Positions 1-41,125 of a DNA stretch of 41,125 nucleotides are shown here, one piece after another. A program made the position numbers and the translations under genes. How positions within the stretch are numbered: position 1 is the stretch's first letter; each line of letters opens with the position of its first letter. The notes beneath the pieces are model-generated. The model saw nothing but the letters and a program-made list of their open reading frames with translations. It made no database searches and was not told where the DNA came from. The stretch comes from a virus: the IMG/VR virus record IMGVR_UViG_3300039286_000350, positions 66,984-108,108 of that record. One strand, 5' to 3'.

Positions 1-843
1 AACGCCGAGGTCTCGTTTCGAGCCCTCAACCATGTTGTCATCCTCAAACTTCCGGTAGACACAAGTTATTTCTAGGTCTTCGGGGTTCTCGCCTCGAAGT
101 ACCCTCTGGACATACTCTGTAAGACGTCGATCATCGAGGACGTCTAGCTCGTCAAAGACGTCCGACCCACCAGAAGATTTCAACTCCAGGCGATAATCTT
201 CCGTTATGCGAACGGTGCTCAGTGATTCCTCATCAACAGCAGCGCCCTCTCGGTCCACAACGTATTGGATCTGACACGCGCGCATTGGTAAGTTAACGTT
301 CTCAGGATAATCAGGGAATACATAGGAAGGATCCTGCAAAGATATTGATGGAACCTCATCGTCCGCTTGGGCCTCAACCAAAACAAAGAAGTCTCCACAG
401 GTCTTACCCATGATGCACATTACCCAGTCCCAAAAATCTAGGTGATTATACTTCCTCATCCTGGCAACGCGGGCCTTCATCTTTTTTATCTCGGCCGTGT
501 CTTCTTTCTGACCCTCTTTTGGAACGCCGTTCTCATCAAGAGGGATTCCACGGATCCCAACCGGGATCCCAAAGAGCCAGTCTGACTTCATGTCAACAGA
601 CCTTCTTATCACAGATGTATAGTTGACACGCAAAGATAGAAAGTCATTAACCTCCAAAGCTCGGAGGTTTTCCGCTTCGTACTGAGCCTCCTGGTAATAG
701 CCGATGTTTCGATCGTACCTTGCCAGGCGCTCCTTATGAACTGGATCCTCATGGTCAATAGGCGCCGCTGAGGTCACCCCAACCATGCGGGAAAAAGTTG
801 CAGCCTCGCCACGGTGCCACGCAGGTGATAGGCGAGTGCTCAA
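1..843 (-). CDS. Phage portal protein, SPP1-like (N-terminal part; runs off the window edge)
   Basis: Not in the ORF track. Hand translation from TTG at 843 (RBS AGGTGAGG) gives an open frame of 281 codons to position 1: MSTRLSPAWH...ERLARYDRNIGYY...VIRRSVDMKSDWLFG...GKTCGDFFVLV...LQDPSYVFP. Pattern and position downstream of TerL fit an SPP1-type portal. Confidence 0.8.
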   Translation of the reverse strand, partial: MSTRLSPAWHRGEAATFSRMVGVTSAAPIDHEDPVHKERLARYDRNIGYYQEAQYEAENLRALEVNDFLSLRVNYTSVIRRSVDMKSDWLFGIPVGIRGIPLDENGVPKEGQKEDTAEIKKMKARVARMRKYNHLDFWDWVMCIMGKTCGDFFVLVEAQADDEVPSISLQDPSYVFPDYPENVNLPMRACQIQYVVDREGAAVDEESLSTVRITEDYRLELKSSGGSDVFDELDVLDDRRLTEYVQRVLRGENPEDLEITCVYRKFEDDNMVEGSKRDLGV

Positions 844-933
844 ACCTCACCTACAAGTTTCAGGCCTTCGTAGGACCCAACCGGTGAGGTATTCATCCCC
901 ACCGATTTAGAGTAGCCATGGGCCACTAGGGGC

Positions 934-1053
934 CTACTTTTTACCTGACTTAGCCTTTGTGACTTTCTTGGCGCCGCCCGAGAACCGCTTTGAATTCGAC
1001 GGTTTCCGGTCAATGCGGTTGGAAGTCATTGACCCATATGAGGTGGTTGCCAC
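934..1053 (-). CDS. Small basic protein (39 aa)
   Basis: GTG start after GGGAG. MATTSYGSMTSNRIDRKPSNSKRFSGGAKKVTKAKSGKK; fills the TerL-portal gap. Confidence 0.5.
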   Translation of the reverse strand: MATTSYGSMTSNRIDRKPSNSKRFSGGAKKVTKAKSGKK

Positions 1054-1058
1054 CTAGA

Positions 1059-1235
1059 TCAGCTCCCTGGGTATTGCTTGCCCGTGGCACGTGGCTGCTT
1101 CGTTTTCGGAGCGCCACCTTGCCTGCCAAGCGGTCGTGATTTGCGAAGAGCGGGTGAGGGTTTCGGGCCCCGCTGCGAGAGACGCTTCTTCTCTGCATCA
1201 GAGCGGTGGCCCTGCCCGGCACTTATCGTTGCCAT
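1059..1235 (-). CDS. Small basic protein (58 aa)
   Basis: GGAGG RBS then ATG. MATISAGQGHRSDAEKKRLSQRGPKPSPALRKSRPLGRQGGAPKTKQPRATGKQYPGS. Confidence 0.6.
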   Translation of the reverse strand: MATISAGQGHRSDAEKKRLSQRGPKPSPALRKSRPLGRQGGAPKTKQPRATGKQYPGS

Positions 1236-1314
1236 TCAGAAACCTCCATAGAGGACAGCAGGATCGATCTCATCTACTACCCATTAGTTCAAGCTGGATG
1301 CAGAACGGTGTCGA

Positions 1315-3138
1315 TCATCTCGATCGCGGGCGGGCCCCTAGCGGGACTCCAGCTGCTGCAAAAGAGGCTCGCTTGCTCCAAGGATGCATTGACCGAGCAG
1401 GGTCGTGCCATGACGAATCGTCAGCCCATCCCTCATGACCACCCTCAATCTCAGCTGCAATGTTCTCAAACACCATCTCGGTCACACCAGTTACAGCACC
1501 AGCAAGTGCATCTGCCTCGTCCTTTGAGGCACCGGGCTCGTGGTCCACCTTTACTCCGTTGAGTAGTTTCACTCCCTTGAGCTCGGCTACTACCCGCTCG
1601 CGATAGTACGCCGCCATCCTACCCTGATAAATAGCTGACTTGAGGACGTTGTAAGCTGACAGGTCACGGTCTACCGATCTGTTTTCACATTCAATTCCCT
1701 GTTTCTGCAGATGCTGCAACATGTGCCTGGACTGGAACTGGTCAGCCGTAATCTTGCGAACACGACCACCACGCAACATAACCTCCAAAACCAGGTCCTC
1801 CATGATATCAATGTCCAGCTCTGATACATGGAGCTCCGCAGCTGAGAAAGAAGTGATCAGATCAACAAAGATGATAGGCTGTTTAAGTTCATGCCCATCT
1901 GCAGTGACACGAATGTTCCAATCCTGCATGTGACATAATGCTATAGCAGCTCGGTCTTTGGTAAGAGCAAGGTCGATATGACCACACATCGGCTTCTCAT
2001 GCTCAGGCCTCCAATCGGGCATGAGGAACCCAAGGTCGTCTACGGGCTCCGAAACCATCGTCTTGGTGCGGTCTTTTGGCACTTTGAAAGCATGCTCAAT
2101 AGCCTTATCGTTCCGGAAGAACTTATTTGTGGCCGCTGGTGGTTTACACTCATACTTGGCTTCGGCCTCATCTGGGTCCTTTCGGTACTCCTCAACGAAG
2201 TGCTCTTGCTTCTTGGTTGGGTTAACCTCCCAAGTAGCTTTCTTCGATCCATACATTGAGGGCTCAGTCAGTGATTTCTCATACATCTGCTCAATATAAT
2301 CCCCACGATATCGTGGGTAGCTGATGTACAACACCTTAGCAATACCAGGGAACCGCGACTGACCAGATGAACGCATCATCCCAGCAATCGCATCAGCTGA
2401 GTGTTGCGCCGCACGTGGAGAGACACGAGCCCGTGTCTCCTCTTTAGTCTTGAAAGCTGCTATCTCGTCCGCAACTCCAAGCATAAGGTTGAATCCCTCC
2501 AAAGACTCCTGCTCGCCGTGCCCAGAGTGAGAGGTAACATTCTTGTCGAAGAGTATTTTCCCTTGCTTAGGGTCATACTTGTCAGAGAACCAAGGGGATT
2601 CTCCAATCATCCTCTTGAACGGCTCAAAGAAGATGTCGTTGGCCTGTCGGGAGGAAACAGCCACATTCAGAATGTCTATCGCCGAGGCGGCATCCTGATT
2701 GTAGTATTCCTGCGGATCAGCTAGACACATCAACAGATAAGGGATGCGGCAGCATATAATACGGGCGCAAAAGTCCTTGCCGCTTCCCTTTCCCCACTCT
2801 GCTACAAGCTCAGTATAGTTGGGGCGCCACCAATCCTCGCCGGTGTATCCCCAATCTAGGAGCTTGAAGGTCTGAGGGAAATAGATCGCCTCACCTAGAG
2901 CGATCAGTCTAAACTGCTCATCCGACAAACGCGGTGCGCCCAGGTAGCCCTTGTCTCGGATGAACACATCCAGAGGAACTGGTTCCTCTGCGAATATAGA
3001 GCGATCTTCTGGGTTAACTCCCGATTCTAGAAGTTCGCCCTCTTGTGGGTGATAATCCTCAGCAGCACGACGGCGAGCGATAACCTCGTCAAGGTGACTA
3101 ACCGCTCGACCTTGCCAGCTAGGACTCCTCGCGGCCAA
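1315..3138 (-). CDS. terL: Terminase large subunit
   Basis: Walker A WGKGSGKD, Walker B GVADE, coupling motif ISYP, RNase H-like nuclease motifs HIDLA, ADQFQS and DH...KDEADA. Exact start uncertain. Confidence 0.93.
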   Translation of the reverse strand: MAARSPSWQGRAVSHLDEVIARRRAAEDYHPQEGELLESGVNPEDRSIFAEEPVPLDVFIRDKGYLGAPRLSDEQFRLIALGEAIYFPQTFKLLDWGYTGEDWWRPNYTELVAEWGKGSGKDFCARIICCRIPYLLMCLADPQEYYNQDAASAIDILNVAVSSRQANDIFFEPFKRMIGESPWFSDKYDPKQGKILFDKNVTSHSGHGEQESLEGFNLMLGVADEIAAFKTKEETRARVSPRAAQHSADAIAGMMRSSGQSRFPGIAKVLYISYPRYRGDYIEQMYEKSLTEPSMYGSKKATWEVNPTKKQEHFVEEYRKDPDEAEAKYECKPPAATNKFFRNDKAIEHAFKVPKDRTKTMVSEPVDDLGFLMPDWRPEHEKPMCGHIDLALTKDRAAIALCHMQDWNIRVTADGHELKQPIIFVDLITSFSAAELHVSELDIDIMEDLVLEVMLRGGRVRKITADQFQSRHMLQHLQKQGIECENRSVDRDLSAYNVLKSAIYQGRMAAYYRERVVAELKGVKLLNGVKVDHEPGASKDEADALAGAVTGVTEMVFENIAAEIEGGHEGWADDSSWHDPARSMHPWSKRASFAAAGVPLGARPRSR

Positions 3139-3520
3139 TGTTCTCGAACCTATGCTTGATTCGAGCCAAGACCTCAGGGTCAGTTATATCCTCAGTTATG
3201 ATAGACATAACTTTCTCAACAAACAAATCCTCAACTACAGTCTTGGTGTAGAGAGAATGGTAAGAGTTTAATAGGTCAGTGGCTATCTTTAGCCACGTGC
3301 CCAGCAGCTGGTTGTAGCGTTGCATATCCATGTTCGTTGGGTCAACCTCCATCGACCGCATGAGAACATAGATGAAGCAGTAACGCTCCAGCAGAACATC
3401 ATGAACAACATGAACTCCCTCAACAACCCGGAACTCTTGCTTGGCCTCAGCCATGAGCCGCCTGTACTCAGCTTGCAGGCCATCGTCTAGCGATCTTAGA
3501 CCGAGGGAGTCCTCCACCAC
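3119..3520 (-). CDS. Probable terminase small subunit
   Basis: 133-aa helical protein overlapping the TerL start; assigned by position. Confidence 0.5.
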   Translation of the reverse strand: MVEDSLGLRSLDDGLQAEYRRLMAEAKQEFRVVEGVHVVHDVLLERYCFIYVLMRSMEVDPTNMDMQRYNQLLGTWLKIATDLLNSYHSLYTKTVVEDLFVEKVMSIITEDITDPEVLARIKHRFENIGREES

Positions 3521-3567
3521 CTACTTGTACAGCAGCAGAGGACTCCCGCTATCGGTTTGATTGAGAT

Positions 3568-4017
3568 CTAAGACTCGTCCGGCTCAGTCGGAGGGATCGC
3601 CAGATCAATAGTCTCGTCTAGGTCGCGCTCTTCGGTGTAAAACGAGAAAGGAGACCAGTCATCCGGCTGCTTCCTAGCAGCAATGTTGGTATGAGGATAG
3701 TAACCAGCGGGCGGGTCGCCTCCGTCACCAGACGACGCTTCGAGCGTTAGAGATACTGGACTGTTACCTCGCTCACCATCCTCCTTGAGGGGGGCCCTAA
3801 CTTTGAGGATCTGGACAATCGAGCCGTCCGCTGCTCGATACCGCTCGATGACAGCGCCATCGGCAGGTATAGTGATCACAATCTCCTTGAAAGATTGGAT
3901 CTGAGCGTTGACCAAATCACCAGGCTTCGACGGCATTGAGGCCGAAGTCCGTTGGGGGTCGTTAACCGTAGTGCTCAGGGCGCGAGACCCTGAGACTGAT
4001 AGAGCGTGTGAACTCAT
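3568..4017 (-). CDS. Hypothetical protein (149 aa)
   Basis: ATG with strong RBS AGGAGG. Confidence 0.75.
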   Translation of the reverse strand: MSSHALSVSGSRALSTTVNDPQRTSASMPSKPGDLVNAQIQSFKEIVITIPADGAVIERYRAADGSIVQILKVRAPLKEDGERGNSPVSLTLEASSGDGGDPPAGYYPHTNIAARKQPDDWSPFSFYTEERDLDETIDLAIPPTEPDES

Positions 4018-4027
4018 GACTTCCTCC

Positions 4028-4125
4028 TGATCTCAGTGAGATCAACGATTGTGGGTTAATGGGGAAGCCAGCGCAACTGGCTTCGGCGTGTTGAGGTTAG
4101 CAGAAGAAGCTGAGGTTCTCAGCTT
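4028..4125. promoter_or_regulatory. Three 8-bp inverted repeats in the intergenic gap
   Basis: TGATCTCA-G-TGAGATCA (4028-4044), GAAGCCAG-N5-CTGGCTTC (4064-4084), AAGCTGAG-N3-CTCAGCTT (4107-4125). Confidence 0.6.
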
Positions 4126-4134
4126 GTGATAGTT

Positions 4135-5373
4135 CTACTCACGACCCTCGAGAGCGGCAAGCTCAGCCTCAAGATCTGTGGTGTCCTTCTGTTTGAAAGA
4201 AGGGGTGGCACCAGTTGCCTGTGTGGGTACTGGTACGCGCTCATCGGCAGGAGGCGGTACAGCAGAATCAGGTTGGGGCATTACTGTTCCATCGGTCAAC
4301 ATCATTAGGCGATATAGACCCGTCAGGAAGAACGTTCTCGGTGCTGAGGATGAATACTTAACCCGGTCGGCCATCTCCCAAGTCACCTTGATCGCCTGCT
4401 CAACAGTCGTCGGGTTCATGACATCGGCGAAGGAGGCAATTAGGTCGTTCTCAGACCCAGATCTCTGAACGTCTGCACCCATTTGGTACCGTAGTACATC
4501 ACGGTACCAATCAGTGATAGCCCGTACCACCAGCCCAAACTCGGTCGTTCTCTCCAAAGTTGTTAGGAGGACGCGCTCCAATCCGGGGGCATCTCTGGCA
4601 AGGACCTTCTCCATGATGGAGAGGAGCTCAGTACCTGAGACAACGCCGAGGGTCTGAGCACAGAGGTCTGCGGTGAGTTCCACAGATCCATGTGCGGTGA
4701 CGAGTTGATCCAAATGCGTGAGGCTGTCGCGGAGCGAACCGTCGGCATATCGAGAGATAATCTCAGCAGCATCAGGAGTAAGATCAACTCCCTCAGACTC
4801 AGCGACGTATCGCAGACGAGCATTAACATCGCTCTCAGTATGACGCCGGAAGTCAAGGGTGATCGACCGGCTGTGGATCGTAGCCGGTATTTTCTCGGGG
4901 TTGGTGGTAGCGAGGATGAAGACGACATGAGATGGGGGCTCCTCCAAAATCTTAAGCAGGGCCTCGAAAGCGTCACGAGACAGCGAGTGAACCTCGTCAA
5001 TGATGAACACTCGTTTCTCATAGGTCGGAGAATACAATCCTCGTTGTCGTAGGTCGCGAACATGGGCGACCGATCCATGACTTGGGCCGTCAATCTCTAC
5101 CACATCGGGGTTCTTGAACGCCAGAGCAGACGTACAAGAGTTGCACTCAAGGCAAGGGTTTCCATTCTCCTGCTTCTCACAATTGAGAGCCATTGCGAAG
5201 ATGCGCGCCGCAGACGTCTTGCCCGATCCTGCTACGCCGCAGAATATGTAAGAATGGAAAACACGACCATCCTCTAGGGACTTCCGAAGTACCAGGACCG
5301 CATGTTCCTGACCAACTAGGTCGGTCCAGTCGCGTGGTCTATATTTAAGGGGAAGCGGCTCGTAATCTGCCAT
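4135..5373 (-). CDS. dnaX: DNA polymerase III gamma/tau-like clamp loader ATPase (gamma-length)
   Basis: LKYRP..W.DLVGQ, Walker A GVAGSGKT, Zn module C..C..C..C, IIDEVH, LLKILEEPP, SRS. True start taken as MADYEPL at 5373, not 5559. Confidence 0.93.
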   Translation of the reverse strand: MADYEPLPLKYRPRDWTDLVGQEHAVLVLRKSLEDGRVFHSYIFCGVAGSGKTSAARIFAMALNCEKQENGNPCLECNSCTSALAFKNPDVVEIDGPSHGSVAHVRDLRQRGLYSPTYEKRVFIIDEVHSLSRDAFEALLKILEEPPSHVVFILATTNPEKIPATIHSRSITLDFRRHTESDVNARLRYVAESEGVDLTPDAAEIISRYADGSLRDSLTHLDQLVTAHGSVELTADLCAQTLGVVSGTELLSIMEKVLARDAPGLERVLLTTLERTTEFGLVVRAITDWYRDVLRYQMGADVQRSGSENDLIASFADVMNPTTVEQAIKVTWEMADRVKYSSSAPRTFFLTGLYRLMMLTDGTVMPQPDSAVPPPADERVPVPTQATGATPSFKQKDTTDLEAELAALEGRE

Positions 5374-5410
5374 CTTAGGTACTACTACACTGTGTTCTCG
5401 CGCGCAAAGA

Positions 5411-6346
5411 TCACGGAATCGCAGAGGCGTCGTGATGTTCGGAAGGATCAACGGCACCCTCAACCTGGGGCGGCAAGGTCGGTCCTTCGCCGTCACGGCT
5501 TTCCAACTCCCACCGGAGAAGCCAGACCAAATCTGCGGGGAAATCAGGCGTCCCCTCAAGAATCAGGACCTTCTCTTTCAAAGCCTGGAAGAGATCAGCA
5601 AGGTGTTTCATGCTGAACACACCATCTTCGAAGTGGGAGGAATGACGGTCCGTGCCAGATCCCTTCTTAACTCCAGGGTCGGGGGTGTTGAAGTGTATCA
5701 CGTCCGTCTTTGGCCAAACGTGAGGATCCTTGATCGCACTAATCATAGCAGGGACATCATAGCCAGACGAGAAGCAATGAGTTGTGTCAACACAGATTCC
5801 AACGCGGTCGCAACCTATCTGTTCCACAATCCACGCCAGCTCAAGAAGGTTCCCTGTAATGCCCCGTTGAGAACCTGTAATTCCAGTCAGTTTCTCATCT
5901 TTTACAGCCTTGTTCTCCAAGAGCAATCTTACAGGACCCTCGTAGTCAGTCATCACTTCCGTGACCGCCTCAATAAGCCAACCAACAGCATCACCGCGAT
6001 CATTTTCCTTGGCTGAACCAGGGTGGAAAACAAGGGACTTGCAACCAGCGCGCTCCGCCCAGACCAGCTGCTTGACGAGAGAGTGACGGGTCATGCGAGC
6101 ATTCCTCTGATCTGGCTTCTCGCATGCATTTAGTATGTAGACCGAATGGATCATCGAGTACACACCAGCACCCTTGGTCTTATACTCCGCGAAGATCTCA
6201 TCAGAGGTAGACGATGAAGGCCAATAACGCTGCGGGTTCCCTGCAAACATCTGCAGCGCCGTAGCTCCCTGATCTAGGGCCTGCTCAAGAGAGGCGAGAC
6301 ACAACTTGCCTCCGGGTCCACAATGAGATCCTATGCGCAGATTCAT
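5411..6346 (-). CDS. nfo: Endonuclease IV-like AP endonuclease (TIM barrel)
   Basis: IGSH, QMFAGNP, HSVYILN, VFHPGS, LLEN, CVDTTH, IHFN, DRH, ILE metal-ligand pattern. Start taken as MNLRIGSH at 6346. Confidence 0.88.
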   Translation of the reverse strand: MNLRIGSHCGPGGKLCLASLEQALDQGATALQMFAGNPQRYWPSSSTSDEIFAEYKTKGAGVYSMIHSVYILNACEKPDQRNARMTRHSLVKQLVWAERAGCKSLVFHPGSAKENDRGDAVGWLIEAVTEVMTDYEGPVRLLLENKAVKDEKLTGITGSQRGITGNLLELAWIVEQIGCDRVGICVDTTHCFSSGYDVPAMISAIKDPHVWPKTDVIHFNTPDPGVKKGSGTDRHSSHFEDGVFSMKHLADLFQALKEKVLILEGTPDFPADLVWLLRWELESRDGEGPTLPPQVEGAVDPSEHHDASAIP

Positions 6347-6356
6347 ACTTGCTAGG

Positions 6357-6671
6357 TCAACGTCCATAAGAATGTAGCTCCGGCCATTCCACACTGTCGA
6401 GAATCTCATTCATGGATTGCCCCCGGGTCAATATAGCTACAACATAGCTCAATTCCTCACGACCAGAAGGCGAAGGAGGAAAGATGGGGACACGACCACC
6501 TAGAAATCTCAGCCTGTCTGGCGAAGGCGGTACGGTATCGAGGGCGCGTGGAGCTTCGTTCCTCTTTCGGTTATAGCGGCCGGTCAAGGCCACGATCACC
6601 GGAATGGAAATCAGGAGCAGGAAAACAACTCCGAGAGGAATAGCTGGCGGGGTGGGTACGGCTGCAAGCAT
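6357..6671 (-). CDS. Small membrane protein
   Basis: N-terminal hydrophobic helix LGVVFLLLISIPVIVAL; RBS AAGGA. Confidence 0.7.
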   Translation of the reverse strand: MLAAVPTPPAIPLGVVFLLLISIPVIVALTGRYNRKRNEAPRALDTVPPSPDRLRFLGGRVPIFPPSPSGREELSYVVAILTRGQSMNEILDSVEWPELHSYGR

Positions 6672-6714
6672 CTTGGTTCCTTTCTACCTGTTCCTGGGGA
6701 TAGATGCAGACCTG

Positions 6715-9579
6715 TCAGTCCTCATCCAGAATCTCTTCGACGTCCTGGTCAGTAACCTCAGAGTCAGACTCAGGCTTGCTAAATTTGAGGGTCAACAGAT
6801 CATCCGGGATGGTCAGCTCCTTGTTCCACCAGTCCTTGTGAGCACGTTTGTCCCACCCAGTTGCTTTGACAGCTTCGGCGACCGTCAATCCTGATAGCTC
6901 AACTCCCTTGAGGATCGCTGCCCGGCACAGTGACTGGAGCGGCTTCTCAGGATCAAACTCTGGGATATCCTTGGTGCGACCCATCCGTTCGTGACCAATC
7001 ATCTCATATGGGAACTCAAGACGGTCTTCGATCAGTTTCTTATGGCCAGGCCATAGGCTCTCATCAATATAGTCCTTGATGAACTTCTTTCGCTCTTCCT
7101 CTTCTTTCCGAGCAACCCAGGCATCTTCGATAGTGGAAGCATAGTCTTCCGCCTTGGAACGAAGGGCAGCCTCTTCCTCAGCTTCCTTCTTCTTAACCTG
7201 GGCAGTCTCGATCAGATCCTTTAGGATTCGATCAGGTTCACCAACGTAGAGCAGGCGATACGGGTGTTCGTACTCCCGCCGCTCATACTCCTGGAGTTTG
7301 TCCAGATCTTTGGGCATCTCAGACTCCGGCGTCCATGGAAAGGAACGAGCGTGCAGGTTGGCTTTGCGTCCATAGCGTCCTTCAAGATCGAACGTCCCGT
7401 CGCGGTTCCGCTTCCATTCCTTGGAGATCTTGACCAGATTAATCTCTTCCTGCCAGTCACGCTCAGTGGCCCAAATAATAAATCCAGTCTCGCGGGGCTT
7501 GGGGTCATACTCGATCGCAATAAGCTCCTCAGGACGTTTCTTACGATTCTTCTTCGGGAGATTGTATTCCGCTTTGATCTGCTCAACGGCCTCATCAATC
7601 TCGGCAGATGTGAGAGCATTAGATCTAGTGGCTCGAAAGTCGTAAGCCTCCCACAGATCCTTGTCTTTCCAGACAATCTCCCACTTCTTGTAACGGATGC
7701 CGATCAGTCGAGATTCATTCTCGGCTCGTAGTTCACCGTGACGGTTGTACTCACGCTCCAGGACATAAGGATTTAGATGATCATCTGGGTCTTCGTATCC
7801 AACTACGACGTAGCGGCCCGAGGAGTTCCGGTGGACGCAGATCGTACTTGGCCATTCGCCAGCCAGTCGAGCTGCAAGGCTTTCATCAGGCTTGTGAATT
7901 TTCGACTTGAGACGGCGTTTGTACTCGTTGACAATCTGTTTGAGGGATTTCTCATCATCCTCAAGGATCGATCCATGTTTCCGCGACTTGGTCTTCTGCC
8001 ACTGGATGAGCTCGTCAACGGAAGACTCTGCCTCATCACGAGGCGAATGCTCTGACATCTTGTCGATGAGCAGTACTCGGAACGGTGCCTCTTCTTTCTG
8101 CTCTCGTTTCTTCGCAAGTATTGCAGCCTTGATCACCGGGAACATGTCAACATATTCCTCGCGATTGATCCTGGACTGGAGGTAGTATTCCAGGTCCTCC
8201 AGAGAAGCTAGGTCGAAAGGAAGGATGTACTTGTCCGTGACCCTGATTTCGACGGAGGCACGTCTTTTCGCCTCATGTTCGTCGCCCCAATAGGGATCAT
8301 ATACCTTGCCCTGGCGCTGGAAGGCACATCGGTAGGAACGACCGTTTTCAGTCTCAGACGTGACCGCAAGTGGGACTCCGGAAGGCGGGAACTCACCCCA
8401 GGATGGCTTGATCCTGCTGTGCTCCACCCTAGTCATGCCGCGGTCCTTTTCCTGGACTACTGTGTCGTCAGCAAACTTGAAAGAACCGAACCCACCAACG
8501 ATCCGCATTCCAACCTGCAGCTGCTCATTGAGATTTCGCTGCCACTCTCGGAATTCAGGGCGTCCTGATCCGTCGGTGAGAAGGTTCTCAGCGTCAAGAA
8601 TAAAGCGAACATGTTCTGCCTCATGGGCTTGACGAGAAAGGAAGTTGATTCCCTGCGGAGGAAGAGGACGAAGAACTGTGGTCCGGTCCACCAAACCCTG
8701 CAAGATCAATGCGGCTCGCATGAAGTGCCGTTTTGCCTCGTCAGCTTGCTCCTCAGCTTCGTGCCACTCGTCCGAGCCAGGTCGCAGCGTTTCATAATCC
8801 TGGTCAGTCTCGTTGACCGACTCCTTGGAAATTTTGAAGTATGAGGTGAACTCGTCTGCGGAAGGGATCAGACGGTCGCCGACCTCAAAGTTCGTGTAAA
8901 CACGGAGCAGCATTCCTCCGTTCCGGATGAGGAAGTAAGTCTTGGCCTCGTCGCCAGAAGCACGGTGACGTCCGTATTCATCGTGTTCCCACTTCTTAGG
9001 AACCAGCGCAACAATCCCCTTCTCCTCAGGGATCACCTGGTCAACATGAGCAGGATCCTGCTTTAGCCAAGCATCGAATAGATCCGCCTCCATGGCCGTG
9101 ATACCACCGTCCTCCGCGGCAACAGCGCACTCCTGATCCATAGCAAGGACCAGCTGACGCACATGAATAGGTGTATCAGCAGGAGCAGGGTCACCGTCCT
9201 TGATGAGAACCATTTTCTCATCTGAACCAAGATAGAGATTAACGGTCCAGATCCCCTCTTGCATGATCTCAACCATCTCTTCCATGGGAGCCAGCTCGCG
9301 TGAGACGCGCTCCATCTCAGCGCGCATTTTCTCCTCCATGGCCCTAACCTCTGCCTTCATAGCAGACTCAAGTGCATCGCTCTTCTCTTGGATCCGCTCT
9401 GCCATCTTGTTGGCAGCAGCCGCAACTCCGGCCATCTCTTTTCGAATGGCATCGGGAGACTTGTCAGTCGTCACGAGGTCAGTGGAAGGCCCACCCTCTC
9501 GGATCTCTTTGGCTTGCTCGTTTAGTTCGTCAAGCTCAGAGCGAAGTTTTTCTATGTTCTGATTAGCATCCATAGTCAA
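6715..9579 (-). CDS. Large hypothetical protein (954 aa) with N-terminal coiled coil
   Basis: Long ORF; coiled coil in about aa 1-110, then a globular region (YLG...VRQLVLAMDQE, YFLIRNG, LQGLVDRT). No recognisable catalytic motif. Confidence 0.85.
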   Translation of the reverse strand: MTMDANQNIEKLRSELDELNEQAKEIREGGPSTDLVTTDKSPDAIRKEMAGVAAAANKMAERIQEKSDALESAMKAEVRAMEEKMRAEMERVSRELAPMEEMVEIMQEGIWTVNLYLGSDEKMVLIKDGDPAPADTPIHVRQLVLAMDQECAVAAEDGGITAMEADLFDAWLKQDPAHVDQVIPEEKGIVALVPKKWEHDEYGRHRASGDEAKTYFLIRNGGMLLRVYTNFEVGDRLIPSADEFTSYFKISKESVNETDQDYETLRPGSDEWHEAEEQADEAKRHFMRAALILQGLVDRTTVLRPLPPQGINFLSRQAHEAEHVRFILDAENLLTDGSGRPEFREWQRNLNEQLQVGMRIVGGFGSFKFADDTVVQEKDRGMTRVEHSRIKPSWGEFPPSGVPLAVTSETENGRSYRCAFQRQGKVYDPYWGDEHEAKRRASVEIRVTDKYILPFDLASLEDLEYYLQSRINREEYVDMFPVIKAAILAKKREQKEEAPFRVLLIDKMSEHSPRDEAESSVDELIQWQKTKSRKHGSILEDDEKSLKQIVNEYKRRLKSKIHKPDESLAARLAGEWPSTICVHRNSSGRYVVVGYEDPDDHLNPYVLEREYNRHGELRAENESRLIGIRYKKWEIVWKDKDLWEAYDFRATRSNALTSAEIDEAVEQIKAEYNLPKKNRKKRPEELIAIEYDPKPRETGFIIWATERDWQEEINLVKISKEWKRNRDGTFDLEGRYGRKANLHARSFPWTPESEMPKDLDKLQEYERREYEHPYRLLYVGEPDRILKDLIETAQVKKKEAEEEAALRSKAEDYASTIEDAWVARKEEEERKKFIKDYIDESLWPGHKKLIEDRLEFPYEMIGHERMGRTKDIPEFDPEKPLQSLCRAAILKGVELSGLTVAEAVKATGWDKRAHKDWWNKELTIPDDLLTLKFSKPESDSEVTDQDVEEILDED

Positions 9580-9815
9580 TCAATCTCGGAGAACTCTGAC
9601 TCTGGCAAAGTGATCGTGTCGGGGCTGCTCGGCCGGTGGAAATCGAAGATGGGGTGGTCACCGTCAAGAGCCCCGCGGACCTCTGCTCTTATCTCTTCCC
9701 TTTCCGGAAGATCTAGTTCATGCCAAGGGGGACCTGACAGTTGCCCCATGAATCCTTCGATCCTGGCATGGTAGAGCAGGACACAGATCTGGTCAAGATT
9801 CTCATCAGTGATCAT
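9576..9815 (-). CDS. Hypothetical protein
   Basis: ORF coupled to both neighbours. Confidence 0.65.
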   Translation of the reverse strand: MITDENLDQICVLLYHARIEGFMGQLSGPPWHELDLPEREEIRAEVRGALDGDHPIFDFHRPSSPDTITLPESEFSEID

Positions 9816-10240
9816 CAGGTCACCTCGATCAGGATCCGCTGGTCAGTCGTACCGTCCCAGGAAACCGTGAAGCCGTGTTTCTCGAGGATAGAGACAGCTG
9901 TCTTTCCGTGCTTGACAGAGCTTCCCCATCCGAGGTACATGGAGGAAACAAGAGTGTCACCGTACTCCGTCTCAGCATCCTCAAATTCCTCTTCCTCATA
10001 GGAAGGCTGAGACAAAACCTCGAAGGACTCTTCGTCCTGCTCGTGGAAGAAGACGAACGGGTCGCCGTCTTTGACGCCGTCAGCGTCGAACTGCGCCAGT
10101 GCACAGCCAGAGCAGCAGAGGTCGGCCATCTGAGTGGCGAAACCCTGCTCTTTCAGCTCATCAAAGGCTGCACAAAGCGCCTCCCGATCGGTTGCGTGGT
10201 GAACTACAGTCTCCATTACGTTCCCTTCTTCGGTGGTCAT
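9815..10240 (-). CDS. DUF6891-like protein (CCxxC motif)
   Basis: AFDEL...GF...CCSGCA...FFHEQD...YLGW...L..HG..V.WDG pattern, recalled from memory. Confidence 0.55.
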   Translation of the reverse strand: MTTEEGNVMETVVHHATDREALCAAFDELKEQGFATQMADLCCSGCALAQFDADGVKDGDPFVFFHEQDEESFEVLSQPSYEEEEFEDAETEYGDTLVSSMYLGWGSSVKHGKTAVSILEKHGFTVSWDGTTDQRILIEVT

Positions 10241-10270
10241 ACATATCTATCGACCGTAGACACAACCACT

Positions 10271-10789
10271 TCAACTAGGCCATGGGGATTCTGGAGTATC
10301 TCCTGGAGCCGGGGCAGAGTCAATTGGTTTGGAAACCGGGAGTCGGGGCGGTCCTTCCTCGGCGTCGTCGCTGAACTCGGGAGCGGGAGGCTCGGGCCTG
10401 TCCGTGGGCGGAACTCTCGCAGGTGGTGGGGATTGCGGCAGATCAACCTTCTCGCGCGCGGCTAGCTCCCCACGGTTCCGTACTTCTGTTTCAATAGCTC
10501 TCACATGACCTTCGTACCGGTTAAGGTCAGCAGAGGGTTTCGTTCGATTCACTCGTTTCCTAGCCTGCTCAAGAGCACGGTCTAGCTCCTCGTCGGACAT
10601 GCCCGACAAAGACACTCCTCTCTTGCGATCTAGCGGTACAGCAGTGAGGGTCGCCTTCTTTTGTGCGGGTGGTTTGTTTGGTGGTCGAGGAGAGCGGTCA
10701 CGCTCACGTTGCTCAGGGGTCCGATCTCCCATAATACCCAAGGCACGAGCTGCGAGCTTCCTAGTTTTCGAGGAATAACGTTTAGTCAT
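10271..10789 (-). CDS. Hypothetical protein, basic N-terminus and Pro-rich tail
   Basis: ATGA overlap with the upstream gene. Confidence 0.7.
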   Translation of the reverse strand: MTKRYSSKTRKLAARALGIMGDRTPEQRERDRSPRPPNKPPAQKKATLTAVPLDRKRGVSLSGMSDEELDRALEQARKRVNRTKPSADLNRYEGHVRAIETEVRNRGELAAREKVDLPQSPPPARVPPTDRPEPPAPEFSDDAEEGPPRLPVSKPIDSAPAPGDTPESPWPS

Positions 10790-11352
10790 GCAGCCACCCG
10801 CGGATCAAGCAGACGCTCATTCATCAGCCTTCGCATCACAACATTGACTTCATAATCAGCTGATTCCAAATCGAAGACCTTGCAGATCGCCCGCTCCATG
10901 ATCAGATACATTGCCTCCTCAGAGTGTCCCGTTGGGATCACAATCCTGGTCTTTCGTCTATCTCTCCGAGCTATGGCTACTGCTGCAACATCATTTCGAT
11001 GCTTCTCGAACAGGTGGCGAATGTCCCTCAAGACCTCGCGCCAGGTCACACAATCCCAAAACTTATGGCCCCACTCGGGGCCAGGATACGCAGGGAACAA
11101 ATGAGGTTTGATTGGTGAACGGTGGTTCATCCCTCGCCGTTCTAGCTCAGGAACCACCATATCATCATGGTATTCAATCAGCGCAGATCGCTTACCATGG
11201 AAAGGTTTAGCTTGAGGTCCATTCGACCAGCCGGACGGTTTTCCACGCTCGAAGTGTTTATAGAGCACAGAAAGACAAATATGGGTCTCATTGTGCTGAG
11301 CGAGGAGACGCCTGTTGTCTAGGCACCTCATGGGAAGTCTCCAGATTCTTAT
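10786..11352 (-). CDS. Pyrimidine-dimer DNA glycosylase / DenV-like protein
   Basis: (M)RIW.LP...LD.RRLLAQHNE.H and EL.RRGMNH.SP match the T4 endonuclease V-like family. Start proposed at ATA 11352; the ORF track gives TTG 11394. Confidence 0.75.
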   Translation of the reverse strand: MRIWRLPMRCLDNRRLLAQHNETHICLSVLYKHFERGKPSGWSNGPQAKPFHGKRSALIEYHDDMVVPELERRGMNHRSPIKPHLFPAYPGPEWGHKFWDCVTWREVLRDIRHLFEKHRNDVAAVAIARRDRRKTRIVIPTGHSEEAMYLIMERAICKVFDLESADYEVNVVMRRLMNERLLDPRVAA

Positions 11353-11873
11353 GAGAGTGCCCTTTCCTTCTTTGCCAAAGCCGCCAAGGTACAATCCTCG
11401 TACAGCAATCTGAGCAAAGGGTCAGGGTTCGCCACTCTCACCGAAACGGTGTGACGCTGCTCTCCATGAACGGTCGTCTCATGGTCGAAACGCTCGCAGA
11501 ACTCAGCAAACGCATCAGCAATCTCCATCTGTCGAGTGTTGACAACCAGGCGTAGCCGCTTGTGTCCACGATCAAAGTCAACACAACCATCACCATCGAT
11601 CATCCCACGCCAGTAGTGCCTACGTAAATGAGGGTTAGTCCTGAACACATGAGGATGAATCAGACCGGGCCGTTCGAAAGGGAAAGTCACACCTAGCCGG
11701 CCTTGAGTATATTCCACAACTGGAAGATCCCAAAGCTGACCAATCGCATGTATCAGCGACTGATCCGTTACTTGGATGAGACGGCATTTACTACCCAACG
11801 TCTCACCATCAGCTACAAGAAGGCCTCGGACGTAAGCCTCAGTTGGAGTTCCGATCCTCATGGGGATTAACAA
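11349..11873 (-). CDS. Free-standing double-motif LAGLIDADG endonuclease-like protein
   Basis: Two motifs: AYVRGLLVADG and HYWRGMIDGDG. Confidence 0.8.
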   Translation of the reverse strand: MLIPMRIGTPTEAYVRGLLVADGETLGSKCRLIQVTDQSLIHAIGQLWDLPVVEYTQGRLGVTFPFERPGLIHPHVFRTNPHLRRHYWRGMIDGDGCVDFDRGHKRLRLVVNTRQMEIADAFAEFCERFDHETTVHGEQRHTVSVRVANPDPLLRLLYEDCTLAALAKKERALS

Positions 11874-11899
11874 GTAGTACCCGCACGGACCAGGAACTC

Positions 11900-11929
11900 A
11901 AAGGAAAGGCCGACACTTGGTCGGCCTCT
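11900..11929 (-). terminator. Intrinsic terminator
   Basis: Minus strand AGGCCGAC-CAAGT-GTCGGCCT followed by TTCCTTT, just after the 435-aa gene stop. Confidence 0.7.
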
Positions 11930-11944
11930 CCTCGATGGTGCTAT

Positions 11945-13252
11945 TTAGAAAGCACGCTCTTCGGAAAGAGCATAAGCGCGCTTCTTAATTTCCTCGGTCT
12001 GTGGGTTACCCTCATTGCGAAGGTTGCAGGTGTTCAATGTCTGCACCCCAACATCAGGGAACTCAACGTCAACCAGACCACCAGTGATCGGCTCGTGGCG
12101 ATGGATGATCACTCCAATCTCGTCGTGGGCGCGATCTATACGAGATGCCCTATCGCCGATCTGGAACGTGCTTGACTGCGGTTCGCTTCCTTGCGGCTCT
12201 TCCTCCAAAAGATCAAGCTCTGGAGGAGCCGTAGATTTGGCCTGCGCGACAAGGGCATCATCACCCTCCAGGTCACTAGCCGCCTGTTTCGCTTGCTCCT
12301 CGGCCTCCTGTTCAGCCTCTGCAGTATCCGCGTCACGCTCGGCGACGAGGTCATCCGCAGACGGTTCCTCTGGAGGCCATTGTTCTCCAGCCTCTGCTGC
12401 TGCGCTAGAGACTGCGTGTTGCGGACTGCTCTCCGGGAGCTCAGCCGTAGTGCTCTCCACCTCACGTCTTAGTGGCTCGGCCGCGGCCTCAGCAGCAGCT
12501 TCTCGCTGCCCCTGGTCGTCGGGAGACGAGCTAGTTGGGGACTCCTGCTCTCGGGCGGCGTCCACATCATCACGTTTCTCTGCATACTCCTCGTCCATCT
12601 CGGGAGCAGCTGGATCCTCTATCTCAGGATCAGACGCGGCTTTGTCCGCCTGGTCGCGAAGTGACCCATCTTCGAACGGTTCCGCAGACGGTTCCTCTGC
12701 AGGAGCTTCCGCGTAAGCAATCTTCTCGCGTAGATCATCTCCAGACATACTCTGGAGATCACCTTCCACGCCAAGTTCTTCGGCACGCTGCACCAACAAA
12801 CTAAAATCATCTGGGTCTTCGGGAGCAGCATCTTCTGGTGCAACTTCCTCTGAGGAAGTTGTCTCCTCGTCCTGGTCAGAGGGAGTTTCCTCTGGCTCGG
12901 TTGGTTCCCCAGTGGAAGCCTCAGTAGGGGCATCCTCGACTGGTTCCTCAGGGGAAGCCTCTACCGGAGGGTCCGAGGCCGGACTATCTTCAGGGGAAGT
13001 CTCTGGCTCGGGAGGTGGCTCTTCCGGTGCCGGATCAGTCGGTGGGTCTGCCTCCTCAGCTTCCGCTTCGGGGAAGAGCTTTGCATCAACAGCTTCTATA
13101 ACTGTTTTGCGGGGCTGGTCTCTACCTTCCTCATGCTCCTTTACTGCAATCAGTTGCTCCTCACTGAGCTCATCGAGTTTAGCGACAACCTCCTCACCGC
13201 TGAGGGAGTCATAGTTCTCGAATGGCTCAGCAGGCTGGGCGGTATCGCTCAT
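11945..13252 (-). CDS. Acidic multi-domain protein (small helical N-domain, Rho-N/HeH-like segment, SH3-like C-domain)
   Basis: PFENYDSLS..EV..KL...E...RKTV; LVQRAEELGV...MS.DDLREKI; FQIGD....IGVI...VDVEF. Long E/P/A-rich linkers. Confidence 0.75.
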   Translation of the reverse strand: MSDTAQPAEPFENYDSLSGEEVVAKLDELSEEQLIAVKEHEEGRDQPRKTVIEAVDAKLFPEAEAEEADPPTDPAPEEPPPEPETSPEDSPASDPPVEASPEEPVEDAPTEASTGEPTEPEETPSDQDEETTSSEEVAPEDAAPEDPDDFSLLVQRAEELGVEGDLQSMSGDDLREKIAYAEAPAEEPSAEPFEDGSLRDQADKAASDPEIEDPAAPEMDEEYAEKRDDVDAAREQESPTSSSPDDQGQREAAAEAAAEPLRREVESTTAELPESSPQHAVSSAAAEAGEQWPPEEPSADDLVAERDADTAEAEQEAEEQAKQAASDLEGDDALVAQAKSTAPPELDLLEEEPQGSEPQSSTFQIGDRASRIDRAHDEIGVIIHRHEPITGGLVDVEFPDVGVQTLNTCNLRNEGNPQTEEIKKRAYALSEERAF

Positions 13253-13590
13253 TGGCTACTGCTCCTTTGAGGGGTAGTCGTGGAATCGGATGGCTCATCA
13301 GGAGATGTCTCCTCAGAGGAATCCGGCTGTGGAACGTCAGTATGCTCTGGTTGGAGTTCTTGAGGCAACTCTGCCTGGGGCTCCGTTTCGGGAGTCCCTG
13401 CTTCCTGACCGTCTATCTCATCAAGCTTCTTTAGAACCTCTGTGCGGCCGCCATCATGAGCTTCTTGCTCATAGGCTCTAATCGCCGCTACATCAACGGA
13501 TCCACGCTCTGCCAAAATGCTCAGCTTCTCAACAATCTCCGCTACTGATTGAGAATCGTAGTTGGCGATTGGGAGATGCTCTGCAGACAT
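13249..13590 (-). CDS. Small protein with the same helical domain as the downstream gene
   Basis: LPIANYDSQSVAEIVEKL...IRAYE...RTEVL, plus an acidic tail. Confidence 0.75.
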   Translation of the reverse strand: MSAEHLPIANYDSQSVAEIVEKLSILAERGSVDVAAIRAYEQEAHDGGRTEVLKKLDEIDGQEAGTPETEPQAELPQELQPEHTDVPQPDSSEETSPDEPSDSTTTPQRSSSQ

Positions 13591-13599
13591 TGGTTCCTT

Positions 13600-14118
13600 T
13601 CAGGCAGCTTGAGCTGCCACCTCTGGCTCATCGAGCCGTTCGAAACTTCTTGACAGTGTCACAGGTGAGACATCCACCAAGCTTGCCGCATACTCGACAC
13701 CTTGACATTGCGCTACATCATGAAGCAGTCGAAGGATCGTCTCAGTCGATTGTCCTGCGAAGTTTCGGAACAGGACCAGCTTCCTGATCCAATACGAGAT
13801 CGTGGATCGCGACAGTTTGAGTTTGTCAGCGGTTCCTTGGATCCCATAATTTTTCTTAAGATCACGTAGTAGCATCTCCAGGCCGGACGGTGACTGCTCA
13901 TATTCTGGGAACAAAGCTACTTTGTCACGCATTGCTGGAGGCCAACGCGCATAGCACAAGAGCGAACAGTACTCGCGGTGGCCGTGCATGTTCTGCCTGA
14001 CACGATGTGTCGTTACGGGGTTACGACAATCGAACCCCTTGCAAAACGTCACCGACACCCTATGCTCTAAGGAGTCAACGGGTACCGCCTGCGCGCTTGT
14101 TGCTACCGGGTCGGGCAA
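13600..14118 (-). CDS. Zn-finger plus double HTH regulator
   Basis: CKGFDC...YCSLLC; HTHs GIQGTADKLKLSRSTISYWI and GVEYAASLVDVSPVTLSR. Confidence 0.7.
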   Translation of the reverse strand: MPDPVATSAQAVPVDSLEHRVSVTFCKGFDCRNPVTTHRVRQNMHGHREYCSLLCYARWPPAMRDKVALFPEYEQSPSGLEMLLRDLKKNYGIQGTADKLKLSRSTISYWIRKLVLFRNFAGQSTETILRLLHDVAQCQGVEYAASLVDVSPVTLSRSFERLDEPEVAAQAA

Positions 14119-14177
14119 CTCAGTAGTTATGCCGCCAGAGAACTTGGAAACCCAACGGTGCGTCCAGGATCGGAGAC

Positions 14178-17100
14178 TTAATGAGCCGAGAGGAGAACGC
14201 CTTCGCGCTTGTGTAGCTCTCTCAGACAGAAGTCTGTTGAAACCGGCTCGTCAAACAGGTTTATCTCAATAGGCCGTTCCGTAACACCGCAAGTCGGGCG
14301 GAAGAAGTCCTCCTGAGAGTCATCGACCTTTAGGTAAGAATCGACGCGGCGGGCAGGGATCGAATATATTTTGCTCATCGCTTTCGGGAAGAGAGCACCG
14401 TACATATCGTACGGTGAGAGCCTGTTTTTCAGGATCATGCTCACCATGACCGAGGTCCCTGACTTGTGCGCCCACAGATCGTGGATGAACGGACGAGCGT
14501 TAATCTCCTCTCGTTCGACACCCATGAATCCCTCGGAGCGTAGCTCAACAAGGAACTCCTCTGAGTCAAGGGCGGCACTGAGACGGGAGACAACTAGATC
14601 CTCCTCCTCAGCATCGAACGTCATCTCATAGTGGGACATGTCGGCGACAGATCTTACTCCGACCATTCCAGTCGTGTAGCTCTTCGCTCCGAGGACCTCC
14701 CAGTGAGGTAGGAGACCTGACTCGCGCATCTCTTTGAGAAGAACATCCATATCGACCATGTCGAAGAAGCGGGCGTCGATATAGTCGGTTCCATATAGGT
14801 GGTTGCGGAATGGGATGTTGTCCGAGGCAAACTGGACAGACCGCTTGTCAACCGGAGTATCTAGCTGGTATAGAGCACGTCGGAAGTAGAATTTCCAGTA
14901 CTCGTTCTCCGTGAAACGTCTGTTGGCAGGAGTAGATACCTTGAAACGTATCCGCTGGACGTTGCCGCGCTGCTTGATGATTTTCACGTTTTTGATGTCT
15001 ACTTCAGGATCCTCATTCTCATGGAGCTTGTGACGAAGACCGTGGTCGAATTTGTCACATACCCCGCAAAGGTCACAAAGCTGGTCGCACTTAGTAGTCT
15101 GCACCGCATTCTGGAAATCGAGGTACCTCTTCCATAGATACTGTTTGGTGACCGCCACATTGACGAAGTCCCAAGGAAGAATCTCGGTGTAAGGCTTCTC
15201 GTGGAGGAAGACGTCCCACACAGTCTCAGTTTCCTCCTCCCCATCCGCGTTGATGAATATGTTGGGGACGAAGTCCGGGAACAGCTGGTTGAGTTTCTCC
15301 TCCAGCTTGTGTCTAGTTCCCTTTGGAGTAGATCCGTAGTGAACCATGTCTTCCACAGTCACCAACCATTTAATGATCGGCCAGATCCTACGGTCCGCGA
15401 GGTGCAAGAGCTGCATAAGATAGGCCTCATCGACCTTGGCCCCAGAACCTAGACGGAAGGAGATTCCGAGAGCCTTCAAGGCTGGGAACACGTCCATCAA
15501 AGAGCGTTTATCAAGGGTCGGACGGCAGAACTGCATGGGAGTAAAGGATTGGATTACGAGAGGTGTCCAGGAAAACTTGATATCGCATTTGGCACCAATC
15601 TCGTCCCTCAGCTTGGCTGCTTTTGCTGCAAGCTCTACAACCTCCATCACATCTGCATGAGTCTCGCCAGGGATGTTAGCAATCATGAAGTACTTGATCT
15701 TTCGGTACCCCGCTCGCAGCAAGTGGGAGGTTGCGGTCAGGAGCTCGTCCTCCGTGCAGTTCTTGTTTAGCATGTCACGGATACGCTGTGAATTACCCTC
15801 GACTCCTAGTGAGCAAGTGTCATTGCCCATGAATCCGGTTAGCATCACAAAGTTTTCATCCTCAGCCATCTCGTCAACACGCTGAGAGATCAGCTTGATC
15901 TGGTCGCTGTGCTCCTCCAAGGTCCTGCGCATGAGCTGTTTCTTCTGGGTGTAGGAAGACGCGCAGAAAGCAGACGGGAGGACGTTGAGAGAGCCGGTCT
16001 CAGTCATCAACTCGCCGAGAGCCGCAGCTGCCTTGTCAGCAGACTGCTCTCGATAAGGCATCCAGGTCATTCCCTCCTGACAGAAGGAGCACTTGGCATT
16101 GCATCCTCTAGATATCAGTAGGGTCCCAGCAGACATGCCTGGGTCGTGGTAGGACACTACCTGATCCATATGAATGTAGTCCTCGTTCAGGTCTTTAATG
16201 TAGACCCGATCGACTGTGAGAGGAAGGAACGCGTCGATCAGCTCATCAATCTCGCCAGTTCCGTCCGTTAGCGACGTGATCTCACTCTCGGAGACGTGCT
16301 CTTTGATAAACGCGTAGTTCCGCAAGCGCTCTTTGATGACCGGATGGGCACGTCCATCCTCACCTTGCTCAAAATATGTCTCCTCGTGGAAGGCGGGAAT
16401 GTAGATCCCAGGGATCCCTCGCTTGCCTTTCTTCGCTTCCGCCTCAGTCCGATAATCGAGGGTTGTCGCCATGTACCACATGGTGTCCCACTTCGACATT
16501 CCTTTCTCCAAGCAGAGAGCCTGCGCTCGGAGGACGTTAGACAGGTGAGGCTCGGCGTCCCCGATGTACATCCAATCGTACATCGCGTAGAACGGCTCAG
16601 GTGAGAAGGAGTGGCATCCTCCACGTCCGATGATCGGCCAGCTGTCATCTCGTTCGGTGTACTCAATGGGGATACCAGTCATCTCAAGCATCTTGATGAT
16701 GTTGATATCTACACCGCAGTAGGAGCCCGAGAACATACACAGATCGAATTCCTTGATATCCCGCTTGGTCTCGAGGGTAAACATCGGTAGACCGCGCTTG
16801 CGGAAGCGATCCAAGTCGCTTCGGGACATTGGGAAATAGGATCGCTCGCAGACGAAGGAAGGGTTCTGATTGTTGACGAGTGAGTAGACCAGAGGGATGC
16901 CCAAGTTGCCGGCAAGACCAGTATAGGAAGAGCCTCCAATCGCGGCAACGCGGAAGGGTGCGAGTGCCCAGGACTCATCTGACTTCTGCACAGTGCCGAT
17001 CTCGTCGCCGTAATAAGCCGAGGGCACCGTCATGTGGTGCATGTTCTCGTCCATCCACTCTGCAATACGTTCCCTAGACCAGAAACCCTCCATCTTCGAT

Positions 17101-17261
17101 GGTCTTGGCTCGTCTAGGAGCTTGTTCCAAAGAGCGTCTGGATTCCTGTCTGCGTCGTAAAGTTTGCCGTATCTGTTTGCGGTGGTGATGGGATCAGCAC
17201 CATCGGAGACGAGGGTTTGTGTTGTCTGGACCTCGTCTAGCTCAAGTGTAGTGCCGGCCAT
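14178..17261 (-). CDS. B12-binding radical SAM protein (TIGR03960-like) fused to a TIGR03936/DUF2344-like domain
   Basis: P.AY.GDE, GNLG..L.Y, ERSY.P, LP.FTLE...I.EFD, GG...SPEP, IGDAE; SRGCNAKCSFC; LPWD...C...CDLCGVC; then VQRIRF...RF.......FRRAL. Confidence 0.88.
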   Translation of the reverse strand: MAGTTLELDEVQTTQTLVSDGADPITTANRYGKLYDADRNPDALWNKLLDEPRPSKMEGFWSRERIAEWMDENMHHMTVPSAYYGDEIGTVQKSDESWALAPFRVAAIGGSSYTGLAGNLGIPLVYSLVNNQNPSFVCERSYFPMSRSDLDRFRKRGLPMFTLETKRDIKEFDLCMFSGSYCGVDINIIKMLEMTGIPIEYTERDDSWPIIGRGGCHSFSPEPFYAMYDWMYIGDAEPHLSNVLRAQALCLEKGMSKWDTMWYMATTLDYRTEAEAKKGKRGIPGIYIPAFHEETYFEQGEDGRAHPVIKERLRNYAFIKEHVSESEITSLTDGTGEIDELIDAFLPLTVDRVYIKDLNEDYIHMDQVVSYHDPGMSAGTLLISRGCNAKCSFCQEGMTWMPYREQSADKAAAALGELMTETGSLNVLPSAFCASSYTQKKQLMRRTLEEHSDQIKLISQRVDEMAEDENFVMLTGFMGNDTCSLGVEGNSQRIRDMLNKNCTEDELLTATSHLLRAGYRKIKYFMIANIPGETHADVMEVVELAAKAAKLRDEIGAKCDIKFSWTPLVIQSFTPMQFCRPTLDKRSLMDVFPALKALGISFRLGSGAKVDEAYLMQLLHLADRRIWPIIKWLVTVEDMVHYGSTPKGTRHKLEEKLNQLFPDFVPNIFINADGEEETETVWDVFLHEKPYTEILPWDFVNVAVTKQYLWKRYLDFQNAVQTTKCDQLCDLCGVCDKFDHGLRHKLHENEDPEVDIKNVKIIKQRGNVQRIRFKVSTPANRRFTENEYWKFYFRRALYQLDTPVDKRSVQFASDNIPFRNHLYGTDYIDARFFDMVDMDVLLKEMRESGLLPHWEVLGAKSYTTGMVGVRSVADMSHYEMTFDAEEEDLVVSRLSAALDSEEFLVELRSEGFMGVEREEINARPFIHDLWAHKSGTSVMVSMILKNRLSPYDMYGALFPKAMSKIYSIPARRVDSYLKVDDSQEDFFRPTCGVTERPIEINLFDEPVSTDFCLRELHKREGVLLSAH

Positions 17262-17338
17262 TTAACAAAGACCTCCGGGGTCAGATAGGATTCAGGATGC
17301 GAAGACTGCTAGATTGTTCCGGAAACAACCCGTTGCGC

Positions 17339-17998
17339 TCAATCGATCGTCATTAGCTGAGCGGAATCTCCCGAACGGCGGATCTCGTAGGCTTTGTCCG
17401 CTTCGTCAACATACTCAGGTGAGTGTGTGATCATAACGAACTGGCATTGAAGCTCACTGCCCAAAGACTGCAACAGCTTGGACAAGCCGGGGCGCTTATC
17501 TGCGTCTAGGTTAGCAAACGTCTCATCAAGAAAGATGATTCTCCTCCTAGGAGGATGCACGAAGAGAACCATCACCAGTCGAAGGAGGAAGCCAACAAGA
17601 GCGACCAGGCCTCCTCCGTGCGCTCCTCTTAGCTCAGTCTCGACCCAACCATCAGCCTCTTTCTCCAAAATCCGATACTCAAAGGTGACCTGGTTACGAG
17701 CTGTCTTCTGCTCGATCTTGAAAGCATAGTCCGCACCAAAGACAGCCTGAATACCATGAGTTACTAGAGCCTCAATCTTAGATCTGACCATCTCACGCTT
17801 CTTGTCAGTTAGGCCCTCAAACAAAGTGCGGACCTGTACCATGATCTCAGCATTTGCTTGAGCAGAACCCACCCGTGCCTCGGCCGCAGACAACTGCTCC
17901 TCTAAAAGCTGGCGCCTTGCATTGTCGCCATCAAGTTGAGAGCGGAGGTCACGTATCTGCGTTGTGACCGCGTCAACTCTGTCAGAGACAGCTGTCAC
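17339..17998 (-). CDS. SbcC/Rad50 ABC-ATPase, C-terminal half
   Basis: N-terminal coil, signature HGGG, Walker B IIFLDE, D-loop NLD, switch ITH. No Walker A. Confidence 0.85.
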   Translation of the reverse strand: MTAVSDRVDAVTTQIRDLRSQLDGDNARRQLLEEQLSAAEARVGSAQANAEIMVQVRTLFEGLTDKKREMVRSKIEALVTHGIQAVFGADYAFKIEQKTARNQVTFEYRILEKEADGWVETELRGAHGGGLVALVGFLLRLVMVLFVHPPRRRIIFLDETFANLDADKRPGLSKLLQSLGSELQCQFVMITHSPEYVDEADKAYEIRRSGDSAQLMTID

Positions 17999-18309
17999 GC
18001 AGCTAGATGGAAGCTGTGGTGTACGTCCAGGTTCGACCTACCCTGGGCTGTAATCTTATAAGAGGTTTGCTTGAAACCTGGGTTATAACGCTCTGCGAGG
18101 TCGCCAGAGCCGACCAGTTCTCGAAGATGTCGATCAAAGCGCGCTTCGTCAGGAAGCATTTCGAGGAGATGTGAGTTCTCCTCCAGCTCATTATGCAGGT
18201 TGAGGTTCATCAACTCCGAGATAACCTCCTTGGAGTAATAGATGTGTTTGCCCGCATGGCGTATATCAACCGCCCTGAGAATGGAATACTTTGCATCACT
18301 CATTGCCAT
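17995..18309 (-). CDS. Winged-helix DNA-binding protein
   Basis: HLRELV..G.L......YKITAQG wing motif. Confidence 0.6.
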   Translation of the reverse strand: MAMSDAKYSILRAVDIRHAGKHIYYSKEVISELMNLNLHNELEENSHLLEMLPDEARFDRHLRELVGSGDLAERYNPGFKQTSYKITAQGRSNLDVHHSFHLAA

Positions 18310-18321
18310 TAAAGGCTCCGA

Positions 18322-19440
18322 TCAATCGTCTGGACGTAGCTGGAGGAGAACAGACTTGAGGCCAGGCTCCTCCATAAATATTGAGGACCGTCGTTTCGGT
18401 AGGTCCTCCCCAATCTTGAAGGTAACCTGTTTTGCGGGGCTCATCTCAAGTGCGTCGGCGAGGAATTTATGATTGATCATTAGCGTACGACCAGCCGTTG
18501 CGGTTGTCGTGCAAGGCAAGGTCTCAACAGCCAACTCTCCATGTTGATCCTGAGCCATCACTTTGACCTCTTTCGGTTTGTCACCGTTGGTCGGCTCAAG
18601 GATCTGCAGGTTGAGCTGTTTCCTCTCCTCGTCTGCCGCAAGAGCGATGCGTTTGATCGCTGCAAGCAGGTCAGTCTTGTCAAGCGTCAGTTTCTGGTCA
18701 TTGCCAGAAGCTGGTTTGAGGATCATCTCCTCAACGTCAGGGAACTCCTCGTAGAGACGCTGAGAGGAAAACGTGTCCGCGCCAATCTGGAAGAGGAGGT
18801 GATTCTTCTTGAGCTCAACGCTAACCTCCTCGACCTCAGTCCTATTCAGTAGACGAACGAGGTTGTTAACCGCAAAGATCGGGATCTGCACTCCCTCGAG
18901 CCCCTCGAAGTCCGCAATCTGCAGACGGGAGCCGTCAGAGGCCATCGCACGTTTCCCGTCGAAGGCAATAAGCATTAGATATGGGCGCATCTCGTCGGTT
19001 GATGCAGCGTACTGCACCTTCCCAATGGCATCGATAAGCTTCTCTCGTTTGACTTTCTTCGCACTCTCAGACTCAAAGCGCGGAACCTCGGGGTAGTCCT
19101 CTGGGTCGAGGATGTTAACCTGCCACTTGGCTCGGCCAGCTTTGACAGTGACCTGGTTCTCTTCCAGTTTGAAGTCAATGTCTCCATCCTCAGCAGATCT
19201 AACGATGGCCTGCAGCTTCTGCGCAGGAACACAGATAGCGCCATCGTCCTTGACCTGTACCCCACCACGAATCTTAGCAATGGAACCGAGACTGAGGTCA
19301 GTGGACAGGATCCGCACCTGATCAGGATCAGCCTCAATGTTGAACGTCTTGAGCAACGGGTCGTTGTCTTTGGACGACACCGTTGCAGCAGCCTTGTCAA
19401 GGGCCGTCAAGAAGGCCGCTTTCTTGATCACAAAGTGCAT
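18322..19440 (-). CDS. dnaN: DNA polymerase III beta sliding clamp
   Basis: 372 aa; STDL, DYP, ASTDEMRPYL, ASDG.RL, FPD motifs; three-domain length. Confidence 0.93.
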   Translation of the reverse strand: MHFVIKKAAFLTALDKAAATVSSKDNDPLLKTFNIEADPDQVRILSTDLSLGSIAKIRGGVQVKDDGAICVPAQKLQAIVRSAEDGDIDFKLEENQVTVKAGRAKWQVNILDPEDYPEVPRFESESAKKVKREKLIDAIGKVQYAASTDEMRPYLMLIAFDGKRAMASDGSRLQIADFEGLEGVQIPIFAVNNLVRLLNRTEVEEVSVELKKNHLLFQIGADTFSSQRLYEEFPDVEEMILKPASGNDQKLTLDKTDLLAAIKRIALAADEERKQLNLQILEPTNGDKPKEVKVMAQDQHGELAVETLPCTTTATAGRTLMINHKFLADALEMSPAKQVTFKIGEDLPKRRSSIFMEEPGLKSVLLQLRPDD

Positions 19441-19773
19441 TTAGGTTGTTCCCTCCGCGGTAGAAGCTGATGTATTTTTACTCTCTAGCTCAAGCAGATA
19501 CTTGTGAACATAATGTAGTCGGCCATTGTTCAGGTCAACTCGATCGATGATCCCCTTCCCTACCAAGAGGTCAGAAAGAGCCTCAATGGCAGCCATAGAG
19601 CCAAACAACTCTCGCGGGACCTCAACATCGGCGTCTATCAACCGTTTGTTGACCTCAGCTACGCTGTCCCGTAACTCTCGAGAGTGGACAATCTTGTCCC
19701 GCTGAGCAACCTTCTGCTCCTCGGCCCTTTGCTTAGGCCGGGTTTGCCGTCTCTTGCGGCGCTTCTGTGCCAC
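19441..19773 (-). CDS. Hypothetical protein, Arg/Lys-rich N-terminus
   Basis: Abuts the dnaN start. Confidence 0.65.
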   Translation of the reverse strand: MAQKRRKRRQTRPKQRAEEQKVAQRDKIVHSRELRDSVAEVNKRLIDADVEVPRELFGSMAAIEALSDLLVGKGIIDRVDLNNGRLHYVHKYLLELESKNTSASTAEGTT

Positions 19774-20005
19774 TCAGCTTCCCCTCTAATCCCGTGAGGT
19801 GTTGGTCAATATCCCCTTCGATCTTTGATATCTCATCATCAATTTTCGCGGGGTCAACGCCCTCTTCTTTTAATTTAGCCTTGTAAGCAGCCAAATTCTC
19901 CAGGAATGTCTGCTCCCTTGCATCCACCAGGTTCCGTTCCTGCTCAGTGGTGGTCACCTTCTCCTGGGCCGCTTGGAAGCGATCTACTAGAGCACTGTCT
20001 GCCAC
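19733..20005 (-). CDS. Small coiled-coil protein
   Basis: Heptad-rich helices separated by GVDP. Confidence 0.7.
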   Translation of the reverse strand: MADSALVDRFQAAQEKVTTTEQERNLVDAREQTFLENLAAYKAKLKEEGVDPAKIDDEISKIEGDIDQHLTGLEGKLSGTEAPQETANPA

Positions 20006-20043
20006 GTGATTTACTACGCGGGGTTCGAGAAGTTGTTAAACTG

Positions 20044-20982
20044 TCAGATAGTGATCTTACCCTCGCCAGCGGCGTCCAACTCCGCGACAAGAGCCGCACT
20101 TCTCCCAGAGTACCTCTTCCACTCTGGACAATGTTCCTTTACCGGACATCGGTTGCAATGATGGCGGGAGATCTTTGCGGGGAATGGGTCACGCCTGATC
20201 TTGAGCGCCATCTCAAGAATCTCTTGACGTAGTTTTGCTCGGCGATCTCTTTTATCAGGAGGGCGCCAAGACCATTCTTGAAGCTTGGTCAACAAGAATC
20301 CAGCACGGTCTACTGGTTTCTCAAACTGCGGTTCGGCTCCCAGAACGTACCAGATCAACTGCCGCCAGTCGACATTCCCTCTTTTGTACACATCCTTTAG
20401 ATCAACAATATCAATCTTGTCTTTGTCCTCGAAAACCAAATCAATCCGCCCTGACAACTCCACTGGAGCAAACTCCACGCCCTCAACGCTCGACTCTACA
20501 GGAGTAACAAATGACCACTCAGTGTGGATAGTTGACGGGTCCCTGGGTATAAAGCCCTGATTCTGCAACTCCTGGTACAGCCAGGAAACAGAAGTCCTAA
20601 TCTCAGGAAGCGTGATACGACGGTGCTCATCCTGATTAAGGTCGTTTGAACGCCAGTCTACATACTCTTCGCCGACGAATCGGTCATAGTATCCTGAGGC
20701 ATTATCAGTCAAGAAGTCTGTATCAGCCCACTCAATGGTGCCATCCTTGAGACGTTCAGTGAAATCCTCCCACAAAGAGTGCACAACTGAACCTGCGATA
20801 GCCCAATACGCATCACGCTTGATGGGAATTCGATCCCCAACGCAATGCATGATATATTTCTGAGGGCAATCCTTGTACTGTGAGAATGCCCAGTAAGACA
20901 GACGTACATTTGGAAACTTCCCAAGGAATTCCTTGTGGCGTTGGACTATAGCATCGCGGCTTTGTACGAGTGATTGATCCAC
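20044..20982 (-). CDS. RecB/Cas4-like PD-(D/E)XK exonuclease with Fe-S cysteines
   Basis: S...Y..CP, G...H, E, GRID, IVDLK, QL..Y, CNRCP...C. Confidence 0.88.
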   Translation of the reverse strand: MDQSLVQSRDAIVQRHKEFLGKFPNVRLSYWAFSQYKDCPQKYIMHCVGDRIPIKRDAYWAIAGSVVHSLWEDFTERLKDGTIEWADTDFLTDNASGYYDRFVGEEYVDWRSNDLNQDEHRRITLPEIRTSVSWLYQELQNQGFIPRDPSTIHTEWSFVTPVESSVEGVEFAPVELSGRIDLVFEDKDKIDIVDLKDVYKRGNVDWRQLIWYVLGAEPQFEKPVDRAGFLLTKLQEWSWRPPDKRDRRAKLRQEILEMALKIRRDPFPAKISRHHCNRCPVKEHCPEWKRYSGRSAALVAELDAAGEGKITI

Positions 20983-20983
20983 G

Positions 20984-22093
20984 TCACTTTGCTACCTCCT
21001 CAAGAATCTGCTCCGCAACCTGCCGAACTTCTTCTGGCGAGTCCATCGAGCGGATCTCCTCTAGCAGCTGGTCAGTTCCCCAAGAATCATCTTTGATCGA
21101 GGCTGAAGAGAGGGAACGAACGAAGGCTTCAACTCTCTCGTCTCTCGCATTCTCATCCTCTTCGTCGGCTATCGTCTCTGCGAACACCTCCCCAGGAGGT
21201 CTAGCCGATTCCAAGTCAATCATCTTAACTTTCGGAGGAGACGCAATGTTAGTCGTCTCTAGGAGAACGACCTGTGGGATCCTCTTTCTATTATAAGGGG
21301 AAGAATCCCGCCTCGATACAGAACCGGGACCAACGAAGGTTGGACCTGTGAACTCAACTCGATCTGGGTCCGTGAGGTAAACACCATCGGGAGTATGAGG
21401 GTGTCCATAGAGGAACCAATGAGCTTTGGTAAGCTTTGTAATATCATGGGCGTCGGTAAAGTCTCCAAAGAAGGATCTCCCAGGAGGCACCACCATACCA
21501 TGAGCTATGGTCACCCTCGTGTCATCAGGGCTAAACTCTGTGTTGAAGTCCCCATCTTCGTCTTCGAGGGGAGCCATGCTGCATCGCCAATCCTCCGGAG
21601 TGATGAGAGCGTAATTAGCAGGGTCCTTATCTAGATCATAAGATGCAGGTACAGGATGGAAAAGCATGAACTCATGCTCAGACTCAGGAACCGCTGAGTT
21701 TTTCATTGCAGGATAACGGACAAGCCCATTCTTTAGTTTGTGCGGCTCAAGCACGGTGATCACACCAGCTCTTTGCAACGATTCCAACGGCTGCTGTGGC
21801 AACTTATCGAGTCGGCCAGTTGGTACATCGTGCGTTCCGATCACCGTCAAGTGTCTGTTTCCCGGGAACCCAGACATGATGGAAGACATTTCATTGACAA
21901 GGCGATGAGAAACCCTCCAAGGGGACTTCCGGTCGAAAGTGTCAGCACCGTTGACAAGGTAGTCAACATCGTATTTAACAGCCAGTGTGATAATCTCTTT
22001 GAGCTTCGCCAACATGTCCTCAGCATAGTCACCCGTTCTCGAACGAGGTGTCTGGTCAGCAGCATGCAGGTCAGTGTAAAAAAGAAGCCTCAT
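20984..22093 (-). CDS. SbcD/Mre11-like metallophosphoesterase nuclease
   Basis: TDLH, GADTFD, GTHD, AHG, GHPH, PGS..R. Confidence 0.88.
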   Translation of the reverse strand: MRLLFYTDLHAADQTPRSRTGDYAEDMLAKLKEIITLAVKYDVDYLVNGADTFDRKSPWRVSHRLVNEMSSIMSGFPGNRHLTVIGTHDVPTGRLDKLPQQPLESLQRAGVITVLEPHKLKNGLVRYPAMKNSAVPESEHEFMLFHPVPASYDLDKDPANYALITPEDWRCSMAPLEDEDGDFNTEFSPDDTRVTIAHGMVVPPGRSFFGDFTDAHDITKLTKAHWFLYGHPHTPDGVYLTDPDRVEFTGPTFVGPGSVSRRDSSPYNRKRIPQVVLLETTNIASPPKVKMIDLESARPPGEVFAETIADEEDENARDERVEAFVRSLSSASIKDDSWGTDQLLEEIRSMDSPEEVRQVAEQILEEVAK

Positions 22094-22275
22094 GGTAGAT
22101 GATCAACCTTTTCTATCTGTAGATGGACCAACCCATCATCTCCTGGAGTCAGTGTCATCTCTGATATCTGCGGTGGGGGAGGATCCGCACCTGGGAGAAG
22201 CTTGCGTTTCGGATCATGGAAGCCAATGTTGAACCGTAACGTTCCTTCTGGTTCCTGTCTGATTATTACTCTCAC
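22090..22275 (-). CDS. Hypothetical protein
   Basis: 4-nt overlaps with both neighbours. Confidence 0.6.
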   Translation of the reverse strand: MRVIIRQEPEGTLRFNIGFHDPKRKLLPGADPPPPQISEMTLTPGDDGLVHLQIEKVDHLP

Positions 22276-22523
22276 TTGTTGGCTCCATCGGGATCTAATC
22301 CTGGGTCTATTCTATCTGCCACTTCTCTTAACCGTTTCGCCATAAGTCGAGGGTTACCCTTGTAAGCCCATCCAGCCTGAACTCCTGCAACATTCAAATC
22401 TTTCCCTTCATAAACCACAGCAATACGAGAAATCTCTACGTCCTGCGACTCAGCAGACTCCCAGGCCGAGCTTAAAACCTGCTTCGGATCTGCGAGCCCC
22501 TCTGCCTCAGCAGGCTGAGTCAT
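22272..22523 (-). CDS. Hypothetical protein
   Basis: 4-nt overlaps with both neighbours. Confidence 0.65.
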   Translation of the reverse strand: MTQPAEAEGLADPKQVLSSAWESAESQDVEISRIAVVYEGKDLNVAGVQAGWAYKGNPRLMAKRLREVADRIDPGLDPDGANK

Positions 22524-23155
22524 TGAGCAATCAGTCCCTCAGGAGGGCCGTCCTCCAAAAGCCTGCCAGCTAGTGCTATCGGAAGAAGAGGCTTGAGATT
22601 TTGAGCATCTTCGACCATCATTGATTTATACTCAGCAGAGCGAAGGGCTGAACCAGGGTGAATCACTCCCATTACATAGGCTTTCATCGCCTCTCGTTTA
22701 TCATAGAGAATGCCATGGCGATAAGTAAGCTGTTGCAATCCGGTCGTCACCTGAAAAGCCTCAGCACCAAGAGGGATAATCAATTCCGGCCTGCAGTAAG
22801 CTATCTCCCAGCGCAGATGAGCATTCCAACACGTGTTAACCTCACGTCCTTTAGGTTTGCGGTCAGCCTGGGTATAACACTTCATAGTATTCGTCAGCCA
22901 CACCTGCTCGCGCTTCAAACCGAGACCGCGCAGCCAAGCCTCAAGTACTTCACCACCACGACCAACGAAGGGCTTCCCGAGCTTGTCCTCATTGATACCA
23001 GGATTACGGCCAATCATCATGATGGGCGCTGGGCTATTTCGTGGCCAAAATGGAGTTGGTTTATCCGCCTCCTTCCTTGCAGTACAAGCCTCACACGCAA
23101 GGATTCGATCGCGTAGATTTTCAGGAGTGAGCGGCTGGGGTGGGTCTGTGATCAC
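22520..23155 (-). CDS. Uracil-DNA glycosylase family 4-like (Fe-S)
   Basis: CEAC, G.NPG..ED..G.PFVG, TN..KC, C...L..EI, LG, HP...LR. Confidence 0.88.
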   Translation of the reverse strand: MITDPPQPLTPENLRDRILACEACTARKEADKPTPFWPRNSPAPIMMIGRNPGINEDKLGKPFVGRGGEVLEAWLRGLGLKREQVWLTNTMKCYTQADRKPKGREVNTCWNAHLRWEIAYCRPELIIPLGAEAFQVTTGLQQLTYRHGILYDKREAMKAYVMGVIHPGSALRSAEYKSMMVEDAQNLKPLLPIALAGRLLEDGPPEGLIAQ

Positions 23156-24116
23156 TTGTCATCTCCTGACCACACAATGGACAGACGCCAAGATCCAGCG
23201 TCAATTTCTCAAGGTCAGTTTTGGCCAACTCAATAGAAGCATCAGCACTTTTCTTCGCCTCATCTATTGATGCCTTCGTAGCGCGGTGACGGTCGAGCTC
23301 AGCCTTGAAGCTAACCAATAAGTCTCTACGTTCCATCAAGGCCTGCACTTCTGCAAGGTCCGAAGTCAGGTCTGGAGGAAGAGCTTCCTTTTTCTGCTTG
23401 ATCAATTCGTGGGTCTCTCGGAGTCTCTCGCGCTCAGCTTTGAAACTATTATACATCACTAGGCGCTCTCGGAGTGGCGGTACGAGAGCTAGAGTCTGCT
23501 CCATGGAGACAACAGCTTGCTCTCTCAGCTCTAAACCGTCGAACTGAGTCAGCTGTGCTCGAAGATCGTTAGCATCAGAGGAACGTACTTTAGCTTCGCC
23601 CTCCTCTCTCTTACGGCGAACGTCAGCCTCGCCTACCGCACGGAAGAGGACGCTCAGGTTAGTAAGATCGCCCAGAACCTTAGCCACCTTAGAAGCCGTA
23701 ATGCCACCAGGATACGGTATTAGGAACGGCGGGTCATCCTGATCCGCAAAGTTCAGGTTAAGTTTGAGATCGCGGTCGAACTCAACGACCGACATACCAA
23801 GGAGCTCAGCGATCTCTGGAGGAGTGGAGGTGCCAATCCTATCAAAAGCAATCCCGTTCAGAACGTACTTGTTGGTGGAAGCTCCCTTCTCCCAGGTTAG
23901 CTCCTGACCATCAACCCACAACGTTACACGAGATAGGGTCTTGCCTCTCTTGATGAAGTCCTGCCCAGCTTTGGCCTCAGCTGCTGCACGAACAGCCCGG
24001 AAGAAAGCACTCTTGCCATGGTCATTAGGTCCGACAATAACCGTAAGGGTTCCAAGCTCAACAGTGGTATCCTCCAGGCTTTGGAAGTTCTGAACTCTAA
24101 CCTTTTCGAGTGGCAC
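23121..24116 (-). CDS. SbcC/Rad50 ABC-ATPase, N-terminal half ending in a zinc hook
   Basis: QNFQS, Walker A GPNDHGKS, Q-loop DQ, about 160-aa coil, terminal CPLCG. No Walker B. Confidence 0.85.
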   Translation of the reverse strand: MPLEKVRVQNFQSLEDTTVELGTLTVIVGPNDHGKSAFFRAVRAAAEAKAGQDFIKRGKTLSRVTLWVDGQELTWEKGASTNKYVLNGIAFDRIGTSTPPEIAELLGMSVVEFDRDLKLNLNFADQDDPPFLIPYPGGITASKVAKVLGDLTNLSVLFRAVGEADVRRKREEGEAKVRSSDANDLRAQLTQFDGLELREQAVVSMEQTLALVPPLRERLVMYNSFKAERERLRETHELIKQKKEALPPDLTSDLAEVQALMERRDLLVSFKAELDRHRATKASIDEAKKSADASIELAKTDLEKLTLDLGVCPLCGQEMTSDHRPTPAAHS

Positions 24117-24348
24117 TCTTTTCTCCCTCAGCCGGTGCTATCATACGTTGACACTCACCGCACTTGATGCCTCTCCGATATACTTCCTCTTTGGGCCTAG
24201 AATCACGGATAAATTGTGCTGCCAAGTAGTGATCCTGCCCACATCCATCTACCTTATCAAGCATTTGACCCAAAGCAAGCCGGGCAACTATAGGGTCAGG
24301 CTCCGGTTTACTCGGTAGTTTAGGGGGCTTCCGGCCTGGTAGCCGCAA
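24097..24348 (-). CDS. Small Zn-binding protein
   Basis: CGQDH...CGEC. Confidence 0.55.
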   Translation of the reverse strand: MRLPGRKPPKLPSKPEPDPIVARLALGQMLDKVDGCGQDHYLAAQFIRDSRPKEEVYRRGIKCGECQRMIAPAEGEKSATRKG

Positions 24349-24351
24349 GGC

Positions 24352-25425
24352 TCAGTGGTCGTGATTCTGATCGAGTGGGCGTCCACACTCTTCGCAGCTA
24401 CGGTTCATCGCCAGAGTCCCTGCATGGGACTGCACTCGACGGCGGAAGCGACCATCCACTTCATCACCATTGGCTGCTCGTGTAAGCGCGTTCACAACAC
24501 CCCAAACAGTCGGAGTAGGCTCCTCTTTATAAGCCTCAAGTACTGCCTCCCTCAGAGTGCCTGGAACGTGTCCAAGCTGTGCTGTCAGTGCCATCTCCGG
24601 ATCGGGAAGGTCCTTGACCGCAGCAGAGTCCAAATGCTCGAAGAGGGGGTCAAACTGTTTCCCGATCTCATCGATCATAGTGGCCAACCACTCGGTTGGT
24701 GCACCCTCTGCTTTCGGGTCATAGCGGAACCCATCACCACTCCCACCGACCAACGGGGTGACCATTCTGTTCGCGCAGAACAGTCGATAAACGAAAGGTG
24801 AGACTTCAGTGTGTAGCTGATTAGTAAGGCTGTTCATCATGTTAACGCCAGCCCTTACCACATCCCCAACATGCTCCTCAGGGTTCTGATCCTTAAAGAT
24901 GCCATTCTTGACCTCATGGGAGGCATCGGCGTGACAGAGCCCGATTCTAGTAACGAGCCAGTCATGTTCAAAGGCGTCAAGCTTGATCTTGCTTGGGTCA
25001 CCTTTACCCAGTCTTTCGACCAGAGCTTCTAGTAGCGGAAGGTTTTTCACAGGCAAGAAGTTGGGGCTAGTCAAGGCCTGAACCCTATCCTCACCAACGA
25101 CCACACGAACCCGCTTGCGCTCAGATAGCCGACCTTTCCAATAATTAAGGTTGTCGGCCTGCAAATGTGCTGGGCATTTCATCAAATAATTCTGCGGGAC
25201 CTCAAGTGTCGTCGCGAAGGTCTTAATTGCAAGGTCCGACAAGGGTACTGACTCGCCCTCTACATCGAAGGAAGTCACTGGGCCACTTGGAGTCTCATCA
25301 ACGGAGAACTGAACCTCACGAAGAACAGCCTCCAACGAGGTACAATCATCGGTCTTAGCCAGTACCTGGCGGGCAATCTCTAGATCATCTGTTACAGTGG
25401 TCAACGCACTCTCCTTTGGTGTCAA
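24352..25425 (-). CDS. DUF932-like protein
   Basis: GD....G....NS, YRLFCAN.MV, T.WGVVNALT; C-terminal CEECG. Confidence 0.7.
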   Translation of the reverse strand: MTPKESALTTVTDDLEIARQVLAKTDDCTSLEAVLREVQFSVDETPSGPVTSFDVEGESVPLSDLAIKTFATTLEVPQNYLMKCPAHLQADNLNYWKGRLSERKRVRVVVGEDRVQALTSPNFLPVKNLPLLEALVERLGKGDPSKIKLDAFEHDWLVTRIGLCHADASHEVKNGIFKDQNPEEHVGDVVRAGVNMMNSLTNQLHTEVSPFVYRLFCANRMVTPLVGGSGDGFRYDPKAEGAPTEWLATMIDEIGKQFDPLFEHLDSAAVKDLPDPEMALTAQLGHVPGTLREAVLEAYKEEPTPTVWGVVNALTRAANGDEVDGRFRRRVQSHAGTLAMNRSCEECGRPLDQNHDH

Positions 25426-25454
25426 TCACCACTACCCGAGTTTCGGCGCAGGGT

Positions 25455-26597
25455 TCACAACTCAGCTACACCTTCGGGGAGGTCCTCAGTGACCTCTTCA
25501 TAAGTTTCCTCATCTTCTGCGGGGGAGGTATTCAGCAAAGCATTTCGTAGGGCGTCCATCTCCTTCTGGCTAGACCGGAGGCCTTTAACAGCATTATCGG
25601 TGCCTTTGATCTTGGTCCCCGACGGGAATGTGAAGCTAGCACCGCTCTTCTCGATCACCTTCCGTTTTACACCCAGGTCAAAGATGGTCTCTGCCTCCAT
25701 GAAACCTCTACCCGACTGTCTAATGTCACAGCGGATGATCCCCTTCCTAAAGGGTGGAGCAGCTTTGTTCTTGACCACGTGGAATTGGATCGCCAACTCC
25801 ACAGGGGTCGATTGCTTTGTTCCCAACACATCATCAGCAACTGATTCCTTGATCGTATCCGACTTGGACATCCGAATTCGACAAGAAGCGTAGTACTTTA
25901 GAGCACGACCACCAGACGTGGTTGATCCCGATCCGTAAGTATTGATCGTGGTCCGCTCCTGATTGGGGAAGACCATAATTGCACCATGCTCTGCAATAAC
26001 TGGGTTAAGTGTGGCAACAGCAGATGAGAACACTAGTGCATGAATCGCAACACGAGAGCTAACCTTTCCTTCATCAATGTCTTTCATGCCGCGCTTTAGT
26101 TCGGCATCAGAAATCTGTGCATTGATCACAGCAGCTGGTTGTGAAGCTGCTACAGTGTCCCATACAATGAAATCAACTATGCCGCGCATGACAAAGGTTT
26201 TAACTAGAAGTAGTCCCTCCTCGATTGAGCGAGGTTGGGCCAGAAACATATGAGGCCGCTCGACCTTGCATCCAAGCATGGCAAGCCGCTTGGTATCCAT
26301 TGTCTGCTCAAAGTCCAGATATAGAACTCTCGCATTCTCATGAGAGCGTTGATGGGCGGCTGCCCATTGAGCCGCAAGCGTGCTCTTACCCAAGGACTCA
26401 GGCCCAAAGACCTCAATAATACACCCTTTTGGTAGACCTCCACCAAGGATGTGGTTGAGCACCAGGAACCCAGTGTTCAGTCGGGGCCACTCCTGTATCT
26501 CCTCAGATACAAATATGTCCGACTCAAGATGATGTTGAAGTATGGGGACTATTGTCCCGAAGTCTTTTAGAGCGTCCTCGTTGGTTAAGACAGGCAT
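25455..26597 (-). CDS. recA: RecA/UvsX-like recombinase
   Basis: TG...L...LGGGLPKG...E.FGPESLGKST, D.E, WDTVAA, NQ.R, GGRALKYYAS.R, KNK.APPF. Confidence 0.95.
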   Translation of the reverse strand: MPVLTNEDALKDFGTIVPILQHHLESDIFVSEEIQEWPRLNTGFLVLNHILGGGLPKGCIIEVFGPESLGKSTLAAQWAAAHQRSHENARVLYLDFEQTMDTKRLAMLGCKVERPHMFLAQPRSIEEGLLLVKTFVMRGIVDFIVWDTVAASQPAAVINAQISDAELKRGMKDIDEGKVSSRVAIHALVFSSAVATLNPVIAEHGAIMVFPNQERTTINTYGSGSTTSGGRALKYYASCRIRMSKSDTIKESVADDVLGTKQSTPVELAIQFHVVKNKAAPPFRKGIIRCDIRQSGRGFMEAETIFDLGVKRKVIEKSGASFTFPSGTKIKGTDNAVKGLRSSQKEMDALRNALLNTSPAEDEETYEEVTEDLPEGVAEL

Positions 26598-27187
26598 GCA
26601 GCTACCTTCTCACAGTTGAAGCGTACGTTTTCGTTGAACATTAGTCCAGTATCAGGATCGAGGAATATATTCCCTGACTGTGGCAAGGACTGCTCTGACA
26701 TATGCATCGCCAACTCCCGTGCAATCCTTGCCATGGAGAACGCATCCGCAAGGTCCTCTCGTTCTCTCTTTTTGTATCCGGGGCCGCCTCGCACCTTCAC
26801 TGGCGGACTGAAACCATTCTTCGCGGCCCAGGCGATGACATCATTCTTCGTCACTTTGCGTTTCCGTAGCACAAAGGATTGCCGCTTCCTTGGATGAATC
26901 AGGATCAAAGGGTAACCAACCTCAAGGAGGAATGATTTCACTATCCCTGCAACCTCAGCAATCTGATAGCTAACATTCTGACCAGGCCCAAGAGCGAAAT
27001 CCTCTAAACCCAGCAAGATTGGACGACGATCGAGTAGCTCAATCACTTCGTCTGCCATTCGCTTCCGTGCTGTAAAGCTGAGTTTCGTATCAGCTACAGA
27101 GACGTGATGATAGGAGTCAACGGTGCCGTCCGCATTTAGGTAGACGACACCGCTGCTTCCGGGCGAGAGGTCAATACCGCCGTACAA
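26585..27187 (-). CDS. RuvC-like Holliday junction resolvase
   Basis: GIDLS...SG, LEDF, E..G, K..V, DLADAF. Confidence 0.82.
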   Translation of the reverse strand: MYGGIDLSPGSSGVVYLNADGTVDSYHHVSVADTKLSFTARKRMADEVIELLDRRPILLGLEDFALGPGQNVSYQIAEVAGIVKSFLLEVGYPLILIHPRKRQSFVLRKRKVTKNDVIAWAAKNGFSPPVKVRGGPGYKKREREDLADAFSMARIARELAMHMSEQSLPQSGNIFLDPDTGLMFNENVRFNCEKVAACLS

Positions 27188-28414
27188 CTAACCCTCTAAC
27201 AGCTGATCGAAGTCAGAGGGTGCAGCTTGTACAGGCTGTGGGTCAGCCGGAGGAGTAGCGGGTGGGGTAGCAGTCTCGTCAGCCGGAGGAGTAGCGGGTG
27301 GGGTAGCCGCAGGAGGAACAGCTGGAGCAGGTTGCGAGGCTGGAGGTGTGGCAGGAGGAGCTTGAGCTGGAGGTGTGGCAGGAGGAGCTTGAGCTGGAGG
27401 TGTGGCAGGCGAGCCGCCATCGATAGCCGCAATCTCCTCTTCAATCTGCGTAGCAATGTCCGCCGTTGGCCGTGCTGCAGGATCTACAGGGGCTGGCTGG
27501 CCAGGCATGGCAGGCGCAGCACCTACAACCTGTTGTAGTCCAGTCCCAAGGAACCCGATCATCTCGTTCTCATCGTACATCTTTCCAAGGATCGCCTCAA
27601 CGTCATATTTGTTCTCTTTGTAATACTCAATGATTTTAGCTGCAGCCTCTTTGCCAGCAGGTCCAAGAGCAGACATCCTCCAAGCACATCTTGGGGATGG
27701 CGTTGGGGAGAAGTCCTGGAATTTGGGGTCCTTGTTAGCTGCAAGAGCGAAGATCAGATCAGTCTGCTTCAGATCAAACTCTGCTTTGATCTCCCGAATG
27801 TCCTGGAACTTTTCAGCGTTGAACCGCCACAAGTAAACGTCGTAGCACAACTCTGCTGGATTAGCAGTTGGCTGGCCAGTTGCAGGATCAACAAGAACGG
27901 GGCCTTTCTCTGGATCAAGGAGGATATGATTTGCACCATCCTCGGTGACTAGTTTACCCTCAAGGTCCGTCTTGTAAACTAGCAGGTTAACTCCAAAGAT
28001 CTGCTGTCGGCGTCCACAACGAGCCTGCTTCTGCTTTCGTCCATCCTTTTCTATGGACGGAGCATTCTCGTAATGCTCACAAAGAGGACAAGAGCCGCGC
28101 TCATCAAGTGAGCAACGGCGGGTTCCGTTTACAGCAGAACCCATGTATCGTTTGTTCAGTCGATGCGCGTAGTAAACAGAGACCTGGCCCTCAAGGATCG
28201 CAACTCGCTCCTTGCCGCCAAGCTGGAACTTACGGTCTTCGAAAGGTTTTTCAGGCCAGGAGGGATGCATCTGGAACATCTTGATGTAATCCCCCGAGCC
28301 GTATTGGGAGACCTCTGGCTTAAAGCCGGGGTCATCCCAATCGACTAGACCGACCGTGGAGCTCGTGGTCTGATCGTCGGTTGGTGCAGGTGGAGTAGCA
28401 GTTGGATCAGTCAA
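27188..28414 (-). CDS. Single-stranded DNA-binding protein, T4 gp32-like
   Basis: H...C...CPLC Zn site, OB-like core, Pro/Ala linker, acidic tail SDFDQLLEG; located next to recA and the resolvase. Confidence 0.7.
   Translation of the reverse strand: MTDPTATPPAPTDDQTTSSTVGLVDWDDPGFKPEVSQYGSGDYIKMFQMHPSWPEKPFEDRKFQLGGKERVAILEGQVSVYYAHRLNKRYMGSAVNGTRRCSLDERGSCPLCEHYENAPSIEKDGRKQKQARCGRRQQIFGVNLLVYKTDLEGKLVTEDGANHILLDPEKGPVLVDPATGQPTANPAELCYDVYLWRFNAEKFQDIREIKAEFDLKQTDLIFALAANKDPKFQDFSPTPSPRCAWRMSALGPAGKEAAAKIIEYYKENKYDVEAILGKMYDENEMIGFLGTGLQQVVGAAPAMPGQPAPVDPAARPTADIATQIEEEIAAIDGGSPATPPAQAPPATPPAQAPPATPPASQPAPAVPPAATPPATPPADETATPPATPPADPQPVQAAPSDFDQLLEG
27242..27409. repeat. Intragenic tandem repeats encoding the SSB Pro/Ala linker
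   Basis: 30-bp unit twice at 36-bp period (27242, 27278); 27-bp unit about 2.6 times (27339-27409) encoding PATPPAQAP. Confidence 0.9.
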
Positions 28415-28441
28415 GTGAAATCCTCCGTGAAACGAACGTGG

Positions 28442-28480
28442 GTAGAATCAATTCTACGAAAGCAATCAGGAGGTATTCAA
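28442..28480 (-). promoter_or_regulatory. Sigma70-type promoter for ssb with an overlapping palindrome
   Basis: TTGAAT-N18-TAGAAT; the -10 lies within GTAGAAT-TG-ATTCTAC. Confidence 0.55.
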
Positions 28481-28485
28481 AAGAC

Positions 28486-29193
28486 TCATATTGTAACCGG
28501 ACCTTCGGGAGCATCTAGGGCTGATGCTATATCAGCCTCAGCTCGCTGCAAACCAGAAGTTGGAGGGCTTACACCGCCCCGTTCAGTGGGGAAGTCATTC
28601 GGATTAATCTCGCCCAAAGCTATCTGTTGTTTGACAACAGCGAGCTGCTTCATCAGATCAGAACTCGTTCCAGTTAGGTTGTCATAGATCAGTTTAAGAG
28701 CATCATGATAGGCAGAAATCCTCCGCCATATCTGCTCTGCATAGTTAACTATCCGTGCGTCTCGCTCGCAGATGTTACGAACGTGAATCTTCTTGGCCTC
28801 AACGCCTTTGATCTCTTGCACCTCTGGATCGTTGGCAAACATTAGGTCCAGCTTTTCTTCGTAAGCAGCTTTGGCCTTCTTGTATCTCTCGTACGCAGCG
28901 TTCTTGTCAGCCACCAAATTTGAGAGCCATGGTGCAACCTGATTAGCCGCGTGGCGCGCTAAAGCGAGGGTCGAGTTGAAAGAGTTCAGACCTGCACTAA
29001 CAGGGTCCTTAGGAATATCGACGCCGAGAGTTTGACTCTGCCTGAGAACAGCAGCATATCGGTTATCATAGTAAGTCAGCAGACGACGGGCTGCCAGGGT
29101 CACATCGTCGTCAACCTGCTCTACTACGAGATCATCAAAGGCTGAGGGTGCAACCAGGCTACCGTCTGTAAGCTTTGTCAGATCCTGACTCAT
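28486..29193 (-). CDS. Coiled-coil protein, possible UvsY-like recombination mediator
   Basis: All-helical; directly upstream of ssb-resolvase-recA. Function inferred from position only. Confidence 0.35.
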   Translation of the reverse strand: MSQDLTKLTDGSLVAPSAFDDLVVEQVDDDVTLAARRLLTYYDNRYAAVLRQSQTLGVDIPKDPVSAGLNSFNSTLALARHAANQVAPWLSNLVADKNAAYERYKKAKAAYEEKLDLMFANDPEVQEIKGVEAKKIHVRNICERDARIVNYAEQIWRRISAYHDALKLIYDNLTGTSSDLMKQLAVVKQQIALGEINPNDFPTERGGVSPPTSGLQRAEADIASALDAPEGPVTI

Positions 29194-29356
29194 CGCCTCT
29201 AATTCTCCTCGTTAGTGGCTTCATGATCTGATCCTCTCCGAAAAGTCCTGCAAGGAGAACGCCGATTGCTGTGACGATGATCCCAACCTTGGACCACCCT
29301 AGTTGGTTATGAATGAGGAACCAACCAACCAGGGCAATGCTTATAGAGAAAATCAT
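29159..29356 (-). CDS. Small two-TM membrane protein
   Basis: Two hydrophobic segments. Confidence 0.65.
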   Translation of the reverse strand: MIFSISIALVGWFLIHNQLGWSKVGIIVTAIGVLLAGLFGEDQIMKPLTRRIRGDESGSDKAYRR

Positions 29357-29634
29357 TACCTGTATTCCTTATAAATCAGGGCCATCGCTTCTAGAGCCTC
29401 CTCCGGACTAGATCGTGTGAGCTTTAGAGTTGGGTGATGGTCGAGGTCAAGAACAACACCAGGTATTGAACCATATTGCCAGTTATTGAACCTAGATACA
29501 TCAATGTGCGCCTCCCAACGAGTTGGATCGGAGGAAGGTCGTCTTAGCGATACCTCGACCCCATCATCTAGCTCAACTACGGCAATAGCAAGTCCGCTAC
29601 CGTATTCAACTATGTCGATTGAGGAGGAACCCAC
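29356..29634 (-). CDS. Hypothetical protein
   Basis: Coupled ORF. Confidence 0.6.
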   Translation of the reverse strand: MGSSSIDIVEYGSGLAIAVVELDDGVEVSLRRPSSDPTRWEAHIDVSRFNNWQYGSIPGVVLDLDHHPTLKLTRSSPEEALEAMALIYKEYR

Positions 29635-29870
29635 GGTCTTAGCTCAAGCGCCATCTGCTGAGGGGCGATCATTCCTGCCTTAGCCTTCTCTATCAGCAGA
29701 AGAGCCTCCGCTTGGTGAGACAGTTGAGCTGAAACCTTTCGGGCCTGCTCAACGGAGGAGGGCTCAGGGAGTCCAAGGTCAGATGGCTCCAACTCAACAT
29801 AGTAGCCACGTGAATCGAATCCACCTTGACCGTCTGGCCTTGAGGCCTTAAAGGACTTGCCTATTTTCAT
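29610..29870 (-). CDS. Hypothetical protein
   Basis: GGGAG RBS and ATG downstream of a promoter. Confidence 0.7.
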   Translation of the reverse strand: MKIGKSFKASRPDGQGGFDSRGYYVELEPSDLGLPEPSSVEQARKVSAQLSHQAEALLLIEKAKAGMIAPQQMALELRPWVPPQST

Positions 29871-29897
29871 TAGACTCCCAGCGTCTTGCGCTTGAAT

Positions 29898-29926
29898 ATT
29901 CTACCCACCAGTGGAGAATCCTGCAA
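29898..29926 (-). promoter_or_regulatory. Sigma70-type promoter
   Basis: TTGCAG-N17-TAGAAT, with the same hexamers as at 37866-37894. Confidence 0.6.
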
Positions 29927-30191
29927 CCAGCTTAGGGTCACCTTCTGGGTGCTGTATAAACACAGCGGCATCATCTTGCGGATTCTCTTTGAAAGCTGTA
30001 TAAACGATCCATCCATCTGATGTTTCACTCATAATCAGCCAGTAAGGAGAAGGTACAACGTTTGCCACTATATCCACCAAGGAGACTGTCTCGTTCACCC
30101 CAGAACGGGGAGCCGCGACCATGAACACACCAAGGGGTTTATGAGAACGAGACTGCAACCTTCTCGGCAGCAGTCTCCGCAGACGGCTCAT
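29901..30191 (-). CDS. Hypothetical protein
   Basis: Fills the gap after polA; start uncertain. Confidence 0.55.
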   Translation of the reverse strand: MSRLRRLLPRRLQSRSHKPLGVFMVAAPRSGVNETVSLVDIVANVVPSPYWLIMSETSDGWIVYTAFKENPQDDAAVFIQHPEGDPKLVAGFSTGG

Positions 30192-32370
30192 CTTGCTTCG
30201 CCTTTCGCAGGTCGATTAGGAATCGTAGAATCATCTGATAATCAGGTGGAGTCATGGTTAGGGTTGAAAACTTCTCGCCCCCTACTTTCAGGAAGTGAAC
30301 AGTCATATCGCCGCTGTGATCTGTTTGTTTGAGGAGTTCCACGAACTCACGTCGTTTCTCCTCGGGCATATCAGGAACAGCAATCTCTTTCTCGACTGGT
30401 TCAGCTTTGGTCTTTGGAATATCGGCCTCATCAATCCCAAGCCAATCGTTGAGCTCCTGCATGTCGAGCCAGTTTGGTCCAACCTTGGCGTCAATCTCAA
30501 GGGGCACATAACCCTCAATCGGGAAACACATTATCCCTTTGAGCCACTCGAAGAATGCCGCCAAGTCAAGGTCTGCTGGAACCTCGAAGAGCACCGAGTC
30601 ATGGATGGTAAGAACCATCTTGCAATCAGGGTAGGGGCAGTCATCCTTTCGCAAAGCTTTCCAGATACGCACCAAGGCGATTTTCATGATGTCAGCAGCA
30701 GTTCCCTGGACGATCGTGTTGATCGCTGAACGTTCTCCGAAGGCGACCTCCGAGGGAATCCGTGAGTTGAGCCAGGGAAGAGGGCGCCAGCGCTGGAAAT
30801 GAGTGTGGACTCCGCCCATCTGCTTCGCCTTTGCAACAGTCCGCTGGGTCCAGGCAGTTGCGTCCGGCATGGCTGCGAAGAAGTCGTCGAGGATTCTCTG
30901 CGCCTCATCCAAAGAGTAATCTGTGCGCATTGCCAGACCCTCTGGTTTCATGCCATAGATGGGACCAAAGTTCATGGTCTTTCCCATCTGGCGGCGATCA
31001 TCACCCTTGTCCGTGATCTGTTCGCGGAAGATCACAGATGCAGTCTTGAGGTGGAGATCCTCGCCAGTCTCGAACGCATCTATCAGATAGTCCTCACCAG
31101 ACTCGCTAGCATAAACCCGGAGCTCGATCTGTGAGAAGTCAGCTTCGAAGAAGAGCTTACCCGGTCGGGCAGGAAAGGCGCGGCGGGCCGGGGCCTCCTT
31201 CGACCTGGGGATCTGTTGCATATTTGGGGACCCACAAGCCAATCGTCCGGTCGGGACCACCGTACTCTTGAACGAACAATGGATCGCGCCAGTTGATGGG
31301 TTCACATATTCGTGGAGCGTGGTCAGGAAGTTATTGTGAAGGGTTTTGAACTGCTTGTAGTCACGAATAGCCTGGGCACCGGCCGCAATCTCGGGATCCG
31401 AAGACTCAGCGAACCGCCCAATCGTATTCTTGTCCGTACCGCCGAGCCCATCTTTCTTCTTCTTTCCCATGATGGGCCAACTGAGCGTGTTGTAAATATG
31501 ACGCGCCAGCTGCTTGTGGCTGTCAATGTTGATCGACTGGTCCATCTTGAGTTTTTCATAAGCGACTTTCCGTCGCACTTTGAGGTGGACGCCAACTTTG
31601 TCACGTACATCGAACAAAGTCTCTGGATCCAGCAAAATGCCGCGCATCTCCATCTCAAGGAGGACCACAAGGCTCGCCATGTCAATTCTGTAGGAGAAGG
31701 AATCGTTTAGGGCCTGATCCATTCCCTTTTCGTATAGACGGAGCGTAATGTCGGCGTCGCAACAAGCGTACTTGCGAGCAATCTCGGGCTCCAGCTCAGC
31801 AAAGGTCCCACCACCTTCGAAGTATTTCTTGAGAGAGGGCATTTCAAGTTTGAGATACTTGAGCGACATCATCTCAAGTGCGAAACCCTGCGGTTGAGGA
31901 GCACCGCGCTTGGCAGGTCGGTTCTCGGAAAAGTCCTTTGCCTCGTTCACATCTTTCAGATACCAGATCACTGCAACGTCATCGGTTATGTTTACCATAT
32001 CTTCCCACTCAAGGGGCCACTCACCAGCAACCGATCTCATCTCAGCTCGAGACTGTTGACACACATTCCGCTTCTTGCTTATCGCGAGGATGAACTTCTT
32101 GACTAGATCAACGTCAAGGTTGGGGATGTGTTCCATCCGAACAGGAATGACCCATCCTGATCCTGGCTTAGTGCAAAAGGAGAAAGCATGGACTACGTGG
32201 CCGTTGTGAGTAGGTTTGAACTCAGAGTCCCATGCCACGACAGGAGCGTCAACTATCTCCTTAAACGCCTCCACGGCGTTTTGAGTCGTGACCACCTTAT
32301 AATCAGCAGTCTCGACCCAAGCTGGGAAACGAATCTCGGGAGCAGTTGCGAAGAAGGATTCCTGTGGCAA
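30139..32370 (-). CDS. polA: Family A DNA polymerase (3'-5' exo plus polymerase, no 5'-3' exo)
   Basis: ExoI WDSE, ExoIII YACCD, TGRL...PNMQQIP, motif A ADFSQIELR, motif B RQMGKTMNFG.IYG, motif C HDS. Confidence 0.95.
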   Translation of the reverse strand: MPQESFFATAPEIRFPAWVETADYKVVTTQNAVEAFKEIVDAPVVAWDSEFKPTHNGHVVHAFSFCTKPGSGWVIPVRMEHIPNLDVDLVKKFILAISKKRNVCQQSRAEMRSVAGEWPLEWEDMVNITDDVAVIWYLKDVNEAKDFSENRPAKRGAPQPQGFALEMMSLKYLKLEMPSLKKYFEGGGTFAELEPEIARKYACCDADITLRLYEKGMDQALNDSFSYRIDMASLVVLLEMEMRGILLDPETLFDVRDKVGVHLKVRRKVAYEKLKMDQSINIDSHKQLARHIYNTLSWPIMGKKKKDGLGGTDKNTIGRFAESSDPEIAAGAQAIRDYKQFKTLHNNFLTTLHEYVNPSTGAIHCSFKSTVVPTGRLACGSPNMQQIPRSKEAPARRAFPARPGKLFFEADFSQIELRVYASESGEDYLIDAFETGEDLHLKTASVIFREQITDKGDDRRQMGKTMNFGPIYGMKPEGLAMRTDYSLDEAQRILDDFFAAMPDATAWTQRTVAKAKQMGGVHTHFQRWRPLPWLNSRIPSEVAFGERSAINTIVQGTAADIMKIALVRIWKALRKDDCPYPDCKMVLTIHDSVLFEVPADLDLAAFFEWLKGIMCFPIEGYVPLEIDAKVGPNWLDMQELNDWLGIDEADIPKTKAEPVEKEIAVPDMPEEKRREFVELLKQTDHSGDMTVHFLKVGGEKFSTLTMTPPDYQMILRFLIDLRKAKQDEPSAETAAEKVAVSFS

Positions 32371-32400
32371 TCTAGTTCCTCTAGCGTGAACTTCTAGTTG

Positions 32401-32604
32401 TTAGGAGGTAAGACTCTCCAAGAAAGAAGTTTCCTCAGCAATTGCTCTCGACAGAATGGTTCGATCGGAAGGAGCAATCCCAAGCACCTTATTTGCGGCG
32501 GCGAGGAGGCTTGGGTCCTCAAGTTCGTTGGTCATAGAAGCGATGTTTGCTTCGACAATAGTTACCAGAGGGTCTGACATTTTCTTCTCCTGATTAGTGG
32601 TCAT
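32401..32604 (-). CDS. Hypothetical protein
   Basis: ATG 5 nt after GATAAT, possibly leaderless. Confidence 0.6.
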   Translation of the reverse strand: MTTNQEKKMSDPLVTIVEANIASMTNELEDPSLLAAANKVLGIAPSDRTILSRAIAEETSFLESLTS

Positions 32605-32634
32605 ATGGTATTATCGACCATCGCCACTAGGACT

Positions 32635-32937
32635 TTAGCCACTGGAAGGTAGTGAGACAACCTCATCTCGATCAACATTGTAGCCCTTGGTTGCAGAAAT
32701 ATGGCCAGACTTGGCTATTTCTTCTGCCTCATGGGATAGAGCGTAGAGCCAACGAGCATACATCTGCAGCTCTTTAGGTGTAAAACTCTTGGGTGACTCC
32801 AACACATCAATCTTAACGCCATCCGACGTGATCAATGGGTCAGCTTTAGCAATGGGCTGTACATCTTGCGGACGCTGGCCCTTTCTTGCACTTGGATAAA
32901 ACTGGCGATGAACCCTGCGTCGCTTGGCCCGAGCCAT
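32635..32937 (-). CDS. Hypothetical protein, basic N-terminus
   Basis: TGATG coupling to the upstream gene. Confidence 0.65.
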   Translation of the reverse strand: MARAKRRRVHRQFYPSARKGQRPQDVQPIAKADPLITSDGVKIDVLESPKSFTPKELQMYARWLYALSHEAEEIAKSGHISATKGYNVDRDEVVSLPSSG

Positions 32938-33161
32938 CAGAAGTGCGTCGCATCCGGGTCTTCGATGTTCTGGCCTAGTGACTCATCATCGATTGGGTCG
33001 AGAGACGGCTCACCATCTCCATCTACCGTGAAGGTGTATTTCTGGCCACAATGATTGCATTGAGCAGGAACACCCTCGGTCAATTGGGGATCTTGCCGAT
33101 CAGGAGCATGAACAACAAACTCCTCGCCACATCCCTGCCAGCAATCTTGAATATACTCCAT
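32937..33161 (-). CDS. Zn-ribbon protein
   Basis: CWQGC...CNHC. Confidence 0.65.
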   Translation of the reverse strand: MEYIQDCWQGCGEEFVVHAPDRQDPQLTEGVPAQCNHCGQKYTFTVDGDGEPSLDPIDDESLGQNIEDPDATHF

Positions 33162-33341
33162 CTACTCGCTCACTCCCCGGCTGTTGATCAGATCCATCAC
33201 TTTGTAGATACACTCTGATCCATAGTATCTGCCTTCGAACTCAATCTCCTTGCCAGAAGAAATCATCCGTTTGCAGCGGAAGCAGCGACGTCGCCTTTTG
33301 GTTCCGACACCATGCTGCTTTTCGCTTACTCTCCGAGCCAA
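33162..33341 (-). CDS. Small Zn-finger protein (59 aa)
   Basis: Not in the track. MARRVSEKQHGVGTKRRRRCFRCKR...YYGSEC...; exactly fills the gap. Confidence 0.65.
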   Translation of the reverse strand: MARRVSEKQHGVGTKRRRRCFRCKRMISSGKEIEFEGRYYGSECIYKVMDLINSRGVSE

Positions 33342-33344
33342 TTT

Positions 33345-34304
33345 TCACGCTGCCAATCTCCGGATCAGTAGATCATTGACACCAGGGCGTCCAGCATCTT
33401 TGGATGCATCAGCAAGTATTGGAAAGATATTGATTATGTCGTTCGGGGACCAACGCTTGCTCGCCTCGAACAAACCGTGGACAATGAATCCTGGAAGTCG
33501 GAGAGCAAGAGCCGCCTCCTTGGGGGACCGACCACCCTTCCGCATCTCAGCCATAAACTGTAGGAGAGATGTAAACTTGCGATCAAGGGCGCCAACCAGT
33601 TGGTTGGTTGCAATCTCATCAGAGGACAGAGCAAGAGCCTTCTTTGCGTCACGCATCGCGATAGCATCAGTTAGGTCGAAGACCGTTGCTTCTTGCCTTC
33701 CAGAAAGATACTTCCGAATCTCCTCTGGAGTGGTGGCATCTGCTAATTTTAAGACCTTTAGGAGAGATATAAGGTCAGCAGGAACAGTCCCTACAGCGTA
33801 GACAATTTCTCTAGCAATTTCATCATCCCAGCCAGTCATAGCCATGATCAACTCACAAGCTGACTGCTCATCAACATTGCGAAGGACAACCCAATATCCT
33901 TTGCGAATTATCGCCTGGGCAAGGTTGTTCTTAGTCAGAGGATTGGGCTCTGACTGGTGGATGGACATGACAAGGACCAAATCCCTGGGGAAAGACTCCA
34001 GCAAGGAAGTCAAGGACTTCACTCCAGCATGGTCCTTGTTCTCGTTGGGGTCCAGCCAGTGAACCTCAGTGGCCACCACAAGAAGGTGCTTGGAATCCAT
34101 AGGATCACGTCGACAAGCCTCTGCCAGTTCCATATGTGTTGGTTCATGAAGACGGACAAGATCAACAACAGGGTTAACCTGCTTCTTCCACCGGTCAGCT
34201 ACGGTGTAAAACATGGAAAGACGATCGTGTTCCCGTCCTCCTGCGAACAGGAAGAGACGGCCTTCCTTCTTTGGCCAACGCGACAAGAACTGGGTAAGGT
34301 TCAT
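33345..34304 (-). CDS. holA: DNA polymerase III delta-like clamp loader subunit
   Basis: 319 aa; LFLFAG, VG.....L...L..L, TVFDLTDAI, final D...K...L pattern typical of HolA. Confidence 0.75.
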   Translation of the reverse strand: MNLTQFLSRWPKKEGRLFLFAGGREHDRLSMFYTVADRWKKQVNPVVDLVRLHEPTHMELAEACRRDPMDSKHLLVVATEVHWLDPNENKDHAGVKSLTSLLESFPRDLVLVMSIHQSEPNPLTKNNLAQAIIRKGYWVVLRNVDEQSACELIMAMTGWDDEIAREIVYAVGTVPADLISLLKVLKLADATTPEEIRKYLSGRQEATVFDLTDAIAMRDAKKALALSSDEIATNQLVGALDRKFTSLLQFMAEMRKGGRSPKEAALALRLPGFIVHGLFEASKRWSPNDIINIFPILADASKDAGRPGVNDLLIRRLAA

Positions 34305-34307
34305 CGC

Positions 34308-34478
34308 TTAAACCTTCTCGCCAAGTTTCCCTTTCTTCTTCTGGAAGAATTCTCGGGTTGGACGGAGAACCTCGGCACAGGAGCCACAGACAAAACGCCC
34401 AGGAAGGGCCTCGTTTGGGCATAACACTCCCCGCCGATCACGACCCCCGCATCTCCGCTTCTTTGTTTTGACGTTCAC
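34308..34478 (-). CDS. Small Cys4 Zn-finger protein (56 aa)
   Basis: Not in the track. GTG start; MNVKTKKRRCGGRDRRGVLCPNEALPGRFVCGSC...; ends just before holA. Confidence 0.55.
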   Translation of the reverse strand: MNVKTKKRRCGGRDRRGVLCPNEALPGRFVCGSCAEVLRPTREFFQKKKGKLGEKV

Positions 34479-35052
34479 GTCTGCGTATGGCTAATGTTAA
34501 AAGGAGTGACTTAACTACTACTCGGGGCGAGACTTTCCTATTGAGGTACTCAAGGTAGAACTGTGACAGGTTTGCAATATCAAGGTCACCGTAGGTGACA
34601 CCCCACGCCCATAAGGCCATGAGCTGTTGACGTGTTTCATTCACGTCTGAATGGCGGTCCGCCTCTCGTATAATAGCCAAGGCGTCTCCGTTTTCCACAT
34701 AGCGTACTAAACGAGATACATCCTCATGGTTTTCTTTCGGCAGTGACTCGCGTACAACATGAGATCGACTCTTAATTGTCCGTGGTAGAGAATCAGTTGA
34801 CGGTGCGTAAAGGTGAAAGGCTACATAAGGTGGAGGCTCCTCCAGAACCTTCAAGAGAACATTCCAGCTTTCTTCTGATACTCTGTGCGCAGAAGGAATG
34901 TGAATCACTGTTGCGTCCCCTTCCCACGGTCGTCGCCGAGTTTCGTTAACCAACTCGCGAGCATCTGCCACAGCCAAATTGTGACCTGCAACAGATGTCT
35001 CTCCCTTCTTTACATGAGGGGCTGCTGATGTGAGATGCAAGATCGTCTGCAT
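34438..35052 (-). CDS. holB: DNA polymerase III delta'-like subunit (short)
   Basis: AH.V.....N.LLKVLEEPP, LPRTIKSRS; no Walker A; 204 aa. Confidence 0.75.
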   Translation of the reverse strand: MQTILHLTSAAPHVKKGETSVAGHNLAVADARELVNETRRRPWEGDATVIHIPSAHRVSEESWNVLLKVLEEPPPYVAFHLYAPSTDSLPRTIKSRSHVVRESLPKENHEDVSRLVRYVENGDALAIIREADRHSDVNETRQQLMALWAWGVTYGDLDIANLSQFYLEYLNRKVSPRVVVKSLLLTLAIRRRERQNKEAEMRGS

Positions 35053-35072
35053 GAATAGCGCGGTACGGAAGC

Positions 35073-35108
35073 AAGAAAGAAGGGCGCCGCTTTGGACGCC
35101 CTTCTTTT
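35073..35108 (-). terminator. Intrinsic terminator (possibly bidirectional)
   Basis: AAAGAAGGGCG-loop-CGCCCTTCTTT hairpin with T-rich tails on both strands, after the sigma gene. Confidence 0.75.
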
Positions 35109-35128
35109 ACTCAATGACTTCGATGGGT

Positions 35129-35815
35129 CTAGCCGGAGACAGCGAGGGCATCAGCTCCTGTCCGATGAAGCAAACCCTGTTCGGTGGCCCACTCACGTAG
35201 TGCTTGGACCTCAGGAATCTGACGGATCAGGTCAACACAGATAGAAATCGTACCCTCTGAGAGTTTCATCTCGGATGCAATCTGATCCTGCCTGAATCCC
35301 TCTCTGAGCAATCGCCAGACCCAGCGTAGGTCCCTTCGACCTCTAATGGGCTGAGCATGAACCGCCTCTTCTGCACGACGGACCAAGTCTTCGTACTCAA
35401 TCCTGTCTTGCTCATTGAACGACAGCTCTTTTGTAGTCTCCGGGTCAACGATGCCGACAACAAAGAATTCACTGGCCTGTGACTGGATGCTATAGGCCTT
35501 GGCCGTTGGCGTTCGGTTGCTTCTTGACAGGAACTGCAGGCAACGGCGTTTCGTGAACTCCCACATAAACGTCTTGGGCGACGACGTGTCGGGGTTATAG
35601 ATCTGCATGTAACTAACCCCGTTCTTGCCCTCGAAGAACTGACGCCATACCTCCTGCGACAGATCGTCAGGGTCGCCAAGTGACCTCGGCACATACTTCT
35701 TGATCACCGCCCGGACCGTTAGGTCATGTTCTTCGTAAAACTGTTGGAAGCTGATCCCGGAGGGATTGTCACAATCTCCGCCCCTGGTCATAGCGCGTGT
35801 TTGCGCACCATTCAT
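35129..35815 (-). CDS. Phage sigma-70 family (ECF-like) sigma factor
   Basis: Region 2 F..FY......V......DPDDLSQEVW...Y......KTF.W; region 4 HTH EGFRQDQIASEMKLSEGTIS. Confidence 0.8.
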   Translation of the reverse strand: MNGAQTRAMTRGGDCDNPSGISFQQFYEEHDLTVRAVIKKYVPRSLGDPDDLSQEVWRQFFEGKNGVSYMQIYNPDTSSPKTFMWEFTKRRCLQFLSRSNRTPTAKAYSIQSQASEFFVVGIVDPETTKELSFNEQDRIEYEDLVRRAEEAVHAQPIRGRRDLRWVWRLLREGFRQDQIASEMKLSEGTISICVDLIRQIPEVQALREWATEQGLLHRTGADALAVSG

Positions 35816-35834
35816 CTCTCACCCTTTCATGAAC

Positions 35835-35877
35835 CGTTGGTATCACATATTATACCATCGGCCTGCCCAACACAAAA
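35835..35877 (-). promoter_or_regulatory. Extended -10 promoter for the sigma gene with an overlapping inverted repeat
   Basis: TGG-TATAAT within CCG-A-TGGTAT-N8-ATACCA-A-CGG. Confidence 0.65.
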
Positions 35878-35894
35878 CTCAAATCAGCGCATGA

Positions 35895-36524
35895 TTAAGA
35901 GGGCTCCAACCCTGCAAGCATGTCGTCAATGGATTCCATATCGGCATCGCCGACGGTGCCCCCATCTGACGCCTCATCGGGGGCTGTAGCCTCCGGCTCA
36001 GATGTGGGCTCCGCAGCCTCCTCAGCAGGTGTCTCATTTTCCTGCTCAGGTGGGGCTGGTTGCTCCGCTGGCGAATCAGCAGGTGTCTCGGGTGGAGTAG
36101 ATGCCTCAGCTCCGGTTTCCGGGACTGGCTGCCTGCCTTCATCGCCAGATGAAGTTTCTTCAGGGGTCCCCTCAAATGTTCGTTTGAGTGCCTCAGGTGA
36201 TGCCGCCAGTTTCTCAAGGTAATCGTTCTTGATTACTTTTGGCGAATCCTCTCCGTCACCTATGATAGCCCACATCCCCGAGTCATCGCCTCGACCCTCA
36301 ATGAAACCGATCATATTCTCAGACCGGTTCTCCTTGGGAACCTTCTGTGGACGACGAAAGCGAGCCGGTTCGAACGGCTCTGCCGGGATGACAGGAGTCT
36401 CACCGGTCGTACCAGTCGGCTTATGCACGACTTTAAAAGTCGATCGCCGAGGCTCCCGAACTAGTTCTAGTTGGTCTGGGGTAACTGAGGTGTAATCAAA
36501 CTGGCTCAAGTTCAGCCTCCGCAA
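35895..36524 (-). CDS. Hypothetical protein with acidic disordered C-half
   Basis: 209-aa ORF; start uncertain. Confidence 0.7.
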   Translation of the reverse strand: MRRLNLSQFDYTSVTPDQLELVREPRRSTFKVVHKPTGTTGETPVIPAEPFEPARFRRPQKVPKENRSENMIGFIEGRGDDSGMWAIIGDGEDSPKVIKNDYLEKLAASPEALKRTFEGTPEETSSGDEGRQPVPETGAEASTPPETPADSPAEQPAPPEQENETPAEEAAEPTSEPEATAPDEASDGGTVGDADMESIDDMLAGLEPS

Positions 36525-36566
36525 TTAGTTTCGCTACCTACGCTCAACGAGCAGTTCAATATCTCG

Positions 36567-36803
36567 TCAGTGAAGATAACCTGTTTGCTCATCGTCATCA
36601 TCGTAGTACCAAAACTGCCGGCCGCACGAACATTTGCGATCCGGCTCCCGTTCGTCAGGAGCGCCGGGGGGTCCTCCATCAACAAACTCGGATATACCAC
36701 ATACACATTGATGCTTTACAGCAGAAAGCCCTAAGGCCATGTTATCCCCCGGAAACTGTATCTCCTCCAAACGACCGTCTGGATGGCGAACAGTTGCCTT
36801 CAC
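36567..36803 (-). CDS. Small Cys-containing protein
   Basis: CVCG...CSCG. Confidence 0.6.
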   Translation of the reverse strand: MKATVRHPDGRLEEIQFPGDNMALGLSAVKHQCVCGISEFVDGGPPGAPDEREPDRKCSCGRQFWYYDDDDEQTGYLH

Positions 36804-36809
36804 TTCACA

Positions 36810-37157
36810 CTACGCGATACCCTTGTCACGAAGTCTAGACTCAAGACCCTTTTCGCGGACAAGCTCCTCTTTGAAAGGAGTAAGATCAAACTCTTTGGCA
36901 ACCCCACGTGTAGGACCCGCATCCTTATGAGTATCAGCTCCCACAAAATACGCGACGCCACCTTTCTGCATAAACGCCCCATTACCAAAGCGCCGCGTCA
37001 TCCTGTTTCCGTTCTTCTTGAAGTAATCGAGAGTTGCCTGGAAGTGCTCATTGACAATGTACATATCCTCGAACATCAAAAGGATCGTATTCCCCTCATT
37101 GAGGAGCCCGAGGGCCTCATCAAGAAGTGCTTTTAGCTCAGGACTATACGAGCTCAT
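36810..37157 (-). CDS. Hypothetical protein
   Basis: Coupled ORF. Confidence 0.7.
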   Translation of the reverse strand: MSSYSPELKALLDEALGLLNEGNTILLMFEDMYIVNEHFQATLDYFKKNGNRMTRRFGNGAFMQKGGVAYFVGADTHKDAGPTRGVAKEFDLTPFKEELVREKGLESRLRDKGIA

Positions 37158-37497
37158 CGGATGAATCTAGGCCGAACACTTTGTCCAAGAACAACTCGGC
37201 CTCATCCGAGGGGACAAGGATGACATGACGAGTATCACGGTCCCGTACTACTTCCAGGCTGCCTGTTTCAACCATGATGATCATGCAGTAAAGATCCGAG
37301 TCCGTGAGTCGAGAACCATACTTCTCCCGCAAAGCAGTCGCTGCTTCATCAACGGGAAGAACTCGCTTGTTGGCTACCGACACCTTGATGATTGTACCCC
37401 TATCCTCATCCGAGGTAGACACCAATGAGCAGGATCTCTCATCAAGGGTTTTAGTGACCTCGTCGGGCCACAAAGCTTTTATTACATCCATGCTCAT
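37144..37497 (-). CDS. Hypothetical protein
   Basis: ATGA coupling. Confidence 0.7.
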   Translation of the reverse strand: MSMDVIKALWPDEVTKTLDERSCSLVSTSDEDRGTIIKVSVANKRVLPVDEAATALREKYGSRLTDSDLYCMIIMVETGSLEVVRDRDTRHVILVPSDEAELFLDKVFGLDSSDELV

Positions 37498-37847
37498 TTC
37501 TTGAGCTCTCCCCTTTTGATCTGCTCTAGCTCGTCGTAGCTGTAATACGGACGGGGCTGTCCCGAGTAGACCTCAGTAAGCTTGTAGTGAAGTTTGAGCC
37601 GCTTACGCTCAGGGAAGCCTGCAGCCTTAAATTCATCCTCAGTCATTCTGACTGTAAGGAAGGCCGTAGCACCATCTGGAGAAGAAACAACCTCCTCATG
37701 TCCTACAACCTGCGCCTCCTCAGGCTCATCGTAAGGAACTCGTCGCTCCTCACGCTGTTTGCCCTCCTCAGGAGCTGCCTCCTCTTTGGGCTTCTCGACG
37801 GGCGGTAGAACGCTGTCGTCTTGGGTGCCAGCTTTAGCCACTTTCAA
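37494..37847 (-). CDS. Hypothetical protein
   Basis: RBS AAAGGTG downstream of a promoter. Confidence 0.7.
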   Translation of the reverse strand: MKVAKAGTQDDSVLPPVEKPKEEAAPEEGKQREERRVPYDEPEEAQVVGHEEVVSSPDGATAFLTVRMTEDEFKAAGFPERKRLKLHYKLTEVYSGQPRPYYSYDELEQIKRGELKK

Positions 37848-37865
37848 TCACCTTTCGTCGTGGAT

Positions 37866-37894
37866 ATTCTACCGCATGTGAACCAGGACTGCAA
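37866..37894 (-). promoter_or_regulatory. Sigma70-type promoter
   Basis: TTGCAG-N17-TAGAAT in the intergenic gap. Confidence 0.65.
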
Positions 37895-37907
37895 TTACAG
37901 ATGTGAA

Positions 37908-39845
37908 TTAGATCACATCCAGTGCTGCTAGTTCCTGCCTGACCTCGTAGCCATCTGCATCCTCAGGATTCTTGTCCTCCCTGAACGTCACAAGCACAGC
38001 ATGGCGGAAGCGTCCTTTCTTCGTGAGCTCCTGTCCTCGGAAGGTAACGACCTTGTCGTAGAACTCCGGTTTCAGGCTCCCGTCCGGGGCAGACATTTCC
38101 TTGCGCTGCTCACCAGTCAGCTGGGATACAGCAGCTATTGGGATCCACTTGCCGTCGATGAACACGGCTAGCTCCAGAGCTCCAACCATGCCCTCGTTCC
38201 CCGCTTTACCAGGGACAAAGCCCTTCACGACCGCGTCAATCTCCGTGAATTTCTTTAGCTTCTGCCAAGCCTTGTCCCTCTTGCCTTCCTTGTATGGGGC
38301 ACTCAGCTGCTTGAAGATGACTCCCTCGCCGCCACTGTCGATGATGCCCTCGAAGAAGGACAGCTTCTCTTCCCCGGTCGCCTGCGTGGTAACATGCACG
38401 TAGTCAGCAGTGTCAGGGTTGAGCTCATGTAGTTGGGCTAGCACTTTTTCGAGCAGCTTCCGTCGCTCTGAATAAGGCTTACCGCTCACGTCCTCGCCTT
38501 TGTAGCGCAGTATATCAAAGGTCCAAAAGCGCATGTTCCCGAACTGGTGCTGGATCTGTCTGGAGACCGAAGGACTGGCGTTGGTTGCTGCAGTGCTGAC
38601 AGCGAGGGATCCCCTGAATTTGACTCCAGAGGGGAGGGTACCAGACTCAGCAGGTATCATCCCCTCAGAGTCAAGGACAGTTCCGTGTAGCTCAGGAACG
38701 TCCAGTTTGAGAAGGTGGCCAAAGTTCTGGCTCTTCTCAGAGAAACGGCGGGTCTTTTTGTCACGGCGTCTGGAGTCAACTCGCACACCCTCTGAGGTGA
38801 AATGCATCTTGAGACGCACTCCATCGAGCTTTTCCTCAGCAATCCAGTCGTCGTTAGTCCAGAACGCCTTCATCATGGCAAGTGATCGCCATGGCTGGTC
38901 AGAAGAGAAATCCTGCAGGTCCTTGGCATCAGCTGCTAGCTGCGGCTCAATCTGAGCAATCGCTTTGTCAGACCCATCCAGTTTCTCACCGATGGCTACT
39001 TCGAGCTGTTTCTTGGTTTTTAGGTCAGTCGTGTCAATCCCGAGTGCCTTGGCCTCGTCGCGTAGCTCACCAATCCTCTGAGCAGCGGGGCCAGAATCGT
39101 CTCGCTCCTCCCGTTTCAGACCGAGCGATTCCAACCGAGCCCAGGTCATATCACGGGCACCAGCTTTGTTGTCGTGGATGCGCAGACCACCGGGAATCTT
39201 TTTCTGGACCCTGATCCGCTGACCGTTCAGATCACGAACAATCTCGCCAGCGTCCAACGACTTGAGGAACTCAGAGGGGTCAGTAGGGGCGTGAGTAGGC
39301 GGGGCGTCTGGACGTGCGTCGGCCTGTTTCTGGGAAGGGTCTCTATCAGACCTGTCCTCTATCCTTGCGACAATCTTAGAGTGACCACGTAGCTTAGCTA
39401 TAGCGATGTTGTGATGACCATCTATCACGTAGAACTTGTCACCTTCCTGGATGACGTAAGGTTCATGAAGCTCAGCTTTTAGAGCGATCTCAGACAATCG
39501 CCCAACGTCGACAGCGCCTTGCGTTGGAATGAGCTTGGATATAGAAATGCTCTTTGAGAGCGCGTCGGGTGGGCGGGCTATCAACGCGCTCTTATCTCTG
39601 TTCGGTCCATGGGAGAAGAACTCAGAGATCGTAATCCCCCGCTGCCTAGGCGATTGTCTTTTTACAAGAGTTCTGATTCTCTCTGTTAGATCCGGATTAG
39701 TAGATGAAGGAAGTGGATCGTCCAATCCTGCAGGAATCACGCCACGATCGCGATAGGCAACATATGCGGCCTGGCCAAACCGGTTTTTGATCTTCCGGGC
39801 AGTCGAGGCGCGATGCCTAGCTTTGTCAGAGAATCCTCTTGCCAC
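37908..39845 (-). CDS. ATP-dependent DNA ligase with N-terminal ParB/Srx-like and Rho-N/HeH-like domains
   Basis: Ligase motifs EEKLDGVR, LDSE, FDIL, EGVIFK, WQKLK, FRH...R.DK; ParB-like LIPTQ...P.V......YVIDGHH; ELRDEAKALGI......TKKQL..AI. Confidence 0.88.
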   Translation of the reverse strand: MARGFSDKARHRASTARKIKNRFGQAAYVAYRDRGVIPAGLDDPLPSSTNPDLTERIRTLVKRQSPRQRGITISEFFSHGPNRDKSALIARPPDALSKSISISKLIPTQGAVDVGRLSEIALKAELHEPYVIQEGDKFYVIDGHHNIAIAKLRGHSKIVARIEDRSDRDPSQKQADARPDAPPTHAPTDPSEFLKSLDAGEIVRDLNGQRIRVQKKIPGGLRIHDNKAGARDMTWARLESLGLKREERDDSGPAAQRIGELRDEAKALGIDTTDLKTKKQLEVAIGEKLDGSDKAIAQIEPQLAADAKDLQDFSSDQPWRSLAMMKAFWTNDDWIAEEKLDGVRLKMHFTSEGVRVDSRRRDKKTRRFSEKSQNFGHLLKLDVPELHGTVLDSEGMIPAESGTLPSGVKFRGSLAVSTAATNASPSVSRQIQHQFGNMRFWTFDILRYKGEDVSGKPYSERRKLLEKVLAQLHELNPDTADYVHVTTQATGEEKLSFFEGIIDSGGEGVIFKQLSAPYKEGKRDKAWQKLKKFTEIDAVVKGFVPGKAGNEGMVGALELAVFIDGKWIPIAAVSQLTGEQRKEMSAPDGSLKPEFYDKVVTFRGQELTKKGRFRHAVLVTFREDKNPEDADGYEVRQELAALDVI

Positions 39846-39853
39846 CTGTCTAT

Positions 39854-40057
39854 CTACTCCTGGGGCTGCGATGCTTTAGGAGACGTTATCGTCTTCCAAT
39901 CAGTGAAATCAGCTTTGGTCCCACAAGAAGGACATGTCAAAGATCCCGCATCCTTCGGAGGTCGACTAACTGGAGGGCCCCAAGGTGCATCCTCTGCGTT
40001 AGGGTCCAGCTGGTGCCCACACTTCTTGCACTCAACCAGTAGTGGCTTGCTCATCAC
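39854..40057 (-). CDS. Zn-ribbon protein
   Basis: CKKC...CPSC. Confidence 0.65.
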   Translation of the reverse strand: MMSKPLLVECKKCGHQLDPNAEDAPWGPPVSRPPKDAGSLTCPSCGTKADFTDWKTITSPKASQPQE

Positions 40058-40562
40058 TGATCTCCGTTCCTACGGGGTCAATGCCCGCACTCTGGAGCCT
40101 CTTTCGGGCTCTATAAATAGCTTCCTCCTGAGAATCATACGGACCATCCATTACTCGGTGGTCATGATCTAGGATGGCGCCATACCACCATCCTTCGTCA
40201 CGGTCCCAGACCACATAATTCTCCTCAGGAGAGCCTTGAGGTATGGACCTTCGAAGTCTATCAATCTCCGCTGCAATCAGGGCACCAGCACGTTGCAAGT
40301 CGGTGATTCTATCCTTAGGCTTCCAATCTGCATCCTGCCAAGGCCAACTAGTTGGAGCACCATCGCCACTTGGAATGGAAGGGGGTGAACCAGAAGCATG
40401 GCGGGCGTAGCAAACTGCCGCTTGTCCCAGGTCACCATTCTCATGAGAATCATCATGATCGTCCGTCCAACCCTCTACCTCAAGCTGTCGCTGTCTCTCT
40501 TCCTGGATGAGGGTAATTCCATCTTTAGATGGATCCACAAAGTTCCTTTCTACTGTCATCAA
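40032..40562 (-). CDS. Conserved phage hypothetical protein
   Basis: ERQRQ...EGW...HDD.H..G.L..AA.CY...WPW...WKP......L..AGALI.AEIDR, a motif set I recognise from many phages. Confidence 0.75.
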   Translation of the reverse strand: MMTVERNFVDPSKDGITLIQEERQRQLEVEGWTDDHDDSHENGDLGQAAVCYARHASGSPPSIPSGDGAPTSWPWQDADWKPKDRITDLQRAGALIAAEIDRLRRSIPQGSPEENYVVWDRDEGWWYGAILDHDHRVMDGPYDSQEEAIYRARKRLQSAGIDPVGTEISDEQATTG

Positions 40563-41125
40563 TCCTCAGTCTCGCCACACTGGTATCCACACTCTGTACA
40601 TTCAATACTCAACTCAGTAAACTCAGTAACGACCTGTCCCTTTTTCCGCCACAGACCTCGCACCTTGGCCTTCTCAACGCCCATCAAGACCTCCCTAGTC
40701 AGCCATATGTCTACGATTCCGTCTGTTCTATCATAGACTGTTTGACATGTCGTGCTGGGACAAATGATCTTGAATGGTACATCCTCCTCTTCCTCATCAG
40801 GATCATGTCCAACGATTGCTGGCAGGAACTGCTTGTCGCTATATCCACAAACCGGGCATACGAGCGGTATCTCAGTTTGTTCAGTCTGGCCCGCGAGCGG
40901 GGCGTAGTCATAATCGACGGCATGTTCGAATTGCAGGAACCTACAACCTTTAGGACATTCTATAATAAACTGAGGTTGATCATGATAATCGCCCTCAGCA
41001 TCATCCAACTCTAGCTTCTCATCATCTGAAAAGTAAGGAGCAACAGGACAACCCTTCTCGTGGGGCAGTTTCTTGCACTCACATTCAGGAGGTGCATAAG
41101 ATTTCTGAGAAGCGATCTCAGTCAC
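40559..41125 (-). CDS. Multi-Zn-ribbon protein (start at window edge)
   Basis: CEC..H...C, CPKGC, CPVC, CPSTTC, CTEC. Confidence 0.7.
   Translation of the reverse strand: MTEIASQKSYAPPECECKKLPHEKGCPVAPYFSDDEKLELDDAEGDYHDQPQFIIECPKGCRFLQFEHAVDYDYAPLAGQTEQTEIPLVCPVCGYSDKQFLPAIVGHDPDEEEEDVPFKIICPSTTCQTVYDRTDGIVDIWLTREVLMGVEKAKVRGLWRKKGQVVTEFTELSIECTECGYQCGETED

Follow-up and report, generated by a model that had tools for sequence, protein, structure and literature searches.

A phage radical SAM enzyme with a pseudouridine-synthase-like fold and a candidate sliding-clamp peptide

In the window analysed here, a stretch of 41,125 nucleotides from a soil phage, a gene for a radical SAM protein (P0001) lies close to the gene for the phage beta sliding clamp (Table 1). 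The locus raises the question of what such an enzyme modifies in this setting. The protein belongs with the TIGR03960/DUF2344 family, which numbers 4888 cluster representatives at E ≤ 1e-3 and for which a full-text literature search found no paper assigning a function. Our answer, offered tentatively, is that P0001 may be a phage-adapted branch of that family that acts as a clamp-docked covalent modifier of new phage DNA.

Table 1. Features of the radical SAM locus and of related genes, in positions of the window
Feature	Position	Strand	Description and basis
Whole gene, P0001	14178..17261	(-)	1027-aa radical SAM / pseudouridine-synthase-fold fusion; open ORF and translation
N-terminal leader, residues 1-60	17082..17261	(-)	Mostly predicted disorder; variable in alignment A1
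Rossmann-like N-domain, residues 61-345	16227..17081	(-)	Includes Radical_SAM_N2 (PF19864, 1.6e-28); cobalamin-binding type in class B enzymes
Radical SAM core, residues 346-665	15267..16226	(-)	PF04055 at 1.7e-10
CNAKCSFC	16080..16103	(-)	CX3CX2C motif for SAM-binding [4Fe-4S] cluster (C387, C391, C394); translation
CDQLCDLCGVC	15057..15089	(-)	Second Cys4 motif (C725, C729, C732, C735); translation
TruA/Pus1-like pseudouridine-synthase fold (DUF2344-like), residues 766-980	14322..14966	(-)	Structure match of domain model; without conserved Asp
QEDFF, residues 983-987	14301..14315	(-)	Candidate clamp-binding peptide; translation, conservation, complex prediction
Degenerate zinc ribbon, residues 988-1015	14217..14300	(-)	CxxC...CxxC of relatives reduced to C991 and C1012
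C-terminal half of split SbcC/Rad50 ATPase	17339..17998	(-)	Between dnaN and the radical SAM gene; SMC_N and SbcC_Walker_B matches, synteny
dnaN, phage beta sliding clamp, 372 aa	18322..19440	(-)	Predicted docking partner; Pfam DNA_pol3_beta N-terminal, central and C-terminal domains
Clamp loader subunit	4135..5559	(-)	Conserved downstream anchor; phrog_5846 at 5.7e-63, synteny
QESFF, residues 3-7 of PolA (gene 30139-32370)	32350..32364	(-)	Second motif copy; translation, PolA starts (M/L)PQESFF

Family placement and the radical SAM core

The TIGR03960 model (rSAM_fuse_unch) matches P0001 in three stretches at E 9.3e-72, its 242.4 bits falling short of the curated NCBIfam cut-off of 462.3, and judged by its sequence P0001 is a divergent branch of the family rather than an equivalog. 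A sequence-only reading of the locus had named a TIGR03960-like radical SAM enzyme with a CxxxCxxC motif and a second Cys cluster; the match bears this out and both motifs have been located. The order of parts is that of the cellular TIGR03960/DUF2344 proteins: a PF19864 N-domain, a CX3CX2C core, a Cys4 motif and a DUF2344-type C-terminal domain, with the sequence after the core reading DCRxxxCxxCGVC in the cellular consensus and CDQLCDLCGVC in P0001. However, identity to the cellular proteins is only 19-28%, and P0001 differs from them in an added zinc-ribbon tail containing QxDFF, in an acidic C-domain and in its neighbours, which are DnaN and the clamp loader instead of the cellular mrdAB-rng-rplU-rpmA-obg arrangement.

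The whole-protein AF2 model is confident (pLDDT 93.3, pTM 0.92), apart from residues 1-40 of the leader (pLDDT 34-56). In the Pfam search, Radical_SAM_N2 covers residues 121-263 with 99.5 bits against a cut-off of 29, and Radical_SAM covers residues 382-545 with 41.7 bits, above its cut-off of 29.5. The three Cys residues of the CX3CX2C motif and the four of the Cys4 motif are each at least 90% conserved in 108 sequences, across which E488, K500 and K523 of the core are invariant; the Cys4 motif (725-735) probably binds an auxiliary Fe-S cluster. The gene is rich in inteins among its homologues, where they interrupt the CX3CX2C, GVEGNS and Cys4 motifs, CX3CX2C being the commonest site and the Cys4 motif being interrupted in P0033, P0047 and P0036. 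We count these insertion sites as a mark of the importance of the gene; P0001 itself is intein-free.

The N-domain and core of the model (residues 104..623) match MgmA with Z 18.4 (rmsd 3.0 over 369 of 417 residues), and CysS, OxsB and TsrM are matched as well, but the matches to MiaB (Z 18.3) and RimO (Z 16.7) are equally good. With the class B radical SAM methylases MgmA (9ccb), TsrM (6wte), CysS (9n1d), OxsB (5ul3) and TokK (7kdx), P0001 shares a Rossmann-like N-domain followed by a radical SAM barrel, to which it adds the Cys4 motif, the pseudouridine-synthase fold and the zinc ribbon. The B12-binding Pfam domain (PF02310) has no match in P0001, and one cellular relative matches it at 3e-4; P0001 may use B12. 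With the methylthiotransferases MiaB, MtaB and RimO it shares a three-part plan, in which a flavodoxin-like N-domain and a radical SAM core are followed by a C-terminal substrate-holding domain. Unlike them, P0001 has an auxiliary Cys motif after the core and a C-terminal pseudouridine-synthase fold in place of TRAM, and their N-domain Cys triad is not conserved across its family in alignments of 108 and 17 sequences.

A pseudouridine-synthase-like fold and a probable RNA-linked ancestry

The likeness of the C-terminal domain to DUF2344 is weak in sequence. TIGR03936 reaches E 0.0049 and 16.6 bits, under its cut-off of 71.9, and a Pfam search with PF10105 (DUF2344) gave no match in P0001 even at E ≤ 1. 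The segments SHLD and YSxGFxPHP had been described as missing, and indeed the cellular signatures RFxSHLDL and YSxGFHPxP are replaced in P0001 by RRFTENEY and FASDNIPFRNH, S813 and G824 alone surviving from them. The assignment is supported instead by a fold search, by the placing of DUF2344 in the pseudouridine-synthase clan by Pfam (PMC7955657) and by two relatives, P0033, which matches PF10105 at E 1.6e-4 with 22.1 bits (slightly under the cut-off of 23.8), and P0017, for which a faint precomputed match exists. Thus the TIGR03936/DUF2344-like domain of the earlier reading is weak as a sequence match and stands by its fold.

The model of this domain (pLDDT 95.1) matches TruA (1vs3_B) with Z 12.7 and an rmsd of 3.0 over 192 aa, an unrelated entry giving Z 7.8; further matches are 2nqp_A (Z 12.3), PUS10 (Z 11.9) and Pus1 (Z 11.8), and Foldseek finds a pseudouridine synthase at E 1e-5. 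The whole catalytic-domain fold is shared with TruA, Pus1, Pus3 and PUS10 (192-210 residues at 3.0-3.7 Å), although identity is 4-13% and the domain of P0001, unlike theirs, forms part of a radical SAM protein. In pseudouridine synthases the catalytic Asp is strictly conserved, whereas in residues 752-1027 no Asp column reaches 90% conservation among 108 and 17 sequences; a profile comparison with pseudouridine synthases aligned the middle third alone, at a probability of 45%, with the catalytic loop outside the residue-level alignment. With no conserved catalytic Asp, the modelled domain more likely serves to hold the substrate or flip a base than to isomerise one.

All the solved pseudouridine-synthase folds that were matched are RNA enzymes. 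Of 80 cellular loci, 41 have RNase E/G downstream of the relative, and genes for L21, L27, Prp and Obg follow too, a context that suggests a role for the family in RNA or the ribosome. Fold and cellular gene context together point to an RNA-linked ancestry of the phage enzyme, an aspect that the sequence-only reading had missed, and because of this ancestry an RNA substrate remains a rival to DNA. P0001 would then still do the ancestral work of the cellular family, using radical SAM chemistry to modify a nucleotide of tRNA or rRNA that the pseudouridine-synthase-like domain holds; it would sit among replication genes only through inherited gene order, and QEDFF would be a structural strap for the ribbon. 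The closest folds, TruA, Pus1, Pus3 and PUS10, act mostly on tRNA, the core matches include the RNA-modifying radical SAM enzymes MiaB and RlmN, and 29 tRNA matches occur in the phage record of P0001. We nevertheless consider this alternative unlikely, for the reasons that emerge from the clamp prediction, the motif and the genomic setting.

The candidate clamp peptide and its genomic setting

QEDFF lies 40 residues from the end of the protein, in what had been called a C-terminal extension. The tail does not hang loose: it elaborates a zinc ribbon and, by prediction, is ordered and packs on the pseudouridine-synthase-like fold; in alignment A1 the ribbon reads CxEC...CLxC in P0005-P0007, and its second and fourth Cys are gone in P0001-P0003. 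Forms of about 850 aa without the tail occur in the same dnaN synteny.

Frequency alone would not set QEDFF apart from chance: the 33,968 aa encoded by the genome contain Q..[LFMIV]F nine times and QxxFF three times. It is notable because it is conserved. QEDFFRPTC is invariant in P0001 and six relatives at 70-87% identity, although three of these seven proteins, P0001 included, have lost two zinc ligands; this persistence where the ligands decay speaks against a mere ribbon strap. Among 68 distinct tails the pattern is looser, with Q in 31, D in 57, the hydrophobic position kept in 60 and F/L in 64, so that the expected conservation in homologues holds for the close sequences and, for Q, for fewer than half of the tails. 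An x-D-Φ-F core (Φ, hydrophobic) is found in about 65 distant tails, always three residues ahead of the first Cys. Such fixed spacing, together with the predicted order of the peptide (a coil whose pLDDT is 86 when the whole protein is modelled and 94 for the domain by itself), is as would be seen in a structural element; it counts against a clamp peptide and favours the RNA alternative.

The similarity of QEDFF to an N-terminal QESFF in PolA, remarked on earlier, is also confirmed. PolA is a protein in which clamp use is expected, and nine of its relatives, at 51-72% identity, carry Q[ED][ST][FY][FLIV]P in their first 2-9 residues. Beta-clamp clients such as Pol III alpha (QADMF), Pol IV, Pol II, MutS and Hda use QL[SD]LF-type peptides, of which Q is the hallmark residue. 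QEDFF resembles these in its Q-x-D-Φ-F form and in an aromatic pair that is predicted to lie in the pocket between domains II and III, against the clamp C-terminus, but it differs in being internal, predicted ordered and fixed three residues before a zinc ribbon, with Q only 46% conserved. Among phage proteins, MuC is reported to use the clamp (PMC12867686).

The phage DnaN, matched by PDB clamps at E 1e-26, was folded with the whole 276-aa C-terminal domain, and the predicted complex has an ipSAE of 0.75, the best control giving 0.00. The prediction passes a mark at or above which lie 58 of 80 solved pairs and 2 of 110 mismatched pairs, with contact agreement of at least 65% and partner pLDDT of at least 79 in the runs. 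Within the interface the expected errors are smallest for the contacts of QEDFF with the pocket, and the tightest predicted contacts are those of F986 and F987. The clamp residues that they touch align to E. coli R152, Y154, L155, D173, G174, R176, P242, V247, N320 and the C-terminus, which we take to be the peptide pocket, and the pair is thus predicted to occupy the canonical pocket between clamp domains II and III. The predicted interface exceeds the peptide and includes domain residues 14-17, 84-87 and 109-121. A pass of this kind may only show likeness to the many solved clamp-peptide complexes; it does speak against the RNA alternative.

The gene lies about 1 kb downstream of dnaN, as reported earlier, the exact distance being 1061 bases with two ORFs between. 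The order DnaN, SbcC C-terminal half, radical SAM protein, clamp loader is held down to 26-31% identity, and in the loci compared the radical SAM gene always lies between the clamp and clamp-loader genes, which counts against an RNA modifier. The anticipated co-occurrence with dnaN is found in 15 of 20 records that carry the enzyme and in 7 of the 7 that are at least 90% complete, yet complete enzyme-bearing genomes may have no tRNA (G001, G009) or only one or two, which again argues against RNA. The gene is accessory, being missing from 10 of 10 complete related phages. The loci of eight relatives were read, and each of them has replication or repair genes among the neighbours. In one relative a SAM synthetase gene overlaps the start codon of the radical SAM gene and LuxS lies two genes downstream, which fits heavy SAM use with SAH as by-product; across genomes no association with ThyA/ThyX, MetK or LuxS was found. 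Neighbouring genes for a sugar epimerase, glycosyltransferases and a methyltransferase are present in relatives without the enzyme too.

On balance, the enzyme probably docks on the phage clamp, although we say so with some reserve. The earlier proposal that it rides the clamp is favoured by the motif in close relatives, by the constant presence of dnaN in near-complete genomes and by co-folding with controls, and is weakened by the variable Q, the tail-less forms and the possibility that the pass reflects likeness.

Possible action on phage DNA

If docking is as predicted, QEDFF ahead of the ribbon would put its two Phe residues into the peptide pocket of the clamp and so place the enzyme on newly replicated phage DNA; given this predicted plug, the enzyme may well act on freshly copied DNA. 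The pseudouridine-synthase-like domain would flip a base out and offer it to the radical SAM site for covalent modification, for which C-methylation of the kind carried out by cobalamin-type class B enzymes is the likeliest chemistry. The modification may protect phage DNA from host nucleases; a less likely use is the reversal of a lesion. The recruitment of an RNA-modifying fold for phage DNA modification has reportedly occurred in DpdA. Radical SAM steps in the hypermodification of phage DNA are documented (PMC8989533).

The components of this proposal differ in strength. DNA as the substrate falls just short of an even chance, and methylation as the chemistry is somewhat unlikely. The complete picture, in which a clamp-riding enzyme with a dead pseudouridine-synthase fold flips bases out of new dsDNA and leaves a new carbon-linked, probably methyl, mark on canonical bases, is distinctly unlikely in all its details. 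An acidic protein is unusual for a nucleic-acid enzyme, and the C-terminal domain in the clade of P0001 has a pI of 5.6 and a net charge of -7, whereas its cellular counterparts are basic (median pI 9.1); this counts against RNA and DNA substrates alike.

Clamp-tethered repair, in which the radical SAM site would reverse or process a base lesion as spore photoproduct lyase does and the pseudouridine-synthase-like domain would flip the damaged base, would draw on identical docking evidence but is quite improbable. Repair genes do recur around the radical SAM gene: UDG, pyrimidine-dimer glycosylase, AP endonuclease 2, SbcCD, RecA and a PD-(D/E)XK nuclease in the window, Fpg/Nei overlapping its stop codon in the contig of P0014, and Pyr_excise and AP endonuclease downstream of it in loci L168 and L169. 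However, these genes belong to the replication block of the lineage, spore photoproduct lyase is not among the 50 best core matches listed, and enzymes that combine a two-domain class-B-like or MiaB-like plan with an auxiliary cluster typically transfer groups rather than reverse lesions. Modification of a protein, be it the clamp, another replisome protein or a phage protein, with the clamp contact as substrate or scaffold, is very improbable: the best core match, MgmA, is a protein glutamine C-methylase and RimO also acts on side chains, P0001 as a whole is acidic and its predicted DnaN interface is large, but we know of no pseudouridine-synthase fold that holds a protein substrate, synteny comparison found no candidate substrate gene travelling with the enzyme, and the predicted contacts, in a construct limited to the C-terminal domain, have the geometry of a normal clamp client and lie well away from the radical SAM site.

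A carbon-linked mark made by a clamp-docked enzyme, if real, would define a new class of DNA modification enzyme, derived from an RNA-linked cellular family and spread across a large clade of uncultured phages. We know of no radical SAM enzyme that is an established clamp client, and if the clamp link holds P0001 would be the first, to our knowledge; a pseudouridine-synthase fold would have been redirected to DNA, with a bearing on phage DNA modification, restriction evasion and the detection of modified bases by sequencing. Should the enzyme act on RNA instead, it would still offer a compact, intein-free and well-folding representative for working out what the cellular family does. The phage branch thus gives the first concrete handles on TIGR03960/DUF2344: a substrate domain of the pseudouridine-synthase type, a testable clamp peptide and a fixed position between clamp and clamp loader.

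The radical SAM gene and its neighbourhood

The sequence-only reading's description of the radical SAM (rSAM) fusion gene is confirmed: the ORF is open throughout on the minus strand, as are all the large ORFs of the window, and the CX3CX2C motif, the second Cys cluster and the QEDFF peptide all lie where they had been placed. The radical SAM assignment stands as well, since Pfam finds the domain and the NCBIfam model TIGR03960 is matched at E 9.3e-72, yet the score of 242 bits is below the cut-off of 462, which points to a divergent branch of that family rather than an equivalog. For the DUF2344-like part that had been described, the fold agrees, being the pseudouridine-synthase fold of DUF2344's clan, but the sequence match is weak (TIGR03936 at only E 0.0049; Pfam DUF2344 unmatched in the last 288 residues at a threshold as loose as E<=1). 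The segments said to be missing are indeed replaced, with RRFTENEY and FASDNIPFRNH standing where 15 cellular fusion proteins have the consensus RFxSHLDL and YSxGFHPxP.

The dnaN gene, encoding the phage beta sliding clamp, lies about 1 kb from the rSAM gene, as had been noted. The interval holds an ORF of 104 aa and the C-terminal half of a split SbcC/Rad50, whose halves are some 5 kb apart and enclose SbcD, a PD-(D/E)XK nuclease and dnaN; both the split and the gene order are kept in distant phages. The window also encodes a large terminase, a clamp loader and a RecA/UvsX-like recombinase, and its repair-type genes comprise AP endonuclease 2, pyrimidine-dimer glycosylase, UDG, SbcD, the PD-(D/E)XK nuclease and the SbcC halves. 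The stretch that separates the rSAM gene from the clamp loader contains ORFs of 954 and 435 aa, which have no significant match in Pfam or PHROG and are kept in the closest relatives only (clusters c53 and c56), and the same block contains a 141-aa protein that matches DUF6891 (E 3.4e-15).

Features of the window and of related loci and proteins
Feature	Location	Strand	Details
rSAM gene	14178-17261	-	1027 codons, ATG start
Radical_SAM_N2	rSAM residues 121-263		Pfam, E 1.6e-28
Radical_SAM	rSAM residues 382-545		Pfam, E 1.7e-10
CNAKCSFC (CX3CX2C)	rSAM residues 387-394		translation
CDQLCDLCGVC (Cys4 motif)	rSAM residues 725-735		translation
QEDFF	rSAM residues 983-987; bases 14301-14315		translation
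Insert sites in long homologues	~179; 389-402; ~490; ~606; 723-730 (rSAM numbering)		~490 in GVEGNS; 723-730 in Cys4 motif
954-aa ORF	6715-9579	-	
141-aa protein	9815-10240	-	
Pyrimidine-dimer glycosylase	10786-11394		start overlapped by 3' end of LAGLIDADG ORF
LAGLIDADG homing endonuclease	11349-11873	-	free-standing, 174 aa
435-aa ORF	11945-13252	-	
SbcC/Rad50 C-half	17339-17998	-	219 aa
dnaN	18322-19440	-	1061 bases upstream of rSAM gene
SbcC/Rad50 N-half	23121-24116	-	331 aa
PolA	30139-32370	-	starts (M/L)PQESFF
SAM synthetase, P0012 contig	L169:6790-8001		
LuxS, P0012 contig	L169:11280-11753		

Relatives, inteins and the radical SAM core

The window forms the final 41 kb of a 108-kb IMG/VR record. 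A 155-kb contig carries the same protein, and a word-indexed search gave six relatives of 1004-1055 aa at 70-87% identity, some of them on contigs of 139-156 kb. Exhaustive searching returned 4888 cluster representatives with E<=1e-3, of which 582 reach E<=1e-30, with many matches extending into the C-terminal tail of the query. The GenBank phage collection held no close relative (best protein 24% identity, no DNA match), a pattern scan of viral contigs built from the single protein gave no match, and a feature search of the ESM Atlas gave sub-threshold matches only. Full-text literature searches turned up no functional study of the TIGR03960/TIGR03936/DUF2344 (PF10105)/PF19864 family.

Among the 149 best cluster representatives, 27 are unusually long at 1150-2062 aa (they include P0018, P0021, P0025, P0028, P0030, P0031, P0033, P0035, P0036, P0047, P0051 and P0060), and most of these carry one or two large inserts each at five recurrent sites, the commonest in or directly after CX3CX2C (389-402). 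Pfam finds intein and LAGLIDADG homing-endonuclease domains in five of the six long homologues scanned; the sixth, P0025, has a 332-residue insert that matches nothing in Pfam. Inteins typically home to the catalytic motifs of conserved, important proteins, and their presence in the CX3CX2C and Cys4 motifs therefore supports the view that both cluster sites are chemically active. The intein load of these homologues is comparable to that of ribonucleotide reductase or DNA polymerase genes.

The AlphaFold2 model of the whole protein (108-sequence alignment) has a pLDDT of 93.3 and a pTM of 0.92, with pLDDT below 50 for residues 1-34 only. Residues 104-623 are best matched by MgmA, a cobalamin-dependent glutamine C-methylase (Z 18.4, rmsd 3.0, 369 residues), with MiaB, MtaB and RimO about equal (Z 18.3-16.7) and CysS, OxsB and TsrM next (Z 14-15). 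No Cys in the N-domain is conserved family-wide, which speaks against a methylthiotransferase-type N-terminal cluster and makes a class-B-like (cobalamin-type) reading of the modelled N-domain and core plausible. C138, C182 and C216 are invariant in seven close sequences, at spacings of 44 and 34 that resemble the methylthiotransferase cluster; this triad was set aside as such a cluster, being confined to the close clade and not shared by the wider family.

The C-terminal domain and the clamp

Folded alone, the C-terminal domain (residues 752-1027; pLDDT 95.1) is a complete pseudouridine-synthase fold. It matches TruA (1vs3_B, Z 12.7, rmsd 3.0 over 192 aa; 2nqp_A, Z 12.3), PUS10 (Z 11.9) and Pus1 (Z 11.8); every entry above Z 8 has this fold, the first unrelated one appearing at Z 7.8, and Foldseek concurs (E ~1e-5). 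DUF2344 has been placed by Pfam in the pseudouridine-synthase clan (PMC7955657). When its profile was compared with five TruA sequences, only the middle third of the domain aligned (its residues 82-153, probability 45%) and the catalytic loop could not be placed. In the family alignments, none of the domain's Asp columns is conserved. Since pseudouridine synthases depend on an invariant Asp, the domain is read as a substrate-holding or base-flipping module and not as an isomerase.

The tail of distant relatives runs [Q]-x-D-Φ-[F/L] (Φ, hydrophobic), then three residues, often R-P-x, then CxxC and, mostly 17 residues later, CxxC or CxxH, which makes it a zinc ribbon. Of 68 distinct tails (about 65 once a few spurious pattern matches are discounted), 31 keep the Q, 57 the D, 60 the hydrophobic position and 64 the F/L; cellular-type proteins of 830-880 aa are without this tail. 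The second and fourth zinc ligands have been lost from the window's protein and from the two relatives nearest to it. Nevertheless, QEDFFRPTC is invariant across the seven close sequences, and selection on the peptide thus seems to be independent of the metal site. Conservation of QxxFF, which had been proposed as a check, is therefore complete in the close clade but looser across the 68 tails, fewer than half of which keep the Q. By frequency alone the pentapeptide is unremarkable, with nine occurrences of Q..[LFMIV]F and three of QxxFF in the 33,968 residues of the 108-kb record. The free terminal tail pictured by the sequence-only reading is contradicted by the models, in which QEDFF is predicted to be ordered, with a pLDDT of 86 when the whole protein is modelled and 94 when the domain is modelled alone, and the TruA alignments pass through it as far as residue 1008. 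A tail-less 845-aa form (L023/L024:9935-12472) ends ...DWAVQESF, a four-residue echo of QESFF/QEDFF at the very C-terminus.

PolA of the window does begin with the QESFF peptide ascribed to it, and all its relatives at 51-72% identity have Q-[ED]-[ST]-[FY]-[FLIV]-P inside the first nine residues. In this clade PolA, the protein for which clamp use is most expected, thus carries a conserved terminal peptide of the QEDFF pattern. The N-terminal Q[ED][ST]F[FLIV]P-type peptide is absent from PolA of distant phages. At its other end, PolA of the clade (the window's and P0160-P0168) has a conserved extreme C-terminus, V-x-[FL]-[AVS] (e.g. KVAVSFS, PAVAFV, VVQFA), and that of distant rSAM-bearing phages (L030-L040) ends G-Φ-x-L (GLKL, GIEL, GMDL); either ending could be another docking peptide.

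For complex prediction, one copy of DnaN (11-row alignment) was paired with the whole 276-aa C-terminal domain (93 rows) rather than with an excised peptide. This gave a median ipSAE of 0.75, against 0.00 for the best of three controls, a result that indicates likeness to solved clamp-peptide complexes, not binding, because such complexes have been solved many times over; 58 of 80 solved complexes also attain this mark, as do two of 110 mismatched pairs. At least 65% of contacts are shared between runs, partner pLDDT is at least 79, and the confident interface on the enzyme side consists of residues 981-993 and patches of the fold. In the tightest predicted pairs, F986 and F987 contact residues 152, 155, 170, 234, 240 and 366 of the clamp. 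Mapped through an alignment to the P. aeruginosa clamp, the contacted residues correspond to R152, Y154, L155, D173, G174, R176, P242, V247, N320 and the C-terminal strand in E. coli numbering, so that in the model the two phenylalanines would occupy the canonical clamp peptide pocket.

The association with the clamp gene is also seen in gene content, dnaN being present in 15 of 20 IMG/VR records that carry the rSAM gene and in all seven of those estimated to be at least 90% complete. The order SbcC_N, (UDG), SbcD, PD-(D/E)XK, DnaN, SbcC_C, rSAM, clamp loader, TerL is kept at loci with only 26-31% rSAM identity to the window's protein, as well as on further contigs.

Substrate and role of the enzyme

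The reading we tentatively prefer is that the rSAM enzyme docks on the phage clamp, that its dead pseudouridine-synthase fold presents the substrate, and that it would thereby modify bases in newly replicated phage DNA. Radical SAM steps are reportedly known in phage thymidine hypermodification, and DpdA is a tRNA-modification fold redeployed on phage DNA; both are precedents.

An RNA-modifying enzyme that is merely located in the replication block is a less probable explanation. Most of the 80 cellular relatives belong to anaerobes (Geobacter-like bacteria, Desulfobacterales, Clostridia, Nitrospirae), and downstream of them lie RNase E/G (41 loci), L21 (21), L27 (18), Prp (14) and Obg (18), with PBP2 and RodA in the same flanks. 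The solved folds that match the C-terminal domain are all RNA enzymes; this domain is acidic in the window's clade (pI 5.6, net -7) and basic in the cellular proteins (median pI 9.1); and tail-less forms of about 850 aa occupy the same dnaN synteny. These features speak against DNA and for an RNA-linked ancestry; the predicted fit to the clamp pocket and the QEDFF invariant in the close clade accord with the preferred reading of a clamp-docked DNA modifier. The rSAM gene does not track phage tRNA arrays: of the seven near-complete (>=90%) genomes that carry it, two are without tRNA and three have only one or two.

A clamp-tethered repair enzyme would share the docking and is unlikely; Fpg/Nei, Pyr_excise, AP endonuclease and Lar lie near the rSAM gene in other lineages. 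That the enzyme modifies a protein, as does MgmA, the best structural match of its N-domain and core, is very improbable.

The context of P0012, a homologue at 40% identity, gives a hint of the chemistry: a SAM synthetase gene overlaps the rSAM start codon and LuxS, which acts on a breakdown product of SAH, is encoded two genes downstream. Such a context suits an enzyme for which SAM, consumed at high flux, is methyl donor as well as radical source. An activated-methyl-cycle pair inside the phage replication block is found in that lineage only, and a general link of MetK or LuxS to the rSAM gene was rejected, none of 20 genomes showing it. There is no indication of a 5-hydroxymethyl-dU route, since neither ThyA (1/8 rSAM-positive vs 2/10 rSAM-negative genomes) nor ThyX (0-1/8 vs 4/10) is associated with the rSAM gene. 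Many phages of the group (L132-L167) encode, in the stretch separating clamp loader and terminase, an NAD-dependent sugar epimerase/dehydratase, a class I methyltransferase and two glycosyltransferase-like proteins. The set may serve virion or DNA glycosylation; it is present in rSAM-less as well as rSAM-bearing relatives, and these genes are therefore not rSAM partners.

The distribution of the gene bears on its role. Using the SbcC C-half alone, 36 viral loci were found, ten of which have the rSAM gene directly downstream; 21 of the remaining records, ten of them at least 90% complete, were searched whole and none contains it (positive control, 5/5). Several loci that lack the rSAM gene simply read DnaN, SbcC_C, clamp loader. 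The rSAM gene is thus accessory and not a core replication gene, and an add-on gene of this kind fits a function in conflict or in a particular niche better than one in core replication.

Follow-up and report, generated by a model that had tools for sequence, protein, structure and literature searches.

Which polymerase do the sliding clamp and clamp loader of a phage serve when the polymerase encoded with them belongs to family A? The question is raised by a 41,125-nucleotide stretch of viral DNA (the window), bases 66984-108108 of a 108-kb IMG/VR record, to which a Logan contig adds 46,855 nt, giving a composite of 154,963 nt (~155 kb). The phage belongs to an uncultured, deep-branching clade of ~155-kb genomes with about ten members in public metagenomes, whose proteins have no counterpart of 35% identity or more in the phage collection; viral contigs scanned with the PolA alignment yielded no relatives. 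The 154,963-nt composite has no detectable terminal overlap, and because it is a composite genome without demonstrated closed ends, a missing gene is still possible.

The polymerase gene lies in the second half of the window:

30139..32370, minus strand: PolA, family A DNA polymerase with a 3'-5' exonuclease (743 aa; PF00476, PF01612)

Its polymerase domain matches PF00476 at residues 257-635 (307.4 bits against a cut-off of 34.3) and its 3'-5' exonuclease domain matches PF01612 at residues 25-215 (24.3 against 23.6). Profiles bear out the earlier note, made from the letters of the window, in placing at these coordinates a PolA that lacks the 5'-3' nuclease domain; PF02739 is unmatched throughout the 108-kb record. 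Translation starts at a TTG codon (32370) with GAGGA 6 nt upstream, and this start aligns with the ATG start (MPQETFF) of a 72% identical ortholog. In an alignment of 63 sequences, the exonuclease residues D48, E50, D131, Y201, and D205 and the polymerase residues D411, R460, K464, Y472, H590, and D591 are invariant or nearly so, while motif C reads HDS, not HDE. Mean pLDDT is 88.5 in the AlphaFold2 (AF2) model. PolA does not reach the bacterial Pol I equivalogs NF004397 (358 against 720) and TIGR00593 (309 against 600). Its best tblastn matches among phage records were ordinary bacterial-type Pol I in unverified records and were dismissed, and a region of Microbacterium phage Magritte was set aside as uninformative.

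The place of this enzyme depends on what other polymerases the genome encodes. Family C (PF07733, DnaE/PolC) and family B (PF00136) have no match in the 108-kb record, and neither profile occurs among the precomputed Pfam hits of the called genes in the 46.9-kb extension, where the longest ORF is 505 aa; for the extension, the absence rests on these hits and on ORF lengths. The search for dnaE or polC beyond the window, proposed in the earlier note, thus returned no family C polymerase across ~155 kb. PolA is, as the same note says, the sole polymerase in the window, but this does not hold genome-wide: 8 kb past the window end, the extension carries a second PolA-domain gene (418 aa, no exonuclease). 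Across the ~155 kb, no polymerase other than the 743-aa PolA has proofreading. The phage also encodes a DnaB-like helicase (486 aa; PF03796, 50.9 bits), and the extension holds DnaG-like primase pieces (a split primase). A single-stranded DNA-binding protein (PF00436) was not found in the 108-kb record. Other gene kinds present, as in phage Dp-1, are an ECF-type sigma factor, a RecA/UvsX-like recombinase, a Cas4/PD-(D/E)XK nuclease, a resolvase, and a ligase.

Four further genes specify a clamp and the parts of its loader:

18322..19440, minus strand: DnaN beta sliding clamp, 372 aa (PF00712, PF02767, PF02768, TIGR00663)
4135..5373, minus strand: DnaX clamp-loader ATPase, 412 aa from ATG (domains I-III, Pro-rich linker, conserved C-terminal helix)
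33345..34304, minus strand: HolA-like (delta) subunit, 319 aa (PF21694, 29.3 against a cut-off of 27)
34438..35052, minus strand: delta'-like short AAA+ clamp-loader subunit, 204 aa (PF13177, phrog_5846)

The set of dnaN, dnaX, holA, and holB recognized earlier is present by profile, the latter two as HolA-like and delta'-like genes. All three Pfam beta domains match in DnaN, which scores 155.9 on TIGR00663 (cut-off 137.65) and aligns with solved beta clamps at E-values down to 1.4e-26. The HolA-like protein falls just below the TIGR01128 cut-off (76.7 against 80), its PF21694 match being to the C-terminal domain; its gene adjoins that of PolA and is syntenic in a 139-kb relative. The delta'-like protein passes PF13177 (54.6 against 27) over profile positions 78-156 only and matches phrog_5846, 'clamp loader of DNA polymerase'. 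It does not reach the HolB equivalog TIGR00678 (65.1 against 180.6), and the three-domain AAA+ architecture was not found in it. Its ortholog in the 139-kb relative is 200 aa, and the gene is best called a delta'-like short clamp-loader subunit. Orthologs of PolA, DnaN, and DnaX occur on the same contigs of the clade (155.6, 139.1, and 127.3 kb) with synteny kept.

DnaX matches TIGR02397 (dnaX_nterm) at residues 4-346 (319.5 against 250), and its matches to tau models of 567-655 aa end near residue 345. The length of 412 aa given earlier is correct from the ATG. The accompanying description of a gamma-only loader holds in part: tau domains IV-V were not found in DnaX, which has no PF12170 match, but a linker and a conserved C-terminal helix are kept. 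The tail is 65 aa with one short conserved helix, and the clade orthologs (10/10 of them 406-421 aa) share a conserved [ST]F and DLE-EL--L behind a linker that varies.

From the sequence evidence, the proofreading PolA is probably the replicase in a phage replisome that is largely self-sufficient, held to the clamp through an N-terminal peptide. Another assignment of the clamp and loader is that they mainly serve the host Pol III alpha subunit, brought to the phage DNA, or enzymes of repair and modification such as a radical SAM protein, ligase, or uracil-DNA glycosylase (UDG), with PolA working clamp-free or only in gap filling. Stand-alone phage DnaN genes without a polymerase do exist, as in Rhizobium phage RR1-A, a point also made in PMC4889955, and there is a candidate client downstream of dnaN:

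14301..14315, minus strand: second clamp-motif-like peptide, QEDFF, in a radical SAM protein (14178-17261)

QEDFF is the only other QExFF among 261 ORFs. It is kept in three orthologs, with QFDLF in a distant one, so that the protein beside dnaN carries a conserved Q-x-D-[FL]-F, and the linkage of DnaN with the radical SAM gene persists on a distant contig. Against this assignment, the phage has its own helicase and primase, its DnaX lacks the tau domains IV-V by which host alpha would have to be held, the genes for delta and delta' lie directly beside polA in the clade, and a PolA with proofreading and without a 5' nuclease is not built as a gap-filling Pol I. Further clients are also compatible with PolA being a client too. 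We regard service mainly to other clients as fairly unlikely.

The candidate point of contact with the clamp lies at the extreme N-terminus of PolA:

32350..32364, minus strand: clamp-binding-like pentapeptide QESFF, PolA residues 3-7, conserved in 9/9 clade members

PolA begins MPQESFF, as reported before, and the coordinates of the motif are confirmed. The candidate clamp-docking peptide reads MPQESFFATAPE. All nine clade PolAs, at 51-72% identity, have Q[ED][ST][FY][FLIV] at residues 3-7 with an invariant Q3. Compared with QL[SD]LF or Qxx[LM]xF clients, PolA has a Gln-led hydrophobic pentapeptide in a flexible, conserved segment, but QESFF departs from QL[SD]LF in its acidic position 2 and its Phe/Tyr at position 4. 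The motif might also be a structural or translational feature without a partner, its likeness to clamp motifs being coincidental. The proteome has 11 instances of Qxx[LMFI]F, about the chance level, and terminal Qxx-hydrophobic pentapeptides are not enriched proteome-wide (7 observed against 11.3 expected). Moreover, residues 10-22 (P11, P16, W18) are conserved as well, and in the model they pack against the exonuclease domain. Yet residues 1-9 are predicted to be disordered in the AF2 model (pLDDT <50), and the motif is conserved like the catalytic segment all the same: its column identity is 0.76 against 0.75 for the catalytic domain and 0.35-0.37 for other disordered segments. The motif also recurs independently in comparison phages that encode DnaN and/or DnaX. 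Dp-1 gp71 starts MAQKGLF, placing QKGLF at residues 3-7, and a Nodularia phage PolA has QLDMF at residues 9-13; MAR10, the third, starts MGFFHQK, with no Gln ahead of FF. The chance of Qxx[LMF]F within the first 15 residues is ~0.18% per protein, and its presence in 2/3 comparison lineages has P ~1e-5. Coincidence is very improbable.

A structure prediction bears on the same contact. Two copies of DnaN with PolA residues 1-40 gave an ipSAE of 0.56, whereas the best of three controls gave 0.00; at least 73% of contacts are shared between runs, and the partner pLDDT is at least 44. The docking mark is reached by 58/80 solved complexes and 2/110 mismatched pairs, and at ipSAE of 0.60 or less only 7/80 solved complexes pass, plus both passing mismatches. 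The prediction lends weak support to placement of the PolA N-terminal peptide on DnaN; the pass may mirror likeness to known structures, because beta-clamp-peptide complexes are solved.

In the replisome favoured here, a loader of the DnaX3-delta-delta' type would set the phage beta-type ring on primed DNA. The flexible M-P-Q-E-S-F-F peptide would then hold PolA on the ring, where it may fill the hydrophobic pocket used by bacterial Qxx[LM]F clients. We infer both the binding of the peptide to the clamp and a clamp-raised processivity of PolA. The proposal of PolA as an N-terminally tethered replicase, put forward in the earlier note, keeps in its favour the sole proofreader, the phage's own helicase, primase, clamp, and loader, and a conserved disordered motif that recurs elsewhere. 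Among the features that speak against it are the second PolA in the genome and a conserved C-terminal domain and tail that might be the real tether.

The latter feature is specific to the clade:

30142..30453, minus strand: PolA C-terminal extension (linker, small domain, and disordered tail ending V-x-F-x)

In AF2 models, the extension forms a beta-alpha-beta-beta-alpha domain (residues 659-726) followed by a disordered tail. It is conserved within the clade, and the last four residues stand at 0.69 against 0.37 for the remaining tail. Neither Pfam nor a Foldseek search of PDB and BFVD returned a match for the domain. Its best VIA-align score is a Z of 4.3, to a Pol III alpha C-terminal domain, tied with many unrelated rows. 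A PDB-sequence profile search with the domain gave only repeat-inflated protein A matches, which were judged spurious.

PolA could meet the clamp or loader through this C-terminal domain and V-x-F-x tail, leaving the N-terminal peptide to bind another partner, such as the helicase, the primase, or an SSB. Polymerases of the T4 type attach to their clamp by a C-terminal tail, and the predicted extra folded domain and tail with its conserved last four residues would suit such a role. The PolA tail, however, has no Gln-type clamp motif. The Dp-1 and Nodularia PolAs lack the extension yet carry a canonical N-terminal Qxx[LM]F, and it is the N-terminal fragment that scored with DnaN, if weakly, where controls did not. 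A C-terminal contact in place of the N-terminal one is distinctly unlikely.

A bolder proposal gives the extension a different partner. The clade may have rebuilt a tether of the tau-alpha type on a family A polymerase, the PolA C-terminal domain docking on the DnaX C-terminal helix, with the radical SAM protein as a further clamp client at the fork. The best structural matches of the domain, which are weak, are to the C-terminal domains with which Pol III alpha of Taq and E. coli binds tau. The conserved helix kept in the DnaX tail, together with a C-terminal domain of PolA peculiar to the clade, would allow a tau-like tether. As a whole, the proposal is quite improbable. If it were true, the polymerase would be in physical contact with the clamp loader and perhaps with the helicase, a coupling like that of the bacterial holoenzyme, and a radical SAM enzyme with Q-x-D-[FL]-F would act at the fork as a clamp client.

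The clamp-held PolA favoured above has precedents. The combination, a hybrid replisome in the earlier note, is not an unrecognized one: its description dates from 2011 (PMC3201878), and the annotations of Dp-1, MAR10, and Nodularia phages include it. The pairing of PolA with a beta clamp and loader is thus already known, having been predicted in 2011, and current views are not overturned. That computational study proposed, for Ma-LMM01 and RSL1, that polIII-beta confers processivity on PolA, and it cited stimulation of E. coli Pol I by beta (Kazlauskas and Venclovas, 2011; PMC3201878). By published description, these two phages likewise have genomes of >150 kb that encode a DnaX homolog and a clamp of bacterial type beside a family A polymerase, but only one loader subunit was detected in them, whereas delta-like and delta'-like subunits are found here too. 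For no phage pair of PolA and beta did the searchable literature yield measurements of binding or processivity.

Dp-1 (NC_015274) encodes DnaN (gp10), a clamp loader (gp17-19), DnaB (gp67), DnaG (gp68), an ECF sigma factor (gp69), and PolA (gp71). The present phage shares with it the beta clamp, a DnaX-type ATPase with two more loader subunits, DnaB, DnaG, and a PolA made of exonuclease and polymerase without a 5' nuclease and with Qxx-hydrophobic-F at residues 3-7. Unlike the ~155-kb clade, Dp-1 has a genome of 56.5 kb and a Firmicute host; its PolA lacks the C-terminal extension and its DnaX is 341 aa with no tail. Beyond Dp-1, the present genome has a second PolA, a split primase, and the radical SAM protein beside dnaN.

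Compared with the bacterial Pol III holoenzyme (alpha-epsilon, beta2, tau/gamma3-delta-delta'), the clamp and loader ATPase reach the cut-offs of the bacterial families and the proposed client docking likewise uses a Gln-led hydrophobic pentapeptide. In contrast to Pol III, the polymerase belongs to family A and carries its exonuclease in the same chain, and there is no alpha, epsilon, or tau IV-V; delta' is 204 aa, and the motif lies at the extreme N-terminus rather than being internal or C-terminal as in alpha. PolA also resembles T7 gp5-thioredoxin and the T5- and SPO1-type PolAs, which are replicative family A enzymes with proofreading and without a 5' nuclease. Those enzymes owe their processivity to thioredoxin or to extensions of their own rather than to a ring clamp (PMC3201878).

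Only two leads stay open, the PolA C-terminal domain peculiar to the clade and the tail of DnaX. This uncultured clade joins the phages in which a family A replicase goes with a beta clamp of bacterial kind and a loader of several subunits. Alongside Dp-1 and the Nodularia phage, it indicates that an N-terminal, Gln-led, clamp-type PolA peptide recurs across unrelated lineages. This recurrence yields a rule, simple, testable, and without a biochemical test in the searchable literature, for the way in which family A polymerases may be wired to beta clamps.

The credible genes of the window all lie on the minus strand and include a family A DNA polymerase (PolA), a sliding clamp and clamp-loader genes:

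30139-32370 (-), PolA, family A DNA polymerase, 743 aa (PF00476, 307 bits, residues 257-635)
18322-19440 (-), DnaN beta clamp (TIGR00663, 155.9 against a cut-off of 137.65; solved beta clamps, E = 1e-26)
4135-5373 (-), DnaX, 412 aa (TIGR02397, 319.5 against a cut-off of 250)
33345-34304 (-), delta-like (HolA-like) gene (TIGR01128, 76.7 against a cut-off of 80; PF21694 above cut-off)
34438-35052 (-), short delta'-like (HolB-like) gene, 204 aa (PF13177, partial match)

These profile matches confirm the set described in the earlier note. PolA bears a 3'-5' exonuclease domain (residues 25-215), and a profile search found no 5' nuclease domain. Exonuclease residues D48, E50, D131, Y201, and D205 and polymerase residues D411, R460, K464, Y472, H590, and D591 are all present in a 63-sequence alignment. 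Motif C (residues 590-592; 30601-30609 (-)) reads HDS rather than the usual HDE in all nine PolAs of the clade, a group of uncultured relatives with an orthologous PolA. An ECF-type sigma factor gene (35129-35815 (-)) sits just upstream of the clamp-loader genes; phage Dp-1 likewise carries one (gp69) within its replication module.

In IMG/VR the window makes up the 3' part of a record of 108,108 nt that is classed as a provirus. An identical Logan contig runs 46,855 nt past the end of the window, and the composite thus measures 154,963 nt. In the protein database, the longest contig with this PolA measures 154,964 nt, and that with its 72% relative 155,601 nt. Because the record ends inside phage-like DNA (window position 41125 onward) and no integrase was seen in the 46.9 kb beyond, the provirus boundary is probably a trimming artefact. 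Those 46.9 kb encode primase, lysis-type, and nucleotide-metabolism genes and a second PolA-domain protein. PolA is thus the only polymerase of the window, as the earlier note said, but not of the genome:

L002:1945-3201 (+), extension segment about 8 kb past the window end, second PolA-domain gene, 418 aa (PF00476, 195 bits)
L006:6916-7449, extension segment, primase Zn-ribbon protein, 177 aa
L004:249-1001, extension segment, primase catalytic-core/Toprim protein, 250 aa

The second PolA consists of a polymerase domain without exonuclease, with Tyr at the position of Escherichia coli Phe762 and HDA as motif C. Around this gene lie nucleoside phosphorylase, epimerase, ferredoxin, aldolase, and MTR-1-P isomerase-like genes. 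A domain search of the 108,108-nt record found neither DnaE/PolC nor PolB; the recorded hits of the extension, where no ORF exceeds 505 aa, likewise include none. The DnaG-type primase appears to be split into two proteins, Zn ribbon and catalytic core, encoded about 12 kb apart. With a DnaB-like helicase, ligase, RecA, SbcCD, and UDG also found in the genome, the replisome of this phage is largely self-encoded. A pyrimidine-dimer glycosylase (DenV-like) gene and an adjoining LAGLIDADG homing endonuclease gene occupy 10786-11873 (-).

This architecture of PolA, clamp, and loader is already known in kind from other phages. PolA, polIII-beta, and polIII-gamma were reported in Ma-LMM01 and RSL1, and beta was proposed as the processivity factor of PolA, E. 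coli Pol I being stimulated by beta (Kazlauskas and Venclovas, 2011; PMC3201878); a 2016 follow-up (PMC4889955) describes how polymerases, clamps, and loaders occur together. The Dp-1 record has the full set annotated, including three loader subunits, in MAR10 the clamp gene lies directly upstream of polA, and 204 phage records from many groups contain a DnaX homolog. A literature search found no biochemical test of any phage PolA-beta pair.

Two features, an extension of PolA and the tail of DnaX, qualify the earlier reading:

30142-30453 (-), clade-specific C-terminal extension of PolA, a small alpha/beta domain and disordered tail

The extension, absent from the PolAs of Dp-1 and a Nodularia phage, is predicted to fold as beta-alpha-beta-beta-alpha (residues 659-726) before a tail ending in a conserved V-x-F-x. 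Pfam and Foldseek returned no family or fold match; the best VIA-align Z was only 4.3. Pol III alpha of Taq and of E. coli, matched in the C-terminal domain that binds tau, took ranks 1 and 8, a weak likeness that offers no more than a lead. DnaX (406-421 aa in 10/10 clade members) lacks tau domains IV-V, as the description of a gamma-only loader implied. However, in 10/10 orthologs its tail (4135-4335 (-)) consists of a linker that is Pro-rich and variable, then an [ST]F and a C-terminal helix, DLE-EL--L, both conserved, so the protein is not a bare gamma. The tail may act as a small tether that links DnaX with PolA or the helicase.

The proposed clamp-binding motif, QESFF (32364-32350), lies at residues 3-7 of PolA, which begins MPQESFF. 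The start, a TTG at 32370 with GAGGA 6 nt upstream, aligns with the ATG of the closest ortholog (MPQETFF). Aligned residues 3-7 read Q[ED][ST][FY][FLIV] in all nine clade PolAs (51-72% identity), Q3 being invariant. Although residues 1-9 are predicted to be disordered (AF2 model, mean pLDDT 88.5 over the whole protein), the motif columns are conserved like the catalytic domain (0.76 vs 0.75), in contrast to the remaining disordered stretches (0.35-0.37). PolAs from three unrelated phages also encoding DnaN and/or DnaX were compared: Dp-1 gp71 begins MAQKGLF, residues 9-13 read QLDMF in the PolA of the Nodularia phage, and Vibrio phage MAR10 is ambiguous (MGFFHQK). Given the composition of this proteome, 0.18% of proteins would carry Qxx[LMF]F among their 15 N-terminal residues, so its occurrence in two of three lineages has P ~1e-5.

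Apart from that of PolA, a single QExFF occurs in the 261 ORFs, in a neighbour of dnaN:

14178-17261 (-), radical SAM protein, 1027 aa, with QEDFFRPTC (motif at 14301-14315)

PolA, DnaN, and DnaX orthologs are co-located on contigs of 155.6, 139.1, and 127.3 kb, and the clade keeps the order ligase, delta', delta, PolA, RecA, SbcC-N, UDG, SbcD, PD-(D/E)XK, DnaN, SbcC-C, radical SAM, DnaX. The radical SAM peptide is kept in three orthologs, and a distant homolog (908 aa) also adjoining a dnaN has QFDLFRPTC. Judged by sequence, this would fit a clamp recognising Q-x-[SDT]-aromatic-hydrophobic peptides, with the radical SAM protein as a possible further client.

Complex prediction with two DnaN chains (87-row alignment) and PolA residues 1-40 gave an ipSAE of 0.56, compared with 0.00 for the highest-scoring of three controls; runs agreed in at least 73% of contacts, and the pLDDT of the partner was 44 or more. 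Of 80 solved complexes, 58 reached the mark, as did 2 of 110 mismatched pairs; passes at or below 0.60 comprised just 7 of the 80 and both mismatched pairs. Since clamp-peptide complexes have already been solved, the pass may stem from likeness to them, and the model lends weak support to the predicted placement of the peptide on DnaN. PolA as a clamp client through a putative N-terminal docking peptide is plausible and better supported than before.
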